Positions 1 through 64,000 of a stretch of DNA of 64,000 bases are shown piece by piece (position 1 is the first letter of the stretch; the number at the start of each line of letters is the position of its first letter). The notes beneath the pieces were generated by a model. That model was given only the letters and a program-made list of their open reading frames with translations, was not told the origin of the DNA and did not search any database. This stretch comes from Candidatus Azotimanducaceae bacterium (GTDB taxonomy: Bacteria > Pseudomonadota > Gammaproteobacteria > Pseudomonadales > Azotimanducaceae). The stretch is taken from positions 1,649,149 through 1,713,148 of the forward strand of contig OZ242170.1 of the NCBI GenBank assembly GCA_965205545.1, given 5' to 3'. Both the position numbers and the translations under genes were made by a program.

Positions 1-636
1 AGATGAGGTGTCTGCGAGCCACTCGCCTTGGTAGCGGGGGAACATGTAGTCGCCCATGTCGTTCATTATCTGAACACCCTTTACGACAGGATAGATTTGC
101 AAGACTTCTTGGACCTTCTGCACAACCGTTGGCCAAGCAGCTCCCCACATGCTGCCGGATGTATCAATCACGAAAATCACATACTCGCTGTCCACAGTGA
201 TTCCACCAATGACATCGTTCTTTCGAACATAATCAATTCCCAAAAGACGTATCATCTCATCGGTTAGGGATTGCTTTGCTCGAGCGAGGTCTGCCTGTTG
301 CTCTTCCTGCTCCTCCGTGATTCTTCTGACTGTATCGTATTTGCTTGTTAGTTCGACAAGCTCCTCTTGCAATTCCAATTGACGCAGCAGCTCTTGCTCA
401 ATGTTGTCCTCAGTCTCGATTTTTGTACGTTCAAGGATTGCCGTTTCTCCGAGAATCTTCTCTATCTCCTCTTGACGCTTGGCTATCTGCGCCGCGAGAT
501 CTTCGAGTGAGATCTCCAATATGGTTGGCAGACTGATCTTGGTGATCATCAGCAACATGATGATTGCACCGAACCCGCAGCATATGACATCCAAGAAGGC
601 AAGGCTAAGCTCATTCCCTTCACGTCGTCGCCTCAT
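1..636 (-). CDS. ExbD/TolR-like membrane anchor + coiled coil + VWA domain protein (paralog of the next gene; C-terminus lies beyond the window edge)
   Basis: Absent from the ORF track because it runs off the window. I translated the minus strand from the ATG at 636-634: MRRRREGNELSLAFLDVICCGFGAIIMLLMITK, then a long E/Q/L-rich heptad-like stretch, then VIFVIDTSGSMWG (DxSxS MIDAS). The ATG overlaps the TGA of the upstream gene (ATGA at 633-636). Confidence 0.75.
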   Translation of the reverse strand, partial: MRRRREGNELSLAFLDVICCGFGAIIMLLMITKISLPTILEISLEDLAAQIAKRQEEIEKILGETAILERTKIETEDNIEQELLRQLELQEELVELTSKYDTVRRITEEQEEQQADLARAKQSLTDEMIRLLGIDYVRKNDVIGGITVDSEYVIFVIDTSGSMWGAAWPTVVQKVQEVLQIYPVVKGVQIMNDMGDYMFPRYQGEWLADTSS

Positions 637-1721
637 GGCCAGTCCTCCGACGGGGCCATGAACGTTCCGGAGGTAATGTGTGCCAAATTCCAATACGACC
701 CCGCCGCGAACGGATCGCCCTCAAGAGGCAACATGATGACGTTGATGGGGATTCCAGCGGGTAGCGACTCGACCGAACGCCTGAACATGGCTAAGCGCTG
801 GCGTCCGTCCACCACCGTGCGCCGGGAAGTTCGGTTTTCCAGGGTGGGGAGACCGTCTGTTATCAGGAAAACGTTGTCAGGAACTGGCTTCATCTCGGAT
901 ATGGTTACGAACAACTGTTGCAAGTTGGTTCCTTCTCTTGGAGGCTTGTTGCGCAATGAGTCAATTGCTTCGTGGACCGCATCCGTATCCGTCGCGGGAT
1001 GCCACTCTCCCAGCCCGACCACAAATTCAGTTTCGTTGTTGTACCTGACTATTTGAAAACTGCTGTCAACCGGAATGTTGGCGACCAACCACTCTGTAGC
1101 GTCTACTGCCTGTTTCCACTTCGGTGCATCCAACTGCCGGGGGACTGGCATGTGCATTCGTCTTCTTATGTTCACAAGCTCTGCATCCAGCATGCTTGCG
1201 GAACTGTCGAGCGCAACCAAAATGTACCGCCCGCCCATGTAAAGCCCCGTCAAGTATTGTCTATCGCCCTCTCCTTCGATGGCAATGACGTCCGGCCCAC
1301 GTTCGGTTTCCTCACGCTCCTTGAGGAGTTCTACTTCCTCCTCTTGAGTTTCTATCTCCGAACGCTCTCTCTCAATCGTCTCGCTTTGGTCGAGTGCGAT
1401 CTTCTCGATTTCTTCGAGCGCTTCTTCTTTTTCCTCCACTTCTTCCTGCAACGAATCAACTCGTTCGCGTGCTTCCGCAATGCGGAGCGCTAATTGTGCG
1501 ACTATTTCACGCAATTCAGCGAGGTCTTGCTCGCCTTCCCGCGCTCGATAATCAAGCAGTCGCGACTCCGCTAATTGATCGCGGTTGATCGTGTCAATTT
1601 CTTCCTCGGTTTGATGATTGATAATCAGAAATATCATCACCACGGCGCCAAATCCGCCCGCCATGACATCCAGAAACGACAACGTAAATACATTGAGTGG
1701 ACGTTTCCGCGATCTAGCCAT
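633..1721 (-). CDS. ExbD/TolR-like membrane anchor + coiled coil + VWA domain protein
   Basis: 362 aa. The N-terminus RKRPLNVFTLSFLDVMAGGFGAVVMIFLII matches the ExbD/TolR pattern (basic residues, then (I/L)N(I/V)..L..DV(M/L) with an Asp in the helix). About 110 aa of E-rich coiled coil follow. The VWA domain has YILVALDSSASM (DxSxS) and FLITDGLPT. Confidence 0.8.
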   Translation of the reverse strand: MARSRKRPLNVFTLSFLDVMAGGFGAVVMIFLIINHQTEEEIDTINRDQLAESRLLDYRAREGEQDLAELREIVAQLALRIAEARERVDSLQEEVEEKEEALEEIEKIALDQSETIERERSEIETQEEEVELLKEREETERGPDVIAIEGEGDRQYLTGLYMGGRYILVALDSSASMLDAELVNIRRRMHMPVPRQLDAPKWKQAVDATEWLVANIPVDSSFQIVRYNNETEFVVGLGEWHPATDTDAVHEAIDSLRNKPPREGTNLQQLFVTISEMKPVPDNVFLITDGLPTLENRTSRRTVVDGRQRLAMFRRSVESLPAGIPINVIMLPLEGDPFAAGSYWNLAHITSGTFMAPSEDWP

Positions 1722-2985
1722 CTTCGCTAACCGCTATAAGCTGATACGCAATGGAGCCTGCCACAATGGAGTCGCCAACTTTGGTTGCAGCCTCTCCGTG
1801 GATACGTTCACCGTTAAGCAACACGGTTGCGTGACTATCGGGAACGACAACGAACCCGCGCGCGTTCTTCTTGATGGTAAAGTCGGTCGTGCCATCGCGT
1901 TGGTTAGTAGCGGCAAATTCACTACCAATTGCATGGGCAATGGATTGCCTCAATACATGAGTGGCATCGGGAAGCGCATGCGCTTCGTGATGAATTTGAG
2001 AGCGTGCCTTGTTTACATGAGGAATTTCAACGTGAAGAGATCTGGCATTCGAGTCACCCTTGGAAGCCCCAATTCTCGAGGCTGCCATTGCTATGTCACT
2101 GACCGTGCAAGGAAAGCACTTGCTGCCCTGGTCGTTGAACGCCTCCACGACTCCTGGCAATGCGGCGGAGTGTTCGGAGAGCAACACTGGGCAACCGTGA
2201 TCTATGAGAGAGGACACTTCTGCCACTCGCGCATTTGCTGCCGCCACTAGCTCGGAGCGCGAAATCTCAGCTTGCCTTGAGTTTCTCTGGTGCTCCACGT
2301 GCACAACATGGATATCTTCGTCCAGCGCCACGAATTCCAACATCTGATCGAAGACCTGCTGTTCGGTTCCAGCAAATTTTCTAGGATCGAAACGAGCAGT
2401 ATCAAGCAGCTTGTCCGCAGCTATCTTTATCCAGGAATTTATCAACGGTAGCAACCCGAACCGCGGAGCAATGCTCGTACCTCCCTTAGATACAACTTTG
2501 CCGACCTGAAGTTGAGTCACAACACTTCGGTGAAGCCCTATTTCTACAAATGCACACTTCTCGCCAACGTCGATGCTGGCTCCTGCTGCGACTCCTCGGT
2601 CGACAAAATCCAAAACATTGAGCTCCGCCTGCACCGCAATGCCGTAAAACAACGCCAACTGACCATTCGACATGTCGCTGGGAACCGCTACCCACAATTG
2701 GTCCTCGCTTGAAAGCCCGCTTTGCTCCTTCATGGCAAGGAGTTGTTGGAAGACTAGGTCGGCCTGGGTCTCAACGGCAAAGCCTGGTGGGTGGACCGCG
2801 CTCTGATCCATTCGCTGCCAGTACTGACTCTGCTCGCGATCCGGATAAAGCTTGATTTGTGCTAGAGCTTCGCTACCAAGGACCAAGGACTTTGGTTCGA
2901 CAAGCGCTATCCCAGGTTCGTCGTATCGGACCTCGCCGTCTTTGCTCAGCCTAATACTGGCATCTGCAACATCAAGAATCCACAT
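1714..2985 (-). CDS. Cytoplasmic actin/Hsp70-fold-like protein with C-terminal FHA-like domain
   Basis: The ORF extends to 3036, but the ATG at 2985-2983 lies 1 nt after the TAG of the MotA-like gene (2989-2987), and MWILDVADAS is a sensible N-terminus. ILDVADAS, VAVPSDMSNGQLALFYGIAVQAELNVLDFVDRGVAA and FVEIGLHRS resemble degenerate Hsp70/actin phosphate-1, connect and phosphate-2 segments. The C-terminus FVVVPDSHATVLLNGERI...VGDSIVAGSIAYQL is FHA-like. No TM segment or signal peptide is present. Confidence 0.6.
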   Translation of the reverse strand: MWILDVADASIRLSKDGEVRYDEPGIALVEPKSLVLGSEALAQIKLYPDREQSQYWQRMDQSAVHPPGFAVETQADLVFQQLLAMKEQSGLSSEDQLWVAVPSDMSNGQLALFYGIAVQAELNVLDFVDRGVAAGASIDVGEKCAFVEIGLHRSVVTQLQVGKVVSKGGTSIAPRFGLLPLINSWIKIAADKLLDTARFDPRKFAGTEQQVFDQMLEFVALDEDIHVVHVEHQRNSRQAEISRSELVAAANARVAEVSSLIDHGCPVLLSEHSAALPGVVEAFNDQGSKCFPCTVSDIAMAASRIGASKGDSNARSLHVEIPHVNKARSQIHHEAHALPDATHVLRQSIAHAIGSEFAATNQRDGTTDFTIKKNARGFVVVPDSHATVLLNGERIHGEAATKVGDSIVAGSIAYQLIAVSEDG

Positions 2986-2986
2986 G

Positions 2987-3784
2987 CTAACGAACCTGCA
3001 AGTGCCTAAGCAAGTTTTCGTCGCACCACGCTTCAACGGCGATTACCGTCTCCTCTTGATAGCGCTGCAGCTGATATACGAAAAACATAATCACAATGCT
3101 GATGACCAAAGCCACAAAGGTCGAATTGAACGCCACGCCAAGACTTTCCGTTACCCCTGCAATGTCGCCTTGAACTGCCTCGTATGCGTGCCCTAGCGCT
3201 TCTCCAATACCGCGAACTGTACCGATGAAGCCAATGGACGGTATGGCCCAGGCAATATAGCGAATCATTGCCAATTCGCTATCCAACCTGTCTGCTTCAG
3301 CCTCGCAAACGGAGCGAACGACTTCAGAAACGTTTTGCACTGCCTGGGTGGACTCAAACCTTTGAAGTGCAGTCAAAACGGTTCGCGATATAAGCAAATC
3401 TTGCGCCTTGGCAGGAAGAGATTGAATGGGTCGCATGTAGCGACGAGCATCCTCCGGCAATACACTGACCCCATCGCCCACCTGCAGGACGTTGCGATCA
3501 AGCAATCGGCGTTCAGCCATGGCCGACATCGCTTTAGTCCCCATGATTGCAAAGGCCCAAAACATCAAAATGAAGCAAGTTTCCTGCTCGTAGTCTCGAA
3601 GCGTTACGAATAGCGACCGCTCAGGCGTGAAGGTCTCGTCGTTTTGAAGACGTTCGGCGCGATCGGCAAGAATTTCGTTAGCGGTTGGGCGAATTACGCT
3701 CGCGTACACCAAATGCACAACTAGTATGGAGATTAGCAACGCAATTAGTTGGGTTAGTAGCGACGATGTAAAGCGTCCTTTCAT
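2987..3784 (-). CDS. MotA/TolQ/ExbB family proton-channel protein
   Basis: 265 aa with an N-terminal TM and the family signature region IAWAIPSIGFIGTVRGIGEALG...GVTESLGVAFNSTFVALVISIVIMFF (compare the IAP.LGLLGTV.G ... AL.TT..GL consensus). Confidence 0.85.
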   Translation of the reverse strand: MKGRFTSSLLTQLIALLISILVVHLVYASVIRPTANEILADRAERLQNDETFTPERSLFVTLRDYEQETCFILMFWAFAIMGTKAMSAMAERRLLDRNVLQVGDGVSVLPEDARRYMRPIQSLPAKAQDLLISRTVLTALQRFESTQAVQNVSEVVRSVCEAEADRLDSELAMIRYIAWAIPSIGFIGTVRGIGEALGHAYEAVQGDIAGVTESLGVAFNSTFVALVISIVIMFFVYQLQRYQEETVIAVEAWCDENLLRHLQVR

Positions 3785-3793
3785 AGTTAATTC

Positions 3794-4189
3794 CTATATA
3801 TCCACTGGAAAAGGCACGGCAATATCTTCAGATATCTCCTCCGTTGGTATAAAGATTTCTGCAATACCGTCCTCGTCGGATCCTTCTTCTTCAGATTGAG
3901 CTGATTCTTCATTTGACGAATCCATTACAGATTGGTTCTCTGCGTCAGTTTGCGCCGGATTAAGCCCCTCAGGTGCTGGCTTAGCGTTAGCATCGTTGTC
4001 CGTTTCCTTATTACCTGAAGAAGAGTCTGCCTCCTCCGAAGACACAGTCTCCTCGGAATTCGACGTCTCCGCTTGATCGGTCTGAGAGAGAACCACCGCT
4101 GAATTCAGCAAGAGGAATACAAGTGGCAGATTCACCAGCGCAAACCTAGAGAGACTGAAACTCTTGCGCTTTCTGCTTCTATTCTGCAT
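3794..4189 (-). CDS. Small secreted acidic low-complexity protein
   Basis: The start is taken at the internal ATG 4189, just after the stop of the upstream gene (4179-4181). It has a signal-like segment FALVNLPLVFLLLNSAVVLSQ, then a D/E/S-rich region, and ends in EIFIPTEEISEDIAVPFPVDI. Confidence 0.6.
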   Translation of the reverse strand: MQNRSRKRKSFSLSRFALVNLPLVFLLLNSAVVLSQTDQAETSNSEETVSSEEADSSSGNKETDNDANAKPAPEGLNPAQTDAENQSVMDSSNEESAQSEEEGSDEDGIAEIFIPTEEISEDIAVPFPVDI

Positions 4190-6230
4190 AGCGAGCAATG
4201 CGGAAACCAACGTCTTGCCTTCCATCTATCCCATAGTCTCGAAACGACAATCTCACATCCGTAATCGTTCCATTCAAATAACTTGAACCACGAATCACGT
4301 GATATTCGCCTTCGTTCGGTCCCAATGCGTTCACAACGGTGTTCGCCTCGGGCACGGTGTAGAAATCATGCATCCATTCGGCGACGTTTCCGCCTATGTC
4401 AAACAAACCCTTAGAGTTTGGTGCAAATGTCCCAACGGGCGCTGTTACTGTGTAGTTGTCGTTGTAATCGAACAGAATTCTGCTGACTACATGCTGTGCG
4501 GCCCGATCAGCATAGTTTCCGTGTCGTGTTGGAGGCGGGAGCTTTTCACCCCAAGGAAAGTGCAACAACTCTGGCTCTCCCTCAACGTGACGCGCCGCCC
4601 AGGACCATTCTGATTCCGATGGTAGGCGGTAGCCGAGCGCACTGGGGTTGAATCCGACAACTTTTGCCCCACGCAATTCGTAAAAGGGCTCTAGGCCTTC
4701 CTTTTCTGAAAGATAATTGCAATACAAGGCTGCTTCCGTCCAAGACACGTTCACAACAGGCTGTTCGTCCTCATTGAGGGATGACCCCTGATAGGTCCCA
4801 GAATCATGTCCCGGTGCAAATTGGCGGAAATGCCCATTGGTAACTTCTTGAATTCCCATGTAGAAAAGTCTGTTCTGGTTCACCGTGCGAAAGACTTCAT
4901 TCGCGCGACGGCCTGGTTGTCTTCGCGAAGCCCCCATGCGAATGGAAGTGGGCTGGAGCAACACAATTTCCTGACCATCCGGGGATGTGCGAACTTGCCG
5001 CAATGCTTCCAATCGGGCTTCCTCCAGCGTCAATAGGCGAACACGCAAATTTTGGGCTAGTCCCGGTTGAATGGTTATGTGGTTGCTGTATCCCGCGTAG
5101 CCTTCCTTGCGTAGTTCCACCGAGTGGTCCACCGCATGTAGAGCAAACGACTCGTTGCTGACGCCAAGTAGATTGCCATCCACCCACACTTCGACACCGT
5201 CTGGTTCCGTCGTTACTATCAACGTCCCCATGACTTTTTCTAGAACGAGATCTAAAGTCTCGTGTGCACCGGGATCGACACTTATGTCGCGATCCAATTG
5301 CTCATACCCAACTAGCAATACGCTCAAGGAGTGCGCCTTCTGCGGCTCGACCGTTGCTGTTAGAGGGGTAACGCCTTTGAACTCTCCGTCGATGCTTACA
5401 CTAGCTCCGGGTGGCTCTGACGTCATTGTCAGTACGCCCCCCTGCAGCTCGAGCTCAACAGGTTCTAGCTGCACGACCTGCCCAGCTTCTACATAGATGA
5501 TGTCCGTCCAATCTGCATAGCCGAATTTCCTAATCGAAATCGTATGCTCTCCGGCAAGAACCTCGACCGGGCCAGGGGTAACAAATCCTGAATCGGCACC
5601 GTCAATGTGTACAGTCGCCCCTTCTGGATCCGTCGGCATAGTGACCATTGCCCAATTTGGGCTCAATTCGACATTGATCGATTGCTCTTGGCTCATGCCC
5701 TGGATCGTTTCCTCAACGGACTTGGATATGTAGCGTGGCGCAGTAAACTCAAACACCGTATTACCTGCTGCAATATCCAATTGCAGTGGAGTCTTGCCAT
5801 TTGGCACACCATTGACAGAAACTGCAGCTCCAACGGGAACTGAAGTGATCATCACGTCGCCTGGCAAGCGGACGAGATTCAACTCGAACACTTGGTCGCC
5901 TTGGGGAGCGACCTCAATAGGTAGTGACAACTCGTGGTAACCGTCAGCTCGAGCAATTACCGTGTATTCGCCCTGACGCATGAGAAAAGTCTCCGGCGTA
6001 CGAATCACAATGCCACCAGAGACGTCTACTTGCGTATCTGCAACGTTCGGCTCAAACCTAACCGCCTTTGCGGTGAACAGAAACCACAGCACGAACCCAG
6101 CAACCACGACAACGAACAGCGTTAACACTTGCAGCCATGGAACTAGCCTGATGCGACGGGGCGGCCGTGGTGGAGTTGGCTTGAATTCCTCGGGACGAAG
6201 AACTGGAGGCGCGTCGGTGTCCATGGGCAA
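4179..6230 (-). CDS. Single-pass membrane protein with about 5 PEGA-like repeats and a C-terminal FGE-sulfatase (SUMF1/GldK-like) domain
   Basis: 683 aa. It has a Pro-rich N-terminus and the TM segment LVPWLQVLTLFVVVVAGFVLWFLFTA. Repeats of the type TSVPVGAAVSVNGVPNGKTPL, TDPEGATVHIDGADSGFVTPG, SEPPGASVSIDGEFKGVTPL and TEPDGVEVWVDGNLLGVS are present. The C-terminus carries the FGE-family hallmarks GLFDIGGNVAEWMHDFY and HVIRGSSY...GFRIAR. Confidence 0.8.
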   Translation of the reverse strand: MPMDTDAPPVLRPEEFKPTPPRPPRRIRLVPWLQVLTLFVVVVAGFVLWFLFTAKAVRFEPNVADTQVDVSGGIVIRTPETFLMRQGEYTVIARADGYHELSLPIEVAPQGDQVFELNLVRLPGDVMITSVPVGAAVSVNGVPNGKTPLQLDIAAGNTVFEFTAPRYISKSVEETIQGMSQEQSINVELSPNWAMVTMPTDPEGATVHIDGADSGFVTPGPVEVLAGEHTISIRKFGYADWTDIIYVEAGQVVQLEPVELELQGGVLTMTSEPPGASVSIDGEFKGVTPLTATVEPQKAHSLSVLLVGYEQLDRDISVDPGAHETLDLVLEKVMGTLIVTTEPDGVEVWVDGNLLGVSNESFALHAVDHSVELRKEGYAGYSNHITIQPGLAQNLRVRLLTLEEARLEALRQVRTSPDGQEIVLLQPTSIRMGASRRQPGRRANEVFRTVNQNRLFYMGIQEVTNGHFRQFAPGHDSGTYQGSSLNEDEQPVVNVSWTEAALYCNYLSEKEGLEPFYELRGAKVVGFNPSALGYRLPSESEWSWAARHVEGEPELLHFPWGEKLPPPTRHGNYADRAAQHVVSRILFDYNDNYTVTAPVGTFAPNSKGLFDIGGNVAEWMHDFYTVPEANTVVNALGPNEGEYHVIRGSSYLNGTITDVRLSFRDYGIDGRQDVGFRIARYAE

Positions 6231-6236
6231 TGCCGA

Positions 6237-7799
6237 CTAAATCTGCTCTTCGCAGACTATGCGGACGGGTTGCATGCCTCGTCCCACGTTGATTGATTTT
6301 CGGACATCCACCCAACCATCCCGGCTACCAACAAGCTGATAGCGACCGGGGCGCAATTGGATTTCGCGTCTTTCAAACAGTCCGAGCTTGCCGCGGGTGC
6401 TCAATGTCACCTCAGTTGCATTGTCCGACACCAAGACAACTGTGAGGTGTTGAGAAGCAAAGTCAATCAAGTTAGCAAACTCGGTCAAAGATCGATCAAA
6501 ATCTGTACTGTGACCACGAAGTTTCTCGGCTCGTTCCAATAACTGAACAGATTTGCTCAGTTCGTCGTCAGCCGACAGTACACCAGGGTCACCGAGCACG
6601 ACATGCATTTGCTCATTGACCGTGAGGATTTCGAACACACGCTCCTTTCCCTTGATCGCGAAGTCCAATTTGGCGTCAATCTCTAGAACCTCGTCGTAGG
6701 TGGCAAGTGCGGCCTCGAGCTCAAGCAGATCCTCCTCTTCTTGGGCACGTGTTCGCAGTTCCTCAATTCGAAGGGCGACTCTTGCCAAAGCGCTCTGCTG
6801 CAATCCGGTTGTCGCAGCCACGTTACCTGGCTGTCTTTGCAACACTTCGTTGAACATCCGATCCGCCTCGTCGAAGTCATCCTGATTGAGCGCTTGGTGT
6901 CCCTGCGAAAGTAGCTCATTTAGCTCCTCTTCAGCCTTTGACTGATTGATTCGCGAACGTCGGTCGTCGACACCGGGCGTTAGAGAATCCAGATCCTCAA
7001 CCTGGGACAGGTACGCAAGCGCATCGTCCCACTGACCTCTCAAGACCGCACGGTCACTTTCGCGTAACAACTCATTGATCTTGGGTAGTCGGGCGACGCG
7101 CTGCAATCCAATTTGTGCTGATTGAACGAGTGGCTTGATGGCAGAAGCGTTTTGAAACGCGACTTGAGCTGCCTCTGTGTCTCGATCGTCCAACGCTGCA
7201 ACTCCCGCTTCCATCCATTCGTCGAACTCGGCGTTTACCGTCTCCAACAGTTGGCCTAATTCTTCTAAGGCGGAATTGAACTTGCTCAGTGCTGCATCGT
7301 ACTCTCCCTGCCCAAACAGTATGTCGCCTTCATTCGCCTTGGCCAAAATCGCGTTATAAAGATCCCTATGCGATTCCGAACCATATTGGTTTCTTTCAAA
7401 CGTATCCTGTAACGCGCTAAATTCCTCGAGATCTGACTCGGCCTGCGCTCGAGCGCGGTCCAACTGGGACTCCAAAAACGGCGCAATGCTTTGGTCGTTA
7501 GCGTTTGTCTCGTTCCGGTCGCTCGGTCGCTCGCTTGTACCGTCCCTTTCGTTGCTACCCGTCCACACCCGCGCTATGTCTTGCTGTTGAATCCACAAGA
7601 ACATGGCGGCAGCACAGACTACGACAAAGATTCCAGCGATAAACTGCTTCTGCCGTGAAGTTACACGAAACTGTGAACGGCGCCGAGTCGGCTCGTTTGA
7701 AGCAAGTTGGGGAACTACCGGTTGTATTTGAACCGGCTTCGCTGCACTATCCGTTGTCTTGGAAGAATTCTTCAGTGACGTTCTCCCCAGACTCATCAA
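6237..7799 (-). CDS. Membrane-anchored TPR/coiled-coil scaffold protein with a C-terminal beta-rich domain
   Basis: 520 aa with the TM segment FIAGIFVVVCAAAMFLWIQ and long helical-repeat regions (GEYDAALSKFNSALEEL, GQWDDALAYLSQV, DDFDEADRMFNEVLQRQPGN). The C-terminus LRPGRYQLVGSRDGWVDVRKSINV is PEGA-like. Its 5' end overlaps the 3' end of the upstream lipoprotein gene by about 50 nt, and there is no alternative in-frame start downstream of that overlap. Confidence 0.7.
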   Translation of the reverse strand: MMSLGRTSLKNSSKTTDSAAKPVQIQPVVPQLASNEPTRRRSQFRVTSRQKQFIAGIFVVVCAAAMFLWIQQQDIARVWTGSNERDGTSERPSDRNETNANDQSIAPFLESQLDRARAQAESDLEEFSALQDTFERNQYGSESHRDLYNAILAKANEGDILFGQGEYDAALSKFNSALEELGQLLETVNAEFDEWMEAGVAALDDRDTEAAQVAFQNASAIKPLVQSAQIGLQRVARLPKINELLRESDRAVLRGQWDDALAYLSQVEDLDSLTPGVDDRRSRINQSKAEEELNELLSQGHQALNQDDFDEADRMFNEVLQRQPGNVAATTGLQQSALARVALRIEELRTRAQEEEDLLELEAALATYDEVLEIDAKLDFAIKGKERVFEILTVNEQMHVVLGDPGVLSADDELSKSVQLLERAEKLRGHSTDFDRSLTEFANLIDFASQHLTVVLVSDNATEVTLSTRGKLGLFERREIQLRPGRYQLVGSRDGWVDVRKSINVGRGMQPVRIVCEEQI

Positions 7800-9015
7800 T
7801 GCCTGCTTCCGACTCTAGATCTCCTTCAACGTCCTCGTCTGGAAGACCTAGGTATTCAAAGTAAAGTTGCTTGAGTGTTTCGCGTGCTTTAAGAAACTGT
7901 TCGGAGGCAGTTCCTTCTAGTCTAATCGTGGAATTCTCCAACTCGATCGTGTGTGGATCGATCTCCTTGGCCGCGATAACTCCCAACTCTTGAAGCGTCG
8001 AGGCATGGATTTTCACGTTTGCGCGGTTTTGAATTCCGCCGATTATCTCTGTAGCTCCGCCGATTACCGACGCGTAACCGGCATATTCAGTAATCGTGCT
8101 GCTACTTCGTTGCGCAACGGCTCCACCTAGGACCATCATCGTCCCTGCTATTAATCGACTCCGAGACTTGTTGCGTTCCTCTCGAAGATCAATTGCCTCG
8201 GTGTACGTGCCTTCTCGCCAGTTTTGGTACGGAATTCGCATGTCCCACGCAAAGCGGGAAAAGTATTCTGCAAGTGTGTCTATTACAAGAAACTCGCGTT
8301 CTCGGACTTCACGAACTCGCCTCATGTTTGGATCATTCGACGCAGGCAAACGCACCACCTCGTATTCCTCATCCTTAGTCTCGGCGACATAGTCAGCGAA
8401 GGCATCGGGATTTATGTCGCGGGCGTAGCGCATTAGCGTAGTCAGTCGAATGTCTTCAATTTCCTCGATCGAAAGCTCTTCGACATATTCGAGCATCTCA
8501 TCTGCAATCAATCGGTAGGTTGTTTGAAACGGTTCAACATTTGAGGCAATTTCGAGAGCGTAGTGATACTTGCTAGCCAACGTTTCGTAGACTCGCTCGA
8601 ACCAGATCTCGCCTCGAGAGTCCTGCACACGCACTGCCAAAACTTGTCGCTCACCGTCAGAATGCAGAATGCCGCCGGTTACTAACACATCCACAGCATA
8701 GGTGGCTTGAGGCAGCACCCTAACGGCTCCCCAATTCCCCGTGGATTGCAACAAGTCCGTCGCGTAGCTGGAAATGTAGTTTGCTTCAGCTCTTCGTATC
8801 TCGGGAGTGATATTCCGAGTAACTAGATCGTCGTAGGCTTCGGGAATATTGGAGTCGAATACTACGACTCCCACGTCAAGCAAAAGGTCATCTGGCAGCG
8901 CGCGGTCCGAGGTTCTGGGTGCTTGGGTGTCAACAACACGCAGAGTCGTGGACGAGCACCCAAAAAGAAACAAGCAAAGTGAGAGCCCGATGTAGAGAAC
9001 ACTCGCTTTCTTCAT
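7747..9015 (-). CDS. Lipoprotein of unknown function
   Basis: The start at ATG 9015 overlaps the TGA of the upstream gene (ATGA at 9012-9015). It has the lipoprotein signal MKKASVLYIGLSLCLFLFGC (lipobox LFGC), a Gly-rich hydrophobic segment IAGTMMVLGGAVA...VIGGATEIIGG, and an acidic C-terminus. Confidence 0.7.
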   Translation of the reverse strand: MKKASVLYIGLSLCLFLFGCSSTTLRVVDTQAPRTSDRALPDDLLLDVGVVVFDSNIPEAYDDLVTRNITPEIRRAEANYISSYATDLLQSTGNWGAVRVLPQATYAVDVLVTGGILHSDGERQVLAVRVQDSRGEIWFERVYETLASKYHYALEIASNVEPFQTTYRLIADEMLEYVEELSIEEIEDIRLTTLMRYARDINPDAFADYVAETKDEEYEVVRLPASNDPNMRRVREVREREFLVIDTLAEYFSRFAWDMRIPYQNWREGTYTEAIDLREERNKSRSRLIAGTMMVLGGAVAQRSSSTITEYAGYASVIGGATEIIGGIQNRANVKIHASTLQELGVIAAKEIDPHTIELENSTIRLEGTASEQFLKARETLKQLYFEYLGLPDEDVEGDLESEAGIDESGENVTEEFFQDNG

Positions 9016-10097
9016 TTGAGACCCTCGATGTATGTCTCGTAGTCTTCCCAAAGTTTCTCTTTCAGCTCTGGATCCTCTTCTGCCATGGCGGCCTCGCGCA
9101 ATTGTCGGGCGTACACTTCCTTGTCTCGCGCATCAGGCGTGTCCGCTACTGTATGCATAGTCGGCGGAAGATTGGGTGTGCCATCTCCTTTGTTTGTTGC
9201 TTCGCTGACGGCTGAGTTCTCTTCGCCAACGCCCGAGTCGGAGGATTCGCCTTGAGACTCCGATGTTGTCTCCTCGGCCTGCATATCTGCGGGACCGCCT
9301 GCGGCAGCAGCGCGGTCATTGGCGCGAGCCAAATCATCGCTACGTTCCTCCATGATTTCGCCGTCCAAGACACCTAGTACGCGTCTCAATTCCTCATCCT
9401 CAGGATCGAGTCCGCGATTATCACCCAACTCCTGATCAAACTCTCCTGGCAGTTCTCCAATGCCGCTCTGTTCGTCTTGCGTCGCGAGCCCACCCGGTTC
9501 AGGCAACTGATTGCTAATCTCCCAACCGCCGCTGGCTTCATCGTCGCTAGTTCCGGGGATTGGTGAACTTTCAGGCAATCCGCCCTCGCCAGCCTCATCG
9601 CCTTCACTAGCCTCATCGCCTTCGGGTTCGCCAGTACCCATAGGTCCGCCGGTTTCCAACACACCTGATTCCGTTCGATCCGTTCCGTCTTGAGGAGTAC
9701 CTTCGCCCTCACCCTCTTCTTGATCTTGATCAGCTACACCGGTTGACGGCATTCCGGGCAAATCTGCATCCGTTGGCCCGTCAGTGCTCGTCGGCAGCGA
9801 TGGAAGAGATGGCATGCCAGTCGACGAATCGGTACCGGGCAAGGTAGTGCTTGGTGGAATTGGCAACGGGGGACTGCTTGTAGGTGATGGAATCGGCGAA
9901 GGGATGGATGGTAGACCCGATCCCTGTCCCTGTCCGGTTGATGTGCCACCTGATGACGGTGCACCTGATGTCGATGGCGGCATCGAGCTTTGTGACGGAC
10001 TTGGCAATTCGATTGTTGGAAAGTCTCGAGGCGTACTGGATAGACAGCCACTTAGCAGTGCGATTGCGACGCCAACTGCTAGCAATCGACTTGCCAT
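9012..10097 (-). CDS. Lipoprotein with P/S/T-rich and D/E/G-rich disordered regions
   Basis: The ORF extends to 10187, but MASRLLAVGVAIALLSGC from ATG 10097 is a classical lipoprotein signal with lipobox LSGC. It is followed by PSIPSPIPSPTSSPPLPIPPS and EGDEASEGDEAGEGG low-complexity tracts, and a short helical C-terminus EDPELKEKLWEDYETYIEGLK. Confidence 0.65.
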   Translation of the reverse strand: MASRLLAVGVAIALLSGCLSSTPRDFPTIELPSPSQSSMPPSTSGAPSSGGTSTGQGQGSGLPSIPSPIPSPTSSPPLPIPPSTTLPGTDSSTGMPSLPSLPTSTDGPTDADLPGMPSTGVADQDQEEGEGEGTPQDGTDRTESGVLETGGPMGTGEPEGDEASEGDEAGEGGLPESSPIPGTSDDEASGGWEISNQLPEPGGLATQDEQSGIGELPGEFDQELGDNRGLDPEDEELRRVLGVLDGEIMEERSDDLARANDRAAAAGGPADMQAEETTSESQGESSDSGVGEENSAVSEATNKGDGTPNLPPTMHTVADTPDARDKEVYARQLREAAMAEEDPELKEKLWEDYETYIEGLK

Positions 10098-10287
10098 CAA
10101 AAACGGCTTGCTGCTGCAATGCTCTTTCGCCGCACTGCCTAGCACACTCAACCCTGATTTATTTGTGTTGAGAGAAACGATGTCCATTTCAGCCTGTTCC
10201 CGCCATCAAGGCTTGTTTTCTCCTCTACTACAGAGACACTGTCTCGGCAACAAGGTTCACTTTAGTGCAATGCATAGTGTCAATAAC

Positions 10288-11589
10288 CTACTCTTCGGCA
10301 CTTGAGTCCGAAAAGAAGATGTATTCATGCGTCAATATTACTCCTTCCTGCGGCTTCCTCTCTCCACTTCGAACGACTGGGCGGTACCTAGCCTCTCGCA
10401 TAGACTCCAAAAATAGCTCAACAAATCGATCGTCAGGCACAACAGATTCGACGGTTACTTCCTCGACCAATCCCTCTGCGTCGACGTTGAACATCAATTC
10501 AATTCTGCCCTCTAAAGGCTCCACTAGACTCGCTTGAGGATGCGCCTGCGGACTTCTTGACAGAGGGTAGTACAGCGCCACCGGTTGGCTGAATTCCTTG
10601 CTTAAAAACTCTGCACTAAGGTTGCTGGAGAACATCTCCCATATGTCCCTATACACAATGGTGGCTAGTTCAATCTTGTCGAACAGCAAGTACCAGTCCG
10701 CCAAGTCCAATTTGGCGTAAGCTAGGGATTCAGACGAGCTTTCTGCTCGCTCCTGCTCGATTTCCACCAGCTCTTTGAGAGCTTCCTCTCCAGGTGCAAA
10801 CCGGTTAACTGTGGCTTTGTAAGTTGGAACGCCCTCATCAGTCGATGCCGACTGATCAATGAACTCCTCGCTCACAACGAGCTCTCCCGGAGTCGTGAAT
10901 CGCTCATGGCGATAGCTCATAGCCAGTCCTTTCAATGCTCGAATGTTAAAGGGATCTGTCCGCTCAAGATTGGTCTCTGTAATCTTCAGTGCATCGTCAA
11001 ACATTCCTCGTGCTGCAAATACGTTGCGCACTTCCAAATACCACTCCGCCAATTCGAGCAAACCTGGCAGAAGATCAACCGAGTCCTCGCCATATGTCCG
11101 CACGTTTACGTTGTATGCATACTCATGGCGGTCCGTTGCGCGTCCAATTTGGCCGAGCTCGTGGTAGGTGTCAGCTTCCCGGTATACGACGTCAAGCTGC
11201 TCGACGGAATGCAGGCCATGTGCTAGTCGCGAAACATGGCGTGCACGATCATAGGTGTCAAGGGCCTCCACATACTCGCCGTTCTTGCGCAATCCGTCGC
11301 CCAGCAAAAGAAGAGGCTCGACAAGTATCGGATCGAAACGCGACCCTTCTTCTTCCAATTGATCAATGAAGTTACTTGCAAGTTCTATGGCTTCGCCGAT
11401 TTCATTGGAAGCCAAGCGAGTTCGAATGGCCTCCAAGGGGTCGCTGGGTGTGCTGGGCATATCCTGCTGACCAACATCGTTGCCACCATTCTCATCACCC
11501 ATGCATGCAATTCCAACGAGCAGCACAGCCAAGGCAACAAAAGAGCTCGCCGTCCGTTGGACAGTCAAGCCAATGTGTTCAATCTTCAT
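10288..11589 (-). CDS. TPR-repeat protein with C-terminal TonB_C-like domain (first gene of the operon)
   Basis: The ORF extends to 11673 and the start is uncertain; I chose M29 (MKIEHIGLTVQRTASSFVALAVLLVGIAC, a signal or anchor). It has TPR-like helices (NGEYVEALDTYDRARHV, GQIGRATDRHEYAYNV). The C-terminal roughly 80 aa, GRIELMFNVDAEGLVEEVTVESVVPDDRFVELFLESMREARYRP, resembles the TonB C-terminal fold. Confidence 0.65.
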   Translation of the reverse strand: MKIEHIGLTVQRTASSFVALAVLLVGIACMGDENGGNDVGQQDMPSTPSDPLEAIRTRLASNEIGEAIELASNFIDQLEEEGSRFDPILVEPLLLLGDGLRKNGEYVEALDTYDRARHVSRLAHGLHSVEQLDVVYREADTYHELGQIGRATDRHEYAYNVNVRTYGEDSVDLLPGLLELAEWYLEVRNVFAARGMFDDALKITETNLERTDPFNIRALKGLAMSYRHERFTTPGELVVSEEFIDQSASTDEGVPTYKATVNRFAPGEEALKELVEIEQERAESSSESLAYAKLDLADWYLLFDKIELATIVYRDIWEMFSSNLSAEFLSKEFSQPVALYYPLSRSPQAHPQASLVEPLEGRIELMFNVDAEGLVEEVTVESVVPDDRFVELFLESMREARYRPVVRSGERKPQEGVILTHEYIFFSDSSAEE

Positions 11590-11752
11590 TAGTTTGAAAT
11601 TCACAACCCGTTTGTTAGCTTTCAACCGCATCCCATTCATGAGATCCAAACATCGATATAAACTAACTCTCATTCGTAGCTAAGTGGTTCTCTCAGTTGA
11701 CTCGTTCGATAGTGTGTTTGACCCGCAAATGCTTGGAAATGTCTTCTAGTCC

Positions 11753-11980
11753 GTGAAATACGACCACAAATTGGACACATGCGGTCTCACATGCCCCGAA
11801 CCACTCATGATGGTTCGCAATAAAGTGCGTGAGATGCGGTCGGGCGAACGCCTACTTGTCCTTGCAACAGATCCTTCAACACATCGAGATTTCTTGAACT
11901 TCTGCCGGTTCCTAGGCCACAGCCTTGAACATGCCGAAACAAGCAAAGAAATCCTCGAATTCGTCATATGTAAAGGTTAA
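11753..11980 (+). CDS. tusA: Sulfurtransferase TusA family
   Basis: 75 aa with a GTG start. LDTCGLTCPEPLMMVRNKV contains the CPxP active-site motif, and LLVLATDPSTHRDF is also conserved. Confidence 0.85.
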   Translation: MKYDHKLDTCGLTCPEPLMMVRNKVREMRSGERLLVLATDPSTHRDFLNFCRFLGHSLEHAETSKEILEFVICKG

Positions 11981-11988
11981 CTGAATTG

Positions 11989-12447
11989 ATGCAACAAGTG
12001 CACCATTACTTCGCATATGGCAGCAATATGAACGAAAATCGAGCACGTGAACGCAAACTTCACTTCACGTCGGTTAGTTGCGCACAATTGGACGGCTTTG
12101 TATTGAAGTTCAACAAGCGCTCACGCAAAACTCCAATCTCGGGACGAGCAAACGTCATGCAGCAAACTGGTAGTGTTGTATACGGTGTGCTCTACCATCT
12201 GTGCACTCCGACCAACATTGTGACAATGGATCCCTACGAACATGCGCCAGTCGACTACCGTCGAATAATCGTCGAGATCAGCGCACCTGAATTCAGCGGC
12301 CCGAGCTGGTTGTACGTTGCAAATCCAAGTGTTGTGGACAACTCGCTTCTTCCCTCACGTTCCTATCTCAAGCACTTGCTTGCGGGACGCAGCTTTTTGC
12401 CGAAGAGCTACCTTGAGGAACTTGCCCGCGTGGCTTGTCTGGATTGA
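11989..12447 (+). CDS. Gamma-glutamylcyclotransferase (AIG2/GGCT-like) family protein
   Basis: The N-terminal YFAYGSNM motif is typical of the GGCT fold. The ATG at 11989 follows the TTG at 11986 listed in the track. Confidence 0.7.
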   Translation: MQQVHHYFAYGSNMNENRARERKLHFTSVSCAQLDGFVLKFNKRSRKTPISGRANVMQQTGSVVYGVLYHLCTPTNIVTMDPYEHAPVDYRRIIVEISAPEFSGPSWLYVANPSVVDNSLLPSRSYLKHLLAGRSFLPKSYLEELARVACLD

Positions 12448-12495
12448 CGAATCAGTGTCAATTCGACGGGAATAGCTGACTCGACGTGGCCAGAC

Positions 12496-13572
12496 ATGAC
12501 CGAACGCTGTGATGTTGTCGTAATTGGTGCCGGAATAGTTGGTCTAGCCGTCGGTAGAGCTTTGGCCATGCGAGGCCGAGAAGTTCTTGTACTTGAACAA
12601 CACGACATGATCGGTACCCAGACTTCAAGCAGAAACTCTGAAGTGATCCATGCGGGAATCTACTACCCCACGGATTCGTTGAAAGCGAAGCTTTGCGTCG
12701 AAGGAAAGCACTTGTTGTATAGGTATTGCGAAGAGCACAAGGTGCCCTATAAGCGCATTGGCAAAATCATTGTCGCAACTTCCATAGGCCAACTCGCCAC
12801 ACTGAAGCAATACCAAACCCAGTCGATCGCAAACGGTGCTGGAGAGCTTCCTTGGCTCGAACAACGAGACATAAGGACCCGAGAGCCTGCCGTTAGGTGT
12901 CTTGCCGGAGTTTTTTCACCCTCAACGGGGATCATTGACAGCCATGCCTACATGTTGAGTCTTGAAGGAGATCTGGAGGCTTGCGGAGGCATGGTCGCCT
13001 TCAACTCGAAGGTCGGATCCATTATTCGCAATGGCGAAACAATAGTCTCTTGTGCCGGAATGAGACTCTCTCCTAGGCTCTTAGTAAACGCGGCGGGGCT
13101 TGCGGCACCACAAATCTCGCATCAACTGGGAGGAAGGCACCAAGCCCATTTCGCCAAAGGCCACTACTACACGCTTTCTGGAGCCTCGCCATTCAATCAC
13201 CTCATCTACCCTATCGCAGAAAGTGGGGGGCTAGGTGTGCACGTAACCATCGATATCGGCGGGCAAGCCCGCTTTGGACCCGATGTGGAGTGGATTGACG
13301 AGGTCAGTTACGACTTCTCATACAGCAACCGACAGCTGTTCATCGAAACCGTGCGGAGCTACTACCCAGAATTGGATGAATCGAAGCTTCATGCGGGTTA
13401 TACAGGAATAAGGCCAAAGCTTGTTCCAAAAGGCGATCCACCCGCAGATTTCGTCGTTAACGGACCAAAGGAGACGGGAATTCCCGGCTATGTTGAATTG
13501 CTGGGAATTGAGTCGCCAGGGCTCACTGCTTCGCTAGCCATCGCGAACCTAGTTGTTGAGCTTGCTTCCTAG
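12496..13572 (+). CDS. FAD-dependent oxidoreductase (L-2-hydroxyglutarate oxidase-like)
   Basis: The N-terminal Rossmann motif DVVVIGAGIVGLAVGRAL is followed by SSRNSEVIHAGIYYP, typical of the LhgO/COG0579 group. Confidence 0.75.
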   Translation: MTERCDVVVIGAGIVGLAVGRALAMRGREVLVLEQHDMIGTQTSSRNSEVIHAGIYYPTDSLKAKLCVEGKHLLYRYCEEHKVPYKRIGKIIVATSIGQLATLKQYQTQSIANGAGELPWLEQRDIRTREPAVRCLAGVFSPSTGIIDSHAYMLSLEGDLEACGGMVAFNSKVGSIIRNGETIVSCAGMRLSPRLLVNAAGLAAPQISHQLGGRHQAHFAKGHYYTLSGASPFNHLIYPIAESGGLGVHVTIDIGGQARFGPDVEWIDEVSYDFSYSNRQLFIETVRSYYPELDESKLHAGYTGIRPKLVPKGDPPADFVVNGPKETGIPGYVELLGIESPGLTASLAIANLVVELAS

Positions 13573-13725
13573 AATAAATTGGCAGTGGGACCATTGCAAT
13601 TTGACGCGATCACTGCCTGCGCACTCAATTGGTTGTAGTGCTCCCCCGGGTAGCCCTCTCACGGTCTACAATAAATCAACTTTTGCGTCTTCAAATGACA
13701 TTGCTAACTTAGGCTAGGTCCGACG

Positions 13726-14133
13726 ATGGGAAACTCACGAAAATCAGATGAAGAGTGGCGTTCTAAACTAACGGATCACGAATACCGCATTTTGCGGGAA
13801 TCCGCCACCGAACGTGCATTTACGGGAGAGTATTGGGACACTAAGACACCTGGTACATATCAATGCCGAGCCTGCGGACAACCATTGTTTGACTCGGAAA
13901 CAAAGTATGACTCCGGTTGCGGCTGGCCAAGCTTCTACGAGCCAATCAAGCAAGAAGCTGTGGAGACTCAAGAGGACCGATCTATGTTCATGGTGCGAAC
14001 GGAGGTCCTGTGTTCTGCTTGCGATTCTCATTTGGGGCACGTCTTTCCTGATGGTCCCCATCCAACTGGACTGCGTTATTGCATGAACTCCGCTTCACTG
14101 CGCCTAGATGAAGACGAAGGTACCGACGACTGA
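13726..14133 (+). CDS. msrB: Peptide-methionine (R)-S-oxide reductase
   Basis: It has two CxxC pairs ([21 protein letters not shown]) and the catalytic region GLRYCMNS. Confidence 0.93.
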
Positions 14134-15726
14134 TTAGAAGCCTGCCGCGTTACCCTCCTTTCGATGGTCTGAAGCGCCACAATAGCCGTCTTCCAATCGG
14201 GCAATCAACTGTGCACCGCCGAACAAGTCAATCGACTCGTTTATTCGGGCTCGATGCCCCCTGCTGATTAGTCCGCTGACTGCAGACTCCGAATAACCAC
14301 GTTCAAGTTCAATCCCAAAGTCCGGGGTCACATGCCACCGTGGCGCGTCTGACGCCGCTTGAGGGTTTTCGCTGTGGTCGAATATGCGAGTAATCATTTG
14401 AACGTGCCCTTGATGCTGCATGTGACCACCCATGACACCAAAGGCTAGCTCCGGCTTTCCCTGTCGTGTAACGAATCCCGGAATGATGGTGTGAAATGGT
14501 CGTTTGCCAGGTCCGACTCGATTGGGATGCCCTTCGTTCAACGAGAATCCCGCACCCCGATTTTGCAGCGCAATTCCTGTTCCCTCAATCACCACGCCGG
14601 AACCGAATCCCATGTAGTTCGATTGAATGTAGGACACCATGTTGCCCTGTGAGTCACTAGTGCACAGGTAGACTGTGTCCGTGCCAGGAAGCAGATCGGG
14701 TGGCGGCGACGCAGACGCACGGTTGCCGATATTCGACGCGGCTCTATCCAAAACATCGGAACTCAGCAGTGCGTCAATGCCAACTTCCATGAATTCGGGA
14801 TCCGAGAAGTACTGAAACGCACACCGAATTGCTACCTTCATTGCCTCGACTTGAATATGCGTCCACGTTTCTGAACCGGGATCCATCTCTCGAGCTGCAA
14901 GTCTGTCTAGCAGGCCCAAGGCGACGAGCGCGGCTACACCTTGACCATTCGGCGGCAATTCATGAGCCGTGATTTCGCCATATTTCAGCGAACAAGGTTC
15001 GCACCATTCCGCACGATGGCTTGCCAAATCTTCGTGCCGCATTAGCCCGCCCTCTCTTTTTGCTTGTTCAACAATGCAGTTTGAAAGGCGACCAGAGTAA
15101 AACGAATCACCGCCCGTGGACGCGATCTCGCGCAAGGTTGCGGCGAGGTCGCTCCGAATGAAAAGTTCGCCCGCTTGCGGAGCCCTACCTTGTGGAAGAA
15201 AGTGCTCTCGAAACGAACTGAATTTGCCTAACCTCTCACTCGCCTGCCCCCAATGGAAAGCTGTACGACGTCCCACGTGAAATCCCGTTTCCGCGTAATG
15301 AATCGCTGCGTCGAAAAGACGTTCAAACGGCAACCTGCCGAACTTGGCTGAGAGTTCAATCCAAGCGTTTACAGCGCCTGGTGTAGTGACAGACTCCCAA
15401 CCACTTGTAGGCATGAATGACAGGTCACGGTAGCGCTCCCAGTTCCACAGTTTGGGTGATCTTCCCGATGCATTGAGACCATGCAGCGTATTACCGTCCC
15501 ACACAATGGCAAATGCATCGCTCCCTACGCCGTTTGAGCAAGGCTCCACAACAGTGAGAGTGATTGCTGCCGCCAACGCCGCGTCAATAGCATTGCCGCC
15601 CTCGCGTAGCGTCTCTATGCCTGCCGCGGTAGCGAGAGGCTGCGAAGTGGCAACAATGTTGCGAGCGAAGACGGGGTCTCTTTGCGACCTGTAAGGCAGG
15701 TCCCAGTTCAGATCGTCAGGCTGCAT
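14134..15726 (-). CDS. Gamma-glutamyltransferase family protein (no signal peptide)
   Basis: 530 aa. ATSQPLATAAGIETLREGGNAIDAALAA, the autoprocessing-site region GTDTVYLCTSD, and GFGSGVV...GIALQNRG are GGT-family blocks. Confidence 0.85.
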   Translation of the reverse strand: MQPDDLNWDLPYRSQRDPVFARNIVATSQPLATAAGIETLREGGNAIDAALAAAITLTVVEPCSNGVGSDAFAIVWDGNTLHGLNASGRSPKLWNWERYRDLSFMPTSGWESVTTPGAVNAWIELSAKFGRLPFERLFDAAIHYAETGFHVGRRTAFHWGQASERLGKFSSFREHFLPQGRAPQAGELFIRSDLAATLREIASTGGDSFYSGRLSNCIVEQAKREGGLMRHEDLASHRAEWCEPCSLKYGEITAHELPPNGQGVAALVALGLLDRLAAREMDPGSETWTHIQVEAMKVAIRCAFQYFSDPEFMEVGIDALLSSDVLDRAASNIGNRASASPPPDLLPGTDTVYLCTSDSQGNMVSYIQSNYMGFGSGVVIEGTGIALQNRGAGFSLNEGHPNRVGPGKRPFHTIIPGFVTRQGKPELAFGVMGGHMQHQGHVQMITRIFDHSENPQAASDAPRWHVTPDFGIELERGYSESAVSGLISRGHRARINESIDLFGGAQLIARLEDGYCGASDHRKEGNAAGF

Positions 15727-15917
15727 GATCCGTTAGTAGAGATGTGAGAACCTAGCGATGGTCGAGCAACACCACCCAATCAGCCCACACAAGCCACCCA
15801 TCGCATATTCGTCCCAATGGTCCCTTATCGACTCCTGCGTCCAGAGTTGCGTGTCAGGCGGATCCGTGACGTATTTGACCTCGTCGTGTCCTAGACAGAG
15901 GTCCGCAATGGAATTTG

Positions 15918-16691
15918 CTAGCGACCCTTCCAGTTGGGGGGTCGCTTTTCCGAGAAGGCTCGTGGCCCTTCAATAAAGTCCTCGCTCTTGGAGAGTGTCG
16001 CAACTGAGTCATAGCGAACCGCCATCGACTCCTGCAGCGAGTCAATCGACAAGCTTCTATACACCACATCCTTGCTCGCTCTAATAGACAACGGCGCACA
16101 CTCCAAGATCTGCCCTACCCACTTGTGGGTAGCATCCATGAGCTCGTCATGAGGCACCACATCGTTCACGAATCCGAGTTCCTTTCCTTCCTGAGGAGAG
16201 ACATGCCTACCAGTTAAGATCATTCCCAACGCTCGCTTCACACCAATCTGACGCGGCAGTCGCTGCAATCCGCCAGCCAAAGCCGCCAGTCCCACCTTTG
16301 GCTCAGGTAGTGCAAACAGAGCGTTTTCCGAAGCAATGATCAAGTCGCATGCAAGAGCAATTTCGAATCCGCCACCCATTGCAACACCGTTGACCGCTGC
16401 GACAACCGGCTTCGTCAAGTCGAAGCGTGACGTCAAGCCACCAAATCCGCGAGGCATCGCTACACGTTCTCCGCCCTCGGCCTGATAGCGAAGATCATTT
16501 CCAGCGCAGAATCCTCTTCCTTCACCAGTAATAATTGCAACCCACAGATCGTCATCGGCGGCGAATGCATCGAAGACTTCGCCAAGCTCTGCATTGCCAG
16601 GTGGATGCAGCGCGTTCAAGCGTTCGGGACGATTGATTGTGACCGTCAAAATGTGGTCTTGCGAATCGATTCTGCAAAATTCCGGCACCAA
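15918..16691 (-). CDS. Enoyl-CoA hydratase/isomerase (crotonase) family protein
   Basis: ILTVTINRPERLNAL, GEGRGFCAGNDL and AAVNGVAMGGGFEIALACD are crotonase signatures. Confidence 0.88.
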   Translation of the reverse strand: MVPEFCRIDSQDHILTVTINRPERLNALHPPGNAELGEVFDAFAADDDLWVAIITGEGRGFCAGNDLRYQAEGGERVAMPRGFGGLTSRFDLTKPVVAAVNGVAMGGGFEIALACDLIIASENALFALPEPKVGLAALAGGLQRLPRQIGVKRALGMILTGRHVSPQEGKELGFVNDVVPHDELMDATHKWVGQILECAPLSIRASKDVVYRSLSIDSLQESMAVRYDSVATLSKSEDFIEGPRAFSEKRPPNWKGR

Positions 16692-16782
16692 ATTTCTCCA
16701 AAAATCCAGCTTGAGTTCGTTTCAACGCCATTGTAAGCACTGCTGCTCGAACGGCGGCAACAGAATGCCGAAGTAGGTGTGT

Positions 16783-18594
16783 CTATCGGTCCAGAGTCAA
16801 AGCGGTTAGAAAGGCCTGTTGCGGAATTTCGACTTTCCCAATCTGTTTCATCCGCTTCTTGCCTTCCTTCTGCTTTTCAAGCAGCTTCTTCTTGCGAGTC
16901 ACATCGCCACCGTAGCACTTGGCGGTTACGTTCTTTCGCAAAGCCTTTACGGTTGTTCTTGCCAGGACCTTGCGGCCAATCGCTGCTTGGATGGCAACAT
17001 CAAACATCTGTCGCGGAATTACTTCCTTTAGTGCAACGGCTACTTGACGCCCCCGTGATTGCGCAACATCTCGGTGAACAATTACGGCCAAGCTATCCAC
17101 CCGATCCTCATTTATAAGAATGTCAAGACGGACAAGAGGTGCAGATTCAAAACGATGAAACCCGTAGTCAAGGGAGGCATAGCCGCGACTAACTGACTTC
17201 AATCGATCGAAAAAGTCGACCACCACCTCCCCCATAGGAATGTCATAGGTCAATGAGACCTGGCTACTGGTCATTTGCATGTTCCTTTGCACGCCTCGAC
17301 GTTCTATGCAAAGTTCGATCACACTTCCAAGATGCTCTTGAGGAACAAGAATGTTGACGCGAGCGATGGGTTCCCGTATTTCCACCAAATCCGAGACTTG
17401 ATCCAATTGCGAGGGGCTATGGATTTGAACGGTATCGCCACTCTTCCGCAACACTTCGTACACCACGGACGGAGCGGTAACGACAACATCTAGCTCGTAC
17501 TCCCTTTCCAATCGTTCTTGGACAATTTCCATGTGCAACATTCCAAGAAATCCACACCGATAGCCGAACCCAAGAGCATCTGAGTTTTCGCTTTCGTATT
17601 GAAGCGAAGCATCGTTTAGTCCAAGCTTTTCCAAAGCCCTGCCCAGTGCCTCGTAGTCGTCGGGATCACTTGGATACAAACCTGCGTAGACTTGCGGTTT
17701 CAGTCTCTCAAATCCGGGCAAAGGAGCTGCGGGCGCTCTTGCGGAAACTAGGGTATCCCCCACTGGGGCTCCATGGATATCCTTGATTCCTGCTACAACG
17801 TAGCCCACGTCACCTGCAAGCAACGACTCTCTCTCCTCTCGACGAGGAGTGAACACTCCGATTTGCTCGACCGCAGTCTCACGCCCAACTGAACAGGACA
17901 CTATGCGATCACGCAATCGAATAGCTCCTTCGAAAATTCGCACCAAGGAAACAACCCCAGCGTAACGGTCAAACCAGGAGTCGATAATCAGCGCACGCAA
18001 TTGATCGTAGAGCTCGCAATTCGGCGCCGGTATCGCGTGCACGATGAGTTCCAGTAGATCATCGATTCCTTCGCCCGTCTTTGCACTAATTCCCAATATG
18101 TTGTCGGTTTGTAATCCGATCAACGACTCGATTTCTCGCGTGGCTTGATCAGGATCTGCCTGGGGAAGGTCCATCTTGTTCAACACAGGAATCACTTCCA
18201 AGCCTTGTTCGATGGCGGCATAGCAGTTGGCAACGGACTGCGCCTCAACACCTTGTGCGGCATCGACGATTAGCAGCGCTCCTTCGCACCCTGCAAGCGA
18301 GCGGGAGACCTCATAGCTGAAGTCCACATGGCCAGGCGTGTCAATGAAGTTCAGGTAATACGTCAGCCCATCGCGAGCCTCATAGTTCAGTGCCACGCTT
18401 TGGGATTTGATCGTAATACCACGTTCACGCTCGAGATCCATCGAATCCAAAACTTGATCCGCCATCTCTCGATCTGACAGACCGCCACATCGTTGAATTA
18501 ATCGATCCGCGACAGTTGATTTGCCGTGGTCAATATGAGCAATAATTGAGAAGTTGCGAGTTCGAGAGACTCGCGACTCAAGGGATTCAGTCAC
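16783..18594 (-). CDS. lepA: Translation elongation factor 4
   Basis: 603 aa. [21 protein letters not shown] and [14 protein letters not shown] show end-to-end LepA-like organisation. Confidence 0.97.
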
Positions 18595-18613
18595 GTAGGA
18601 ACGCAGATGTTGC

Positions 18614-20107
18614 CTATGTTGTTGAGCCGTATCGCGCCGACACGTGGTTGATGAAGGCCTTACTGTCCAACGGCCTGCCGGTTACGGATTCGATCAATTC
18701 GAAACTTGGCGTCAATTGTCCACGTGAATGGATGTTCGCTCGCTGCCAAGCCAACACCCTGTCGAATCTTCCTGCCGCAATGTCTCCCTCAATGTCTGGA
18801 ACATCGCGCAGGAGTGCCTGGTAAAGTTGCGCAGCTGTAAGCGCTCCCAAGGTGTAGCACGGAAAATAGCCAATCAACCCGGCAAACCAGTGTACGTCCT
18901 GCATGCAACCATCGCGAAAATCTCCATTCAATTCAATACCGAAAGATTCAAGCATGGCTTGATTCCATGCTGATGGAATGTCTTCAACACTCAATTGATC
19001 GTTCAAGATTGCCTTTTCTAGCCGATAGCGCAATGCAACGTGTAGCGGATAGGTAGTCTCATCAGCTTCTACACGTATTTTTCCGCGTTCCACTTTTCTC
19101 ACAGCGCAAGCCAAATTCTCGACATTCCAGGAAGTTCCATTGCCACGGACGTTTAAGCACTCCTCAATGAGTGGCTTGGCAAAACTCAAGAATGCATCTC
19201 CACGGCATATCTGCATCTCCACAAAAAGGGATTGGCTTTCGTGGATCATCATTCCCAATGAGTGGCCCACTGGCTGATCACTCCATTCCGATGGGAGCCC
19301 CTGCTGGTACAACGCGTGACCTGTCTCATGAAGAACCGCGTACATGGATTCCAGAAAGTCGTCGGCCCCGAACCTTGTTGTAATGCGAGTGTCCGTGTGC
19401 TCGCCGCAAGTGAAGGGATGATGGCTCGTGTCGATTCTTCCTCGACCGAAGTCGAAGCCGATGGGTGTCATGAGTCGACGTGCAAGGTCTAGCTGCCGTG
19501 CTGGGGAATAATCTCCTTGGAAATTAGGTGCTTGCGTTTGCGAAGCCAACACGTTTTCTACGAAGTTTGGCAGAAAATCCACTAAATCGGAGAACACTGG
19601 GTCGATGAATTTCGCGGATAGTCCGGGTTCATACTCGTCCAAGAGTGCGTCGTAGGGATCCATATCTAAGCTATCGCTGAGCAAGGATGCACGCTTCTTG
19701 GTGAGATTGACTACCTCAGAGAGAAGCGGCGCTACTGCTCGCCAATCGTTTTCCTTTCGCTTTTCGCGCCATTCCTGTTCACAAGCCGATGTTGCTCTGG
19801 AAAGAGCAACAACCAGGTCTCCTGGGATTGCCGTAGCCCGCTTACGCTGATGTTCGATTACACGCACGTTTGCTATGTCCCATTCGTTGGTCAGCCCGGA
19901 CTGCTTGACCGACTCCACGAGGTCTCCCATTTCCTCGCTCACCAACATTCCGTGTACGACCTCTCTCAAGACAGCAAGTGACTCAGCCCTTCGGGCTCCA
20001 CCGCCACGAGGCATCATCACCGCTTCGTCCCATGAAAGATACTGAGACGCGTGATTAATGTTGTGAATTGCGCGGAATTTATCGCGAAGTTTCTCTACAT
20101 GGGACAT
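18614..20107 (-). CDS. M32 family (Taq-type) metallocarboxypeptidase
   Basis: HETGHALYQ (HExxH), [19 protein letters not shown] and MQDVHW are the M32 signature blocks. Confidence 0.9.
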
Positions 20108-20323
20108 TGGACGTCTAGCTTGACCTGCGTGAAGGAGGTGGGCGAAAAATTATAGTTATCGCTGTCGATTCGAATTGGCGCGCAAGACCGACTTGAACTG
20201 ACTCTGGGTTGTGCGGGAAATAGGAAACCGTACGGTCCAACCTAGAGCTGAAATCGTTGCTCTATCGCTGTCTCGACAGAAACATCACCCACAATTGGAT
20301 TGAGACCGGAATTAGACCAAAAA

Positions 20324-21265
20324 CTAGCGTCGCCGCCTCGGCGGCAGCGTTAGGACATTGAATCCTGAACTGGCAGCGGCCTCCTGATTCTCTGTGTCGG
20401 AATCCGAGCCCACATTGACGCTCAATACATCGAGAGGATCGTAAACGGATTGCTCCTGCCGTGGTGTCCACTCTGAAATCATTTGCTGTGCCTGCTTCTG
20501 AATTTCTTCCACCTCAAGAAGCGTCTGATCCACAGTAACTTGATCTATACCTGCAAAGTCTTCAATGGTGGGTACGTCGTCGTCAGGTTCCGCCGCTAGC
20601 GCGCCTACGTCTGCAAGTGGCACATCCGTATCCGCAGCAGGTGTCGCATCCGCGTCAGCAACCATTGGCGCACCAGATTCGCCACCTTCATTGGCGTCAA
20701 CATTGTCACCTTCTACGACCTCGGGCTCTGCAGGTTCGGCCGTTACAGCATCGAGGATTTCTTCGGCAGGAGCTTGCGAATCGACACTGCTTAACTCCTC
20801 CGCACCGGTCACTTCTGCTTCCTCAATCGGAAGAGTTGGTTGATCGGCTTCAACTATTGGTTCGGCAACAGGTGCCATTCGCTGCTGTGCCTGATTAGGT
20901 GTGGCGTCCACATTCCATGACTCGTCCGATCCTTGCACAAACCAGACGTCCTCCCAACCGGCTTCGCGTGCACTGTCCAAAAATGAAACGCCATCCATTC
21001 CAGTAGCCACTTCGACTACTACCCTATAAACAGTCGAGCCTTCCACAGTGCCAGGCTTAACCTTGGCATTGACGCCGAGCTTCGATGATGCCCAAGCGGC
21101 CTCGGAATCCGCACGTTCTTGCGTAGTCCAGCTGCTGTAGACCACGAAACCTTCCGCCAATACGGATGTTGGCACCACAATCAACACTACTGCTGCCAAT
21201 GCGCAAATGAGTACCCTTCCCATGAATGAGACCTTCAAATGTTCCGTTTCGCTACTCATTTGCAA
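20324..21265 (-). CDS. Secreted or anchored SPOR-like domain protein with an acidic disordered tail
   Basis: It has the signal/anchor segment VLICALAAVVLIVVPTSVLAEG. FVVYSSWTTQERADSEAAWASSKLGV...STVYRVVVEV...AREAGWEDVWFV resembles a SPOR repeat. The remaining roughly 200 aa are A/E/D/V/P-rich. The start may be the internal M at 21223. Confidence 0.55.
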   Translation of the reverse strand: MQMSSETEHLKVSFMGRVLICALAAVVLIVVPTSVLAEGFVVYSSWTTQERADSEAAWASSKLGVNAKVKPGTVEGSTVYRVVVEVATGMDGVSFLDSAREAGWEDVWFVQGSDESWNVDATPNQAQQRMAPVAEPIVEADQPTLPIEEAEVTGAEELSSVDSQAPAEEILDAVTAEPAEPEVVEGDNVDANEGGESGAPMVADADATPAADTDVPLADVGALAAEPDDDVPTIEDFAGIDQVTVDQTLLEVEEIQKQAQQMISEWTPRQEQSVYDPLDVLSVNVGSDSDTENQEAAASSGFNVLTLPPRRRR

Positions 21266-21313
21266 ACTTACCTGATTGCATGACGCTATTCTAACTGTGG
21301 GACATCCCGTAGT

Positions 21314-21685
21314 TTACCCAAGAATTCGTACTCTCGGTCGCAGCATTACGCTGAACCGACGGCTTCGGCAATACCCGATAGCCGCGATTGCGGCTAGTGC
21401 CAATGCCACCAGAGCAAGCGACCAAGACTCAAGAAAATAGAAAACTGCTAAAGCGCAAAATAGCGGAAACCCTAACGCTATGGCTGTGCCTAGAGCTAGC
21501 GAGGCTGGCGACGTTTCCACTTCCACATCTGCACCAATGGACAGTTTCTCGTCCAACCAGAGTTCGACGTCTCGATTTGTAATCAATCTGCAGGAACCCG
21601 GACAACCATCGCAATACTTGCGTGCAAAACGGACCTTCGATTTGCCGTTTTCCGATGCGATAACGGTTCCACACCCAAGCAGCAT
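21314..21685 (-). CDS. rseC: Sigma-E regulatory protein RseC/MucC family
   Basis: GTVIASENGKSKVRF..YCDGCPGSCRL is followed by two TM helices, and the gene sits after rseB. Confidence 0.8.
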   Translation of the reverse strand: MLLGCGTVIASENGKSKVRFARKYCDGCPGSCRLITNRDVELWLDEKLSIGADVEVETSPASLALGTAIALGFPLFCALAVFYFLESWSLALVALALAAIAAIGYCRSRRFSVMLRPRVRILG

Positions 21686-21703
21686 AGTTGCAGGGCTAGG
21701 AGT

Positions 21704-22708
21704 TTAGGGATCGAACTTTACGCCGCGCGCAACGCGCCAAACAGTCTTGGCAGGGAGATCGCCCACAACAGTCACAAGCTGGGATCTGCCATCGTTGTCT
21801 TGCATGGTGTGGGACACAACAACCGTCGGACCGGATATGGTTTCTGCGGTCAGCTGTTTGTGCGATTCTGAAATCGGTTCCACTATTACCATGAGAGGCA
21901 CCATACCATCGCTATACATCACATGCCGCGCAGCTTCGCTTCCAATGGAGTCATCCAACCCTTGAGAGCTGAATCTTTGAAAACCTTTGGGAATCCAACC
22001 CAAATGCCAATTTGCATCAGACTCCTCCATCGGTTCATCAAGATTCTCTGATTGCTTGATCTGCATTTTCAGGTTTGAATGGGTGTGTCCAGAGAACGAA
22101 TGCTTGTGTGGATCAAGCTCACCGGTCTCGAATTCGGTGAACTGCCAGATCTTTATCGGCCTTCGATCGTCATCTCGCATGTCGTAACGCAATAGCGCGT
22201 AAGTTTCCTCGTCGATCCACAAATGGATCGAATAGCGATCACCCTCCTTGGGAATCATTGAGATGCATGCGGCAGCTCGACCTGCAATTCTGTCTTTGCC
22301 ATCGAAATTGATGGCATATGTGTCATCGATCTTGCCGAATTGAGGTTGAAATGTGCTAGATACTTGCTCGCGTTCAAGTTTGTCTCGCAACTGGAGGAGC
22401 TCGTCGTCGGCACCCAGTTCCAAAAACACGCTTCCACCTTCTCGAATAAACGATCTGGGACGTCCATTCAGGTTGGTAACCCGCTCATGCACCTCGCCAT
22501 GTTCAATAATGTGGCTGTACCAAAGCGTTGTCATTTCCTGCCCATCGAAATAGCTAAGCGTTCCCGCATAGCTAAGTTCTTGCTGGGCTTGAATCATGAG
22601 TTGGAACCAATCTTCGGCGCTTCGTTCCTCAGCTTTACTGACAGCGACTAGCAGGCAGCAAGAAACAAGCGACAGCGCGCAACTTGCTTGGGCGCGGGAA
22701 AAGATCAT
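21704..22708 (-). CDS. rseB: Sigma-E factor regulatory protein RseB/MucB
   Basis: 334 aa with a signal peptide. AEDWFQLMIQAQQELSYAGTLSYFDG is a typical RseB N-terminus. It overlaps the rseA stop by 4 nt. Confidence 0.85.
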   Translation of the reverse strand: MIFSRAQASCALSLVSCCLLVAVSKAEERSAEDWFQLMIQAQQELSYAGTLSYFDGQEMTTLWYSHIIEHGEVHERVTNLNGRPRSFIREGGSVFLELGADDELLQLRDKLEREQVSSTFQPQFGKIDDTYAINFDGKDRIAGRAAACISMIPKEGDRYSIHLWIDEETYALLRYDMRDDDRRPIKIWQFTEFETGELDPHKHSFSGHTHSNLKMQIKQSENLDEPMEESDANWHLGWIPKGFQRFSSQGLDDSIGSEAARHVMYSDGMVPLMVIVEPISESHKQLTAETISGPTVVVSHTMQDNDGRSQLVTVVGDLPAKTVWRVARGVKFDP

Positions 22709-23274
22709 TCAGTAGTTATGGACGCTTTGCGAGAGGTAACTTGAGGGAGGGATAGAGAAGCGCGGTTATAGAGGTCGTACTTAATCAAATATTGCAACTG
22801 CTTTTGTTGAATGTCCGAAGGGATACTGACTACATTGCCAGTACTTGGCACTTGCACTGCTCCGAGAGTGTCACCTCCTGCGGCATTCACCTGATCGTCG
22901 GATACAGCCAGTGATGGATTTCTCGCATCGTCTCTATCCGGCATGAGGAAAAACACGCCTAGCACCAATGTAGCGGCCAACGCTAAGACAGAAACGCCTC
23001 CAACCGCTGTCTTCCGATTGACGCGACGCCTTCCCTGCAACGCAACAATGTTGTAATCATCGGGGATTCTTGCCGCCTCTACATCCCACTTTGGCGGATT
23101 ATCTAACGATGAAAGCTTCTCCCCACGCAGAACTGCTGATATAGCGCTGTAACATCGCCAATCGCTTCGCAGTTCGTCATTGGAATTTGATTCATCCAGA
23201 ACCCGACGTAGTTCGTTATTCTCTGCTTCGCCGTCCATACAGGCAGACAGCGACTCTTGCAACGCCTGCGCCAT
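22705..23274 (-). CDS. rseA: Anti-sigma-E factor RseA/MucA
   Basis: The N-terminus QESLSACMDGEAENNELRRVL...WRCYSAISAVLRGE matches the RseA N-terminal domain pattern (LSALMDGE...W..Y.LI.D..RG). It has a central TM and lies immediately downstream of rpoE. Confidence 0.85.
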   Translation of the reverse strand: MAQALQESLSACMDGEAENNELRRVLDESNSNDELRSDWRCYSAISAVLRGEKLSSLDNPPKWDVEAARIPDDYNIVALQGRRRVNRKTAVGGVSVLALAATLVLGVFFLMPDRDDARNPSLAVSDDQVNAAGGDTLGAVQVPSTGNVVSIPSDIQQKQLQYLIKYDLYNRASLSLPQVTSRKASITTE

Positions 23275-23373
23275 AGCGATTCTTACACTCTACCCATAAA
23301 ACATTCAACCCCTAGTTGGCAGTTTGCCGGCAGGATTGACCCATTGTACACTCCACATTCGTGAATGTTCACC

Positions 23374-23949
23374 CTAGTTTCCTTCTCGAGCACGCATTCT
23401 CGTGGCGATGGCTTCGCGCGCACGAAAAATACGTGACCTGACAGTACCAACAGGACAATCCATAATATCTGCAATTTGCTCGTAACTTAGACCAGCGTAC
23501 TCACGAAGTGTTACCGCACTTTTTAGTTCCGGTTCCAATTCTTGGATTGCGCGTTTGATGATTTGTTCCAGCTCAAGGCTTTCGAGAATGTTTTCAGGAT
23601 TGTCCGTCTCGTGCAAATTCGGGATTTCATTAACAACCGCATCGTCCACAATGTCGATGTCGGATGTTGCTGGACGTCGGCTTCGCGAAGCTAGATAATT
23701 CTTTGCGGTGTTGGCAGCAATGCGATAGAGCCATGTGTAGAACTGGCTATCCCCACGGAAGCGTGGCATGGCTTTATATGCCTTAATAAAGGACTCCTGC
23801 ACGATCTCCTCGATGTCCTCATGATTGTCGACAAATCGACTGACCAAGGAGTGAATCCTATGCTTGTAGCGCTCAAACAACAGGTCAAAGGCGCGCGTGT
23901 CGCCGTCTTGAACACGTTTGACCAGCTCAGCATCAGTATCGGCTACCAA
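23374..23949 (-). CDS. rpoE: RNA polymerase sigma factor RpoE (sigma-24/AlgU)
   Basis: DAELVKRVQDGDTRAFDLLFERYKHRIHSLVSRFV and the C-terminal region 4 GLSYEQIADIMDCPVGTVRSRIFRAR support the call. The track ORF extends to 24051 with 34 non-homologous residues. The TTG at 23949, preceded by GGGAAG, gives 191 aa, the canonical RpoE length, so the start is inferred. Confidence 0.9.
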   Translation of the reverse strand: MVADTDAELVKRVQDGDTRAFDLLFERYKHRIHSLVSRFVDNHEDIEEIVQESFIKAYKAMPRFRGDSQFYTWLYRIAANTAKNYLASRSRRPATSDIDIVDDAVVNEIPNLHETDNPENILESLELEQIIKRAIQELEPELKSAVTLREYAGLSYEQIADIMDCPVGTVRSRIFRAREAIATRMRAREGN

Positions 23950-24049
23950 GACACTTCCCGTTCGGCGAGACCGTGTGACTGACACGGTAAGTAATTGTGC
24001 AATGTTGTATTGTAAGAACATGAACCCAATGACCGGGGTCACTTGAACC

Positions 24050-25687
24050 ATGGCAGCGCGCCTTAGATCTCAAGCAGACGTACTAATTGTTGGAGCAGGA
24101 GCTGCAGGGCTCAGTGCCGCTTTGGATCTTGCGCCACATTTCAACGTGTTGGTCTTGTCCAAGGAAAGCGTTCGGGGCACCACGACCAACCGGGCTCAAG
24201 GAGGAATCGCTGCCGTCTGGGATCCTGCAGATTCCCTCGAGGCCCATGAGCAAGACACCCTCAGGGCGGGAGCGGGGCTATGCGATCCGAAAGTCGTGAA
24301 ATTTGTTGTGGCAAATGCAAACGACGTAGTAACTAATCTTCTCGATCTAGGGGTCGCGTTCGACAAGGATGGCGACGATGTCCATCTTGCAACTGAAGGA
24401 GCACACAGTTTTCGACGAGTTCTGCATGTCGCCGATGCTACGGGACTTGCGATTTCCTCAAAATTGATCGAGCACGCGAGCGACCATCCTAATGTCGAGA
24501 TTCGATCCGATCGCGTAGTAATCGATCTAGTTACAAGCGCAAAGCTAGGGCGAAAGGATCAACGTGTTTTCGGCGCCTATGTCTACAACCGCAAGTTGGA
24601 TTGCGTAGAAACCGTCTCTGCACCCTGCGTAATCTTAGCCACAGGCGGGGCGTCAAAAGTCTACAAATACACAAGCAATCCGGATGGCGCAACGGGCGAT
24701 GGAATTGCTATTGGCTATCGAGCAGGGTGTCGGGTTGCAAACATGGAATTCAATCAGTTCCATCCTACATGTCTCTATCATCCAGAGGCCCGTTCGTTTT
24801 TGATTTCCGAGGCTGTTCGTGGGGAAGGTGGGCGTCTTATCCTGCCCAACGGAGAGCGATTCATGCCGCGATTCGATTCGCGGGGCGATTTGGCACCGCG
24901 CGACATTGTTGCGCGTGCAATTGACTTTGAAATGAAGCGATTGGGGATCGAGTGCGTATTCCTCGACGCCAGCCATCTCCCACGCTCCAAAATTGAAAAC
25001 CGATTTCCGCAAATACACAAGAAACTGAAGTCCGTAGGCATCGACATGGCACAGGATCCAATTCCGATTGTCCCTGCCGCGCACTATACGTGTGGCGGAG
25101 TGCTTGTGGATCGCCATGGGTCGACTGACATATCCGGACTCTATGCAATCGGCGAGACAGCATGCACTGGACTGCATGGAGCCAACAGGTTGGCTAGCAA
25201 CTCTCTGTTGGAATGCTTGGTGTTTGCAATGAGCTCCGCTCAACACATACTCTCCCGGCGTCGTAGTCGTGGCACCGAAATCGCCACGATTCCCGATTGG
25301 GATGAGAGCAAGGTCACAAACTCCGATGAGGACGTCGTTCTAACTCAAAACTGGTCTGAAATCCGTCGGTTCATGTGGAACTACATGGGGATCGTGCGAA
25401 CGGACAAGCGATTGGAAAGAGCTTCAAGACGAATAGCACTCCTTAAGAACGAGGTGTACGACTACTACTCAAACTATCGAGTGAATGGCGACCTCTTGGA
25501 ACTTCGCAATCTCATCCTGGTGGCGGACCTAATGGTGCGGTCTGCACAGTGGCGAAAGGAGAGCCGTGGTCTCCATTACACAATCGACTACCCCCAAACC
25601 AATGTTCGTGGCATCCCAAGCGTGCTGCACCCACGCCGCGACCCGCTGGATGTATTCCAGCCAGCGAGGTCTGCTGCGCTTGGTTAG
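24050..25687 (+). CDS. nadB: L-aspartate oxidase
   Basis: 545 aa. DVLIVGAGAAGLSAAL, RAQGGIAA and HYTCGGV are present, and the gene is divergent from rpoE as in enterobacteria and pseudomonads. Confidence 0.95.
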   Translation: MAARLRSQADVLIVGAGAAGLSAALDLAPHFNVLVLSKESVRGTTTNRAQGGIAAVWDPADSLEAHEQDTLRAGAGLCDPKVVKFVVANANDVVTNLLDLGVAFDKDGDDVHLATEGAHSFRRVLHVADATGLAISSKLIEHASDHPNVEIRSDRVVIDLVTSAKLGRKDQRVFGAYVYNRKLDCVETVSAPCVILATGGASKVYKYTSNPDGATGDGIAIGYRAGCRVANMEFNQFHPTCLYHPEARSFLISEAVRGEGGRLILPNGERFMPRFDSRGDLAPRDIVARAIDFEMKRLGIECVFLDASHLPRSKIENRFPQIHKKLKSVGIDMAQDPIPIVPAAHYTCGGVLVDRHGSTDISGLYAIGETACTGLHGANRLASNSLLECLVFAMSSAQHILSRRRSRGTEIATIPDWDESKVTNSDEDVVLTQNWSEIRRFMWNYMGIVRTDKRLERASRRIALLKNEVYDYYSNYRVNGDLLELRNLILVADLMVRSAQWRKESRGLHYTIDYPQTNVRGIPSVLHPRRDPLDVFQPARSAALG

Positions 25688-25736
25688 CTGTTCACGATTC
25701 CATGTTCTTGGGCAAATCAAGATGGTCCCTAATGTG

Positions 25737-25976
25737 TTAGCCGCTCGCGTGGAATCTTAAGATTTCATTGACGATGTCCTCAAACTCGCCCGCGTCACTG
25801 GGGCGTTTCACTAACTCAAAGATGCGCACATCATCTAGATCAAGCAGCTGCTCGAAGGACGTTTTTTTCTCACTGGGCAGTTGATCGTAGCGATGTTGCG
25901 CGAACGGACAAAGCAATGCGTCCAACTCCAGCATGCCTCGACGGGACCGCCAAACCACCAATCGCTTCATGTCCAT
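25737..25976 (-). CDS. sdhE: FAD assembly factor SdhE (YgfY family)
   Basis: WRSRRGMLELDALLCPF carries the RGxxE motif. The start is taken at MDMKRL (25976) rather than the ORF maximum of 26039. Confidence 0.85.
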   Translation of the reverse strand: MDMKRLVVWRSRRGMLELDALLCPFAQHRYDQLPSEKKTSFEQLLDLDDVRIFELVKRPSDAGEFEDIVNEILRFHASG

Positions 25977-26098
25977 TTTCGGAACATTCCTGCGACAGAT
26001 AGTCGAGGGACCAAGCAATCGTGAAAGGCTATTCCACAACGAAATACCTCTCCGTAAATCTTGGCAAAATTTCCAATTCTCTTTGCTAAACTCAAACT

Positions 26099-26821
26099 AT
26101 GGGAAATCTTGGAATCCTAGCAGTAGAAGGTACCGACGCAGCTACGTTTCTGCAAGGCTACGTTACCGCTGACTTAGACCTTGTCGAGTCATCCCAGGCG
26201 ATGCCGATGGCCGTACCAGACATCAAGGGACGCGTACTGGCCAACGGTTGGGTTTACGGAGACTCGGAATGTGTACATCTAGTAATGCACAGCTCTCTAT
26301 TGCCACCGACGGAACAACACTTGCGTCGCTACATGATTTTCTCAAGGTCCAAAGTTCGACAACTAAATCAAGCAATGGACTTGAATGCAAGGTCCTCGAC
26401 CGACGGCATTGTTCTCCAACCTATTCAGTGGCGACTCAGGACTCAACATTCTGATAGTACCAATTGGCCAGCTCTTACCGTCGATGAGCAAATGCCACTT
26501 GTAACCCATGAAACCAGCGGCATGTTCCTGCCGCAAATGCTTGGGTTGACAGAACATGGCGCGGTGAATTTCACCAAAGGTTGTTATCTCGGGCAGGAAG
26601 TCATCGCTCGAGCACAACACAGAGGAGCAGTGAAGCGACGAATACAACGATACAAGATCAAGAACGGCAATCTGCAGTTAGCCGAAAAACTAAGAGCAGA
26701 AAATGGATCCACTGGAGTCGTAGTCGCCCTAAGTACCAGCCATGCCTTGGTTGTCGTGAACGGCACTCCGCAATACCTTACATCCGAAAGTGGTGCTGGT
26801 GTAGTTCTCAGACGGCCGTGA
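26099..26821 (+). CDS. ygfZ: Folate-binding protein YgfZ family (short form)
   Basis: TKGCYLGQEVIARAQHRGAVKRR is the KGCY.GQE signature, and the gene sits next to sdhE. At 240 aa it is shorter than E. coli YgfZ. Confidence 0.8.
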   Translation: MGNLGILAVEGTDAATFLQGYVTADLDLVESSQAMPMAVPDIKGRVLANGWVYGDSECVHLVMHSSLLPPTEQHLRRYMIFSRSKVRQLNQAMDLNARSSTDGIVLQPIQWRLRTQHSDSTNWPALTVDEQMPLVTHETSGMFLPQMLGLTEHGAVNFTKGCYLGQEVIARAQHRGAVKRRIQRYKIKNGNLQLAEKLRAENGSTGVVVALSTSHALVVVNGTPQYLTSESGAGVVLRRP

Positions 26822-26899
26822 GTACGCACCCCACTTGCGCGCGTGAGTCTCGACAAGCGGCACTGTACGAAGAGTAATAGGGACCCGGCTTGTATTGGC

Positions 26900-27727
26900 T
26901 CAATCGGACCCGTCGGATCCTCCTGAATTCGTTCCGCTGCCAAGACTACTGGTGCTAAGGCCTGCATTTCTCCCTTGGCTGCTCGACGAGATCGCTATGA
27001 CGCCCCCGGCATCCGGCGACGTGACATTGATAGCTGTCGTGTCAATTCCCGTTCCAAAAGGGCCCGAAGTCTCGTCGAAGGCCGTGCTCATCCAATCTTG
27101 GAACAAGGCATCGCGCAACGCAAATTCCTTCTTGAAATTGCAGGTGAGCTTTGAAATGTGCGTCCCGGCTACACGGGTGTGAATGCAACTTACTCCAGTA
27201 GCATCAGGACCGTACCTCTCCACAAAGGCAGCGACTACTTCCTTGACCTTCGGCTGAAGTCGCTCTGGTATTTTGCGCATGATTCTTTTGAAGTAGTTTT
27301 TGATCTGAGGATCCGAACGAGGTTCGGCAGCGACACCTAGCCATCCGATGCCGGTGGGAAAGCTCTTCTCTACTTCTCCTAATCCATTGAGGTAGATGTA
27401 GCCAACTCGAGCTTGCGCCATCTTGAAGCCTCTCTTGGCGGAGGCGAGTAGATAAGGGAATGCCTTCTTGTATTGCCGGGTCATGTAGTAGTACTCGCCA
27501 GTACGGTTCACCTCGTGAAAGTCGTCGAATTGAAATGCGTGCAGCACATCGTCCTGAATCCCAGTGACCACCATCTCCTCCAGACTGGCGTCTTCAGACG
27601 ATTCTTGCGCGGTCTCTATAGCATCGAACTCAGTTTCTTGGGCGAAGGTCGCTGCAAAGCAGAGGAGAGAGGCAAACGTGGTTACAAAACACAACGGTCT
27701 TATATACCGATAGCCAACGTGATTCAT
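26900..27727 (-). CDS. Secreted Sel1-like repeat protein, paralog 1 of 3
   Basis: It has a signal peptide ending AATFAQE, an acidic linker, and EEMVVTG. The Sel1-like unit is KKAFPYLLASAKRGFKMAQARVGYIYLNGLGEVEKSFPTGIGWLGVAA. A conserved Cys pair (GVSCIH...LTCNF) and a G/S-rich tail follow. Confidence 0.75.
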   Translation of the reverse strand: MNHVGYRYIRPLCFVTTFASLLCFAATFAQETEFDAIETAQESSEDASLEEMVVTGIQDDVLHAFQFDDFHEVNRTGEYYYMTRQYKKAFPYLLASAKRGFKMAQARVGYIYLNGLGEVEKSFPTGIGWLGVAAEPRSDPQIKNYFKRIMRKIPERLQPKVKEVVAAFVERYGPDATGVSCIHTRVAGTHISKLTCNFKKEFALRDALFQDWMSTAFDETSGPFGTGIDTTAINVTSPDAGGVIAISSSSQGRNAGLSTSSLGSGTNSGGSDGSD

Positions 27728-27890
27728 CTCAATATCGCACCCGAAGAGTGTTCGCGCTTGATTCTATATTGAAATTGTGTTCTTTCTTCGCTAGTGAACA
27801 GGCGTCAGGTCACTGCAATAAGTAAACGCATTCTAGATGGGCGACCTGGGCAAATGCCTGTGCTTCAGATCAGTCTTCCCGCGCCGGAGC

Positions 27891-28613
27891 TCATCCTCCT
27901 GCGCTTTGTGTAGACATCGAGTCCGCACCAGCGCCAGGCCCCGTTCCGTAAGGTGTTAGAGCTTGGTCAAAACCGGTGCTTAGCCAATCCTGGAACAAAG
28001 CATCACGATTCTCGAACTCTCCTTCGAAATTACACTTCAAGTCAGAGACATGTGTACCGGCCCTTCGCACATGATCGCAGCTCATTCCCGTGGCTTTTGT
28101 TCCGTACTTGTCTATGAATGACTGAACGACTTGCTCAATCTTGGGTTTAAGATGTTCAGGAATCGTCTTCAATAGATCCTTGTAGTAATTCTTGATTTCG
28201 GGATCCGACTTCGGCGACGCCGCAACTCCCAACCATCCAATAGCCGTGGCTTTGCTGGGCTTTATCGCACCTTGTCCCGTCAGATAGATATAGCCGACCT
28301 GAGCTTGCGCGACTTTGAACCCACGTTTTGCCGATGCGAGCAAATAGGGGAATGCGTCTTTGTATCGACCTATTCGGTAGTAGTACTCACCTCTGTCGTT
28401 GACTCGATGGAAGTCATTGAAGGTAAAGGCATTTTCGATAACGTTTCTGACTTCCGTAACGACCATCTCCTCCATTGTCGTGCTCTCGTACTCAGCAGCT
28501 TCCTCGTTTTTGCCTGAAGAATCGTCTGGCGACTCTTCCCCAAAAATTTGGCTTGACCCATGAGGAGCTAGCCACAGTAGAAGCGATATGAGCAATATTG
28601 AAGGGCGAGTCAT
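27891..28613 (-). CDS. Secreted Sel1-like repeat protein, paralog 2 of 3
   Basis: The start is taken at MTRPSILLISLLLWLAPHGSSQ (28613; the ORF maximum is 28670). It shows the same block order as paralog 1: MEEMVVTE, DAFPYLLASAKRGFKVAQAQVGYIYLTGQG, IGWLGVAA, and GMSCDH...LKCNF. Confidence 0.75.
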   Translation of the reverse strand: MTRPSILLISLLLWLAPHGSSQIFGEESPDDSSGKNEEAAEYESTTMEEMVVTEVRNVIENAFTFNDFHRVNDRGEYYYRIGRYKDAFPYLLASAKRGFKVAQAQVGYIYLTGQGAIKPSKATAIGWLGVAASPKSDPEIKNYYKDLLKTIPEHLKPKIEQVVQSFIDKYGTKATGMSCDHVRRAGTHVSDLKCNFEGEFENRDALFQDWLSTGFDQALTPYGTGPGAGADSMSTQSAGG

Positions 28614-28771
28614 TGGCGTCCTATGCTTTGGAGAATGGCAGGTTTGGCACTGAAGGAGTCCAAGCGTCAAAATGCATTCGATTTTGTCTTCTAATCTCTA
28701 CGAAAGTTCTAGCGAAACCTGTTTGCTGCAACGCCGACTTGAGCGGGCAGGTCAGATTGCGGGCTGCTCGA

Positions 28772-29533
28772 TCAGTTGCCGCTCGGTGTGGACGAACCAG
28801 TCAAGTCTCCAGTTGGGCCAGTCGGTATTGCACCTGTACTATTTCCTTCCAACAAGCTATTCACATCCTGCAATGCAAACTCGGCCTTGAAGTTGCATGC
28901 CATGCGTGCTATATGGGATCCTGCAGGACGAGACATGATGCACTCCATGCCTGTAGCGTCGGGTCCATAGCGCTTCACATACTCGGCAACAACCGCGTCG
29001 ACTGCAGGAAGCAACTCTTCGGGTATCTTTCTCAACAACCTTCTGTAGTAGTTGCGGATGCTAGGATCGGTGTCCTTCGATGCCGCAACGCCAAGCCACC
29101 CCATCGCGCGCCAACCATCTCGCGGAACCTCCCCCAGCCCTTGCTGGTAGATGAAACCCAGACGAGCCTGCGCCATTTTGAATCCTTGCTTGGCAGAGGC
29201 AAGCAAGTAAGGAAAGGCCTTTTTGTATTGCCTGGTCCGATAGTAGTACTCGCCTCGATTGTGCACCATGTGGCGGTCTGCGAACGTCTGTAGATTGGGA
29301 AACTCCGGTTGCTGTCCCGTGACTATGATCTCTTCCATGATCTCGGTGGGTAGCGAAGGTGGCTGAACCTCCTCGCCACTTTCGGCAGTTATTGTTTCCT
29401 CAGAAAATTCCGCTTCCTGCAATTCGTTTGACTCGCCACCGTGCGTGGGGGAATCTCCAGTTAGCTGTGCGCTAGCGGCAAACGTATACAGCATCAAGAA
29501 TGGAATTGCGACTGCAAGACCTATCTTCGGCAT
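28772..29533 (-). CDS. Secreted Sel1-like repeat protein, paralog 3 of 3
   Basis: The start is taken at MPKIGLAVAIPFLMLYTFAASAQ (29533; the ORF maximum is 29701). It contains MEEIIVTG, KKAFPYLLASAKQGFKMAQARLGFIYQQGLG, MGWLGVAA, and GMECIM...MACNF. Confidence 0.75.
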   Translation of the reverse strand: MPKIGLAVAIPFLMLYTFAASAQLTGDSPTHGGESNELQEAEFSEETITAESGEEVQPPSLPTEIMEEIIVTGQQPEFPNLQTFADRHMVHNRGEYYYRTRQYKKAFPYLLASAKQGFKMAQARLGFIYQQGLGEVPRDGWRAMGWLGVAASKDTDPSIRNYYRRLLRKIPEELLPAVDAVVAEYVKRYGPDATGMECIMSRPAGSHIARMACNFKAEFALQDVNSLLEGNSTGAIPTGPTGDLTGSSTPSGN

Positions 29534-29808
29534 GGCACCAGTAATATCACTTGGCCGGATTTGCATTATCTGGCAATCAGTTTGTACTTTTTCAGTGACA
29601 ATTTTGCTCTCGTTGGATTTTCTATTGTATGTGCATTCACAATCGGGTAATGTGGGAAATTCAATGCGGCACAGTGTCATCCCATTGTGAATCAACGTCA
29701 TGGGCAGTTGAACTCGGATCTTGTCGCGGGAAGGACATACCTAGCCAAGCTCGAACTAAAGTCTAAAATTCGACACCAAAAACCAACGGTCACAATACCC
29801 ATTTCGAT

Positions 29809-30354
29809 ATGAACCAATTCATTGAGTTCGCGCCAGCAGCGGTATTTTTCGTAGTCTACTTCTTCGCTGGCATTTACTACGCCACTGCAGCGCTCATGGT
29901 CGCAGTGGCGTTGCAGTTTATTGTGTATTGGATCCTCAAATGGCCCATCACAAAAATGATGTGGTTGATTCTCGTCGTAGCCTTTATTTCGGGCACTCTG
30001 ACCATTGCATTGCAAAATCCGATATTCATCAAGTGGAAACCTACCGTTGTCTCTTGGATACTCAGCGCAATCTTGCTTACCAATCAGTTTCTCGGGCGGA
30101 AAAATGTATTGAAATGGCTAGTGGGAGATTACGTCAAGCTAACGGATAGTATTTGGAGACACCAAGCGCTTATCCTCGGGATAGGAATGTTCCTGTCCGG
30201 CTCCACGAATCTTTTCGTGGCATATACCTTTAGCGAAGCCATATGGGTTTCCTACCGCTTTGCTTCCATATTCATATGGCCTGTTTTGTTCGCCATAGCT
30301 ATGGCGATATATCTGGCAGTCCTGGGTAAATTCAAGGACATTGAATCGAGCTGA
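29809..30354 (+). CDS. yciB: Intracellular septation protein A (YciB/IspZ)
   Basis: 181 aa with five hydrophobic segments. The N-terminus MNQFIEFAPAAVFFVVYFF...IYYATAALMVA and the block IFIKWKPTVVSW are typical of YciB. Confidence 0.88.
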   Translation: MNQFIEFAPAAVFFVVYFFAGIYYATAALMVAVALQFIVYWILKWPITKMMWLILVVAFISGTLTIALQNPIFIKWKPTVVSWILSAILLTNQFLGRKNVLKWLVGDYVKLTDSIWRHQALILGIGMFLSGSTNLFVAYTFSEAIWVSYRFASIFIWPVLFAIAMAIYLAVLGKFKDIESS

Positions 30355-30367
30355 GGTTGGTGCGTCC

Positions 30368-30670
30368 ATGAGTAGCATGCTTTCCCGATCCCTTCGCGTG
30401 GCTACTCTGGCAATTGCAATATGCCTGTGCACGATTCCGGTGTTCGGCCAAATTGAAGAAGCGGACAACCAAACTGAACAGAAATACTCAGAAGCCGTTT
30501 CACTAAATGAACGTCTTAGAACAGAGCTCGCAAACCTGAATTCCGACTTCGACCGAGTGCGCGTAGCGCAACGCTGGGCTTTAGCTTTGGTGGGACTGGG
30601 GGCATTTGGTCTAGGATTTGTGCTGGGATATGTTGGACGGCATTCTAAAGATGCTGCAAAGCAGCCATGA
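30368..30670 (+). CDS. Small bitopic membrane protein (signal/anchor, coiled coil, C-terminal TM)
   Basis: The ATG at 30368 lies 11 nt after GAGG. The sequence has LRVATLAIAICLCTIPVFG, then a helical stretch ERLRTELANLNSDFDRVR, then WALALVGLGAFGLGFVLGYV. Its stop overlaps the pdxJ start (ATGA at 30667-30670). Confidence 0.5.
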   Translation: MSSMLSRSLRVATLAIAICLCTIPVFGQIEEADNQTEQKYSEAVSLNERLRTELANLNSDFDRVRVAQRWALALVGLGAFGLGFVLGYVGRHSKDAAKQP

Positions 30671-31461
30671 CGACGGCTCTGTCCGTAAACGTAAACAAGA
30701 TTGCGTGGCTGCGCAATGCACGAGAGGGAGACCGGCCCGACCTTATTCAATGTAGCCGGAAGATTATCCAAGCTGGCGCACAAGGAATCACGGTTCATCC
30801 TAGATCGGACCAGCGACACATCAGACCGGCCGACGTCTACGCGGTAAATGACCTAGTGCAAGAACTGAATGTGGAATACAACATTGAAGGCAATCCAAGC
30901 GTTGGACGGTTGTCCAACGGCTACCCCGGATTCCTTGAACTTGTAGAGGACACGTGTCCAACACAATGCACGCTTGTGCCGGACAACGCAAAGCAACTCA
31001 CGTCAGACCACGGTTGGGACCTGCAAGACAAGGTCAATTTTGAATGCGTCCGAACGTGTATTCGTCGCATTCACCAAATCGGTGCGCGAGTGAGCCTGTT
31101 CCTCGATCCGGAACCGCAAATGGTGGAACGGGCGAGCGACTGTGGAGCAGATCGCATTGAGCTATTTACAGGTCCCTGGTGCGATTTGGCGGCGCAAAGC
31201 GGGCTAACTAGCGACTTCACTCAACAGAGTCTTGCCCGGTATGTCGCTACCGCCAGTCGCGCCCGCGAGCTCGGATTGGAAGTCAATGCAGGTCACGATC
31301 TCGACCTAGAAAATGTCGGCCATTTCTGTTCCCAAATTCCAGTCGCGGAGGTTTCCATCGGCCACGCTCTAGTCTCCGACGCCCTCGAATTCGGATTGGA
31401 ACGCACCGTGCGGCTCTACCTATCAGCAATTCAAGGCAGCTCCAATACTCGCACCCCTTGA
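30667..31461 (+). CDS. pdxJ: Pyridoxine 5'-phosphate synthase
   Basis: LSVNVNKIAWLRNAR, GITVHPRSDQRHI, VNAGHDL and SIGHALVSDAL align with the E. coli PdxJ blocks LGVNIDHIATLRNARG, GITVHLREDRRHI, VNAGHGL and NIGHAII. Confidence 0.9.
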   Translation: MTTALSVNVNKIAWLRNAREGDRPDLIQCSRKIIQAGAQGITVHPRSDQRHIRPADVYAVNDLVQELNVEYNIEGNPSVGRLSNGYPGFLELVEDTCPTQCTLVPDNAKQLTSDHGWDLQDKVNFECVRTCIRRIHQIGARVSLFLDPEPQMVERASDCGADRIELFTGPWCDLAAQSGLTSDFTQQSLARYVATASRARELGLEVNAGHDLDLENVGHFCSQIPVAEVSIGHALVSDALEFGLERTVRLYLSAIQGSSNTRTP

Positions 31462-31528
31462 GGAATTCGACTTGCTTTGTAGCTGGTGTGCTTAAAATTT
31501 GTGCTTTCTGCTCAATCGAGAACTAACC

Positions 31529-32098
31529 ATGCGAAAGATTCGACTAGCCATAGCGGGGCTTGCCGCCCTCCCCCTTGCCCTGTTGGGGCAACTCAATGCA
31601 GGTGAATCAGAAGACCAAGTCACCCTCGAGGTTGGGGACGATGCGCCGGACTTCAGTCTGCCCGCGAGTGACGGCAAGGAGTACAAACTATCCGAAGTCC
31701 TGAAGGATGGACCTGTTGTACTTGCATGGTTCCCCAAGGCAGATACTCCGGGTTGCACCGCACAATGCAAATCCATAGCGAAGAATGGCGACATGATTCG
31801 CGAGTACAAGGTTTCATACTTCATGATCAGTGTCGACACCGTGGACGACAACACCAAATTCGCCGAAAAGTACTCTGCGGACTTCCCAATTCTTTCCGAC
31901 ACGACCAAGGAAGTTGCGAAAGAGTACGGCGTCCTGCGCACTATGGGTAGCTGGACAATTCCTGCCCGTGATACGTTCTATATTGGAACGGATGGCAAGA
32001 TTCTAAAGATCGAACGCAATGTGAAAGTTGATACTGCTGCGGAAGACATGGCTGCCAATCTAAAGGAACTCAACGTAGATCGTATCGAGTCTACGTAG
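31529..32098 (+). CDS. Secreted Bcp/PrxQ-type peroxiredoxin
   Basis: The start is at ATG 31529 (MRKIRLAIAGLAALPLALLGQLNAGE signal peptide). The active site is WFPKADTPGCTAQC. Confidence 0.85.
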   Translation: MRKIRLAIAGLAALPLALLGQLNAGESEDQVTLEVGDDAPDFSLPASDGKEYKLSEVLKDGPVVLAWFPKADTPGCTAQCKSIAKNGDMIREYKVSYFMISVDTVDDNTKFAEKYSADFPILSDTTKEVAKEYGVLRTMGSWTIPARDTFYIGTDGKILKIERNVKVDTAAEDMAANLKELNVDRIEST

Positions 32099-32168
32099 TC
32101 TGGCGCCTCCAAGAGTCGTGACCGGCTAGGCTTAAGGAGGTCACCAATTATCGCCGGCGAGTGTCGGG

Positions 32169-34283
32169 TTGACGAAGTACGTGCGCAGTCCCATCCAGTC
32201 TCTTGTTCAAGGAATCCTTGGACTTTCTTGGGTACTGGCTATGTGCTCGCTTACTCTAGAGGTGTGCGCGGATGACCAAGCGGATCCTCACTCGGACGCG
32301 AATGAGGAGGAGATTGAAGAGGTCGTTGTACGGGCCGACCCCGCTAGCTTAACCGCCCGTTCAAGTCAAGGAAGTGTGACTTCCGTCCGCGCTGCAGCTA
32401 TCTCGCTAATACGAGCGACTCATCCCAATGAAATACTGTCTCGTGTTCCTGGTGTCTGGGTGGTGCGTGGTTCGGGCCAGGAGCATCTAACTGGCATTAG
32501 GTCCGGAGTGCTAGCTGGAGCTGGCGCTTGCGGAGCATTCCTATTGCTCGAGGACAACATTCCAGTTCGGCCAGTAGGGTTCTGCAACGTTAATGGCTTG
32601 TTCGAGTTGAACACTGAACAAGCGGATGCGATCGAAGTACTGCGTGGTCCTGCAAGCTCAATTTTTGGAGGCAATGCGCTACATGGAGTCATCAATGTGC
32701 GCAGCTTCGTTGACACCAACACACCTAGTAGGTTGAGCGTTGATGCGGGTCCATACGACTTCCTGCAATTCCGCGTCGACTCTCGCAATAGAGATTCACG
32801 CTACAAAATGCACTCCACCAAGACCAATGGCTACCGCGAGTCCACTGGATACGCACAACACAAGGCAAATGTTCAGACAGCTGTTTCTTGGGGCAACTGG
32901 AAGTCCGCGCACACACTCTCAGCAACTTTGCTTGACCAGGAGACTGGAGGCTACGTAAACGGCTTCAAATCTTACGAAAACTCTCAGCTAAGAAGATCGA
33001 ATCCAAACCCCGAAGCATTTCGCGATGCAAAATCGGTGCGGGCGGCCAGTCACTGGATGGGCAAATACGCGGAAGGAAGTCTGTATATAAGCCCCTATGC
33101 TCGACGATCCACCATGAAATTTCTGCAGCACTTTCTGCCGGGTCAGCCTACCGAAAAGAACTCCCAGTCCAGTGTAGGTGTTGTTTCACAGTGGACGAAA
33201 ACCCATTCCCGACATTCCTTCACTTTGGGAACTCAAATAGAGTGGATGAATGCCCGTCTTCTTGAACAACAGATAAACGCCACAATTGGCTCACCTTTCC
33301 TGGTAGCTACCCGACCACAGGGAATTCACTACAACTTTGATGTCGCTTCAGCCACGTTCGCTGTGTTTGGGAATTCCATCGTTTCGCTCGGAAACGATGA
33401 ACTCAACTGCAGCCTACGATTAGAGCAGGTCAGGTACAACTACGACAATCTGCACCTCGACGGCAATACTCGGGACGATGGAACGCCTTGTGGATTTGGC
33501 GGATGTCTGTATACGCGGCCGGCAGACCGCAGCGACAGCTTCTATAACGGTGCAGTCCGGCTGGGCTACCGTCGATTTCTAGACGACCAAACCCGTATAT
33601 GGGGACTGGCAGGGTGGGGATACCGTCCACCACAGACAACCGAACTCTATCGATTGCAGAGCGGACAATCTGTGGCAGACTTGACGAGCGAAAGGCTTCG
33701 ATCGATGGAAGCAGGAGTGGAGGCCGTTCGCGACAACTTTGAAATCAGCATCGCTGCATATCGGGAGTCGAACAAAGACCTGATCTTTAGAGACGCCGAG
33801 GGTATGAATGTAAGCGACGGTGAAATCCTCGCTCAAGGTGTCGAGATTGAGTTCAACTGGAAAGCCACCACAATGCATAGTGTTGCACTGTCGGGCTCTA
33901 TAGCAAATCACGAATACAGATTCACCCGTACTGTTGCTAGAGGCGAACAGATCAATAAGGGAGCGGAAGTGGACTCGGCGCCTTCACTTCAAACCAGTGT
34001 CCGATGGATATTCCAGCCAATTCCCACGACTATGCTTGAGGTGGAATTTGTCCAAATTGGCCCGCACTATCTCAACGCGGCGAACACAGCAAAATACGGT
34101 GGACACACTCTAGCGCACATCCGAGCCAACTGGATTTTCGATGCGAATTGGCGCGGTTCGCTAAGGATTACGAATGCCTTGGACGCCAAGTACGCCGATC
34201 GCGCCGACTATGCGTTTGGCAACTACCGCTACTTTCCGGGTACTCCGCGGCAATTGTTTGCGGGAATCGAGTACGAGTGGTAG
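32169..34283 (+). CDS. TonB-dependent outer-membrane receptor
   Basis: 704 aa with a signal peptide and a TonB-box-like EEIEEVVVRA. Plug blocks are ILSRVPGVWV and IEVLRGPASSIFGGNALHGVINV. The C-terminus ends in FAGIEYEW with a terminal aromatic residue. The start is a TTG and is uncertain. Confidence 0.9.
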   Translation: MTKYVRSPIQSLVQGILGLSWVLAMCSLTLEVCADDQADPHSDANEEEIEEVVVRADPASLTARSSQGSVTSVRAAAISLIRATHPNEILSRVPGVWVVRGSGQEHLTGIRSGVLAGAGACGAFLLLEDNIPVRPVGFCNVNGLFELNTEQADAIEVLRGPASSIFGGNALHGVINVRSFVDTNTPSRLSVDAGPYDFLQFRVDSRNRDSRYKMHSTKTNGYRESTGYAQHKANVQTAVSWGNWKSAHTLSATLLDQETGGYVNGFKSYENSQLRRSNPNPEAFRDAKSVRAASHWMGKYAEGSLYISPYARRSTMKFLQHFLPGQPTEKNSQSSVGVVSQWTKTHSRHSFTLGTQIEWMNARLLEQQINATIGSPFLVATRPQGIHYNFDVASATFAVFGNSIVSLGNDELNCSLRLEQVRYNYDNLHLDGNTRDDGTPCGFGGCLYTRPADRSDSFYNGAVRLGYRRFLDDQTRIWGLAGWGYRPPQTTELYRLQSGQSVADLTSERLRSMEAGVEAVRDNFEISIAAYRESNKDLIFRDAEGMNVSDGEILAQGVEIEFNWKATTMHSVALSGSIANHEYRFTRTVARGEQINKGAEVDSAPSLQTSVRWIFQPIPTTMLEVEFVQIGPHYLNAANTAKYGGHTLAHIRANWIFDANWRGSLRITNALDAKYADRADYAFGNYRYFPGTPRQLFAGIEYEW

Positions 34284-34399
34284 ACCTTGAATCTACCCAC
34301 GGCCCACAGAACTGAATCTAACAGAAGTAGGGAACTATTCGCTCAGTAAATTGCTAATGCCGAGATGCTGTTGGACGCAAGACGACGCCGCACAGCTCA

Positions 34400-34720
34400 C
34401 TAATTTCCAGGAGCTCTATAGGAAACGTTCTTGCGTACCGCTTCGTCGATAGTCTCCGGAGAAACCAGCACCTTCATGGTTACATCCAGCGCGCCTGCGG
34501 CGCCAATGAACATCGAAAGCGCAACCGCTGAAGCCTCGTCGGGAAGGTCTACAACCATCAGCAAATCGACATCCCCAAATGCGTAATACATGGCGTCCAG
34601 CGAGCCACCCAGACCTTCAACCGTCTGCGTCAGTGCCGCTCTTCTGCCGCTGCCTCCTTCCTTGAGCAAGCCCTTTACTCCCGCTTGTGTATAGCTTGCC
34701 TGAAATAGGTACTTTGACAT
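34400..34720 (-). CDS. GYD domain protein
   Basis: 106 aa. MSKYLFQASYTQAGVKGLLKEGGSGRRAAL...GGSLDAMYYAFGDVDLLMVVDLPD matches the GYD family pattern. Confidence 0.8.
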   Translation of the reverse strand: MSKYLFQASYTQAGVKGLLKEGGSGRRAALTQTVEGLGGSLDAMYYAFGDVDLLMVVDLPDEASAVALSMFIGAAGALDVTMKVLVSPETIDEAVRKNVSYRAPGN

Positions 34721-35059
34721 GTCAATTCCAACCAGAAGTTTGCAAGAGTATAAGACACGACAGTTGATTTGAGGTAAATCGTCTGAGGCTCAAAACAAAT
34801 ATCGGATGCAGGGTCCCTCGAGTGGGTACACTAGCGGACTTGCAAAAGAGCCAATTTCATTGTTTGCACAAGAGTATGCGAAGGCGATGCAATCGAATTC
34901 GCATGGACCCTCGACAGAGTGCGCAATGGTTCTATGTGCACTAATACGCAGAAGGAACAAAGCTCGCTTACTAGCTACAAAGATCATCCGTTCATTGAAT
35001 TGGCACGAGAATTGCAAGTCGTTGAATAGACTGGGATATTCGCACGGGAGGCATGGCAA

Positions 35060-38000
35060 ATGAAATTGCAGCCAACAACTGTTCTCCGTGTTGCCGCAGC
35101 CGAAATGCGGACTTCGCGGCGATTGGTCCGGTTCTGGACAATAGTTGCCGTGCTCTCGATTATTTCACTCGCGGGCTACGCGCTCTCGTGCTTGATCTTG
35201 AGTTTCACTGCCCCCTACTCACCATCTCTGGGAGCGGCAACACCGCTGTATTTGCTGGGAGGAATCGATCCCACCTTCTTCCTAGCGTTCCAAATGGCCG
35301 CTCTTCTCCTGCTCTTCGACGCCGGGCACCAACATACTAGAAACCGCATCGACGAAGTGCTCGACTCCATGCCCGTAACAAACCTGGAGTACCTCGCAGG
35401 CAGGGTATTGGGCATCTCCTTCCTGCTGTGGATGGTTGCAGCCGTGAACGTTCTGCTGATGCAAATATTCGGCGTCGTGGCCAACGCATTTAACTTCAGC
35501 TACGCCGAGCCAATTCAATTGCATTCGATCATTAATCTCTTGCTCGTTGATGCACCGGCCACCTTGCTGATCTGGGGTTCGTTCGTTGTTTTTCTCAGCG
35601 TCGTGCTGCGCATTCGCGTTCTCACCGTGGCCGTGGCATTGGCGGCCATGTTCGCCTGGTTCTTCCTGGTTCTCAATGTTCCGTACTCATTGCTGTCCAT
35701 CGTATCGGCGTCGTCCAACGACAGCCTCTTTGTTTCCGATCTGATTCCGGAAATCGCGTCATGGCAAACGATCCTGGTGCGCATAGCCACTTTGCTCGGC
35801 GCTGTTGCGCTCGCCGTTGCCGCCGCAACTGCCATGCGACGACGCGATGGCGCATCGACTCTGGCGAGCGCGTCGACCATCCTGGTTGCCGTTGGCTTGT
35901 GCGGAGGAGCGTATGCGCTGAGCGCAACTAGCGTGCTTCAGGAGTTCGGCGATCCCGCCAAGTGGCACCAAGCCCACAAAGCGAACGCCTGGTCCGGCTC
36001 CGTCGACGTTCTGGAGATTTCGGGCACCGTTCAAATCGACCCGGGGAAGCGGCTTGACATCGACCTCAATCTCACCCTGCACGTTGAAGCCGACCTCTCG
36101 GAGCAACTGGTTTTCACGTTCAATCCAGGCATGACAATAGACAGCATCGAATTCGATGGCAGCCCAAAGAGTTTCACCTTCCAGAACGGATTGCTGCAAC
36201 TTGAGGTTCAAGATGCCCCGACTCTTGACTCACGGCACGTGATGCGTGTTGTGGCGCACGGGAAACCTAACCCTCGATTCGCCTATTTCGACAGCGCCTT
36301 GAACTATATGACCGACCCCGACGTGCCCATTCGATCGGTTCGCATCCTCGGCAAAGATGGCTCTGTGTTTCGTTCCAACTTTGTCGCATTGATGCCAAAC
36401 GTCTACTGGTATCCCGTGCCGGGGCTTGTGCGTGGAGACTTTGGTGCAGCGGAACAAGGAACGGATTACTTCAACGTGAGCTTGTCGGTTGAACTTTCCA
36501 AGAAGAGTCTCCGGTTAGTCGCCACTGGCACAACGGTCCAAGACGTGAACGGTGGATCTAATTATCGAGTGACCTCAGAAATGCCAATTTCAGAAATTGG
36601 CCTGTTTGCGGCGGATTACGAAAGTACTTCGCTTGATGTTGAAGGTGTGACATTCTTCATGCATTTGCACAAACGGCATGCCAAGAACATGGACCTTACG
36701 GCCGGATTCGAAGAAGCATTCGCATCCGAAGCCGCAAACCGGCTGCAGCAGCTTAAAGAACATGGTTTGTCTGTTCCTCAAAAAGGGATTAGCTTTGTTG
36801 AAGTTCCAAATCGGTTGCGTACGGTTGGAGGGGGATGGCGAATGGACAACATGAGCTCCCTGCCTGGTATTTCGCTGATGAAGGCACAAGCATTCCCCAG
36901 GACCAATTTCGATCTCGCAATCCGATTTGCTAAGCGTCAAGAAGAACCCGAGCAAGTTCCCGAAATGCTAGCGAATCTCTTGTTTCGATACTTCGAAATG
37001 GGAGTCGGAGTAGACAATTTGTGGACTACGGCACCTGAGCATCTATGGTCACATGTCACATCAGCCACGGGCGACCATGCTGAAGCGCTAGATCAAGTCG
37101 TACTTGCATTGATTTCCTTTCTGACAAGTACTCCTCAGCAGTTCTTTTCGATTTATTCAACGTTTCACGTAGCCAATACAACCGCCGTAAGCCCCTATAC
37201 CTTGAATTATGGTGCAGACCCAGAGGGATGGGCACCTTATCAGTTTGAGGTGCGCGAATCGGAGGTGAGCTACGGTGAGCGTCAGTCAGTTTGGACATAC
37301 ATGGAGAGCAATGGACTGACCGAACTTCCAACCCCGAACGGCAATCAAAGAGACATTGAATTATTGTTGACAAAAACCAACTCAATAGCGGACGGGCTGC
37401 TTCACGCCAACGGCATCGAAAAGATTCTGGGGTGGTTGACAGCTCTTCGTCTACAGTTTGCCGGTCAGAATTACACCCTCGACGATCTGATTCAGTTCGC
37501 AAAAGAGCACGAGATCGTGTACGACCCCTTCTTAACGGAATGGTTGGAAGAAACTCCCTTGCCGGCATACGCTTTTAAGCTAGTTTCGATGGAGCGAATC
37601 GCAGACGACGAGCACGGCGGTCCTCGCTACCAAACCTCTTTAGTTGTAAGAAATGTTGGACCAATTTCAGGGTTCATTAGGGTTGAATACCCTCATGACC
37701 AAAATGTTGATCGACGGTTTCCCATCCTGTTGTCAACCGAAGGGATTCGAATTGAAGGAAACTCCGCAAGACAGATAAACATAGTCAACTCATACGTCTT
37801 GAACCGGGTAAGTGTGGTACCTCATCTCTCGCTCAATCGCCAGCCAATGACACTTTGGCCGAATGCCGAGTCCATTTCCGAAAGCCCCGACGAAGAGCCC
37901 GCTCCATTTGAAGAGAGCAGCATTTGGATTCCGAGCTCCAACGGGATCGTGGTAGACGACCTCGATTCTGGTTTTTCTGCAAACCAAACTGTTCCCAAGA

Positions 38001-38521
38001 TCACGCAATCGGCAAATCTAGGTCCATTCGATTGGTTTCGAGAGCACAGATTGGAAATAGAACTGGAAGGCGGACTGCCAAGTTGGGGTCAAGAGTATGG
38101 TTCAGGTTATTGGGGTACTACTAGGCAATTGTGGAACAGATTTGCAATTGACAGTGCATATGGCAAGTACCGAAGAACTTCAACAAGCCTATGGAACACA
38201 CATTCAACGACATTCCCTACGGTTAGTTTTGAAGCCAAGACACCAGAAGCGTCTTTGTGGAGACTTGAATACCACGTTCCGATGACTCGTTTCATTATGG
38301 GCAGACGCAACACGATGAAATACCAGTTTGTTGTGTCCAACGAGAGCACTACCTACGATGTCGAATTCGAAAGCAATCCGGAAACCCCTGGCTGGCATGA
38401 GCTCGGACAATTCCAATTGACGGCGGGTCCGGTCGGCGTGGAACTCGTGCGAGCGGTTGGTTTTGGACCTGTCTTCGCAGACGCAATCCGTTGGATCAAA
38501 GCTGGTGACACACCGCGTTAG
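35060..38521 (+). CDS. Large membrane protein, paralog 1 of 3: ABC-2-permease-like 6-TM N-terminus, inactivated M1-aminopeptidase-like ectodomain, C-terminal beta-sandwich-like module
   Basis: 1153 aa, with the ATG 8 nt after GGGAGG. About 6 hydrophobic helices lie in aa 20-290. The block order then parallels M1 peptidases (WYPVPG, YRVTSEMPISEIGLFAADY, FVEVPNRLRTVGGGWRMD at the GAMEN position), but no HExxH occurs anywhere. The C-terminus runs IVVDDLDSGF...YGKYRRT...ADAIRW. Confidence 0.7.
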   Translation: MKLQPTTVLRVAAAEMRTSRRLVRFWTIVAVLSIISLAGYALSCLILSFTAPYSPSLGAATPLYLLGGIDPTFFLAFQMAALLLLFDAGHQHTRNRIDEVLDSMPVTNLEYLAGRVLGISFLLWMVAAVNVLLMQIFGVVANAFNFSYAEPIQLHSIINLLLVDAPATLLIWGSFVVFLSVVLRIRVLTVAVALAAMFAWFFLVLNVPYSLLSIVSASSNDSLFVSDLIPEIASWQTILVRIATLLGAVALAVAAATAMRRRDGASTLASASTILVAVGLCGGAYALSATSVLQEFGDPAKWHQAHKANAWSGSVDVLEISGTVQIDPGKRLDIDLNLTLHVEADLSEQLVFTFNPGMTIDSIEFDGSPKSFTFQNGLLQLEVQDAPTLDSRHVMRVVAHGKPNPRFAYFDSALNYMTDPDVPIRSVRILGKDGSVFRSNFVALMPNVYWYPVPGLVRGDFGAAEQGTDYFNVSLSVELSKKSLRLVATGTTVQDVNGGSNYRVTSEMPISEIGLFAADYESTSLDVEGVTFFMHLHKRHAKNMDLTAGFEEAFASEAANRLQQLKEHGLSVPQKGISFVEVPNRLRTVGGGWRMDNMSSLPGISLMKAQAFPRTNFDLAIRFAKRQEEPEQVPEMLANLLFRYFEMGVGVDNLWTTAPEHLWSHVTSATGDHAEALDQVVLALISFLTSTPQQFFSIYSTFHVANTTAVSPYTLNYGADPEGWAPYQFEVRESEVSYGERQSVWTYMESNGLTELPTPNGNQRDIELLLTKTNSIADGLLHANGIEKILGWLTALRLQFAGQNYTLDDLIQFAKEHEIVYDPFLTEWLEETPLPAYAFKLVSMERIADDEHGGPRYQTSLVVRNVGPISGFIRVEYPHDQNVDRRFPILLSTEGIRIEGNSARQINIVNSYVLNRVSVVPHLSLNRQPMTLWPNAESISESPDEEPAPFEESSIWIPSSNGIVVDDLDSGFSANQTVPKITQSANLGPFDWFREHRLEIELEGGLPSWGQEYGSGYWGTTRQLWNRFAIDSAYGKYRRTSTSLWNTHSTTFPTVSFEAKTPEASLWRLEYHVPMTRFIMGRRNTMKYQFVVSNESTTYDVEFESNPETPGWHELGQFQLTAGPVGVELVRAVGFGPVFADAIRWIKAGDTPR

Positions 38522-38602
38522 TTGGCAGCGACGGCACCATTCCGCGCAAGGCTACGGCAAGAGATCCAACCAAGGATTGCTTAAGATTGCCAATCCGAAT
38601 TC

Positions 38603-41600
38603 TTGAGTTCGGAAATTGGACTTGACAGATACGTGAAACTTAGTGAAGGCACGTCGTCGAGCACCACGGGAAGCAGAATCCTTGCTGCAACTCGGGCCGA
38701 ATTTGAAAACACCAAGCGGCTCACACGATTCAAGATTCTGCGAATCGTACTTCCGCTGGCTACGCTTGTCGCGTACTCCATGTCGTGCTTTATCCATGTG
38801 TTTGTCGCGCCGTATTCCCCAACCTTTGGTGCTGCGACTCCAAAGTACCTTCTGGAGAACATCGATCCCACATTCTTCCTGATCTTCCAGCTGGCTGCAC
38901 TAGTCCTCGTTTTTGATGCACCGCACCGCCATCGGCGCAATCAAATCGCCGAGGTCTTGGATACGAAACCTGTGTCGAATTTCGAGCTGCTTATGGGTCG
39001 AGTGATTGCAACAGCGGCATTGATGTGGCTACTTGTGGTAGTCGTCGTTCTCATTCCATGCTTGATTGGACTAATTGCCGCCGTGGGCGGGTTTGATTTT
39101 GCCGAACCCCTAGCAATTGCTTCGGTTTTGAACCTTCTGTTTCTTGATGCACCCATTACGCTTCTGTATTGGTGTGCGTTTGCCGTATTCCTGACCTGCA
39201 CTCTGCGATTTCGCGTTGCTGTCTTTGCCGTGGCTACAACTTTCATGGTCCTTTGGTTCTTCTTAACCATTGAATCGCCCTATTCCGTCTTGTCATTGGT
39301 GTCGCCGTCCTCAAACGACACTCTATTCATTTCCGATTTGACACCTGAACTGGTTTCAACGCCTGTCTTTCTGGTCCGATTGGCCACGCTCTTGCTTGCA
39401 CTTGCCTTTGTCCTGTTGGCAGCCAGCTGGGTCGAGCGGAACGACGGTACATCTCGGCCGAATGTTTGGGTTGTCGCACCACTTGTTCTTGTCGCATGCG
39501 CAGGAATGTACGGCTTGGCCAGTGCGATGGTCTTTGGCGCATTAGCGGACGAAAAGCGGTGGCGTGAATTTCATGCAACTGCAGAAGAAGGACGAGAGGT
39601 AGATCTCAAGCGAATCTCAGGCACTATGCAGCTGAATGCTAGATCCCATTTGGAACTCGATCTCAAATTGGAATTTGCTACCGATTTGCAAGACTCTGAA
39701 CCCTTTGTTTTTGCCTTCAATCCGGCAATGAACATCCAATCGTTGGAATTGAACGAGTCCAATGTCAGTTACACGTTTCAAGATGGTCTCATTCAACTGC
39801 ACAACCCCAATCTGCGTGAATCGAATTCTGACCAAACATTGCGAATCGTCGCACGGGGTCGACCCAACCCCCGTTTTGCCTACTTCGACAGCGCAGTCAA
39901 TTACCTGACTGATGCCGATGTCCCGATTCAGCTAACTTCTCTATTCGGCAGGGAAAACTCCCTATTCAACCCTCGGTATATTGCATTGATGCCTGCCATT
40001 TGCTGGTACCCAATTCCCGGTCCGATCAATGGGCAGTTCATGCGTCAACAGCGTGGGTCGGACTACTTCGATGTCGATTTGAATGTCAAGTTATCGCCAT
40101 CAAATCTCTCGCTTGTCGGTACCGGAATTACGAGTAGCCAAGGTGAAGAAGCATCGACCTTCAAAGTTGTGTCTCACGCACCAATGAGCGAAATTGGCTT
40201 GTTCGCTTCGTCATTTCTTCGCCTGTCGACCGAAATCGATGGAATGACTATTGCCATGTACTTCCACAGGAGCCACAGCAAGCACCTAGCCTGGATCGGA
40301 GACCTTGAACAATCCTTCCGAACGGAAGTACAAACGTGGCTACGACGCTACGTCGACCTCGGACTAACACTGCCGCAACAATCGTTGTCGTTTGTCGAAG
40401 TTCCAAGAAAACTACGCACAGTCGGAGGAGGCTGGCGAATGGACTCGGTCGCCGCGCTTCCGGGTGTCGTTCTTGTCAAAGAACACGGCTTCCCCACAGC
40501 TCCGTTGCCCATGGGTCTAGATCGACTTGAGGAGAGAATCGCCGACCGGGAGCAACGCCAGGCAAGCCAGACTGCCCTTGTAGTGCAATACATGGCGCGC
40601 GGATTGGAAACGGACAATCTGTGGGTCAGTCTGCCTAACACCTTTTGGTCGGAAGTAACTTCTGCCACAGGAGAATACGCGCAAGCTCTTGACCAAATCG
40701 CTCGCTCCCTTATCGGGTCAATAGCACCCAATCCTCGTCAATTCTTCTCGATCTACTCAAGTTCATACGTTGCACACATGACTGGTGTAAACCCCTTTAT
40801 ATCCGGCGAATTCTTAGGGACCGTTCTTTACGACCGACCAGTGCCATCGCCCGTTCAATCGTTTGCTGACGACTATGGCCGGCGCGCGTCGGTGTGGAAT
40901 TATGTCGAGACTCTCGCATATTCGGATTTGCCTACGAACAACAATCAACGCGACCTCGAATCAATGCTGTTCAAAAGCAACGAAATTGCTAGAGGATTGC
41001 TCTCGGTAAACGGCGAGGAGAAGGTATTCAAATGGCTTTCCAACTTGCGAAGGAGATTCGCCGGATCCAACTACACACATCGAGACATGCTGGCGCTAGC
41101 CGAAGAGCATGAATTGATTGTTGATCCATTTCTTACCGACTGGATAAGAAACGCCTCGCTTCCTGGCTATATTGTTTCTCGAATGAGTGTTGATCGAATT
41201 GCCGACGATGCTAGAGGCAACCCCCAATACAAGACGAGTGTGACAGTTAGAAACATGGAGCCAGTTGGTGGATTTGTGCGACTGCAATACCCAACTGAAG
41301 AGACGTGGAGCTGGATGTTTCCCTACTACACGCAATCAAAAGGGGTTTACGTTAGTGCAAAGACTTCTACGCGCATAAACCTTATCACTCCCTATGAAGT
41401 TCGCACTGCTCGACTGCTTCCGGGTCTTTCCCTGAATCGAGGTGCGATTAGCCTACGAAAATCCTCCTCGACTATCGGTGAACTACTCGAGGGCCAGCCT
41501 CCCCCGTTTGCGCAGGCAAGCGAATGGATACCAACCTCCGACAGCGGAATCATCGTCGACGATCTCGATGCGGGATTTACAGTTACTCAACCGGCTCCCA

Positions 41601-42112
41601 ATTTGGCGCGTCCGACGTCTCTAGGTCCCATGGGGTGGTTTGCGCCTCCACGTCTCCAGTTGGAGCTGGACAGTGGTTTGCCCTACTTGGGGACCTATTA
41701 CGCACGCATTTCCGAATTCCGTGTTGCTCGCGGTACTTGGGGACGCATTGTCGAAAGCTCTGCGTACGGCAAGTATCGAAAAACAGTAGCGCAGGCTTGG
41801 ATCAAAGACAAGATCCACACTGCGCAGTTCACGACGGAGTTGCCTGAATCCACCTTGTGGAGACTCTCGTTTCATGTTCCTCGGAGTTGGCGACCGGGTC
41901 CGAATGTGGATTTGCAGTGGCAGTTCAAGATTTCCAACGAGAGCGAGAATTGGTATCGCGAATTTGACCTAGGTTCCAAAGTGCCAGGGTGGAATTCAAT
42001 CGGAGACTTCGACCTGCCCAAAGGCGCCATTAGTGTGGAACTGGCTGGCACTTCCAAACCTGGGCATGTCTACGCCGACGCAATTCGCTGGGCTAGAGCA
42101 ATCGATCCTTAG
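38603..42112 (+). CDS. Large membrane protein, paralog 2 of 3 (same architecture)
   Basis: It is collinear with paralog 1: NIDPTFFL, FDAPHRHRRN, SSNDTLFISD, RFAYFDSA, ALMPAICWYPIPG, FVEVPRKLRTVGGGWRMD, IIVDDLDAGF, YGKYRKT and ADAIRW. There is no ATG near the 5' end, so the start is either the TTG at 38603 or the GTG at 38633 (VKLSEG). Confidence 0.7.
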   Translation: MSSEIGLDRYVKLSEGTSSSTTGSRILAATRAEFENTKRLTRFKILRIVLPLATLVAYSMSCFIHVFVAPYSPTFGAATPKYLLENIDPTFFLIFQLAALVLVFDAPHRHRRNQIAEVLDTKPVSNFELLMGRVIATAALMWLLVVVVVLIPCLIGLIAAVGGFDFAEPLAIASVLNLLFLDAPITLLYWCAFAVFLTCTLRFRVAVFAVATTFMVLWFFLTIESPYSVLSLVSPSSNDTLFISDLTPELVSTPVFLVRLATLLLALAFVLLAASWVERNDGTSRPNVWVVAPLVLVACAGMYGLASAMVFGALADEKRWREFHATAEEGREVDLKRISGTMQLNARSHLELDLKLEFATDLQDSEPFVFAFNPAMNIQSLELNESNVSYTFQDGLIQLHNPNLRESNSDQTLRIVARGRPNPRFAYFDSAVNYLTDADVPIQLTSLFGRENSLFNPRYIALMPAICWYPIPGPINGQFMRQQRGSDYFDVDLNVKLSPSNLSLVGTGITSSQGEEASTFKVVSHAPMSEIGLFASSFLRLSTEIDGMTIAMYFHRSHSKHLAWIGDLEQSFRTEVQTWLRRYVDLGLTLPQQSLSFVEVPRKLRTVGGGWRMDSVAALPGVVLVKEHGFPTAPLPMGLDRLEERIADREQRQASQTALVVQYMARGLETDNLWVSLPNTFWSEVTSATGEYAQALDQIARSLIGSIAPNPRQFFSIYSSSYVAHMTGVNPFISGEFLGTVLYDRPVPSPVQSFADDYGRRASVWNYVETLAYSDLPTNNNQRDLESMLFKSNEIARGLLSVNGEEKVFKWLSNLRRRFAGSNYTHRDMLALAEEHELIVDPFLTDWIRNASLPGYIVSRMSVDRIADDARGNPQYKTSVTVRNMEPVGGFVRLQYPTEETWSWMFPYYTQSKGVYVSAKTSTRINLITPYEVRTARLLPGLSLNRGAISLRKSSSTIGELLEGQPPPFAQASEWIPTSDSGIIVDDLDAGFTVTQPAPNLARPTSLGPMGWFAPPRLQLELDSGLPYLGTYYARISEFRVARGTWGRIVESSAYGKYRKTVAQAWIKDKIHTAQFTTELPESTLWRLSFHVPRSWRPGPNVDLQWQFKISNESENWYREFDLGSKVPGWNSIGDFDLPKGAISVELAGTSKPGHVYADAIRWARAIDP

Positions 42113-42187
42113 CAGTCCCTTACGCAATACCAGTGGCACGAAAATTGCATTAAATGTCAGTGCAATAGCCTCGTGGAGTTCTAGGCA

Positions 42188-45100
42188 ATGTCCGCAGTTC
42201 CGTCCATCTCCAAGATTCTCTCTGTGGCTGCCGGAGAGGTCCGAACATCTAGGCGACAAGTACGATTCTGGACCATAGTCTTCCTTTTGTCGTTGTTTTC
42301 CCTAGCTGGCTATGGACTGTCATGCTCCTTCCTCGCCTACGCTGCAACGACCTCTCCATCCTACGGCACTGGCATTCCCCAGTACCTGCTGGGCAACATC
42401 GATCCCTCCTTCTTCCTCATGTTTCAAATGGCCGCACTGTTCCTATTGTTCGACGCGTCGCACCAGCACAAACGGGATCGCATTGCAGAGGTGTTGGACT
42501 CAAAGCCGATTTCAAATTTCGAATACTTGGCCGGTCGAGTACTCGGTACTTCCGGTTTGCTGTGGATCGTCGTAGTGTTGAACATTCTGGCGATGCAAGT
42601 GTTCGGCTGGATAGCAAAAACGACGAACATCGCTGTTGCTGATACGCTGCAGGTTCACTCGGTTCTCAACCTGGTCTTCTTGGATGCACCTACGACATTG
42701 TTGATCTGGTGTAGCGTTGTGGTCGTGCTCTCGAGCCTATTGCGCATGCGCGTTTTGGTTGCGGCAGTCGGAGTCGGGCTAATGTTCGCGTGGTTTTCCT
42801 TGGTGCTCGAATCCCCGTATTCGCTGCAGGCAATCGTTTCCCCTTCCTCAAACGACTCGCTATTCGTATCCGAATTGCTACCTGAACTTGCTTCGCCGTC
42901 AGTCCTTGCGATTCGAGTCGGTACCGTCCTAGTGGCACTAGCACTACTAGCAATTGCAACCGTAATACTTCCGCGACGTGACGAGAATGCCCAAATTACC
43001 AACTTGCTCTCACTCACCGCAGGAGGAGTTGGTGCGTTGCTGGCGGTTTGGGGTTCTTGGAACCATGTTGCGCAAGTCAACGTTGCCGACCAGTGGGCGG
43101 AGGCACACAAAAACTACAAATGGGATGCGCAAACTGATTTAGCTTCAATTAGCGGAACGGTGCGTATGGAACGCGGCCGTCTCGCCATTGACTTGATCTT
43201 GAATGTTGAATACGAAACAACCAAATCTGACGAGCTCGTATTCTCATTCAATCCCTCAATGAGTATTCAGTCTTTGGAAATGAACGGAAACTCCACCCCG
43301 TTCACATTCGAAAACGGCCTGCTTGTAGTTGAGAATTCTAGGTCGCCATCCGAACGTAGCGCATATACGCTACACATCGTTGCGCATGGCATTCCCGACT
43401 ATCGATTTGCCTATTTGAACAGTGCATTTGATTATTTGAGAGATACGAGTGTGCCGCGTCAAGCAATCGCTCTATTCGGAAGTCACGCATCGGTCTATGA
43501 TTCGAGGTATATAGCACTAATGCCAGCAGTAAATTGGTATCCGGTTCCAGGTCCGTTACAACACGGCTACACCTCACTGCAGCATGGCCTGGACTACTTC
43601 GATGTCGATCTTACTGTAGCCCTTGAAAACGACGATTGGCAATTGGTCGGGCCAACGGCATCGATTCAAATTGAAGAACAAGCCAATGCCTATCGAGTTG
43701 CCTCCGAACAGCCCATACACGCAATTGGGTTGTTTGCGTCGGATTTCGAAAGTGCGTCAATCGATATCGAGGGAACGACATTCGTCGTGTATTTGCACAA
43801 ACAGCATGCATCTGGCCTTCAATTGATTGAGGAAATTGACGAAACAGTTCGCAACAAAGCCGACACTTGGCTGCACAAGTTCGCTGAGCATGATTTAGCG
43901 ATCCCAAATCGTTTGGTCTCTTTTGTTGAAGTGCCTAGACGATTGCGGACGGTCAGCGGTGGCTGGCGGATGGATTCCATGCAAACACTACCGGGACTTG
44001 TGCTCGTAAAGGAACATGGCTTCCCCAACGTAAGAATGGATCTAGTGCAAAAGCGTCAATCCAATGACGAGGTCTCACTGTCACAAACGTTATTCGAATG
44101 GCTTGTCTATTACTCACAGCAAGGAATCGGGCCAGACGATGCGTTGTCAGGGCTAGCGGCGAAGATCTTGACCCACTCAACTTCTGCAATTGGTCCATAC
44201 GCCCAGCCTCTGGATACTGTCCTTCAATACTTGACCGCATTTGTTGGCCATGACGATGTAGACGACTTCTTTGACAGCTTCTTCAACGTTCATTCGACGA
44301 TCCACTTTGCAGACACGACCGCAATTAGCCTGTTTGAAGGAGTTACTGGCATTGAGGATGGCGTGAGCAATGCCGACGTGCCAAGTTCCATGCCCACCCT
44401 ACATGGACTACGCGAGAGGCACTCGACGCGTACATCAATCTGGAATGATTTGGAGATCGTGAGCTTTGAGGATCTTCCCACGGGCCACGGGCATAAGCGT
44501 GACCTGGAGTTTTTCCTATTCAAATGCAGAGAAATCGCTCGCGCGCTCTTTTCGATCAACGGCGAGGAGCGTGTCCTCAGATGGCTGGCAGCCGTAGTGA
44601 ACCACAAGCAGGGCAAAAACTTCACATACGACGACCTAATCACAATAGCTGAACAACACGAGATTGTGACGGACCCGTGCCTAACGCAGTGGATTTCTTC
44701 GGCTTCCCTACCTGGATACGCAGCCTCTCCCTACACCACGGTACGAATTCAAGACGACGAGCGCGGCAACCCCCAGTATCAAACAAGTGTCGCTGTCAGA
44801 AATACAAGCAATGTCGCGGGGTCCGTGCATCTGCAATATCCAACCGAAGAAACCTGGAATTGGACGCATCCATACTTAGGGAGCAGCAAAACTGTTCAGA
44901 TCGACGGAAATTCGACCAAACGAATCAATTTCGTTACTGATTACGAAATTCGAAGCGTTTACTTGAATCCGGGGCTTTCGCTAAATCGAGACATACTTGG
45001 ACTATCCAGAGATCCCTCCTCGTCCACCGAATTGACAAATCGTGAACCAGCAAGCTACGAAACGATCGATTCGTGGTTGCCACCATTCGAAGAAGGAATC

Positions 45101-45652
45101 ATAGTCGACGACCTAGACCCGGGGTTCGTGGTCAACCAGCGAGCGCCACGCACCGCGCGTCCTTCGCGCGTGGGTCCTAGGGCATGGTTTCGGATGCCTC
45201 GCCTCGACGTCGAAATGGACCATGGGCTTCCGGTTAGAGGTCGCTGGATGTTCGAGTGGCACCCGCCAAGAGGAGTCTGGACACGAGTGGTAGAACCGCG
45301 CGCGTATGGGAAATATCGAAGGACGGCAGCGCGATTCTTTAGCAGGGGACACAATCCCCAAGCCGCATTCGTGACAGAAATACCAGAATCCACAAAGTGG
45401 CGTCTTGACTACCACGCGCCGCGTTCACTAGGCGATAGCTGGTATCGAGGCTTAAAGTACGAACTTGTCATAACCAGCGACACAAAGTCGTGGAATGCCG
45501 AATTGGATGCCCACAACTGGAGCATCGGATGGAACGTCGTCGACGATTTTGACTTGAATGAAGGTGCAGTGCGAGTAAATCTGGTAGGGATATCGCAGCA
45601 TAGCCTGTTGATTGCTGACGCCGTACGATGGACCAAGATTGCAGGACAATGA
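42188..45652 (+). CDS. Large membrane protein, paralog 3 of 3 (same architecture)
   Basis: 1154 aa, collinear with paralogs 1 and 2: NIDPSFFL, FDASHQHKRD, SSNDSLFVSE, RFAYLNSA, ALMPAVNWYPVPG, FVEVPRRLRTVSGGWRMD, IIVDDLDPGF, YGKYRRT and ADAVRW. Confidence 0.7.
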   Translation: MSAVPSISKILSVAAGEVRTSRRQVRFWTIVFLLSLFSLAGYGLSCSFLAYAATTSPSYGTGIPQYLLGNIDPSFFLMFQMAALFLLFDASHQHKRDRIAEVLDSKPISNFEYLAGRVLGTSGLLWIVVVLNILAMQVFGWIAKTTNIAVADTLQVHSVLNLVFLDAPTTLLIWCSVVVVLSSLLRMRVLVAAVGVGLMFAWFSLVLESPYSLQAIVSPSSNDSLFVSELLPELASPSVLAIRVGTVLVALALLAIATVILPRRDENAQITNLLSLTAGGVGALLAVWGSWNHVAQVNVADQWAEAHKNYKWDAQTDLASISGTVRMERGRLAIDLILNVEYETTKSDELVFSFNPSMSIQSLEMNGNSTPFTFENGLLVVENSRSPSERSAYTLHIVAHGIPDYRFAYLNSAFDYLRDTSVPRQAIALFGSHASVYDSRYIALMPAVNWYPVPGPLQHGYTSLQHGLDYFDVDLTVALENDDWQLVGPTASIQIEEQANAYRVASEQPIHAIGLFASDFESASIDIEGTTFVVYLHKQHASGLQLIEEIDETVRNKADTWLHKFAEHDLAIPNRLVSFVEVPRRLRTVSGGWRMDSMQTLPGLVLVKEHGFPNVRMDLVQKRQSNDEVSLSQTLFEWLVYYSQQGIGPDDALSGLAAKILTHSTSAIGPYAQPLDTVLQYLTAFVGHDDVDDFFDSFFNVHSTIHFADTTAISLFEGVTGIEDGVSNADVPSSMPTLHGLRERHSTRTSIWNDLEIVSFEDLPTGHGHKRDLEFFLFKCREIARALFSINGEERVLRWLAAVVNHKQGKNFTYDDLITIAEQHEIVTDPCLTQWISSASLPGYAASPYTTVRIQDDERGNPQYQTSVAVRNTSNVAGSVHLQYPTEETWNWTHPYLGSSKTVQIDGNSTKRINFVTDYEIRSVYLNPGLSLNRDILGLSRDPSSSTELTNREPASYETIDSWLPPFEEGIIVDDLDPGFVVNQRAPRTARPSRVGPRAWFRMPRLDVEMDHGLPVRGRWMFEWHPPRGVWTRVVEPRAYGKYRRTAARFFSRGHNPQAAFVTEIPESTKWRLDYHAPRSLGDSWYRGLKYELVITSDTKSWNAELDAHNWSIGWNVVDDFDLNEGAVRVNLVGISQHSLLIADAVRWTKIAGQ

Positions 45653-45746
45653 ATGACGGCCAACTAGCGCGTTGCCGTTCGTTGGAAGTCTTGGTTGTGT
45701 CCGGAGAGGGTCCCGACTGTAAACCCTGAGTGGGCAAGAAAAGGTG

Positions 45747-46105
45747 TGGTGGAGGCGGCGGGAATCGAACCCGCGTCCGACAGTACTCCATCCTCGGCTC
45801 TACATGCTTATTCCTGCCTTTGATTTAACCCATCGGTGACCCGGCAAGACTGGGTTCCATTGGGCGAGTCCTCAGTTTTAGCCATCGGACGATCGGACCT
45901 TCTTCCGTGGCGATCCCGTAAGTATGATCCCGTCCACCCTATACGGGCATTCAGATGGACAGGACTAGCGTGCTATCTAAGCCGCTAGAGCGTAGTTGTC
46001 GTCGTTGGCAACTAATTGAAATTGAAACAATTGATTTACGAGAGCTGTTTCTCTCTCGGCATGCACCTGAGACTTTGCATCCGCCGTCGAATCCATTTCG
46101 CCCCC
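45747..46105 (-). ncRNA. ssrA: tmRNA (SsrA)
   Basis: The minus strand starts GGGGGCGAAATGGATTCGACGG and ends GGTTCGATTCCCGCCGCCTCCACCA, forming a tRNA-Ala-like acceptor/T-arm. The internal tag ORF GCC AAC GAC GAC AAC TAC GCT CTA GCG GCT TAG encodes ANDDNYALAA* (46009-45977). Confidence 0.95.
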
Positions 46106-46325
46106 AGTGACTATCTAGTTTTGAGACATCTACCTATACACCAGCGTTCATTTTACCCCGCGAAAACGGTGCAATTGAGCATTTGATCCGCAATCGCAGG
46201 AAGTCGGGCGGGCGGAGCCGCCTCAACAAACAGCCTCTTCTATAAATGCCAGTTACTGAGTCACCAGTTTGCAACAGAGTTTGGCAATCGCCTTTCACGC
46301 ATCGAATTCGTACCGACCCTATACA

Positions 46326-46658
46326 ATGTTGACGGCAGAAAATGCGCTTTTTTCACTAGTTTCGACTTTTAACGCTTTGAGCGAAGAACGACGTCTAACA
46401 CGTATGGTTTACGACGCCTTTGTTGCCGTCGTGGAGTCCGGACGGAGTGAAATCCGTCCGGGAGACATTGTCCAATTCATGCGCGAGCAGAACCATCCAA
46501 TGGGAATCTGGAACGTGAACGGGGAGCTAACCAAACTGAAACGGCTCGGCATAGTCCGATTGGACGAAGACAGCGCCACATGGACTTTGATTCCCGGAGT
46601 GGACTTCGAGGAAGTTTCCATGAAGCCGAACGGAGAGGCAACTACTTCGAGCGATTAA
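46326..46658 (+). CDS. Hypothetical protein (~110 aa)
   Basis: The ORF starts at ATG 46326 (the track begins at TTG 46269). I recognise no motif. It is hydrophilic with a helical N-terminus. Its 3' end overlaps the convergent ispA by 17 nt. Confidence 0.4.
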   Translation: MLTAENALFSLVSTFNALSEERRLTRMVYDAFVAVVESGRSEIRPGDIVQFMREQNHPMGIWNVNGELTKLKRLGIVRLDEDSATWTLIPGVDFEEVSMKPNGEATTSSD

Positions 46659-47523
46659 CACAGAGATTCGCAATCTCTGCCAAGATTGAGTCGCGCATGT
46701 CCATGCGCTCTAGTACCTCAAACGCATTGTCAAGCAATTTCTTAGCCTTGATTTGAGCTCCCTCAACTCCGATGTACGTTACGTAATTGAGCTTCCCCGC
46801 GGTGCCGTCGGCTTGTGCGGGCTTGCCCAAGATGTCTGAATGCTGCGTTGCATCCAAAATGTCATCAGTGATTTGAAACGCCGCTCCCACGAAGCCTGCA
46901 AACTCGCTTAACGATTGAAATTCGGCTGTAGCGGGATCAAATCCCGCTACGACCGACCCGATCTCAGCACTGGCGCGAAACAATGCACCGGTTTTTGCGT
47001 CATTCAAAACGTCCAGTGTCGAGGAATCTGCAACGGTGCGATTCTCCAGTTCCATATCCATGGCCTGTCCACCGACCATGTTTGCCCAACCCCCAGCTTC
47101 CATCAGGACTTTGAGTGCATCCACCCGTTGTTGCGAACTGAGTTCTCGGCATTTCGCGAGGGTCTCATAGGCAAGCGATTGCAGCGCATCCCCAACGAGA
47201 ATGGCAGTCGTGGTCCCGAACGCCGCATGGCAACTTGGTTTCCCGCGACGCATTGACGCGTCGTCCATGTCGGGCAAGTCATCGTGCACAAGAGAATAAG
47301 CATGCAAGTACTCGACGGCCGCTGCTGGACCAAGAGCCGCCTCCAGTGACCCGTTGAGGCCAATCGCACTTGCGCACACCATACTTCCACGCAGTCGCTT
47401 TCCCCCATTCAAGACGGCATACTTCATACCAGCGGAGAGTTGGGTCGAATGCTTGGATTCAAACGACAGGTCGGACTCCAGAAAGTCGTTCACACGCCGC
47501 CGAATTGCCTGCAAGCCAATCAT
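46642..47523 (-). CDS. ispA: (2E,6E)-farnesyl diphosphate synthase
   Basis: The two Asp-rich motifs LVHDDLPDMDD and FQITDDILD are present. The start is taken at ATG 47523, downstream of the xseB stop (the ORF maximum is 47616). Confidence 0.92.
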   Translation of the reverse strand: MIGLQAIRRRVNDFLESDLSFESKHSTQLSAGMKYAVLNGGKRLRGSMVCASAIGLNGSLEAALGPAAAVEYLHAYSLVHDDLPDMDDASMRRGKPSCHAAFGTTTAILVGDALQSLAYETLAKCRELSSQQRVDALKVLMEAGGWANMVGGQAMDMELENRTVADSSTLDVLNDAKTGALFRASAEIGSVVAGFDPATAEFQSLSEFAGFVGAAFQITDDILDATQHSDILGKPAQADGTAGKLNYVTYIGVEGAQIKAKKLLDNAFEVLERMDMRDSILAEIANLCVNRSK

Positions 47524-47543
47524 GCAAATAAAGCTCTTTGGTG

Positions 47544-47789
47544 CTAAGAGCTGGTTGAATCGTCGACCGAAAGCTGTGCGATGCGTTCTTCCGCTTCCCT
47601 GAGCGCTTCTTGACACTTGCGGGCTAATGCGACTCCCTTTTCAAACGCCGTGAGGGATTGCTCAAGAGTCAAATCTCCGGACTCCATATCCTGAACCAAT
47701 GATTCGAGTTGCTGAATTGATGCTTCAAAGTCAATCGTCGAAGCATTCTCTTGTTCCTCACTCCGTTCTGTGTTTTCGTGATCGGACAC
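47544..47789 (-). CDS. xseB: Exodeoxyribonuclease VII small subunit
   Basis: 81 aa. FEASIQQLESLVQDMESGDLTLEQSLTAFEKGVALARKCQEAL is the XseB pattern, and the gene is upstream of ispA as usual. Confidence 0.9.
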   Translation of the reverse strand: MSDHENTERSEEQENASTIDFEASIQQLESLVQDMESGDLTLEQSLTAFEKGVALARKCQEALREAEERIAQLSVDDSTSS

Positions 47790-47802
47790 GCTCTATCCCC
47801 TT

Positions 47803-48333
47803 CTAGGTTTCCACTGCAATTTTCCATGCCGCTAATGCAATCACACATGCCATTCCGCCGGCAACTAGATCATCCAACAGGATTCCCAATGCGCTATGCA
47901 TTTTCTTGTCGATCCAACCAATTGGCATGGGTTTCCATATATCAAATAGACGGAACAGCAAGAACGCTACAACAAACACCCAAAAGTCAAACGGCAAGAA
48001 CAGGAATGCGACGGATACTCCAGCAATTTCGTCGAGCACCACGCACCGAGCGTCTGCGTAGCCGTACCGGCGCACCAAAACTGACAAGACTAATAGTGAA
48101 GTTCCACAAATCAGACTTGTCACCACGGTTTGAATCCAATATTCCAAAGGGGAAATCAACAGCCAGTAGGCAGCCCCCGCTGCAAGTGACGCTGCTGTAC
48201 CCGGTGCTAATGGCATCCAACCCAGACCGAATCCCGTAGCGATAACGACAATCGGATCTTTGAAGCGATTCTGCTTTAGCTTCTGGGTGACTTCGTCGCT
48301 AGCTTCCTTTCCAGCCACCTCCGCTCCCGTCAA
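47803..48333 (-). CDS. pgpA: Phosphatidylglycerophosphatase A
   Basis: GFGLGWMPLAPGTAASL and DEIAG...FRLFDIWKP are PgpA blocks, and the gene follows thiL. Confidence 0.9.
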   Translation of the reverse strand: MTGAEVAGKEASDEVTQKLKQNRFKDPIVVIATGFGLGWMPLAPGTAASLAAGAAYWLLISPLEYWIQTVVTSLICGTSLLVLSVLVRRYGYADARCVVLDEIAGVSVAFLFLPFDFWVFVVAFLLFRLFDIWKPMPIGWIDKKMHSALGILLDDLVAGGMACVIALAAWKIAVET

Positions 48334-49283
48334 AAGTGCGAATAACCTCTCCCTACATCTAAAGGCTTTCCGTCATGCAAGAATACAACGTTGGAAGTCT
48401 TGATATCGACGCAACCGATTCGAGCAAGTGGAGTAGATGTTCCCCTGCCGACTTTGAGGATCTCGTCGCGAATCGCCTGATCTGCCGTAAACAGCAATTC
48501 ATAACTATCGTCACACTTCAGCGCCTCCAAAGTATTCGTTTCCTGCCAAAACTCTATTGCACCTACATCTACTTGCATTCCGCAATTGCTGTGTCTTGCC
48601 AACTGCTCCAGTTCTGAAGCTAGTCCGTCGCTAACGTCCGTAGCGGATGAAGCCAATCCAGAAATTTGTAGAGCAAACTCCACTCTTGGTGTCGGCAGAA
48701 AATAGCTGGCAACCGGATCGCAGTGTCGTTTCTGCATAAGATCCTCTAAGGAGTATGAGGCTGGATCAGCCATGCTGCTTAACGCAACATTCGTAGCTCC
48801 GGTCCTCCCCGTCAACCATAGGTCGTCATCTGATTTCGCGCCTGATCTCCTGAGGTAACCGGCAGCAACCACACTTCCCAACGCGGTAATGGCGACGGAT
48901 TTGTGTCCTCGCGCTAGATTACCGCCAACAACCGTCAACCCAACTTCCAAGCAACAAGCTCGCACTCCATCCGCAAAGCTGCACAACCAGTCTTGGTTTG
49001 CGGCTTCCATGGTTAGGGCTATTGTCATGTAGCGAGGACGTGATCCCATCGCAGCAAGGTCCGACACGTTGACTGCCACGCTTCGGTAACCCACGAGATC
49101 CCCTGGAGTTCCCATGGGGAAATGTCGACCCTCCACGAGAACATCGGACGTTACGACTACTTCCTCATCGTTGTCGAATCGAACGACAGCGCCATCGTCG
49201 CCAGTTCCAACCACCACGTTGTGGTCGCGAGCAGCAGAACCTAATCGGCCTACTATCAAATCGATGGCTTCTAACTCGTTCAC
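48330..49283 (-). CDS. thiL: Thiamine-monophosphate kinase
   Basis: 317 aa. GDDGAVV, the DVLVEGRHF-type block, and AVNVSDLAAMG are AIR-synthase-fold ThiL blocks. The gene lies between nusB and pgpA. Confidence 0.9.
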   Translation of the reverse strand: MNELEAIDLIVGRLGSAARDHNVVVGTGDDGAVVRFDNDEEVVVTSDVLVEGRHFPMGTPGDLVGYRSVAVNVSDLAAMGSRPRYMTIALTMEAANQDWLCSFADGVRACCLEVGLTVVGGNLARGHKSVAITALGSVVAAGYLRRSGAKSDDDLWLTGRTGATNVALSSMADPASYSLEDLMQKRHCDPVASYFLPTPRVEFALQISGLASSATDVSDGLASELEQLARHSNCGMQVDVGAIEFWQETNTLEALKCDDSYELLFTADQAIRDEILKVGRGTSTPLARIGCVDIKTSNVVFLHDGKPLDVGRGYSHF

Positions 49284-49705
49284 TCTTCGGTTTCCCTTGC
49301 AGTTCGTGCCAGTGCGTCGAGGACGGCATTGATGTACCGATAGCTGTCTTGTGCGCCGAACATTTTGGCCAAATCAACCCACTCGTTGATCACCACCCCA
49401 ACAGGTACGTCCTCTCGCTCAATCAATTCAAAGCTGCCTGCCCGCAAGCATGCGCGTTCTACTGGATTCAGTTCGGATAGAGCCCGGTCAAGGTAGGGCT
49501 CGTAGGCCCGATCCAAATCTTTGACTCCTCGCATCACACCATGTAGACAATCGTTGAAGTAGCGTTTGTCGGCTTTGTCCAACGACCCCTCGTCAGTGAA
49601 AAAGTCCACCATTTCGGTTTCGGTAGAGCCAGCCATGTCCCATTGATAGAGAGCTTGCAGCAGCACACGTCTGCTTTGCCGCCGAAATCGTGGTGACACG
49701 TCCAT
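49280..49705 (-). CDS. nusB: Transcription antitermination factor NusB
   Basis: The start is taken at MDVSPRFRRQSRRVLLQALYQW (ATG 49705, just after the ribD stop at 49713-49715). The ORF maximum extends into ribD. Confidence 0.9.
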   Translation of the reverse strand: MDVSPRFRRQSRRVLLQALYQWDMAGSTETEMVDFFTDEGSLDKADKRYFNDCLHGVMRGVKDLDRAYEPYLDRALSELNPVERACLRAGSFELIEREDVPVGVVINEWVDLAKMFGAQDSYRYINAVLDALARTARETEE

Positions 49706-49712
49706 ACTGCAC

Positions 49713-50819
49713 TCAGTCCATATTTGAATTGGATATGACGAGACGCAAATCAGGACCGATTCTCGCGATCGATTCAACTCGACCGTTGACGCTATTGCAA
49801 AGGTCTTCGATCTTTAGGTTCGCCAAGGGCATCGCTGTAGTTCCCAGCAGCTTGGGCGCGACAAAGACCACGAGTTCATCCCACAATCCTGATGCTATGA
49901 AGGAACCTGTTAGTTTGGATCCCGCTTCTACCAAGACTTCATTCACCCCTCGCGCCGCCAAGCGAGAAAGAACACAGGCTAGATCTGCCTTGGCATCTGT
50001 GTGAGTCCACTTTTCCAACTTGCAGGGAATTGCCGCATTTGCGTTGCACACAACTATGACATCTCCTTCATGCCTCAAAATCTCTGCGTCTGCTGGCATT
50101 CGACCATTTGTATCGAAAACAATGCGCAATGGGGTGCATCCAGCATAGCGGTCCTCACGAACCGTAAACCGGGGATTGTCCCTTAGCACCGTCCCGATCC
50201 CAGAAATGATCGCGCCACTTCGTGCACGCAACCGCTGTACATCTGAACGCGCTTCCGGACTCGTTATCCATTGGCTATTGCCGTCAGACATAGCAATTCG
50301 ACCATCCAATGACATCCCAGTCTTGATCCGAACAAATGGCATAGCTTTCGTGATTCGCTTTCTATATCCGGGATTAATGCGACGTGCCTCCGCCAATTCA
50401 AACAAAGAAACCTCTATGCCCGAGCGCTTTAGTTCTTCAATCCCCTTACCACAAACGTGGGGATGCGGATCCTTCTCAGCGCAAACAACCCGGTTGATTC
50501 CGGCTTCTACAAGCGCTGCAGTGCATGGTGGGGTCCTCCCTTGAATACAGCAAGGCTCAAGACTTACATATACAGTCGCTGACTTAGGCGATTCCTCACA
50601 TCGCTTGAGCGCAACAATCTCAGCGTGGTCGGCGCCATCTCGGGAGTGAAATCCTCTGCCAATAACCCGACCATGCTTCACCAACACGCACCCAACTCTG
50701 GGATTGTTTCGCGTGACCGTATAGAGACCTTTCTCAGCCAATCGAATTGCGGCCAAGAGATATAGTCTGTCTACATCTGGATTTGTCATTGGTTCACGTC
50801 GATTGTGACGTACAGACAC
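49713..50819 (-). CDS. ribD: Bifunctional riboflavin biosynthesis protein RibD (deaminase/reductase)
   Basis: The deaminase zinc motifs HAEIVAL and PCCIQGRTPPC are followed by a reductase half (KTGMSLDGRIA). The start may be the internal M at 50789. Confidence 0.93.
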   Translation of the reverse strand: MSVRHNRREPMTNPDVDRLYLLAAIRLAEKGLYTVTRNNPRVGCVLVKHGRVIGRGFHSRDGADHAEIVALKRCEESPKSATVYVSLEPCCIQGRTPPCTAALVEAGINRVVCAEKDPHPHVCGKGIEELKRSGIEVSLFELAEARRINPGYRKRITKAMPFVRIKTGMSLDGRIAMSDGNSQWITSPEARSDVQRLRARSGAIISGIGTVLRDNPRFTVREDRYAGCTPLRIVFDTNGRMPADAEILRHEGDVIVVCNANAAIPCKLEKWTHTDAKADLACVLSRLAARGVNEVLVEAGSKLTGSFIASGLWDELVVFVAPKLLGTTAMPLANLKIEDLCNSVNGRVESIARIGPDLRLVISNSNMD

Positions 50820-50909
50820 GCTCTTAGGCTACGCCAAGCGAAATGGGTGAGGCTGTTTTGATGCGCCTACAAGAGCTGTCGCCAATTTTGTTGAAGAGCA
50901 ACACCAATG

Positions 50910-52169
50910 CTATTGGGCAGCGTAAACGGGAAATCCCTTGCATAGTTCAAGAACCTTCAATCGAACCGATGCAATCATGTTGTCATTCTCGATGTCGTCG
51001 AGTATGTCGCACATCCACTCGGCGAGGTTTCCGCATTCTTCCACACCAAAGCCGCGCCGCGTGACGGCTGGCGTTCCAATGCGCAGGCCGCTCGTCACGA
51101 ACGGCGATCTAGGGTCGTTCGGAACGGTGTTCTTGTTGACCGTGATATTGGCTCGATCAAGCGCTTCATCGGCTGCCTTGCCAGTCAGTCCCTTGTCAAT
51201 CAAGTCCACAAGGAACAAGTGGTTGTCGGTGCCACCCGATACAACCTTGTACCCTCGCTCCTGAAGTCTGCTCGCCATGGTCTTCGCATTTTCCAACACT
51301 CGTTGCTGGTATTCGACGAATTCGGGTGACAACGCTTCCAGAAAGCACACAGCTTTCGCGGCGATCACATGCATCAACGGTCCGCCTTGCGACCCTGGGA
51401 ATAAGGATGAATTGAGTTTCTTCTCAACGTCTGGATTGGAACGTGCCAAGATTATTCCACCCCTTGGTCCTGCCAGAGTTTTGTGTGTCGTGGAGGTGGT
51501 CACATCCGCGACGGCTACTGGATTGGGATAGAGATTCGCCGCCACCAATCCTGCAACGTGCGCCATGTCGACCAATAGGTAAGCACTCACTGAATCGGCG
51601 ATTTCTCTGAATTTCGACCAATCGATTTTCCGGCTGTAAGCTGAAAATCCTGCAACAACCATCTTTGGTCGATGTTTCTCTGCAAGCTGTTGAATCGCGT
51701 CGAAGTCTAGTCTTCCAGAGTCCGGATCTACTCCGTACTGAACTGCTTTGTAAAGCTTGCCGGAGAAATTCACAGGGGAACCATGGGTAAGATGCCCGCC
51801 GTCCGACAAACCCATCCCTAGTACCACATCTCCCGGTTGCAGCAACGCCATGTAGGCCGCTGCGTTTGCCTGGCTTCCCGAATGCGGCTGTACATTCGCA
51901 AAGTCTGCGCCGAAGAGTTGCTTTGCTCGTTCAATGGCCAGCGACTCGACTTCATCGACGTGACTGCAGCCGCCGTAATACCGCCTGCCTGGATATCCCT
52001 CGGCGTACTTGTTCGTCATGACGCATCCCTGGGCTTGCAGAACCGCAGGGGATGCATAGTTTTCGGAAGCTATGAGCTCTATGTGTTGTTCTTGACGCTG
52101 GGTCTCAGCGGAAATTGCATTCCATACCAAAGCATCGGCGTCCCGAAGAGCTTCTGAACCGTTAAACAT
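50910..52169 (-). CDS. glyA: Serine hydroxymethyltransferase
   Basis: 419 aa. [23 protein letters not shown] and [15 protein letters not shown] (PLP lysine) are present. Confidence 0.97.
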
Positions 52170-52282
52170 GCTGACTTTGAGAGCGACACTGACAGGACGG
52201 TTATTTTATGAACGCCGCAGAGCTTCAGCTATTGCAATGTGTTCGATCGTGAATTGAATTCTGCTAATCGGCAGATTGCCGT

Positions 52283-53659
52283 TTAGTCAAGCATATTGCT
52301 CAAAGTCTCGAGCGCATCGCCAAGAGATTTGACGAAAGCTACTTCCACACCGGCTGTGGGTCGCTTTGCACGGTTGGCGATGGGCGCCATGATTCTTGTG
52401 AAACCATGCTTTTGAACTTCCCGGATGCGCTCCTGGCCATTGGGTACCGGACGTATCTCTCCAGTTAGACCCAGCTCCCCAAAAACAACGAGATCGCGCG
52501 GCAGTGGACGATTGCGGAAGCTCGAATACACCGCCACCAAGACCGCGAGATCGACGGCCGTCTCGCTCACCCTTACACCTCCAGTCACGTTCGCGAAGAC
52601 ATCTTGGTCCGCAAGCGAAATCCCGCAGTGCCGGTGCATTATTGCTAAGTGCATGGCCAACCGCTGAGCGTCCAAACCCACAGCAACCCTTCGTGGATAG
52701 CCTCCTTGAACATCATCCACCAACGCTTGAATCTCCACCAATAGCGGACGGGTTCCTTCCCAGGTCACCGTGACGACGCTACCGGCGGCAGGGTCGGAAG
52801 AACGCTCCAAGAAGATGGCCGACGGATTGGACACTTCCCTCAATCCGCGATCCGTCATTGCAAACACACCAAGCTCGTTGACTGCGCCAAATCTGTTCTT
52901 CACGCCCCGTAGTGTTCGATAGCGACTCCCCGGTGGCGAATCGAGCATGACGAAGCAGTCGATCATGTGTTCGAGCACTTTGGGGCCAGCGAGATTTCCC
53001 TCTTTGGTCACATGCCCTACCAACACAAACGTGCATTCCAATTGCTTTGCCAAGCGCGTAAGGCGTGCGGCACATTCGCGAACTTGTGCCACGCTTCCCG
53101 GCACACTTTCAATCTCGTCCGCAAACATGACCTGTATCGAATCGATTACTACAACCGAGGGTCGTTCCTTCTGTACGAGTTCAATGACTTGGCCAACGGA
53201 CGTTAGCGAAGCAAGTTCGACACTTGCGTCTGCCATTCCCAAACGAACCGCACGTCCGGCGATTTGCTGAATGGATTCCTCGCCGCTCACGTAGAGACAC
53301 GAGGATTGTCTTGCAAGATTGCCTGCCATTTGAAGTAGCAACGTTGACTTGCCCGCCCCAGGGTCACCTCCGATTAGAACCACAGAACCTGGAACTAGAC
53401 CGCCGCCTAACACGCGGTCGAACTCGTGCATTCCCGATGAAATTCGCTGATTTGCTTCGGCTCGAACTTCCGACAATCGAGCTATGGTCGCGACTCCGCC
53501 GCTGTAGCCTGCACTGGCATCTGCACTTAACTTGGTGCTCGCTCGTGGAACATCAATCTCCTCGAGACAATTCCACTCCTCGCAAACGGAGCATTGGCCT
53601 TGCCACTTTGGGTGCGAAGCTCCACATTTGGTGCATGCAAATACTGTCTTGGTCTTCAT
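52283..53659 (-). CDS. radA: DNA repair protein RadA/Sms
   Basis: It has the zinc finger CTKCGASHPKWQGQCSVCEEWN, the Walker A GDPGAGKST, KNRFG, and a Lon-like C-terminus. Confidence 0.96.
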   Translation of the reverse strand: MKTKTVFACTKCGASHPKWQGQCSVCEEWNCLEEIDVPRASTKLSADASAGYSGGVATIARLSEVRAEANQRISSGMHEFDRVLGGGLVPGSVVLIGGDPGAGKSTLLLQMAGNLARQSSCLYVSGEESIQQIAGRAVRLGMADASVELASLTSVGQVIELVQKERPSVVVIDSIQVMFADEIESVPGSVAQVRECAARLTRLAKQLECTFVLVGHVTKEGNLAGPKVLEHMIDCFVMLDSPPGSRYRTLRGVKNRFGAVNELGVFAMTDRGLREVSNPSAIFLERSSDPAAGSVVTVTWEGTRPLLVEIQALVDDVQGGYPRRVAVGLDAQRLAMHLAIMHRHCGISLADQDVFANVTGGVRVSETAVDLAVLVAVYSSFRNRPLPRDLVVFGELGLTGEIRPVPNGQERIREVQKHGFTRIMAPIANRAKRPTAGVEVAFVKSLGDALETLSNMLD

Positions 53660-53837
53660 GTGTAGGTGTACCTAGACCTATTCCGCACCACCACCGACAG
53701 AAATTCAGTTTGCTAGATTCGAACTAGGCTCGTCTAGGCGACGAGAGAATAGGTGTGTATTTGTACATGTTAACACAGGTAGACTGCAGTGCTAGGCGTG
53801 GGACTAGCCTGGAACTCAATGCAGAACCTTTTGGCGA

Positions 53838-54683
53838 CTAGATGGGAACGTTTCCTTGAACGACAATCCGGTGCATCACTCGTCGTTCACTATAGTCGGC
53901 AACCGCGTAGTGCATCACGGACCTGTTATCCCATAGGACGAGATCATCTACGTTCCACTTGTGCCTATAGGTAAATTCTGGCCGAACAAAGTGGGAGAAG
54001 ATGCGAAACAGAAGAATTTCGCTCTCGTCCGATGGCATACCAACGATGTACTTCGTGAAATTTGGGTTGACAAAAAGAGCCTTACGCCCTGTTTCGTCAT
54101 GCGTGCGAACTACCGGATGAATCGAATCTTCCACATCTGGTCCGAAAACCTTGCCAGTATGAAAAGCCTCCTTATCCGAAATCTCGTCCTTGAGAGATTG
54201 CGGCAGCGTTTCATAAGCCTTGTGTTGGTTGGAGAAGATAGTGTCCCCTCCCGCGGAGGGCAATCGTCTAGCATGCAACCCCGTGTATTTTGGTGGAGTC
54301 GAGTGCCAGGTCATATCGGAATGCCATCCTCCTCCAGCTGGGTGCGAACCCGGAAAGAACTTGAACTGACGCCCCTCGTCGGAACTCCCTATCCATTGCA
54401 CATACTGAGTGTCTCGATGCTTGGTTGCGGGATGCGTTAGCAGCTCTCCCCATCGTCGTCCAAATTCCTCTAGTTCCAGAGCCGACAGTTGCTGGTTGGG
54501 GATTACGAGCAAGTGATGCTTGAGCATTAACTCATGCAACAGACTGACGGTTTCTTGGGAGTCGTCGGAACCAACGTTGAGTCCCTGCACACGGGCACCC
54601 AGTGTCACGCTCACTGGTTCTATGTCGAGGCCAGAGTCGATTTCGTGATCTACAAACGATTCTTGTGGCTTCACTTTGGTCAA
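53838..54683 (-). CDS. TauD/TfdA family Fe(II)/2-oxoglutarate dioxygenase
   Basis: 281 aa. WHSDMTW (the HxD facial-triad region) and WDNRSVMHYA are family signatures. The substrate is not inferable. Confidence 0.8.
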   Translation of the reverse strand: MTKVKPQESFVDHEIDSGLDIEPVSVTLGARVQGLNVGSDDSQETVSLLHELMLKHHLLVIPNQQLSALELEEFGRRWGELLTHPATKHRDTQYVQWIGSSDEGRQFKFFPGSHPAGGGWHSDMTWHSTPPKYTGLHARRLPSAGGDTIFSNQHKAYETLPQSLKDEISDKEAFHTGKVFGPDVEDSIHPVVRTHDETGRKALFVNPNFTKYIVGMPSDESEILLFRIFSHFVRPEFTYRHKWNVDDLVLWDNRSVMHYAVADYSERRVMHRIVVQGNVPI

Positions 54684-54854
54684 GGCAGTAAAAAAGGTGT
54701 CAAATCATACAACGATACGGTCAAAAATTCGAACCGACTCCGTGCAACCGAACATGAGAACCGTTCGGCAATGTAGCTCACATGGAATAGAACGGCCACG
54801 TTGGCAAGTCACGAATGTTACTGCTTCAACGGTAATCTGGCGCTTAAATGGAAT

Positions 54855-56366
54855 CTACGCCCAAGGAACTGATGGATCGTCTTCGTCTGGTTCGCGACGG
54901 CTCTTGGATTCTGTCGCTGTCGTTCGACGTTCGGACGCATATTCGCTTTCGGGTCCCTCGAACTTCATCAGCTGCTCCGTAAAGCTAAGTTTTACAGTTC
55001 CGCGTGGTCCGTTCCGGTGCTTGGCAACGATTATCTCCGCCTTGCCCCGGTCATCCGTCTCCTCATCGTACACCTCGTCACGGTAGATGAATGTGATTAG
55101 ATCTGCTGCCTGCTCAATCTCGCCGCTGTCTCGCAGATCCGACATCTTTGGTCGTTTGTCGTTTCTCACCTCAAGCTGGCGGTTAAGTTGCGATAGCGCA
55201 ATTACCGGAACCCTGAACTCCTTTGCCAATGTCTTCAGCGATCGCGTGATTTCGCCAAGCTCGAGCACACGCGAATCAATGCGTCGTGACGCTCGCACCA
55301 ATTGAAGGTAATCCACGACTATAAGAGACAATCCTTGATCGTCGCCATTTTGTTCCCTGCGATTGCGTGCTCTAATCTCCCGATTGACTCGTCTTGCATA
55401 GGAGCGCATTTCGTCAACTGAAATGCTAGGTTTGTCTACAACGTAGAAAGGCTTCGCCGTAAGCACTCCCGTTGCACTCTCAAGCTGCCTCCACTGCTGC
55501 GTATCCAACTCAGCACGCTCAAGCTTATGAAACGCAATGGCGGACTGTGAAGCGAGCATGCGCATTACAAGCTGCTCGTGATCCTGCTCAAGAGAAAAGA
55601 ACAGCACCGGTCGAGGATTCTCATCCAAGATGACGTGCTCGCAGATATTCAGCGCGAATGAAGTCTTTCCCATTGAAGGTCGACCAGCAACGATGATCAG
55701 ATCGTTGTTGTGAAAGCCTCCCGTAAGATCATCAAGGTCCCAGAACCCAGACCGCAATCCAGGCAATCTCCCACCCGTTTCTCGTAGCTGTTCAATTTGG
55801 GTCACTGTGGGAGTAAGCACCTCCGCAAGACTATGGTGAAACTTTTCTCCCGTCTTGTCCTTTGACAGGGCGAGTACTTTGGTCTCTGATTCCGCCAATA
55901 CGTCCTCAGGCTTTAGATCGCCTGGCACCGTTGCAATGTTCTTGATATAGCTGGCAACACCAATGAGATCTCGCCTCAATGCAGTGCCCCGAATCATCTC
56001 TGCGTAAGCTTCGACAACGCGAGGATCGTGCATCGTCTCGTTGATTTCGAATAGATAGGGATAGCCGCCAACATCGTTGAGCTTGTCCGCGTTGCGCAGT
56101 GCATCACTTACGGTGACTTGGTTCAAGGGGCTGCCCTGGGTTGCAAGTAGGCGCATGGCCTCAAAGATCGTGACATGCCGCAGCTCGTAGAAATCGCTTG
56201 ATTCAACGAGGCCCGTCAATCTGTCCCATGCGGTGTCGTCCTTCATCACACACGCTAGGACCGCTCTCTCTGCATCGGCACTATGCGGCAAGTCTCGAGG
56301 AATCGGATCGGTCTGCTGGTCTACTAGATAATCTTCTAGGTTGGATTCGTAGCTGTCAGACATCAA
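54855..56366 (-). CDS. dnaB: Replicative DNA helicase
   Basis: 503 aa. PHSADAERAVLACVM, the Walker A GRPSMGKTSFAL, VIALSQLNR and IVAKHRNGP are present. Confidence 0.97.
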   Translation of the reverse strand: MMSDSYESNLEDYLVDQQTDPIPRDLPHSADAERAVLACVMKDDTAWDRLTGLVESSDFYELRHVTIFEAMRLLATQGSPLNQVTVSDALRNADKLNDVGGYPYLFEINETMHDPRVVEAYAEMIRGTALRRDLIGVASYIKNIATVPGDLKPEDVLAESETKVLALSKDKTGEKFHHSLAEVLTPTVTQIEQLRETGGRLPGLRSGFWDLDDLTGGFHNNDLIIVAGRPSMGKTSFALNICEHVILDENPRPVLFFSLEQDHEQLVMRMLASQSAIAFHKLERAELDTQQWRQLESATGVLTAKPFYVVDKPSISVDEMRSYARRVNREIRARNRREQNGDDQGLSLIVVDYLQLVRASRRIDSRVLELGEITRSLKTLAKEFRVPVIALSQLNRQLEVRNDKRPKMSDLRDSGEIEQAADLITFIYRDEVYDEETDDRGKAEIIVAKHRNGPRGTVKLSFTEQLMKFEGPESEYASERRTTATESKSRREPDEDDPSVPWA

Positions 56367-56536
56367 CGTATTGAGTTCGTCCCTGATACTCTACATGTTC
56401 ATGTTAGTAGAGAAATAGTCAAGCTGGCAAGCCGAATTTACGCCAGCTAACAAAAGCAATTTGATTTAGTTAGTTCAGTCCGCCGATATTGTCGAGACTA
56501 ACTTTGTGGATAAGTTCTGTTTACGTTCTGAACTGC

Positions 56537-56983
56537 TTATTCTGCGTCCACTATTACTCGAATCGTGCGTGAAACGTCAGCATGGACGTGTATCGCCACT
56601 TCATACTCGCCGACTTCCCGAATCACGCCGCCCGCCATCTTCACCTCGCTCTTATTGACTTCAATGCCGAGGTCTGAGACTTCACGAGCAATTTCCACAG
56701 GACCAATAGATCCGTAAAGTCGTCCTGCATCGACGGAACGCGCCAAAATAGTGATCTCAAGGTCGTCAAGCAGAGCTGCGCGCTTTTCGGCACCCTCGAG
56801 GCGCTCAATTGCCAACGCTTTCAGTTCGGCCTCGCGTTCGGCAAAGACCTTTCTGTTGTCATCGGTTGCCTTAAGTGCCAATCCCTTGGGGATCAGATAA
56901 TTTCTTGCATAGCCTGGCTTGACTCTAACCTCGTCTCCGAGGTCGCCAAGATTGGCTACGCGGTCCAACAACAAAACATTCAT
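56537..56983 (-). CDS. rplI: 50S ribosomal protein L9
   Basis: MNVLLLDRVANLGDLGDEVRVKPGYARNYLIPKGLA is the L9 N-terminus. Confidence 0.97.
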   Translation of the reverse strand: MNVLLLDRVANLGDLGDEVRVKPGYARNYLIPKGLALKATDDNRKVFAEREAELKALAIERLEGAEKRAALLDDLEITILARSVDAGRLYGSIGPVEIAREVSDLGIEVNKSEVKMAGGVIREVGEYEVAIHVHADVSRTIRVIVDAE

Positions 56984-56994
56984 TCTTCGATCCG

Positions 56995-57225
56995 TTAGGA
57001 GTGATGCTGGTCTGTATAGGGCAACAGCGCGAGATAGCGTGCGCGTTTGATCGCCCTTGCTAGCTGTCGTTGATATCTTGCACTGGTTCCCATCATGCGG
57101 GCAGGCACGATCTTTCCAGTTTCCGTGATGTATTGACGCAAGGTTTCCAAGTCCTTGTAGTCAATTTCCTTTACGCCTTCTTCCGTGAACCGACAGGTCC
57201 TTTTGCGTCTAAAGTTCCTTGCCAT
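56995..57225 (-). CDS. rpsR: 30S ribosomal protein S18
   Basis: 76 aa. [37 protein letters not shown] is the S18 pattern. Confidence 0.97.
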
Positions 57226-57227
57226 CT

Positions 57228-57788
57228 CTATGATTCCTCAACATTGTCCTCTGGAGCGGCAGATGCGATCTCCGATTCATCATTCGAGTCGTTCGATAGA
57301 GCCTCTACGCTTTCGCTGTCGTCTTCGCTTGCTTCTACTGAGGCGTCGTCTACACCTTCCTCGTCGGACTCTTCTGCTTCCTGCATGGCCTTCTCTCGTG
57401 CCTTGCGTCGAGCAAGCATCTCTTCTTCCCTTCGTCGCTCGCGCTCACGATCCCGTTCTTGCTCGCGTAGCTCCTCTTCGTAGATCTTGGACCTTTCAGT
57501 CTCTGGAGCTTTCCGCTTTAGGATCATGTTGCGCAGGACTGCGTCGTTGAACCGAAACGCACTCTCGAATTCTTCGAGAACACTTGAAGGGGCTTCAATG
57601 TTCATGAGAACATAGTGACCCTTGTGGATCTTGGAAATGGGATAGGCTAGCTGCCGGCGTCCCCAGTCTTCGCATCGGTGAATTGCGCCACCTTCACGTT
57701 CGACCATGGCGCGATATCGTTCGATCATCCCTGGCACCTGTTCCGACTGGTCAGGATGGACGATGAACACTATTTCATAATGTCGCAT
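57228..57788 (-). CDS. rpsF: 30S ribosomal protein S6 with a long acidic C-terminal extension
   Basis: The start at ATG 57788 is preceded by [26 protein letters not shown] is the S6 N-terminus. The C-terminal ~80 aa form a charged, increasingly acidic extension beyond the core S6 fold (see the S6 finding). Confidence 0.95.
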
Positions 57789-57938
57789 GGATTCTCCCTT
57801 TGGCAAAAGTCCTTGAACTTGGCTACATGTTCGAGAACAAGGAGTAGTGTTTAACTTGCGAAGCGAAGTTCGCAGGTTGCTATTTTAGCCGAACAAGCGA
57901 GGTCTGCGACTCGTTCATGTAGTGCGACTCTATGTGTC

Positions 57939-58706
57939 CTACTCCTTGTTGTGGTGATTTTGCGCACGCTGGCGAACGGCTTCATACAACAAGATGCCCG
58001 TCGCAACCGCAACGTTGAGACTCTCAACCTGACCCAGCATGGGAATGCCAACAATCTGATCGCATTTTGATGCAGTCAATGCTCTGAGGCCTTTCTCTTC
58101 GCCTCCTGCCACAATCACCGTTGGCACGGTAAGGTCCACGTCGCCGTAGTTTGTGCTAGCCGAACGATCTGTGCCGATAACCCAGCATCCATGATTCTTT
58201 AGCCAATCCAATCTCCGTGCAAGGTTGGCTACATGCACAACGAACATTGACTCCAAAGCTCCCATCGACGTTCGATGCACCGTATCGGTTAGTGGCGCGC
58301 TTCGACTCCTTCCAAGCAGCACCGCATCGACACCCGCTCCCTCTGCAGTTCGCATACAAGCTCCAACGTTTCGAGGATCCACAACTCCGTCTAGCCCCAA
58401 GATCAATGGAGATTGCCACGTCTCAAACGCGTCTTGCAGTTCACTTTCTGTCTTGGCTACTATCGAGTCGACATCTAGGACTACTCCTTGATGTGGCGCG
58501 CCATCGGTTATCCGATTCAACGTTGAACGAGGCACCGACTTAACCACAACATGCTGCTCTTTGGCAAGAGTCCGTATAGCTTGCAGGCGCTTGCCGTGAA
58601 ACCCATCGGCAATCAAGACCCGACGCACTCGTTGCGGCGACTCCTTCAGCACCGAATTCGCACCATGGATTCCATATACACGATCCGTATTCTGAGGCGT
58701 ACTCAC
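57939..58706 (-). CDS. rlmB: 23S rRNA (guanosine-2'-O-)-methyltransferase RlmB (SpoU/TrmH family)
   Basis: 255 aa with the SpoU motifs LDGVVDPRNVGACMRTAEGAG and GEEKGLR...IPMLGQVESLNVAVATGILLYE. It overlaps the rnr stop by 4 nt, the usual rnr-rlmB pairing. Confidence 0.9.
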   Translation of the reverse strand: MSTPQNTDRVYGIHGANSVLKESPQRVRRVLIADGFHGKRLQAIRTLAKEQHVVVKSVPRSTLNRITDGAPHQGVVLDVDSIVAKTESELQDAFETWQSPLILGLDGVVDPRNVGACMRTAEGAGVDAVLLGRSRSAPLTDTVHRTSMGALESMFVVHVANLARRLDWLKNHGCWVIGTDRSASTNYGDVDLTVPTVIVAGGEEKGLRALTASKCDQIVGIPMLGQVESLNVAVATGILLYEAVRQRAQNHHNKE

Positions 58707-60676
58707 CTTCGATCCCCGCGCTGTCTCTTAAATTTCAGCTTTCCCTTTCGAAATTCGTGCCCAATTTCGCTTTGCGTCGCGTCTATCAGGTCTAGCTTGC
58801 ACTGCTCGACATTCACTGCAACAAGCTGCACTTTCATTACGTCTCCGATCTTATACGTCGTGCCCGTAGCTACACCCACCAATTCGGATCCATTGAGTTC
58901 GTAGTAGTCGTCTTTCAGTTGTGACACATGAACCATGCCCGCAATGAAGAAACTGTCGAGTTCTACGAATATGCCGAAGTCCTCCACACGAACAATGTAG
59001 CCCCTAAACATCTTCCCGATTTTCTTGCGCAGCAGTGCACATTTCAGCCAGGCATCCACGCGTCGAGTAACGTCCGTGGCGCGTCTCTCGCAAAACGAAA
59101 GATCGCTGCCTATGTCCTCGGATGGCCGCTTGACCCCCGCACCATTACCTCCTCGCAAAACCGATTTGATCAGACGGTGCACATGAAGGTCCGCATACCT
59201 GCGAATCGGCGAAGTGAAGTGCACGTACTCGTCTAGAGCTAGGCCAAAGTGACCGTTGTTTTGAAACGAATAGAGTGCTTGAGTCATCGAACGCAATACC
59301 TGCAATTCCCAAATCCATGGAGTGTTGGTCGTGCTCCGAATGGTCTCCAGCAATTGCTGCATATCGCGTGACGTATTTCCCTGTACGGGTCCACTGTCTA
59401 GGGAACTACCACGAAGATCATTTTTTAGTTCGGACAGCGACTTTGCATCCGGTCCGTCGTGTACTCGGTAGAGAGGAGATTGGTTGTGCTCTTGCAGGAA
59501 CTTGGCTGCGCATACGTTTGCCGCAATCATTGTTTCCTCGATCAAACAATGCGCTTCGTTTCTTTGATGAACAATCACGTCAGAGGGATTTCCGTTGACA
59601 ACGTGAACCACCGATTCCCTTTCGGTGAAATCAAGAGCGCCTCGAAGTTCTCTGCGCTTTCGAAGCAGGCGATAGATTTCGTATAGGTTGCGCAAGGATT
59701 TGTTGATCGCGTCCGAACGACCTGTCAATGCTCCATCCGTGGTCTGCACTGCCTCCATGTATGTCAATCGACCGCTCGATTGAATGATGGCTTCGTAGAA
59801 CTCGTAGGATTCGATCATCCCTTGAGAATCTATGCGCATGTCGCACACGACGGCCAGCCTGACCTTGTTTGGCTTCAATGAGCAAATGCCGTTCGACAAC
59901 TCGTGAGGCAACATTGGGATTACTCGGTCTGGCAAGTACACCGAGTTTCCCCTAGAACGCGCTTCGACGTCAATCGGTTCCCCGGCCTTTACATAGTGGG
60001 CAACATCCGCAATCGCGACGCAAAGTCGCCAGGCTCCATCGCTGCAACCCTCTCCAAACACGGCGTCGTCAAAGTCCCTGGCCGATTCACCGTCTATGGT
60101 CACAAAGGGGGTGCCGCGGAGGTCTTTTCGATTCGCTACGCTTGTCACATCTACTTCTTGCGGAAGTGCTTTGGCGATGCCGGGGGAGGCTTCCCGATGT
60201 GGGACTTTGTAGGCTCGGAGCAAGGCGATCGCAGCACGGGTAGCTTCGTTATTTGCTCTTAAGATTTCCTTTACAGTCCCGCGCACCGTGTGTTGAGTGC
60301 CGCGGCTAACCTTTACTGTTGCAATATCCCCTTTCTGTAGCTCAGCGGTAGGTTCGATGGCGATGGATGCACGTTCGGAAGGGTCCAGTGGATGCAATCT
60401 CCAACGATTTGACTCTTTGACGACAATTCCCGTCACTTCATCCGAGAGAATCGAAGCTGATTGTCGGTCGTTTGCGAGTACATAACGACCGTGACTGTCC
60501 TTAGTTACCTCACCATGGCGCACCATGGTCCTGAGCCGTTCGGATATTCCCTCTGCATTCCGCAGCAGGCCAACCAGCTTGCCGTATGGCGCAGGGCCCG
60601 ACTTTCGCAGAGTCCTTCTGATGCGTGCTTTGGTGGCTTTCTTCACAGTTGTCTCAGCAACTCCGTCTCTGAACAA
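58703..60676 (-). CDS. rnr: Ribonuclease R
   Basis: 657 aa. RNB catalytic blocks are TIDGESARDFDDAV and VYLPDRVIPMLP, and HFGL..YVHFTSPIRRYADL is present. The C-terminal S1 domain is MFRGYIVRVEDFGIFVEL. It is shorter than E. coli RNase R (813 aa). Confidence 0.93.
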   Translation of the reverse strand: MFRDGVAETTVKKATKARIRRTLRKSGPAPYGKLVGLLRNAEGISERLRTMVRHGEVTKDSHGRYVLANDRQSASILSDEVTGIVVKESNRWRLHPLDPSERASIAIEPTAELQKGDIATVKVSRGTQHTVRGTVKEILRANNEATRAAIALLRAYKVPHREASPGIAKALPQEVDVTSVANRKDLRGTPFVTIDGESARDFDDAVFGEGCSDGAWRLCVAIADVAHYVKAGEPIDVEARSRGNSVYLPDRVIPMLPHELSNGICSLKPNKVRLAVVCDMRIDSQGMIESYEFYEAIIQSSGRLTYMEAVQTTDGALTGRSDAINKSLRNLYEIYRLLRKRRELRGALDFTERESVVHVVNGNPSDVIVHQRNEAHCLIEETMIAANVCAAKFLQEHNQSPLYRVHDGPDAKSLSELKNDLRGSSLDSGPVQGNTSRDMQQLLETIRSTTNTPWIWELQVLRSMTQALYSFQNNGHFGLALDEYVHFTSPIRRYADLHVHRLIKSVLRGGNGAGVKRPSEDIGSDLSFCERRATDVTRRVDAWLKCALLRKKIGKMFRGYIVRVEDFGIFVELDSFFIAGMVHVSQLKDDYYELNGSELVGVATGTTYKIGDVMKVQLVAVNVEQCKLDLIDATQSEIGHEFRKGKLKFKRQRGDRR

Positions 60677-60992
60677 AATCGAGCATCAATAGCCTTCTAC
60701 GGAATCCAAGAGTGGAAGTCAGCCAAGGTAGCGGAAAATCAAGGCAATAATGTGCACCGCAACTAACGGGTGCGAGTGAAGACATGATCTGAAGATATAT
60801 TATACTAGAATTATGTTAGTGTGCAGGTTTAGTTCACGCACAACGCAGCGCCCGTCAGTCTTGAATATCAGCGCGATAATGCGGTCGCCAACTTGCTAAT
60901 GTAAAATCGTTTCTCGAGTCGAAGTGGGAAATCGCGCTCTCTTGGAGTTGCTGTCTCTCGCCGTCGGCATTCCCGTTGGGCTTGCACTAATC

Positions 60993-61079
60993 GCCGAGAT
61001 GGTGAAATTGGTAGACACGCCAGCTTCAGGTGCTGGTGGGGGCAACCCCGTGGAGGTTCGAGTCCTCTTCTCGGCACCA
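60993..61079 (+). tRNA. tRNA-Leu (anticodon CAG)
   Basis: GCCGAGATGGTGAAATTGGTAGACACGCCAGCTTCAGGTGCTGG...GGAGGTTCGAGTCCTCTTCTCGGCACCA folds as a class II tRNA with a long variable arm. The acceptor stem GCCGAGA/TCTCGGC pairs, the anticodon loop is TTCAGGT, and CCA is encoded. Confidence 0.93.
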
Positions 61080-61113
61080 AGCGCAGGATTTCTAGCAAGC
61101 CGTTTCCGATTGA

Positions 61114-62070
61114 CTAAGGCACAGGCCTAAACCCATCCGGCAATCCTTTGGCAACCATGCACACAGCATTGTGAGCATGAAGGCTCTCGTAGTGCTCAAC
61201 TCGCACTTGAAAATCTACGACGGCAGACTCCGCATCCAAACAGGTCTTCAATCGTCTGCCAGCGTCTTCGCAAAACATCGGGTTCTGGCCATTCAGCAAC
61301 GCAAATTCCTGTTCGTCAACGCGCTTTACGGCTGTTTGAACAGGTGTGGCAAGTGCGTTCTCCACGCAATCGATTAAATGTGTAAGCGGAAACGTATCGG
61401 AATTCGGATCCACACGGACAACGACCCATGCCGAGCTGCGCTGTCCATGGGGAGTTGCAACTATTCCCTCGTCCGACCCTAGCCAATGCCGAACGCGAGT
61501 CGCACTCACGGTGCCCACGGATCCGAAATCCTGATCGAACTGATGCTGGATGGACTGTCGAGCCAACGCGGCCGATGCTGGACAGGTACTCGAATAGTGA
61601 ACGACAAACTGCATGTCAACGTGAACGGTTCCCTGCTCGTGCTCGCCACGAACAACGACAGAGTAGTTGTTCCATCCCGCGTGGTCAGACACGAGTGCGG
61701 GACGGCGCAAATACTGGTCGAATGCGAATTCGACATACGCACGAGTAGACAAGCCGTTGTGCGACTTGAGCATTTGCAATAGGAAATTGCTTATCGAATC
61801 GGGAGCAAGGGGATGTTTGCCGGCTTTCTCGTCAAGGAGCATGTAGAGACGAGACATGTGAATTCCTTTTGCTTTGGGGTCGCACAAATTCACATAGAGC
61901 TGGACCGTACTCGGCGCGCTTCGAACCTCCTCGCCATCCCGGAACTGCATGGGCAGACGGATGCCGCTCATTCCAACCCAGTCCAATGGGTCCTGCTCGT
62001 TTTTAAGGACACGCATCGCCACATCTGGCATTACCTGGTCGCCGATCGAGTAGAGTTTGTTCATGGTCAA
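61114..62070 (-). CDS. folE2: GTP cyclohydrolase FolE2-like (type IB) family protein
   Basis: KGIHMSRL, SSTCPAS and VEHYESLHAHNA align by eye with the FolE2 blocks KGTHMSRF, TSLCPCS and ENFESIHNHSA. Confidence 0.7.
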   Translation of the reverse strand: MTMNKLYSIGDQVMPDVAMRVLKNEQDPLDWVGMSGIRLPMQFRDGEEVRSAPSTVQLYVNLCDPKAKGIHMSRLYMLLDEKAGKHPLAPDSISNFLLQMLKSHNGLSTRAYVEFAFDQYLRRPALVSDHAGWNNYSVVVRGEHEQGTVHVDMQFVVHYSSTCPASAALARQSIQHQFDQDFGSVGTVSATRVRHWLGSDEGIVATPHGQRSSAWVVVRVDPNSDTFPLTHLIDCVENALATPVQTAVKRVDEQEFALLNGQNPMFCEDAGRRLKTCLDAESAVVDFQVRVEHYESLHAHNAVCMVAKGLPDGFRPVP

Positions 62071-62096
62071 GGTCTAATCAGGTTTTCGTAATGCTG

Positions 62097-62300
62097 TCAA
62101 GACGTTGGACTAGAAATGCTTGACTTCTCTGCGTCGGTCAGCTCCCGCGCTTCGGCAACAACCATGACAGGTATGCCGTCTTTTACGGGATAGGCCAACC
62201 CCGCGGCAAAAGACCAGAGTTCGTTGGACGTTTTGTTGTAGACCAGTTCCTTCTTGGTGAGCGGACACACGAGAATGTCAAGCAACTTTGGGTCAATCAT
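62097..62300 (-). CDS. Trm112/YcaR (UPF0434) family protein
   Basis: 67 aa. [14 protein letters not shown]...[20 protein letters not shown] is the family pattern. Confidence 0.85.
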
Positions 62301-62329
62301 GCGGATATTTTACGTTTAGGTCAATTGGT

Positions 62330-63670
<1,341 letters not shown>

Positions 63671-63724
63671 TCAATACGTAGAAAGACGAGCCCATACCGG
63701 GAGAAACAGAACACTCATCCATGC

Positions 63725-63760
63725 TAAAGCCATCGCGCCTAGGCTAGCGCGATGGCTTTA
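63725..63760 (-). terminator. Perfect 14-bp stem/8-nt loop hairpin between hflC and purA
   Basis: TAAAGCCATCGCGC (63725-63738) and GCGCGATGGCTTTA (63747-63760) are exact reverse complements, lying 17 nt after the hflC stop. There is no strong U-tract after the stem on the minus strand, so the terminator function is only inferred. Confidence 0.45.
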
Positions 63761-63776
63761 CGACAACAAAGCTAGC

Positions 63777-64000
63777 TTAGCTTCCTGCGTCGCTCTTCAG
63801 GTACTTGAAGAATTCGCTGGACGGATCAAGCACAAGCAAGGAATTACCATCCGAAAACACCGTTCTATAGGCATTGATGCTCCTGTAGAACTCGTAGAAA
63901 TCGGGATCCTGATTGTAGGCATCTGCGTAGATTCGCGCTGCCTCAGCATCGCCGTCGCCTCGAATCTGCTCCGATTCCTTGTAGGCTTCGGCTTCAATTA
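63777..64000 (-). CDS. hflC: Protease modulator HflC (C-terminal fragment; the rest is beyond the window)
   Basis: I translated the minus strand: IEAEAYKESEQIRGDGDAEAARIYADAYNQDPDFYEFYRSINAYRTVFSDGNSLLVLDPSSEFFKYLKSDAGS*. It matches the HflC C-terminus pattern (RGEGDAEAA...DPDFY.F.RSL.AY), and the gene is upstream of purA as in E. coli. Confidence 0.88.
   Translation of the reverse strand, partial: IEAEAYKESEQIRGDGDAEAARIYADAYNQDPDFYEFYRSINAYRTVFSDGNSLLVLDPSSEFFKYLKSDAGS

Follow-up and report, generated by a model that had tools for sequence, protein, structure and literature searches.

The DNA analysed here (the window) is a 64,000-nucleotide stretch of contig OZ242170.1 of a Candidatus Azotimanducaceae bacterium. 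The listing and translation of its open reading frames distinguished, at positions 1-11673, ten co-directional genes, all on the minus strand (g1-g10, numbered from the left edge), which form a tightly packed operon. These ten genes within the window compare with twelve in close relatives, in which the remainder of g1 is followed by two further lipoprotein genes (encoding 216 and 237 aa) and the unit is ended by a convergent methyltransferase gene. The operon thus continues beyond the left edge, as an earlier, sequence-only reading of this DNA had proposed. A base-by-base check confirmed the junctions named in that reading : ATGA at 633-636 and 9012-9015, a 1-nt gap at 2986, and overlaps of 8 nt (g3/g2) and about 50 nt (g8/g7). 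Its statement that all gaps are of 10 nt or less does not hold for the g10-g9 junction, where the gap is 100 nt (10188-10287), or longer if g9 begins at an alternative start, the Met at 10097 directly before its signal peptide. The likely starts of g6 and g7 are the ATG codons at 6224 and 7796, respectively, and another start is possible for g5, at 4189. Gene g10 probably begins at 11589 and encodes 433 aa, not the 461 aa of the whole open reading frame, since its orthologues measure 424-444 aa. Scans for consensus promoters and terminators gave counts at or below shuffle expectation and were uninformative.

The conservation of the cluster, on which the sequence-only reading had staked its proposal, was analysed in 80 loci, each representing a species, from three phyla (Gammaproteobacteria, Acidobacteriota and Planctomycetota). 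Of these loci, 63 have the complete set of seven core genes, and 60 have it in identical order. Because this order recurs across three phyla, the arrangement is not due to chance. The two paralogues g1 and g2 are both present wherever the extent of the contig permits. The genomic neighbourhood is chromosomal and of a housekeeping character (lepA, rseB, nadB, tmRNA), and a search of plasmids and phages found no homologues of the cluster. The hosts include lineages from soil, groundwater and the sea as well as symbionts of sponges.

Gene g4 (2987-3784; 265 aa) encodes a divergent channel subunit of the TolQ/ExbB/MotA type. A search with PF01618 bore out the MotA/ExbB assignment made earlier, with a match well above the cut-off (4.3e-16; 59.3 bits vs. 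22.9), while the protein scores below both equivalog cut-offs (tolQ, 32 bits vs. 221; exbB, 18.8 bits vs. 135). The residues that are invariant among 15 homologues of several lineages include P182, G185, G188, T189, R191, T212, N220 and T222, and the motif P..G..GTV.G aligns with MotA. Pairwise searches against the solved TolQ and MotA gave weak matches, and the family profile gave no match in the PDB. An ExbD/TolR/MotB-like gene is absent from the window cluster and from all 80 related loci.

The products of g1 (1-636; partial, the N-terminal 212 aa of a protein that runs past the left edge) and g2 (633-1721; 362 aa) are paralogues built of a predicted trans-pore helix (the single N-terminal TM helix of each), a coiled coil and a VWA domain. 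The N-terminus of g1 reads MRRRREGNELSLAFLDVICCGFGA, and a full-length orthologue, in locus L004, has 330-355 aa, depending on the choice of start codon. The motif S-F-L-D-x-x-x-C-G-F-G-A, with its Asp, is invariant in about 155 g1/g2 sequences from the three phyla. Among approximately 78 g1 homologues the helix Asp and the MIDAS motif DxSxS (VIDTSGS) are invariant, and in g2 Asp18 and the MIDAS residues D172, S174, S176 and D289 are essentially invariant, with T265 being T or S. A heptad-rich stalk spans approximately residues 47-136 of g2, and the distance from the Asp to the MIDAS is narrowly distributed in both families (median 154, IQR 149-156, for g2; median 142, 142-143, for g1). The VWA heads that had been recognized in both proteins are upheld by the invariant DxSxS, with a Pfam VWA_2 match for g2 just under the cut-off (E 2e-5; 25.6 bits vs. 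27) and no Pfam VWA match for g1, either for the 212-aa window fragment or for the full-length L004 orthologue. The g2 family comprises 2,707 clusters at 90% identity. Identity between g1 and a g2 orthologue is about 27%, compared with 34-45% between cross-phylum orthologues, which, with their joint presence, points to an old, obligate pair.

The helices of g1 and g2 had also been called ExbD-like. In terms of homology this was not borne out: PF02472 gave no match, a profile search of the PDB gave nothing relevant and hhalign against TolR returned a probability of 1.3%, so that the resemblance to ExbD/TolR is one of a short motif, topology and gene context. The central part of that proposal, the pairing of VWA-headed plugs with a TolQ-like channel, agrees with the sequence (the helix Asp is invariant in both paralogues, and an ExbD/TolR gene is missing). 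Judged from the predicted topology, the VWA heads are periplasmic, and their description as adhesive in the cell-surface sense is therefore unsupported.

Gene g3 (1714-2985; 423 aa), which is flanked by g4 and g2 in 60 of the 63 complete-core loci, encodes a cytoplasmic protein in which no TM helix was predicted. Its Hsp70-NBD-like domain, of the actin fold, is joined to a C-terminal domain that resembles a degenerate FHA domain. Three results agree on this domain content, which had been read from the sequence alone: the best Foldseek matches of the AF2 model (pLDDT 88) in the PDB are the nucleotide-binding domains of DnaK/Hsp70 (E 3e-15, TM ~0.6), a homologue (P0018) matches FHA PF00498 at 5e-11, and the top PDB matches of the family profile over residues 365-415 are FHA domains. 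In the alignment, the canonical phosphothreonine-binding residues are missing from the FHA domain. The phosphate-binding loops of the protein appear degenerate by eye.

The remaining six genes encode scaffolds, lipoproteins and accessory proteins. The product of g6 (4179-6230) is an inner-membrane-anchored periplasmic protein (one TM helix, residues 26-59) with four PEGA repeats (9.6e-52, four matched stretches) and an FGE-sulfatase fold (3.3e-37), as had been claimed. The fold is non-catalytic, since N and D occupy the positions of the catalytic pair Cys336 and Cys341. It matches PorK in the PDB at 2e-9 and GldK (TIGR03525) at 1e-23, with 84 bits against a cut-off of 350. The TPR scaffolds of the earlier reading were found in g7 and g10. 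The former (6237-7799), kept in 74 of 80 loci, has an inner-membrane anchor (TM helix, residues 50-73) and a cytoplasmic tail of about 50 aa; its repeats weakly match PEP-CTERM PrsT and PilW but are generic and far below the family cut-offs. The latter (10288-11673) is a periplasmic TPR protein (TPR_12, 2.8e-10) with a TonB_C-like C-terminal domain (5.6e-4; 20.7 bits, under the cut-off of 24.6), whose homologues in the loci L022 and L027 pass this cut-off with 28-35 bits. Its family occurs in 42 loci, at times on the opposite strand, and most orthologues carry a cleavable signal peptide and no TM anchor. The TonB_C protein announced from the sequence is thus present in the form of a weak TonB_C-like domain and is not a TonB, because the signal peptide is cleavable and both the TM anchor and the Pro-rich region are missing.

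Two lipoproteins, likewise expected, carry lipoboxes: LFGC in g8 (7747-9015; 422 aa) and LSGC in g9 (9012-10187). The g8 protein (AF2 model, pLDDT 81; a family of 1,596 clusters at 90% identity) consists of an N-terminal alpha/beta domain, weakly similar to the TolB N-domain (E 2e-3, TM ~0.2) and LptE (E 2e-3), and a long helical hairpin with a Gly-rich tip, weakly similar to AhlB/SmhB (E 0.04-0.1); searches for a Pfam match and a solved homologue found neither. In g9, a long disordered linker, acidic and rich in Pro and Ser, leads to a C-terminal motif of about 35 aa (...VARQLREAA..E.DPELKEKLWE.Y..Y), which is the only conserved part and shows 55-67% identity across Gammaproteobacteria, Acidobacteriota and Planctomycetota. 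The accessory gene g5 (3794-4225) encodes a small secreted acidic protein (D+E 20%), in which a signal-like hydrophobic segment and a variable linker precede the invariant C-terminal peptide ...EEISED..VPFPVDI-COOH, kept in 32 of 74 loci. Neither an outer-membrane barrel nor a translocon is encoded in the cluster or conserved in the 80 loci.

The identities of Tol-Pal, Ton, Agl-Glt, T9SS and Zorya were rejected for the cluster, because their defining HMMs fail; the sequence-only reading had likewise found no match among the characterized systems. The ExbB-ExbD-TonB system shares with it a channel of the MotA_ExbB family and a TonB_C-like domain, but the exbB equivalog score is far too low, ExbD is missing, in g10 a signal peptide and TPRs take the place of the SHLS-bearing TM anchor and the Pro-rich spacer, and the conserved set includes no TonB-dependent receptor. 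The claim that the machine is undescribed has to be divided. Its motor core was predicted in 2025 (Mol Biol Evol; PMC12204202), as TolQ-like motors, each with two partner proteins of the 'trans-pore-helix vWA' type and of unknown function, found mainly in Proteobacteria and exemplified by Idiomarina loihiensis, and AlphaFold3 work in that study gave the same architecture. As in our cluster, two different genes for membrane-tethered vWA proteins are in tight linkage with a tolQ-like gene, a conserved Asp lies in the N-terminal helix, and tolR/exbD is missing; the match of the cluster to the Idiomarina exemplar is one of description. The searched text and supplements of PMC12204202 make no mention of the Hsp70-NBD/FHA, PEGA/FGE and TPR proteins, g8, g9, g5 and the two extra lipoproteins (the terms 'FGE', 'PEGA' and 'sulfatase' were searched and not found), and the cluster family extends beyond its mainly proteobacterial range to Acidobacteriota and Planctomycetota. 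In the literature searched, the full machine with its accessory apparatus, function included, is undescribed.

We propose that the operon specifies an ion-driven motor of the inner membrane, related in kind to MotA/ExbB/TolQ, whose VWA-headed plugs g1 and g2 act on partners in the envelope, and we give this reading a probability of roughly 0.55. In this motor, g4 would be the pentamer-forming subunit and a g1-g2 heterodimer would supply the two central plug helices in place of ExbD/TolR/MotB. Each of the two paralogues consists of a short Arg-rich cytoplasmic tail, a TM helix with the invariant Asp as the presumed proton-binding site, a coiled-coil stalk of fixed length (~90 residues, roughly 13 nm if continuous) and, at the C-terminus, a VWA head whose MIDAS metal site is complete. 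Driven by the flow of protons, the stalk would be turned or pulled against the g4 pentamer, and the VWA heads would then put force on periplasmic partners held via the MIDAS. Likely partners are the lipoproteins g8 and g9, the two small lipoproteins beyond the edge, the secreted g5, the periplasmic TPR/TonB_C protein g10 and, as inner-membrane-anchored scaffolds, g6 (PEGA/FGE-fold) and g7 (TPR). Among them, g5 and g9 are candidate ligands of the MIDAS or the TPRs, because in each a variable disordered tether is joined to a sharply conserved acidic C-terminal peptide. The g3 protein may dock on the motor from the cytoplasmic side, to regulate or anchor it; such docking is predicted for an FHA domain of Agl-Glt (PMC11761067).

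An alternative reading is a surface-motility or adhesin-transport machine, akin in principle to Agl-Glt or to the GldLM/PorKN part of the T9SS. A VWA-bound adhesin or track would then be driven along the envelope by the motor, with a structural part in the manner of GldJ/GldK for the FGE-fold protein and with the actin-fold protein as the tie between motor and cytoskeleton. The combination of a single TolQ-like subunit with two unlike plugs resembles that of AglRQS-Glt (Myxococcus; Gammaproteobacteria 'core complex'; PMC3169522, PMC11761067), for which it is accepted (AglR5-AglQ-AglS; PMC11761067), and FHA, TPR, TonB_C and VWA domains also occur somewhere in that system. However, AglQ and AglS belong to the ordinary ExbD/TolR type (PF02472, 1e-15 to 1e-18), and g1 and g2 do not. 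Glt carries VWA on the outer-membrane lipoprotein CglB, and FHA and TonB_C on one TM protein, GltG, whereas in the cluster VWA is part of the plug, FHA of the Hsp70-like protein and TonB_C of a soluble TPR protein, and the GltA/B/H/K barrels are missing. The T9SS motor with its ring (GldLM/PorLM and PorK/GldK-PorN) is of the 5:2 type, which we infer for the cluster as well, and its dimeric subunit extends a long periplasmic stalk toward a non-catalytic FGE-fold protein; PorK/GldK are the named bacterial families nearest to the g6 FGE fold, and the cluster includes an actin-fold protein (g3). Yet g6, with its TM anchor and PEGA repeats, is no lipoprotein, GldM/PorM, PorN and SprA/Sov are missing, and the hosts are not Bacteroidota but include the sponge symbionts and the soil, groundwater and marine lineages. 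Since neither a barrel of the outer membrane nor a translocon (SprA/Sov, GltA/B/H/K) nor a secreted adhesin is conserved in the 80 loci, the topology puts the VWA heads in the periplasm, and the equivalog scores for GldK, GldJ, TolQ and ExbB fall far short of the cut-offs, we regard surface motility as unlikely.

Distinctly unlikely, in our estimate, is a static TolQ-like/VWA membrane complex that senses the envelope and reports via the FHA/Hsp70-like protein. FHA and VWA domains are often found in signalling and chaperone-like systems of bacteria (PMC7159879), the g3 loops look degenerate, and we only infer a force-generating rotation of the motor. Nevertheless, the membrane Asp of both helices and the pore-lining Thr and Pro of g4 are invariant in three phyla, an ion-translocation signature that a static scaffold does not need; the cluster has no conserved kinase, phosphatase, MoxR ATPase or transcription factor, and the phosphothreonine-binding residues of the FHA domain are unconserved. 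The frequency of PEGA repeats, carboxypeptidase-regulatory-like beta-sandwich repeats and TPR proteins in envelope polymer systems raises the prospect of a machine that exports, assembles or anchors a surface layer or an extracellular polymer, with the PEGA/FGE and TPR proteins handling the polymer and the motor energising its passage. It may be set beside the PrsT and PilW matches of g7 and the Agl-type motor of Myxococcus that is reported to move spore-coat polymer (PMC3858216). This function is very unlikely: genes for glycosyltransferases, polymerases, flippases, Wza-like proteins or secretins are not conserved in or beside the cluster, and the g7 matches are generic. Most improbable is Zorya-type anti-phage defence, with the MotA/MotB-like motor as an envelope sensor. 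ZorAB resembles the cluster in having a MotA-like channel and a partner with a long extension, and g4 has a marginal ZorA match in PADLOC (E 7e-4, 16.7 bits), but PADLOC gave no other meaningful match for the ten proteins. The ZorB peptidoglycan-binding domain is missing, as are ZorB, C, D and E, a nuclease and any other effector, and the strict cross-phylum synteny in a housekeeping context, with no homologues found on plasmids or phages, is unlike variable, island-like contexts.

For the motor with VWA-headed plugs, we favour work inside the envelope over surface motility, because the operon has no gene for an outer-membrane barrel, a secreted adhesin or a translocon. Tol-Pal (TolQ-TolR-TolA-TolB-Pal-CpoB) likewise combines a TolQ-type channel, a periplasmic TPR protein and a TonB_C/TolA-C-like domain with several lipoproteins, in a chromosomal housekeeping context and with no outer-membrane barrel, and a weakly TolB-N-like domain is found in the cluster. 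The cluster differs from it in the low tolQ equivalog score, in the lack of TolR (ExbD domain), a TM-anchored TolA, the TolB beta-propeller and an OmpA-like Pal, and in that the periplasmic effector heads are borne by the plug subunits themselves. The machine may thus, to go by the weak similarities of g8 to the TolB N-domain and of g10 to TonB_C (sub-threshold), serve a task such as the Tol-Pal-like tethering or positioning of outer-membrane lipoproteins.

Window positions 1-11673 are filled by ten consecutive genes, all on the minus strand, as established from the ORF table and the translations; they are numbered from the left edge of the window, g10 being the first and g1 the last in the reading direction. 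The products include a channel protein of the TolQ/ExbB/MotA type (g4), two paralogues combining a trans-pore helix, a coiled-coil region and a VWA head (g1 and g2), and an Hsp70-like/FHA-like protein (g3). The GC content of the block is even (0.49-0.57) and its GC skew is negative throughout. Base-by-base reading of the junctions revealed ATGA stop/start overlaps at 633-636 (g2/g1) and 9012-9015 (g9/g8), an 8-nt overlap of g3 and g2, an overlap of about 50 nt between g8 and g7, and a single base (2986) separating the stop codon of g4 from the ATG of g3. All these junctions had been recognized in the sequence-only reading, and the operon it described stands with minor coordinate corrections, but its upper limit of 10 nt for the gaps does not hold: the other gaps measure 6-12 nt and, as an exception to the tight packing, a spacer of 100 nt (10188-10287) lies between g10 and g9. 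The start of g10 is probably located at 11589 and not at 11673, because the g10 orthologues are 424-444 aa long. Scans for consensus promoters and terminators were uninformative, with counts at or below the shuffle expectation.

The gene set is not confined to this genome. Among 1.84 billion clusters formed at 50% identity, a g3 profile detected 1,996 representatives (1,040 of them at E <= 1e-30), while the g2 and g8 families comprise 2,707 and 1,596 clusters at 90% identity, respectively, whose members carry no annotation beyond "VWA domain-containing" or "hypothetical". A pattern-seeded scan, using one genome per species, yielded at least 108 loci, and 80 were fetched for comparison. The hosts belong to (i) Gammaproteobacteria, namely Pseudomonadales/OMG-group MAGs (many from sponges), Steroidobacteraceae, Arenicella and Salinisphaeraceae, including Spectribacter, (ii) Acidobacteriota (Vicinamibacteria) and (iii) Planctomycetota. 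Cultured strains of Spectribacter and Arenicella are among the carriers, with Pseudomonadales MAGs from sponges and from marine settings as the closest relatives. When the ten window proteins were compared with the 80 loci by tblastn, the order g9-g8-g7-g6-(g5)-g4-g3-g2-g1 was observed almost everywhere; 63 loci contain all seven core genes (g8, g7, g6, g4, g3, g2 and g1) and 60 keep their order, the incomplete loci being mostly cut by contig ends. The neighborhood expected from the window is thus conserved across related genomes of three phyla. Three loci of groundwater and lake gammaproteobacterial MAGs (L024, L030 and L046) have the MotA/TolQ-like gene downstream of g1, not upstream of g3; there the channel gene is still linked to the VWA pair and no longer adjoins g3.

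In the relatives, g1 is followed by two more lipoprotein genes and then by a convergent methyltransferase gene. The additional lipoproteins (216 and 237 aa; 13366-14016 and 13989-14702 in locus L004) belong to no Pfam family, and their genes are also present in L001-L013 and in most gammaproteobacterial loci; in Steroidobacteraceae, the second of them is placed at the upstream end of the cluster. As the relatives carry the remainder of g1 and both lipoprotein genes, the operon does continue past the left edge, as had been proposed, and out of a unit of about 12 genes the final two and a half are missing from the window. In 14 loci (from Arenicella and other lineages; e.g., L071 14765-16330 and L028 11234-12679) the operon is directly followed by an M48 metallopeptidase gene, possibly encoding an accessory protease of these lineages. 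When every ORF of the 80 loci was clustered de novo, the analysis revealed no further widely conserved family, and no conserved gene for an outer-membrane barrel, an ATPase, a kinase or an ExbD/TolR protein.

The chromosomal neighbors of the operon are genes for GGACT, a DAO oxidoreductase and a gamma-glutamyltranspeptidase, as well as lepA, rseB, nadB, tmRNA and dnaB. Homologues of the operon were found in neither plasmid nor phage collections, which speaks against a mobile element and, together with the ordinary chromosomal setting, argues against a mobile or defense role. Elsewhere in the window, three ORFs for apparently very large proteins of similar size, about 1,150 aa apiece (35060-38521, 38603-42112 and 42188-45652, plus strand), stand in tandem behind a TonB-dependent receptor gene (32169-34283, plus strand). 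They are possibly paralogues, and Pfam yielded nothing for them except a sub-threshold match to Golvesin_C on the first. The tmRNA gene (45747-46105, minus strand; 199 bits) and a single tRNA gene (60993-61076, plus strand) were the only Rfam matches at the gathering threshold in the window.

Gene g4 (2987-3784, minus strand) encodes a MotA_ExbB-domain protein with a long cytoplasmic loop (Pfam, NCBIfam, hydropathy scan). Its match to PF01618 (4.3e-16; 59.3 bits, cut-off 22.9) confirms the MotA/ExbB assignment made from the sequence. Residues P182, G185, G188, T189, T212, N220 and T222 are invariant among 15 homologues, the P..G..GTV.G motif aligns with MotA, and the conserved pore-lining Pro and Thr of MotA/ExbB/TolQ-type motors are present. 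R191, located directly after the pore-helix G-T-V motif (GTVRGIG), is invariant and specific to this family; TolQ and MotA carry a hydrophobic residue at this position. The class assignment rests on the Pfam model; the family profile had no match among solved structures (PDB) at E <= 0.01, and pairwise phmmer comparisons gave weak matches to MotA and TolQ (E 0.09-0.6).

The two paralogues, g2 (633-1721) and g1 (1-636, truncated by the window edge), are both encoded on the minus strand. Both share one layout, in which a short tail rich in Arg precedes a single TM helix; a charged stretch of about 90 residues, rich in heptads, then leads to a VWA-type head. The single N-terminal TM helix predicted in each carries the motif (S/A)-F-L-D-x-x-x-C-G-F-G-A, present in about 155 g1 and g2 homologues. 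Its Asp is invariant (78/78 and 78/79 aligned homologues) and follows the Arg-rich tail, close to where the helix meets the cytoplasm, a position also occupied by D25 of ExbD and D23 of TolR. The helices of g1 and g2 contain no His, the SHLS motif being absent. At the level of motif and topology, each protein has what marks a partner subunit of 5:2 motors, one N-terminal TM helix with a conserved protonatable Asp. The homology to ExbD that had been ascribed to these proteins was supported by neither Pfam, PDB profile nor hhalign searches: (i) PF02472 (ExbD) was detected neither in the whole proteins nor, with an E-value limit of 10, in 21 helix segments searched separately; (ii) the helix profile retrieved no ExbD, TolR or MotB from PDB, its sole match being a chance CGFG match to NDUFB4; and (iii) hhalign of the g1/g2 helix with E. 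coli TolR gave a probability of 1.3%. For g1 and g2, "ExbD-like" is a resemblance of motif, topology and context.

The match of g2 to VWA_2 lies just under the cut-off (2e-5; 25.6 bits against 27), and g1, which has no VWA match in Pfam, is assigned as a VWA protein because it is paralogous to g2 and carries the DxSxS motif. This MIDAS motif is invariant in both paralogues. The complete signature (DxSxS ... T ... D) is found in g2, where D172, S174, S176 and D289 are invariant or nearly so and T265 is T or S; in g1 it is represented by DxSxS. Helix Asp and MIDAS Asp are separated by an almost constant number of residues across phyla (median 154, IQR 149-156, in g2; 142, IQR 142-143, in g1), which points to a stalk of fixed length, and the heptad-rich region would span roughly 13 nm if it formed a continuous coiled coil. 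By topology, both VWA heads are periplasmic.

The cytoplasmic protein g3 of the window has no Pfam match. In an AlphaFold2 model built from 12 homologues (pLDDT 88), residues 1 to about 320 resemble Hsp70/DnaK nucleotide-binding domains (Foldseek, E 3e-15, TM about 0.6) and the C-terminal part is an FHA-like beta-sandwich of about 70 residues. A full-length homologue, P0018, matches FHA PF00498 (5e-11), and the best PDB matches of residues 365-415 of the g3 family profile are all FHA domains (E 0.02-0.8). In the alignment of g3 with its homologues (A1), the GR and SxxH residues of P0018 stand opposite S, T/D and T of the window protein, which there lacks the phosphothreonine-binding Arg, Ser and His. 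An Hsp70 chaperone was rejected, since the FHA-like domain is all that follows the nucleotide-binding fold, with no substrate-binding domain, and the canonical phosphate loops (DLGTT and DLGGGT) were unrecognizable by eye in A1. The protein has an Hsp70-like fold without being an Hsp70.

For the remaining proteins, the PEGA, FGE, TPR and lipoprotein calls of the sequence-only reading proved largely right (Pfam, NCBIfam, lipobox scan). In protein g6, four PEGA repeats (E 1e-51) are combined with an FGE-sulfatase fold (E 3e-37), and the hydropathy scan predicts a single TM helix. In the alignment with human FGE, GGSYMC stands opposite GSSYLN and the position five residues on is D; a catalytic formylglycine-generating enzyme was rejected, both catalytic Cys (human C336 and C341, the copper-binding pair) being lost. 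The fold is retained and, like that of PorK and PvdO, is a module for structure or binding. Protein g7 is a TM-anchored TPR protein, and g8 and g9 both carry lipoboxes. The model of g8 (pLDDT 81), which has no sequence homologue with a solved structure, shows an N-terminal alpha/beta domain and a helical hairpin of about 130 residues with a Gly-rich tip; in Foldseek searches the former was weakly similar to the TolB N-domain and LptE (E 2e-3) and the latter weakly, and in part, to AhlB/SmhB alpha-pore-forming toxins (E 0.04-0.1).

The lipoprotein g9 (9012-10187, minus strand) and the small secreted acidic protein g5 (3794-4225, minus strand) had been described as acidic and disordered. That description holds for the linkers, which are disordered and fast-evolving in both, and in addition each protein ends in a sharply conserved C-terminal peptide. 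The last 35 or so residues of g9 (...VARQLREAA..E.DPELKEKLWE.Y..Y) are 55-67% identical from Gammaproteobacteria to Planctomycetota, and the g5 terminus ...EEISED..VPFPVDI-COOH is invariant in 32/74 loci. On this pattern of a tether plus an acidic C-terminal peptide, both are candidate ligands of the MIDAS or of the TPRs. Protein g10 contains TPRs and a TonB_C match below threshold (20.7 bits against 24.6), which rises above it in two homologues, those of loci L022 and L027 (28 and 35 bits).

Comparison with characterized systems agrees with the earlier view that the operon is not orthologous to Tol-Pal, Ton, the Agl-Glt core or T9SS, as equivalog scores fall far below their cut-offs and g1/g2 lack PF02472. 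The likeness to Tol-Pal rests partly on the weak fold resemblance of g8 to the TolB N-domain and on TonB_C on the periplasmic TPR protein g10. Tol-Pal is defined by a TolQ equivalog with TolR, a TM-anchored TolA, a beta-propeller TolB and an OmpA-like Pal; here the tolQ model TIGR02796 reaches 32 bits where 221 are required, and no ExbD, TolB-propeller or OmpA family was matched. For an ExbB-ExbD-TonB system, exbB2 reaches 18.8 bits against 135 and ExbD is missing; a TonB joins TonB_C to a Pro-rich spacer and a TM anchor at the N-terminus, whereas the orthologues of g10 have signal peptides and TPRs in place of such an anchor, and g10 is not a TonB. Functionally, the operon still resembles AglRQS, above all in the arrangement of one channel with two plugs and in the FHA docking proposed for the Agl motor (PMC11761067). 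The Agl-Glt core, however, has plug subunits with ExbD domains together with GltC/D/E/G: AglQ and AglS carry PF02472 at 1e-15 to 1e-18 (PMC3169522), unlike g1/g2, and FHA, TonB_C and VWA reside on different proteins than in the operon, a domain distribution that sets it apart from Glt.

The FGE fold of g6 recalls PorK/GldK of T9SS, which is, however, an outer-membrane-associated lipoprotein ring partner of PorN, while g6 is TM-anchored and has no lipobox; TIGR03525 scores 84 bits against 350, the GldJ equivalog is far below its cut-off (NCBIfam), and PorN, PorM and Sov are missing. Zorya requires ZorA and ZorB with ZorC/D or ZorE effectors; PADLOC gave only a marginal ZorA match for g4 (E 7e-4, 16.7 bits) and nothing for the other nine proteins, and a defense system was rejected. 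MoxR-vWA or "Bat"-type and conflict systems (PMC7159879) were likewise rejected, with no MoxR ATPase, GTPase, STAND protein or effector encoded.

The closest prior description is that of motors composed of TolQ-like and trans-pore-helix vWA proteins (Mol Biol Evol 2025; PMC12204202). Such vWA proteins co-occur tightly with tolQ homologues, without a tolR/exbD gene, mostly form heterologous pairs and have a TolR/ExbD-like helix with a conserved Asp, which AlphaFold3 places inside a TolQ-like pentamer; their function is given as unknown (PMC12204202). The operon shows the same linkage of a tolQ-like gene with vWA genes, since no more than 1.3 kb separates g4 from g2 and g1, both in the window and in almost every locus, and no ExbD-like family or other conventional plug gene is present; it likewise encodes two heterologous vWA proteins with the helix Asp and without SHLS. 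It agrees with these motors in all descriptive features, and its likeness to the Idiomarina loihiensis exemplar is one of description. The term "undescribed", used in the sequence-only reading, was therefore too strong, since the motor core was published in 2025. In the text and the supplements searched, that article makes no mention of Hsp70-like/FHA, PEGA/FGE or TPR proteins or of lipoproteins, and literature searches for the gene combination returned no other description. What looks new here is the complete accessory apparatus conserved across phyla, together with the hypotheses that it suggests at the level of single residues.

The simplest reading of the operon is a 5:2-type ion-driven motor. 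In it, g4 would form a pentamer around a g1-g2 heterodimer, which would contribute two helices, each with its Asp. The two VWA heads, borne into the periplasm on the coiled-coil stalk, would act on lipoproteins and scaffolds from the same operon, and g3 would act at the cytoplasmic face of the motor. The analysis shows the domains, the topology, the invariant residues, the lack of a conventional plug gene and the obligate co-occurrence of the parts; from these we infer the assembly and its stoichiometry, as well as rotation or pulling and the ligands. The proposal made from the sequence, a motor of the Ton/Tol kind whose plugs bear VWA domains, is largely right, as are its domain assignments, but it went too far on ExbD homology, on a TonB role of g10 and on novelty. 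Work inside the envelope, e.g., Tol-Pal-like handling or tethering of outer-membrane lipoproteins, is favored over gliding, given the periplasmic location of the VWA heads and the lack of any conserved channel or adhesin of the outer membrane; the analogy with Tol-Pal draws in part on weak similarities, those of g8 to the TolB N-domain and of g10 to TonB_C. The reading in its full form is tentative, with a probability of about 40%: the operon would encode a complete, unrecognized trans-envelope machine of about 12 proteins, a further class of 5:2 motor beside the flagellar stator, Ton, Tol-Pal, Agl-Glt, GldLM and Zorya, in which the axle is the force transducer, the MIDAS heads capture the acidic C-terminal peptides of g9 and g5, and g3 couples the motor to the cytoplasm, providing diderms of at least three phyla with a second, Tol-Pal-independent means of mechanical work on the outer membrane.

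To our knowledge, all 5:2 motors characterized so far drive major processes of the envelope, namely flagellar rotation, uptake through TonB, stabilization of the outer membrane by Tol-Pal, gliding, type IX secretion and Zorya defense. If the proposed reading is true, the operon would add an architecture that unites a plug of the TolR/ExbD type with a rigid stalk and a VWA head for ligand binding, accompanied by partner proteins that form a defined set and are widely conserved. The full parts list makes a family published as being of unknown function open to testable hypotheses on the peptides bound by the MIDAS, the role of g3 at the motor and the maintenance of the outer membrane. Should it prove to be an envelope-integrity system parallel to Tol-Pal, it would bear on how force is transmitted across the periplasm.

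Follow-up and report, generated by a model that had tools for sequence, protein, structure and literature searches.

Why should two VWA proteins, each tethered by a single Asp-bearing helix, be encoded close to a MotA-like proton channel subunit in a gene cluster that has no ExbD, TolR or MotB? The 5:2 motors (MotAB, ExbBD, TolQR, GldLM and ZorAB) power flagella, nutrient import, envelope integrity, gliding/secretion and phage defence, and a widespread further class of such motors would extend the range of processes known to be driven in this way. The locus reaches the edge of the window, that is, the whole 64,000-nucleotide stretch of DNA analysed here, from a Candidatus Azotimanducaceae bacterium. 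An earlier, sequence-only reading of the window proposed that the two proteins, called VWA_A and VWA_B below, form a plug in a MotA-like pentamer. That interpretation is well supported, because the Asp and its helix are conserved, a motor gene with invariant threonines is linked to the pair, and the cluster lacks ExbD, TolR and MotB. In our view, this pair probably provides both inner subunits, the axle or plug, of a proton-driven 5:2 motor of the TolQ/ExbB/MotA type.

A pair of paralogs with an Asp-bearing helix

The two genes lie in tandem and have the following features:

633..1721, minus strand: VWA_A, 362 amino acids, with a putative transpore-type helix, a coiled-coil stalk and a VWA head (from the ORF)
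1620..1688, minus strand: VWA_A transmembrane helix, residues 12-34, with Asp18 at 1668-1670 and GFGA at 1644-1655
1302..1610, minus strand: VWA_A coiled-coil stalk, residues 38-140 (from heptad periodicity and the AF2 helix)
648..1244, minus strand: VWA_A VWA domain, residues 160-358 (from conserved MIDAS residues and VWA fold matches)
1..636, minus strand: VWA_B, the N-terminal 212 of about 332 amino acids, cut by the window edge (from translation)
541-609, minus strand: VWA_B transmembrane helix, residues 10-32, with Asp16 at 589-591
232-537, minus strand: VWA_B heptad stalk, residues 34-135

The VWA_B gene starts with an ATG at 636 that overlaps the stop codon of the VWA_A gene as ATGA. 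Translation gives MARSRKRPLNVFTLSFLDVMAGGFGAVVMIFLIINH as the N-terminal sequence of VWA_A and MRRRREGNELSLAFLDVICCGFGAIIMLLMI as that of VWA_B, and confirms the Asp that had been noticed in an FLDV context in both helices, as Asp18 and Asp16, respectively. In VWA_A, FLDVM occupies residues 16-20 (1662-1676), and the single hydropathy peak covers residues 16-34. The two proteins are 19% identical; their hhalign alignment (probability 99.6%, E=1.7e-23) extends over the whole VWA domain and, judged by this profile comparison, they are the true paralogs that the earlier reading took them to be. Moreover, VWA_B lies downstream of VWA_A in 73 of the 73 related loci that have room for it. The Asp-to-MIDAS spacing is constant, at 154 in VWA_A and 142 in VWA_B, in 64 of 78 loci, and in a distant locus it is shorter in both (141 and 134). 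Co-variation of the two stalk lengths gave a correlation of 0.91, but this figure comes from a handful of loci with too few independent changes, and it was set aside as evidence.

How well is the helix kept? Retention of its Asp in homologs had been set beforehand as a refuting test. In related loci, the motif S-F-L-D-V-x-x-[CG]-G-F-G-A, Asp included, is present in all 78 copies of VWA_B and in 79 of the 80 copies of VWA_A, the exception (L053) having Ser instead of Asp. Among 123 long family representatives, the motif was recovered from 101; the majority of the remaining 22 lack part of the N-terminus, and in one or more of these 22 the Asp is retained in a context that the search pattern missed. 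Conservation of this kind lies far outside what chance would give. Within the VWA_A helix, F16, D18, G23, F24, G25 and A26 are invariant (n=90 homologs). Indeed, the helix is the most conserved segment of the VWA protein, with a mean column identity of 0.80, versus 0.67 for the VWA domain and 0.51 for the stalk. The search returned 2707 homologs of VWA_A, and the family comprises 2571 (about 2,600) clusters at 50% identity; a tblastn search of VWA_A against a plasmid collection found no match. Among the distant VWA_A family representatives that carry names are Candidatus Eutrophobiaceae and Acidiferrobacterales.

The helix had been compared with those of E. coli TolR and ExbD, and the comparison holds for the position of the Asp. 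With the MG1655 proteins as references (TolR D23, EINIVPLLDVLL; ExbD D25, DINVTPFIDVML), the most hydrophobic 19-residue window starts two residues before the Asp in VWA_A, VWA_B, TolR and ExbD, such that the Asp is position 3 of the hydrophobic core in all four proteins. Profile searches were less generous. A 45-residue N-terminal profile run against PDB sequences found no ExbD, TolR or MotB and matched NDUFB4 only, by chance, while Pfam searches with 40 N-terminal fragments and with the full proteins gave no match to ExbD (PF02472), TolR or MotB. When the helix was aligned by hhalign with ExbD/TolR (14 sequences, from E. coli and plasmid-borne genes), only SFLDVM was placed on PFIDVM, in register, in a weak match (score 15.8, probability 2.8%) whose score was reached by 4 of 200 column-shuffled controls. 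The sequences therefore do not allow the helix to be called homologous to ExbD/TolR, and such homology is statistically not demonstrable.

The stalk and the VWA head

Between helix and head, the earlier reading had placed a heptad region of about 100 residues, and this is what the periodicity analysis recovers. At period 3.5, the hydropathy power comes to 66 in VWA_A and 58 in VWA_B, against a shuffled mean of about 6-7, and none of 1000 shuffles reached either value. The heptad register is constant over residues 38-135 of VWA_A and about 36-120 of VWA_B; both stalks are unbroken heptad coiled coils. In the AF2 model of VWA_A (pLDDT 79), residues 23-140 form one continuous helix, and PDB and Pfam sequence matches of the VWA_A stalk are limited to coiled-coil proteins.

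The model places the VWA domain at residues 160-358 with a pLDDT of about 90, and the best Foldseek matches of this head are all VWA domains (probability 1.0), in agreement with the VWA head claimed earlier. The domain of VWA_A is visible only to fold comparison and, weakly, to Pfam, in which VWA_2 matches with E=2e-5 and 25.6 bits, slightly below the 27-bit cut-off; the full-length VWA_A profile matched coiled-coil proteins alone, and no VWA entry, among PDB sequences. Neither VWA_A nor VWA_B gave an OmpA or MotB signal by Pfam or phmmer.

Are the MIDAS motifs intact, as had been claimed for both proteins? In VWA_A, DSSAS (D172-x-S174-x-S176, residues 172-176) lies exactly where it had been placed, at 1194-1208. 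The distal residues are T265 at 927-929 (GTN, 924-932) and D289 at 855-857 (TDG, 852-860). The homolog alignment shows no variation at D172, S174, S176 or D289 and a conservation of at least 90% at T265, and by the AF2 secondary structure the motifs stand at the ends of model beta-strands 166-172 and 283-288. In VWA_B, DTSGS occupies residues 158-162 (151-165). Its distal MIDAS residues fall beyond the window edge and were read from full-length homologs (such as L001:11077-12075), in which the Thr position is Ser (NSS) and the Asp is kept, within FGDD. The claim of an intact DxSxS thus stands for both genes, while that of a downstream TDG stands for VWA_A and fails for VWA_B.

A linked motor gene and no conventional partner

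The gene proposed to encode the outer ring lies a short distance upstream:

2987..3784, minus strand: MotA/TolQ/ExbB-like proton channel subunit, 265 amino acids (Pfam MotA_ExbB, E=4e-16)

The protein also matches NCBIfam TolQ weakly. Its predicted pore threonines, T189 (3218-3220) and T222 (3119-3121), align together with P182 to T145, T178 and P138 of TolQ, and all three residues are invariant in 71 of 71 copies; the equivalent of ExbB E176 is Val. A MotA_ExbB gene is found upstream of VWA_A in 74 of 76 related loci, the remaining two (L076 and L077) having no MotA-like gene within the cluster, and also in four of four distant loci. The MotA-like partner named in the earlier reading therefore retains the TolQ threonines, and the loci hold no gene for the usual inner subunit: phmmer found no ExbD/TolR in the 80 related loci or the 64-kb window, and no ExbD Pfam domain is recorded in the four distant loci. 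All that phmmer matched to MotB were four ORFs outside the cluster, at the outermost ends of four loci.

The surrounding gene cluster

The motor gene and the VWA pair belong to a conserved seven-gene core, which encodes a lipoprotein, a TPR protein, a protein with PEGA domains and a cysteine-less FGE fold, a small FPVDI protein, the motor, VWA_A and VWA_B. In this lineage the core is widened to 12 genes, including one for an Hsp70-NBD/FHA protein. The neighbours, in the order of their coordinates, are:

1714..2985, minus strand: protein of Hsp70-NBD fold, FHA-like domain at the C-terminus, 423 amino acids, predicted to be cytoplasmic; this lineage only
3794..4225, minus strand: small, acidic protein of the envelope, its start uncertain; one hydrophobic segment near the N-terminus, C-terminus FPVDI
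4179..6230, minus strand: PEGA-FGE protein, 683 amino acids, membrane-anchored; four PEGA domains, FGE-sulfatase-fold domain at the C-terminus
6237..7799, minus strand: TPR protein, 520 amino acids, anchored in the membrane near its N-terminus (Pfam TPR; TM 52-70)
7747..9051, minus strand: conserved lipoprotein, about 420 amino acids, lipobox LFGC, no known domain
9012..10187, minus strand: low-complexity Pro/Ser/Gly/acidic lipoprotein, 391 amino acids, lipobox LSGC; accessory in this lineage
10288..11673, minus strand: TPR protein, first gene of the 12-gene cluster, 461 amino acids (Pfam TPR_12, E=3e-10)

The PEGA-FGE protein, with a transmembrane segment at residues 35-53, matches Pfam PEGA in four stretches (E=1e-51) and FGE-sulfatase (E=3e-37), has no Cys in its last 150 residues, and among PDB sequences matches FGE (1e-16) and PorK (2e-9); it is present in four of four distant-branch loci. 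The small protein has the C-terminal consensus F.P.EeISEDfav.FPVDI, and in the distant branch a 55-amino-acid protein ending in SPVSFPGDI occupies the same position. The membrane-anchored TPR protein is likewise kept in the distant branch, as is the conserved lipoprotein (E=5.5e-48), whose lipobox is found in 45 of 52 homologs. The low-complexity lipoprotein gene and the first TPR gene are syntenic in most related loci with enough upstream sequence. The C-terminus of that first TPR protein resembles TonB_C with E=5.6e-4 and 20.7 bits, below the 24.6-bit cut-off, and was accordingly not used as the basis of an argument.

The Hsp70-NBD/FHA gene sits between the motor gene and VWA_A. Its product is modelled with a pLDDT of 88.6 and matches the nucleotide-binding domains of Hsp70/DnaK/BiP in Foldseek (E=4e-16). 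It has no Pfam match; FHA profiles match it weakly at residues 365-415, and FHA is the sole Pfam domain recorded for a distant homolog (P0138). The gene is absent from the four distant-branch loci examined. The chromosomal surroundings of the cluster are housekeeping genes (lepA, rpoE-rseAB and nadB), and the order of genes within it is stable across 80 genomes.

A proposed motor

How might such a set of proteins work? In the proposed mechanism, the N-terminal helices of VWA_A and VWA_B would stand side by side in the pore of the MotA-like pentamer, as an A:B heterodimer rather than as two homodimers. Asp18 and Asp16 would then face the Thr189/Thr222 ring and bind and release protons, and this would make the pentamer turn with respect to the dimer. 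Where ExbD/TolR has its periplasmic domain, VWA_A and VWA_B would wind into a parallel coiled coil; with about 100 residues at about 0.15 nm each, its length would come to about 15 nm. Such a stalk, if rigid, could position the two VWA heads deep in the periplasm, where they may grip cluster-encoded partners through their MIDAS sites, each presumably with a bound metal ion. Candidate partners are the PEGA protein with its non-catalytic FGE fold, the TPR protein, the lipoproteins and the acidic FPVDI tail. In this way the motor would use proton-motive force to exert torque on, or to pull at, the outer part of the envelope. Set against this reading are the Val at the position of ExbB E176, the VWA_A copy with Ser instead of Asp, the two loci without a MotA-like gene and the lack of a demonstrable sequence homology between the helix and ExbD/TolR.

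The locus thus provides a parts list: two Asp residues, two MIDAS sites, a defined motor gene and a few candidate partners in the periplasm and outer membrane. What distinguishes the design, in a family of about 2,600 clusters at 50% identity, is that the predicted inner dimer itself bears the ligand-binding VWA heads, on a coiled-coil shaft. A broader and much more tentative proposal, which we regard as possible though on balance doubtful, takes the whole seven-gene core for a trans-envelope machine of Gammaproteobacteria that is driven by protons and has so far gone unrecognised. Like the PorKLMN core of type IX secretion, it would combine a motor, a dimeric shaft in the periplasm and an outer module with an FGE fold. 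The shaft would be coupled through its MIDAS heads, which would clamp an acidic ligand; the invariant ...EDxxxxFPVDI tail at the C-terminus of the small protein and an outer-membrane lipoprotein are two examples. In Pseudomonadales, the Hsp70-NBD/FHA protein would regulate the machine from the cytoplasmic side.

Alternatives to an inner dimer

Perhaps the helices are plain anchors. VWA_A and VWA_B would then be tethered periplasmic VWA scaffolds or adhesins of the BatA/BatB type, and the MotA-like protein would work alone or with an ExbD/TolR encoded elsewhere. BatB (3ibs) is indeed among the Foldseek matches of the VWA_A head, the helix carries no ExbD-family signal, and the two loci without a MotA-like gene would fit this reading as well. 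However, an invariant buried Asp, a GFGA motif and the highest conservation in the whole protein are not what one expects of a mere anchor, and the cluster proteins scanned with Pfam include neither MoxR nor DUF58, the usual partners in Bat operons. Considering also that the motor gene is linked to the pair in nearly all related loci and in every distant one, and that it keeps the Thr ring predicted to face the Asp, we judge this explanation improbable.

A second alternative leaves the pore to other proteins and puts VWA_A and VWA_B on the outside of the pentamer, as force transducers like TolA or TonB. Such TolA/TonB-like transducers are the other vWA family of a 2025 paper (PMC12204202). The layout of a transmembrane helix, a long spacer and a globular head does resemble TolA, and the weak TonB_C-like end of the first cluster protein could be read in the same direction. 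By direct reading, however, neither helix has the SHLS/His motif, there are no tolR/exbD genes whose products could occupy the pore, and the spacer is a heptad coiled coil rather than a Pro-rich or single-helix linker. Moreover, the two proteins form a fixed pair in which each member has a membrane-embedded Asp, and this alternative seems to us still less probable than plain anchoring.

Two further explanations have very little in their favour. Cleavage of the N-terminal helix as a signal peptide, which would turn VWA_A and VWA_B into soluble periplasmic coiled-coil VWA proteins, is most unlikely: a positively charged N-terminus with a hydrophobic stretch behind it would suit a signal peptide too, but the stretch here is 23 residues long, is invariant family-wide as the best-conserved region, contains the conserved Asp and is followed by INH or ITK rather than by a small-x-small cleavage site. 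Just as implausible is a Zorya-like anti-phage defence system built on the MotA-like channel, for although PADLOC weakly matches the MotA-like protein to ZorA (E=7e-4), it finds no ZorB/C/D or other defence match, the cluster has a housekeeping chromosomal context and a stable gene order, and its other components are all envelope proteins, with no nuclease or helicase effectors.

Relation to known systems

If VWA_A and VWA_B are inner subunits, their counterpart would be ExbD/TolR (PF02472), the inner dimer of ExbB5-ExbD2 and TolQ5-TolR2. Both are N-in, single-pass proteins in which the Asp stands two residues inside the hydrophobic core, preceded by two hydrophobic residues and followed by Val. 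For both, the partner, proposed in the case of VWA_A and VWA_B, is a MotA_ExbB-family protein that carries the same threonines in its pore. Heterologous pairs occur with ExbD too, and two adjacent ExbD genes are found in L091 and L096. In contrast to ExbD/TolR, VWA_A and VWA_B have no ExbD periplasmic domain or PF02472 match, carry a coiled coil and VWA domain instead, and have a CGFGA signature of their own in the helix.

The Bacteroides aerotolerance proteins BatA and BatB resemble the pair in having an N-terminal anchor and a VWA domain, and their operon also includes a TPR protein; the cluster described here differs in that neither a MoxR ATPase nor DUF58 was detected in it. To our knowledge, no Asp-bearing helix or motor protein has been described for Bat operons.

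A different kind of likeness is offered by the type IX secretion motor, GldLM/PorLM with PorK/GldK-PorN, which combines a proton-driven motor, a dimeric single-pass subunit with a long periplasmic shaft, and an outer module containing a non-catalytic FGE-sulfatase-fold protein. Searches of the cluster with Pfam and NCBIfam found no homologs of GldL, GldM or PorN/GldN. The FGE-fold protein of the cluster differs in being anchored in the inner membrane, in carrying PEGA domains and in being closer to true FGE; as a candidate ortholog of GldK/PorK it was rejected, because its score with the GldK model, confined to the FGE domain, is 84 bits where the cut-off is 350. The resemblance is thus one of architecture only, by analogy.

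The design of an axle with VWA heads is itself not new. "TPH-vWA" pairs that bear an Asp and lie beside tolQ-like genes without tolR/exbD were predicted from genomes in 2025, with Idiomarina loihiensis as the seed (Mol Biol Evol, msaf138; PMC12204202), and that study independently drew the same conclusion of an inner subunit, with a published AlphaFold 3 model. By their published description, these pairs share with VWA_A and VWA_B one N-terminal helix in which an Asp is conserved, a vWA fold at the C-terminus, heterologous pairing, a tolQ-like gene alongside, the lack of tolR/exbD/motB and of SHLS, a Thr ring and an occurrence in Proteobacteria. Only tolQ and vWA genes are reported there, and disordered regions near the vWA domain are mentioned (PMC12204202). 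The locus described here differs in its unbroken heptad spacer of about 100 residues and in its gene content; the surrounding seven-gene core and its 12-gene expansion are what the present analysis adds, and in this lineage the expansion includes the Hsp70-NBD/FHA gene inserted between the motor gene and the pair.

A pair of VWA genes in a conserved cluster

In the leftmost part of the window, every gene lies on the minus strand. Two of them, VWA_A and VWA_B, had been read from the sequence as tandem paralogs in which an ExbD/TolR-type Asp-bearing helix is joined to a coiled-coil stalk and a MIDAS-intact VWA head. The positions in this sequence-only reading are right; its motifs fall at 1194-1208 (DSSAS), 852-860 (TDG) and, in the partial gene, 151-165 (DTSGS). 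VWA_B is the next gene downstream of VWA_A, and its start codon overlaps the VWA_A stop as ATGA. Related loci come from 80 species-representative genomes, all Pseudomonadales-type gammaproteobacterial MAGs, whose VWA_A proteins are 42-66% identical to that of the window. One gene order runs through all 80, with individual loci missing some genes that are undetected or beyond contig ends.

Cluster genes in order, assigned from domain matches and lipoboxes
Gene 1: TPR protein with a weak TonB_C-like end
Gene 2: low-complexity lipoprotein
Gene 3: conserved lipoprotein
Gene 4: membrane-anchored TPR protein
Gene 5: 4179-6230, minus, membrane-anchored, four PEGA domains and an FGE-sulfatase-fold domain
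Gene 6: 3794-4225, minus, small acidic protein, C-terminus FPVDI
Gene 7: 2987-3784, minus, motor gene, Pfam MotA_ExbB (E=4e-16), nearest TolQ
Gene 8: 1714-2985, minus, 423-aa protein, with the motor gene on one side and the VWA pair on the other
Gene 9: 633-1721, minus, VWA_A, 362 aa, N-terminus MARSRKRPLNVFTLSFLDVMAGGFGAVVMIFLIINH
Gene 10: ATG at 636, to window base 1, minus, VWA_B, 212 residues before the edge, N-terminus MRRRREGNELSLAFLDVICCGFGAIIMLLMI
Genes 11 and 12: lipoprotein, then a second lipoprotein

A Pfam scan of VWA_B gave no match. Aligned as family profiles, however, VWA_B and VWA_A match over 301 columns (probability 99.6%, E=1.7e-23, 19% identity), and this alignment marks them as old paralogs. 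VWA_B follows VWA_A in 73/73 loci with sufficient sequence.

The Asp-bearing helix

VWA_A and VWA_B each have one hydrophobic segment, and in both, as in TolR and ExbD, the most hydrophobic 19-residue window begins 2 residues before the Asp. The E. coli residues with which this Asp had been compared, TolR D23 (within EINIVPLLDVLL) and ExbD D25 (within DINVTPFIDVML), were verified in the MG1655 sequence. Mean column identity is highest in the N-terminal 36 residues of the protein (0.80, versus 0.51 in the stalk and 0.67 in the VWA domain). The proposal depended on conservation of the Asp in homologs, and this held: the residue is kept in 79 of 80 VWA_A copies and 78 of 78 VWA_B copies from the related loci, in the context S-F-L-D-V-[MI]-x-[CG]-G-F-G-A. 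In one MAG (locus L053), VWA_A has Ser instead (FLSVM), while VWA_B retains the Asp. An exhaustive profile search for the VWA_A family returned 2571 clusters (50% identity) at E<=1e-3, of which 436 reach E<=1e-30. Among the matches listed, the Asp motif occurs in 101 of 123 representatives of at least 330 residues; the other 22 are mostly N-terminally truncated or have mis-called starts, and at least one of them, the family representative P0232 (FLDAITCGFG), has the Asp in a context outside the search pattern. That the helix is a cleaved signal peptide is a disfavored reading.

Does the helix belong to the ExbD/TolR family? A 45-column profile built from 40 VWA_A and VWA_B helices found no ExbD, TolR or MotB among its matches in PDB sequences and Pfam. 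When the helix was compared by hhalign with an alignment of 14 ExbD/TolR sequences from E. coli and plasmid-borne genes, SFLDVM fell on PFIDVM in the expected register, but weakly (score 15.8, probability 2.8%); that score was equalled in 4 of 200 column-shuffled controls. Homology of the helix to ExbD/TolR cannot be shown from sequence. What survives of the ExbD/TolR-type designation is the likeness in Asp, position, topology and type of partner, by which VWA_A and VWA_B would work like ExbD/TolR; membership of the family is not demonstrable, and both proteins lack its periplasmic domain.

Stalk and VWA heads

The proposed heptad stalk of about 100 residues is borne out. Stalk hydropathy has a 3.5-residue period with a power of 66 in VWA_A and 58 in VWA_B, against a shuffled mean of ~7 (0/1000 shuffles as high), and the heptad register is unchanging across ~100 residues. 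In the AlphaFold2 model of VWA_A, residues 23-140 form a single unbroken helix; at ~0.15 nm per residue, the stalk would be ~15 nm long.

The head (VWA_A residues 160-358) is modeled with a pLDDT near 90, and Foldseek against the PDB returns only VWA domains (among them 4fx5, ITIH1, TFIIH p44, BatB and CLCA1; probability 1.0, E ~3e-8); the Pfam VWA_2 match is slightly below cut-off. A reading of VWA_A and VWA_B as plain-anchor, Bat-like VWA proteins is disfavored. Within the metal-ion site (MIDAS) of VWA_A, D172, S174, S176 and D289 do not vary among 90 homologs, where T265 reaches a conservation of at least 90%. By profile alignment the VWA_B family keeps DTSGSM and the distal Asp, with Ser at the position of the MIDAS Thr of VWA_A.

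The proposed motor partner

In the 265-aa motor protein, T189 and T222 align with TolQ T145/T178 and ExbB T148/T181 of the E. coli references, the pore threonines around the Asp of ExbD or TolR. T189 and T222 are unchanged in 71/71 family members; the equivalent of ExbB E176 is Val. The motor gene lies upstream of VWA_A in 74 of the 76 loci with sufficient sequence. The exceptions are two related MAG loci, L076 and L077, where the cluster is otherwise whole but a MotA-like gene is missing between the genes for the PEGA-FGE and Hsp70-like proteins. With E. coli ExbD and TolR as queries, phmmer found no match across the 80 loci and the 64-kb window, and MotB matches were limited to 4 ORFs at the far ends of 4 loci, outside the cluster.

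We consider it fairly likely that VWA_A and VWA_B form a 5:2 motor with the MotA-like pentamer. Their helices would lie inside its pore, with protons cycling on both Asp residues; the coiled coil would be a shaft or tether, with the MIDAS heads engaging periplasmic or outer-membrane partners from the same cluster. A placement of the two as TolA-like transducers bound to the side of the motor is disfavored.

Relation to a published family

By full-text literature search, such a design was found in one paper (Mol Biol Evol 2025;42(6):msaf138, PMC12204202), where it is described as a second helix-tethered family of vWA proteins (TPH-vWA). That family co-occurs tightly with tolQ homologs, without tolR/exbD, lacks the SHLS motif, occurs mainly as heterologous pairs, and is known from Proteobacteria and Verrucomicrobia. 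An AlphaFold 3 model in that paper places it inside a pentamer of the TolQ-like protein, where the Asp lies at the Thr ring. The paper gives neither experimental data nor a phenotype for TPH-vWA, and for the other (TolA/TonB-like) vWA family it states that no deletion phenotype is on record. VWA_A and VWA_B have every defining feature tested; the comparison was with the features described in the paper, whose seed is from Idiomarina loihiensis. The idea first drawn from the sequence is therefore right but not new, as the family had already been predicted. The paper mentions only tolQ and vWA genes, whereas here they belong to a 7-gene core; what may be new is this longer conserved cluster.

The conserved core

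The core is defined by what is retained in four loci of a distant branch that includes Acidiferrobacterales-type genomes, where VWA_A scores far lower against that of the window (phmmer E=2e-49) than in close relatives. In unrelated genomic contexts, these loci keep a lipoprotein, the TPR protein, the PEGA-FGE protein, a ~55-aa small protein (SPVSFPGDI end), the motor, VWA_A and VWA_B. The downstream lipoproteins and the Hsp70/FHA gene are absent from the four, the latter being found in Pseudomonadales-type loci. Its 423-aa product, modeled with a pLDDT of 88.6, combines the fold of an Hsp70 nucleotide-binding domain (Foldseek E=4e-16) with an FHA-like domain at the C-terminus; judged by eye, its phosphate-binding motifs appear degenerate.

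FGE enzymes carry a catalytic Cys pair. The FGE-fold domain of gene 5 has no cysteine among its last 150 residues and therefore cannot carry that pair. Like PorK/GldK-type members of the fold, it is probably non-catalytic. Its sequence is nearer that of true FGE than that of PorK. Upstream of the motor gene, the small envelope protein (3794-4225, minus; 9062-9229 in locus L097) is highly variable in length and sequence, but its ...FPVDI / ...FPGDI C-terminus is kept across distant branches. This C-terminus could be a ligand of the MIDAS heads.

Elsewhere in the window

A reading of the cluster as a Zorya-like defence system is disfavored. Positions 16783-25687 hold lepA, an rpoE/anti-sigma/rseB-like block and nadB, an ordinary chromosomal context that argues against a mobile element or defence island. 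Two further sets of paralogs were seen.

Other tandem paralogs
26900-27727, 27891-28670, 28772-29701, minus: three small secreted proteins, shared conserved block YYY..RQYKKAFPYLLASAKRGFKMAQA...
35060-38521, 38603-42112, 42188-45652, plus: three paralogous ORFs of ~1150 aa each, nearly without Pfam signal

Two of the three small secreted proteins have weak Sel1-repeat matches, and in two of the three large ORFs the sole match is a sub-threshold, C-terminal Golvesin_C.

Follow-up and report, generated by a model that had tools for sequence, protein, structure and literature searches.

The gene at 4179..6230 (minus strand) of the 64-kb window, i.e., the whole stretch of DNA analysed, encodes a PEGA-FGE protein that we believe is probably a non-catalytic "pseudo-FGE" subunit, structural or ligand-binding, of a conserved trans-envelope machine. 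It is a bitopic inner-membrane protein composed of a short tail, one transmembrane (TM) helix, a stalk of five PEGA modules, and a head with an FGE/C-type-lectin-like fold. The TolQ-like protein and the vWA pair encoded in the same cassette were already predicted (PMC12204202), while PEGA-FGE, the FHA protein, the lipoprotein, and the small protein are new here as partners of the motor. The database names "formylglycine-generating enzyme" and "nonheme iron enzyme" are misleading for PEGA-FGE and are corrected here.

Proton-driven 5:2 motors (MotAB, ExbBD, TolQR, GldLM, AglRQS, and ZorAB) are the means by which bacteria deliver energy beyond the inner membrane, and each newly understood output module of these motors has revealed new envelope biology. 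For the TolQ-like/paired-vWA motor, which was recognised in 2025, a conserved partner set is now defined, with the proposed PEGA-FGE pillar at its centre. An FGE fold without catalysis would thus have been co-opted by a motor-driven envelope machine a second time, independently, in PEGA-FGE.

Domain architecture of PEGA-FGE

The open reading frame encodes 683 aa from a TTG codon, but the probable start is an ATG at 6224, giving 681 aa; the database copy (P0001) is also 681 aa long, with its ATG two codons after the TTG. In the 683-aa numbering, the protein consists of a cytoplasmic tail (1-30), a TM helix (31-54), five PEGA-type modules (55-398), a linker helix (402-411), and the pseudo-FGE domain (420-683). 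The Pro-rich tail and the single TM helix (6069..6230, minus strand) carry a conserved I-x-P-x-x-F-x-P and a conserved LWFxFTAKSVRF, respectively. The sequence-only reading had described a Pro-rich N-terminus followed by one TM segment, which is borne out by eight prolines among the first 28 residues and by a single hydrophobic segment (about residues 30-54) with RPPRRIR directly before it.

The periplasmic stalk (5037..6068, minus strand) is built of PEGA-type beta-sandwich modules. Pfam PEGA (PF08308) matched with an E-value of 9.6e-52 (173 bits against a gathering cutoff of 20.8) in four stretches, while the AlphaFold2 model (mean pLDDT 83.6) contains a TM helix (30-51) and then five beta-sandwiches (53-115, 122-186, 191-252, 263-327, and 332-396), followed by the linker helix and the FGE fold (419-681). 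The "about five PEGA repeats" counted earlier are therefore real, and comprise four canonical modules and one divergent N-terminal module.

The FGE-sulfatase-fold domain (4182..4973, minus strand) was matched by Pfam FGE-sulfatase (PF03781) with an E-value of 3.3e-37 (129 bits against a cutoff of 23.3) at residues 420-680 and over almost the full profile (positions 3-255 of 255), and the blocks GNVAEWMHD, IRGSSY, and GFRIAR, from which this fold had been recognised, are present in the sequence. In addition, the domain has a family-specific basic loop (MGASRRQPGRRANE) and an invariant motif, RGSS..G(T)xTDxRLSFRDYG. The majority of the invariant columns among 81 orthologues are inside it, a sign of selection on the head.

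A longer variant of PEGA-FGE (~800 aa) has the tail replaced by a weakly FHA-like N-terminal domain (sub-threshold, E about 0.02-0.1). This variant, which has the domain placed before the TM helix and stalk, resembles the FHA-TM-periplasmic scaffolds GltG of Myxococcus and YscD of the T3SS.

Loss of the FGE catalytic cysteines

A check for the catalytic Cys pair of FGE, which had been proposed together with the sequence-only reading, showed that the pair is absent: the protein has a single Cys, C504, with none before it, which is at neither catalytic position, and C336 of human FGE aligns to N654. Across the PEGA-FGE family, the C336-equivalent site is N, H, or K, the second catalytic site (C341 of human FGE) is, by sequence pattern, an invariant Asp, and the only Cys conserved in the alignment is C502. 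The PROSITE sulfatase signature (C/S-x-P-x-R) was found neither in ORFs of ≥100 aa of the window nor in those of 80 related loci (1.6 Mb with the window), which confirms the earlier remark that there is no sulfatase in the operon and extends it to orthologous loci. The same reading had held that a structural role would be contradicted by an intact Cys pair with a sulfatase nearby, or by a lack of linkage to the MotA-like gene, and neither of these was found.

Both the Pfam FGE-sulfatase match, which is well over threshold, and the JGI automatic annotation ([quoted passage not shown]) would suit a genuine formylglycine-generating enzyme that serves sulfatases encoded elsewhere in the genome. 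Because the Cys pair is absent from the protein, as it is from the family, we have practically no doubt that this explanation is refuted; moreover, a sulfatase was not found near the gene in any of the 81 sequences (the window and 80 loci). The copper-dependent FGEs (human SUMF1, Streptomyces, and Thermomonospora) have the same fold as PEGA-FGE (target-normalised TM-score 0.58-0.65, ~23% identity) and share GNxxEW and RGGS-type motifs with it, and the residues that we take to be the ligands of the two structural Ca sites of FGE are apparently kept in the PEGA-FGE alignment. However, PEGA-FGE differs from these enzymes in the replacement of both catalytic Cys, in the lack of a nearby sulfatase, and in the membrane anchor and PEGA stalk to which the domain is fused.

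In Foldseek, TvpA (Treponema denticola variable protein 1) matched the structure best (target-normalised TM-score 0.72), followed by PvdO (0.71). Neither has FGE activity, and the fold is used in them for binding or another role; pyoverdine genes are absent here. A DGR variable protein, as suggested by TvpA being the top match, was considered and rejected: no direct repeat of ≥40 nt that could serve as template or variable repeat was present in 1-14000 of the window, and the C-terminal region, far from hypervariable, shows the highest conservation in the family.

The loss of the FGE cysteines may be compatible with a different catalytic activity, which speaks against a non-catalytic PEGA-FGE. 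It could be an enzyme with other chemistry, as proposed for PvdO or the C-terminal domains of EgtB/OvoA, that acts on a periplasmic peptide or a small molecule, e.g., the small secreted protein described below. NCBI names the relatives of PEGA-FGE "SUMF1/EgtB/PvdO family nonheme iron enzyme", PvdO ranks second among the structural matches, the FGE domain is far better conserved than the PEGA stalk and has many invariant polar residues, and the x-P-S/T-x core of the small secreted protein resembles the sulfatase C-x-P-S-R motif. On the other hand, not only is there no Cys pair, but the copper-ligand-equivalent site also varies among N, H, and K, and no redox or cofactor genes were found in the cassette by Pfam and NCBIfam scans. 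The iron ligands of EgtB sit outside its FGE-like domain, which also counts against this explanation, and we judge it to be improbable.

Comparison with GldK/PorK and GldJ

The sequence-only reading saw in PEGA-FGE an echo of GldJ and GldK of the T9SS. The likeness is that in GldK/PorK and GldJ, too, the FGE-sulfatase fold lacks the catalytic cysteines, and that these proteins are periplasmic parts of a machine driven by a 5:2 motor, although the motor of the present cassette is a predicted one. GldK (TIGR03525) was indeed the best NCBIfam match of PEGA-FGE (E 1e-23), and a PDB profile search matched PorK (E 1e-14), as might be expected if PEGA-FGE shared true homology and function with GldK/PorK or GldJ and formed a motor-driven T9SS-like ring beneath the outer membrane. 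However, the GldK score was 84.3 bits against a cutoff of 350, those of GldJ (TIGR03524/TIGR03530) were 30.6 and 35.5 bits against cutoffs of 458 and 383, and human FGE outscored PorK in the PDB profile search (72 versus 56 bits). In the structural comparison that had been proposed, PorK (9myj_B; E 8e-7) was not the closest match and ranked only 18th in Foldseek, behind TvpA, PvdO, CarF, and the FGEs (E 1e-10 to 3e-8). The FGE domain is at least as close to FGE, PvdO, and TvpA as to PorK/GldK. GldK/PorK and GldJ are outer-membrane lipoproteins, whereas PEGA-FGE has no lipobox and is anchored by an inner-membrane TM helix below a five-PEGA stalk; GldL/M/N or other T9SS genes were not matched by Pfam and NCBIfam scans of nine neighbouring proteins; and the protein occurs in Gammaproteobacteria and Acidobacteriota rather than in Bacteroidota. 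Membership of PEGA-FGE in the GldK/PorK/GldJ group is therefore already largely refuted, we think it very unlikely to be the functional equivalent of these proteins, and the echo noted earlier is reduced to an analogy at the level of the fold.

The conserved cassette and its predicted motor

The gene order of the cassette is lipoprotein, TPR protein, PEGA-FGE, small secreted protein, TolQ/ExbB-like protein, FHA protein, and two vWA proteins, all on the minus strand in the window. A survey of the co-occurrence of PEGA-FGE with a MotA/ExbB-like gene, which had been suggested as a check, showed strongly conserved linkage: the MotA-like gene was present in 73 of 80 species-level loci, as was the FHA gene, together with vWA1 in 72, vWA2 in 71, and the lipoprotein gene in 71. 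The most constant neighbour was the gene of the TPR/coiled-coil protein (77/80). The same cassette was found in all five more distant loci (L081-L085), some of them from Acidobacteriota, which were fetched with Pfam-annotated gene tables in addition to the 80. Four genomes have the lipoprotein/TPR/PEGA-FGE trio without the motor module within 10 kb, indicating that the trio and motor halves are separable. Gammaproteobacteria from the sea, from sponges, and from soil have the conserved partner set in at least ~480 species-level genomes, and it is also found in Acidobacteriota, which makes the function of the cassette directly testable, e.g., in cultured Steroidobacter, Halioxenophilus, or Litorirhabdus.

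The TolQ/ExbB/MotA-family membrane protein (2987..3784, minus strand; 265 aa), presumed to form the pentameric motor ring, was matched by Pfam MotA_ExbB (E 4e-16) and has TolQ-like Thr motifs. The vWA protein 1 (633..1721, minus strand) has an ExbD/TolR-like transpore helix with an invariant FLD Asp, a coiled coil, and a vWA domain whose DxSxS MIDAS motif is intact. Its paralogue, vWA protein 2 (1..636, minus strand), starts with an ATG at 636 and continues past the window start; it shares the FLD helix and has DTSGS as its MIDAS motif. The FLD of the transpore helix is invariant in 67 vWA1 and 52 vWA2 orthologues, and no ExbD/TolR match was found in the operon by Pfam and NCBIfam scans.

A motor of a TolQ-like protein and paired transpore-helix vWA proteins was predicted bioinformatically in 2025, and a 5:2 motor of a TolQ-like pentamer and a vWA heterodimer was proposed for Proteobacteria with AF3 models (PMC12204202). 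Like the window, the described loci have a TolQ/ExbB-family gene and two heterologous vWA genes without tolR/exbD, and the N-terminal helices of the vWA proteins have an ExbD/TolR/MotB-type Asp (PMC12204202). The vWA pair as a motor axle, predicted in that paper, was absent from the sequence-only reading. PEGA-FGE, the FHA protein, the lipoprotein, and the small secreted protein all go unmentioned in the text and text supplements of PMC12204202, whereas here these four are as conserved as the motor genes, and the cassette is also found in Acidobacteriota. Our search of the literature on PEGA and FGE with TolQ/ExbB/MotA found no paper on the PEGA-FGE family.

The small secreted protein (3794..4225, minus strand; true start probably an ATG near 4189) has a signal peptide, an acidic middle part that varies, and a C-terminus with the conserved motif F-x-P-[ST]-E-x-[IV]-S-E-D-x-x-V-x-F-P-V-D-I, which was found in the window and in 74 of the 80 loci. 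Its conservation between PEGA-FGE and the motor gene had not been remarked on in the sequence-only reading, nor had the TPR protein and the lipoprotein as the tightest neighbours of the PEGA-FGE gene. The TPR/coiled-coil protein (6237..7799, minus strand) is bitopic and has a C-terminal PEGA-like beta domain. The conserved lipoprotein (7747..9051, minus strand) has an invariant lipobox Cys and was matched neither by Pfam nor by a profile search against PDB sequences; its AF2 model has an alpha/beta domain weakly like the TolB N-terminal domain and a long helical hairpin, with weak Foldseek matches (E ≥ 3e-3) to the TolB N-terminal domain, LptE, and BAR-like helices. Further upstream, a Pro/Ser/Thr- and acid-rich predicted lipoprotein (9012..10187, minus strand) has an LLSGC lipobox and is mostly of low complexity, and the first gene of the minus-strand cluster (10288..11673) encodes a TPR protein with a weak C-terminal TonB_C-like domain, which is present in 52 of the 80 loci.

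The FHA protein (1714..3036, minus strand; probable start M18 near 2985) is cytoplasmic, with a C-terminal FHA domain; the only signal in its N-terminal ~350 aa is a weak Hsp70/actin-like one (SSZ1, E 0.2). Such a partner raises the question of whether PEGA-FGE is a periplasmic sensor or receptor, whose head takes up a ligand from the envelope or the environment and which signals across the membrane to the FHA protein and a kinase, both of which would gate the motor. FGE-sulfatase domains occur as extracytoplasmic parts of Ser/Thr kinases, for example in P0243 (Pkinase and three FGE domains), which is among the nearest non-family relatives, and a conserved cytoplasmic motif lies ahead of the TM helix. 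The FHA-like domain of the ~800-aa variant would also fit, as would the Ser/Thr kinase domain fused N-terminally to the TPR/coiled-coil protein in one lineage (L085). Nevertheless, the cytoplasmic part has only ~28 residues in most members, a rigid five-module stalk is unusual for a sensor, and the kinase is sporadic, being found in one of the five extra loci and not in the window operon. We consider this reading less probable than not by some distance, though it deserves more credit than an enzymatic one.

The core complex of Agl-Glt of Myxococcus has small TolR-like AglQ/AglS, and its GltG is an FHA-TM-TonB_C protein (PMC3169522). Agl-Glt and the cassette both combine a TolQ-like motor, a heterologous axle pair, TPR proteins, and FHA and vWA domains. 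The two differ in the small AglQ/AglS and the TonB_C on GltG, orthology to GltD/E/C did not emerge, and we keep Agl-Glt as an analogy only. An anti-phage defence system was rejected, as a PADLOC scan of nine cassette proteins was marginal (best match ZorA on the MotA-like protein, E 7e-4).

A proposed pillar of a trans-envelope machine

How might a pseudo-FGE subunit work? Judging from homology and the AF3 models (PMC12204202), the TolQ-like pentamer and the vWA heterodimer would form a proton-driven 5:2 motor. The PEGA stalk of the pseudo-FGE subunit would then hold the FGE-fold head about level with the reach of the ~110-residue vWA coiled coils. Ig-like domains measure 3.5-4 nm per module, a value assumed for PEGA, and on this basis the stalk would be ~15-20 nm long. 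The head may bind a partner through the groove that in true FGEs takes up the extended Cys-x-Pro-x-Arg peptide, with the C-terminus of the small secreted protein (F-x-P-S/T-E...FPVDI) or the Pro/Ser-rich lipoprotein as candidate ligands, and the cytoplasmic tail may couple the pillar to the FHA protein as well as, in one lineage, to the fused Ser/Thr kinase. From this height, head binding, and tail coupling, we propose that PEGA-FGE is a static pillar, scaffold, or adaptor for the rotating vWA axle. Outer-membrane tethering, surface-polymer handling, secretion, and motility are possible roles of the machine.

Three loci have Ile or Val in place of the peptide Glu, and in these a single conserved basic residue is lost across seven cassette proteins, namely an R to Q change in the FGE-domain loop GR[R/Q]ANE, making a charge-complementary pair; in L066, by contrast, the loop has Q while the peptide Glu is kept. 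As the three loci probably belong to one clade and hence represent one event, and as the covariation is at about chance level, it is only a weak lead for a contact between head and peptide.

More speculatively, the cassette could encode an undescribed trans-envelope nanomachine, in which PEGA pillars rooted in the inner membrane and arranged as a ring or array, their pseudo-FGE heads gripping the F-x-P-S/T-E...FPVDI peptide, would be the stationary or cog partner of the rotating vWA axle, under cytoplasmic phospho-threonine (FHA/kinase) control. Such a machine would be an independently arisen proteobacterial/acidobacterial counterpart of GldLM-GldK, and we put this picture forward tentatively, as one that may well prove wrong in this full form.

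Given the TM helix of PEGA-FGE, direct contact of the pillar with the motor is no more than a possibility. TonB and TolA dock on ExbB/TolQ by an N-terminal TM helix with an SHLS/His motif, whereas that of PEGA-FGE has neither a conserved His nor SHLS, and the C-terminus is a TonB_C domain or TolA domain III in the former but an FGE fold in PEGA-FGE. The weak TonB_C match of the cassette sits on another protein, that encoded at 10288-11673.

Architecture and distribution of the PEGA-FGE protein

The PEGA-FGE open reading frame (4179-6230, minus strand) is real, and an identical database protein of 681 aa (P0001) begins two codons further in. Pfam identified a PEGA domain in four stretches (E 9.6e-52) and a full-length FGE-sulfatase domain (residues 420-680, E 3.3e-37), and the only hydrophobic segment (approximately residues 30-54) follows a tail rich in Pro and Arg. 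The structure predicted by AlphaFold2 from 81 orthologues (mean pLDDT 83.6) runs from a TM helix through five beta-sandwich modules (53-115, 122-186, 191-252, 263-327, and 332-396) and a short helix to an FGE fold (419-681). The first module is divergent, and Pfam gives there just a CarboxypepD_reg-like trace. The sequence-only reading was thus correct in describing a TM segment, about five PEGA repeats and an FGE fold.

At least 667 homologues were found at E <= 1e-10 in a protein search, and the best 120 of these are all ~680-710 aa long, with 48-100% identity and an unchanged Pfam architecture. When only the FGE domain was used in a full HMMER scan, 1157 clusters (50% identity) were obtained at E <= 1e-30. 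The top matches fall into two length classes (~680-720 aa and ~790-880 aa), both of PEGA + FGE proteins; the closest relatives after these are giant proteins with multiple FGE domains and a kinase that has three. Scanning one genome per species revealed at least 481 PEGA-FGE loci, of which 80 were kept. Their hosts are Gammaproteobacteria belonging to the Pseudomonadales (including Halieaceae, Porticoccaceae, and Azotimanducaceae), Steroidobacterales, Wenzhouxiangellaceae, and SAR86. A few carriers are cultured (Steroidobacter gossypii S1-65, Halioxenophilus sp. WMMB6, and Litorirhabdus singularis IMCC14734). Three MAG records titled "Klebsiella pneumoniae" (L028, L031, and L038) contain the cassette, with ~42% identity to the window protein; these organism labels look wrong because the gene content resembles that of environmental Gammaproteobacteria.

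PEGA-FGE is not a formylglycine-generating enzyme

The sequence-only reading preferred a structural or ligand-binding role to formylglycine generation, and this non-catalytic reading is sound; PEGA-FGE is not a formylglycine-generating enzyme. The active-site Cys pair is absent. The sole cysteine, C504, lies within a conserved "YCN" helix and is the only one conserved in the family (C502 in the 681-aa numbering). In phmmer and profile alignments, the first catalytic Cys of human FGE structures (GGSYMC) is matched by N654, a position occupied by N, H or K across the family, and the second is by pattern an invariant Asp (GTxTD vs HRSYC). The reported lack of a sulfatase gene nearby was borne out on a larger scale, as no PROSITE sulfatase signature was detected in ORFs of >=100 aa in the 64-kb window and the 80 related loci (1.6 Mb in total). 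Alignment suggests that both structural Ca sites of FGEs have kept their presumed ligand residues, with the human FGE structure as the reference.

A resemblance to GldJ and GldK, the FGE-fold lipoproteins of the T9SS, had also been proposed. The likeness, a catalytically dead FGE fold in a motor-driven envelope machine, holds at the functional and architectural level only, and membership of the GldK/GldJ family is ruled out because the scores are low, the protein is TM-anchored rather than lipidated, and the gldL, gldM, and gldN genes are missing. The NCBIfam GldK model scored 84 bits on PEGA-FGE against a cutoff of 350, and a profile search of PDB sequences gave 72 bits for human FGE vs 56 bits for PorK. 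Foldseek ranked TvpA first for the FGE part (target-normalised TM-score 0.72), followed by PvdO (0.71), CarF, and true FGEs (0.58-0.65), with PorK in 18th place. No GldL, GldM or GldN was found among the neighbour proteins by Pfam and NCBIfam scans. The TvpA match also raised a role in a DGR, which was excluded because direct repeats of >=40 nt are absent from window 1-14000 and the C-terminus is conserved.

A conserved gene neighbourhood with a predicted TolQ-like/paired-vWA motor

The 265-aa protein encoded next to the small secreted protein is TolQ/ExbB-like (Pfam MotA_ExbB, E 4e-16; best NCBIfam match, TolQ). Both vWA proteins consist, from the N- to the C-terminus, of a basic stretch, a helix with an invariant F-L-D, a coiled coil of ~110 residues, and a vWA domain whose DxSxS MIDAS motif is intact. 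There is no ExbD/TolR gene beside the TolQ-like gene and the vWA pair. The vWA proteins were proposed to rotate inside the pentamer, with no known function reported (PMC12204202). PEGA, FGE, sulfatase, and FHA are not mentioned in that paper or its text supplements, and literature searches found nothing on the PEGA-FGE family. Two points are new compared with the literature searched: the recently predicted TolQ-like/paired-vWA motor comes with a fixed set of partners that has PEGA-FGE at its centre, and the cassette reaches Acidobacteriota.

The neighbours in the window were compared with the 80 loci by tblastn, and their order is fixed. The counts are lower bounds because several loci are truncated: TPR/TonB_C-like protein (52/80), P/S-rich lipoprotein (66/80), lipoprotein (71/80), TPR protein (77/80), PEGA-FGE (80/80), MotA/ExbB-like protein (73/80), 440-aa FHA protein (73/80), vWA1 (72/80), and vWA2 (71/80). 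The linkage of PEGA-FGE to the MotA-like gene, which the sequence-only reading proposed to survey, is kept in 73/80 loci and in five of five further loci (L081-L085). These were reached via more distant relatives, include Acidobacteriota/Vicinamibacteria MAGs and one 9.3-Mb contig, and all carry the complete cassette. This synteny with 5:2-type motor genes is among the strongest to be expected. According to family HMMs, the MotA-like gene alone is missing in three loci and is placed after vWA2 in one, and four genomes have the lipoprotein/TPR/PEGA-FGE trio without motor genes within 10 kb. In these four (L015, L042, the SAR86 MAG L049, and L053), none of the genes for the small protein, the TolQ-like protein, the FHA protein, and the vWA pair lies within 10 kb downstream; the cassette therefore consists of two separable modules.

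In the window, the cassette has a gamma-glutamyltranspeptidase gene (14134-15726, minus strand) within a few kb, and in L085 such a gene (10260-11969) immediately follows vWA2; this nearness may be a coincidence.

Partner proteins and variants

The small secreted protein (3794-4225, minus strand), encoded between PEGA-FGE and the motor gene, has ~50-160 aa, with a signal peptide, a variable acidic middle, and an almost invariant C-terminus (F-x-P-[ST]-E-x-[IV]-S-E-D-x-x-V-x-F-P-V-D-I). It was found at an unchanged position in the window, in 74/80 loci and in all five extra loci, and the loci without it are exactly those without the motor module. It may bind to the groove of the pseudo-FGE domain or to the MIDAS sites of the vWA proteins. 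The lipoprotein (7747-9051, minus strand) belongs to a conserved family (>1500 homologues, all annotated "hypothetical") without Pfam domains, and a profile search against PDB sequences found no relatives of known structure. In its model (pLDDT 81.6), an alpha/beta domain with weak similarity to the N-terminal domain of TolB precedes a helical hairpin of ~160 residues, after which comes a hydrophobic segment rich in Gly.

At its C-terminus, the 440-aa protein has an FHA domain (8 of 29 orthologues match Pfam FHA, best 1e-12), recorded also in L081, L084, and L085; the sole signal in its N-terminal domain is a weak Hsp70-like match. The ~800-aa class of PEGA-FGE (L043, L045, L050, L056, L058, L062, L063, L067, L073-L075, L077, L080, and L081-L085) has an additional N-terminal cytoplasmic domain of ~140 aa, and both length classes share an I-x-P-x-x-F-x-P motif ahead of the TM helix. 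Matches of the additional domain are weak and all FHA (EssC, E 0.095; Pfam FHA/YscD, ~0.02-0.06), and a fragment of it carries the NCBI name "FHA domain-containing," which suggests a putative FHA-like/TM/PEGA/FGE architecture. In L085 (GCA_942492515.1), the TPR-protein orthologue encoded upstream of PEGA-FGE (1058-3043) carries a Ser/Thr kinase domain at its N-terminus; this fusion and the FHA domains are a hint that the cassette may be controlled through phospho-threonine.

A possible mode of action

Constraint is far stronger on the FGE head of PEGA-FGE than on the stalk, as judged from sequence conservation, and this speaks for a specific binding surface there. A stalk of five Ig-like modules would measure ~15-20 nm and coiled coils of ~110 residues, like those of the vWA proteins, would reach ~16 nm, both estimated from general structural knowledge. 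PEGA-FGE may be a static pillar or adaptor, whose stalk would extend about as far as the coiled coils of the vWA proteins. The head would grip a peptide in extended form, using the groove that corresponds to the substrate groove of true FGEs, and the best candidate ligand would be the C-terminal motif of the small secreted protein, the x-P-S/T-x core of which resembles C-x-P-S-R. In the cytoplasm, assembly or control may depend on phospho-threonine, as suggested by the FHA domains and by the kinase that occurs occasionally.

The motif Glu (P-S/T-E) is replaced by Ile or Val in three loci (L039, L051, and L055), in which 15 of 483 well-conserved columns differ in the seven cassette proteins compared. 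The only basic residue lost among those 15 is an R in the FGE loop GR[R/Q]ANE (window ~4911-4952; GRRANE to GRQANE). L066 is a counter-example, and the two changes are probably one evolutionary event in a single clade. This covariation, which is at about chance level, is a weak lead in favor of a head-peptide contact.

Elsewhere in the window, three paralogous ORFs of ~1150-1170 aa each follow one another (35060-45652, plus strand). They are practically without Pfam domains, the sole trace being a sub-threshold Golvesin_C match in the first ORF, and a TonB-dependent receptor gene (32169-34283) lies upstream of them.
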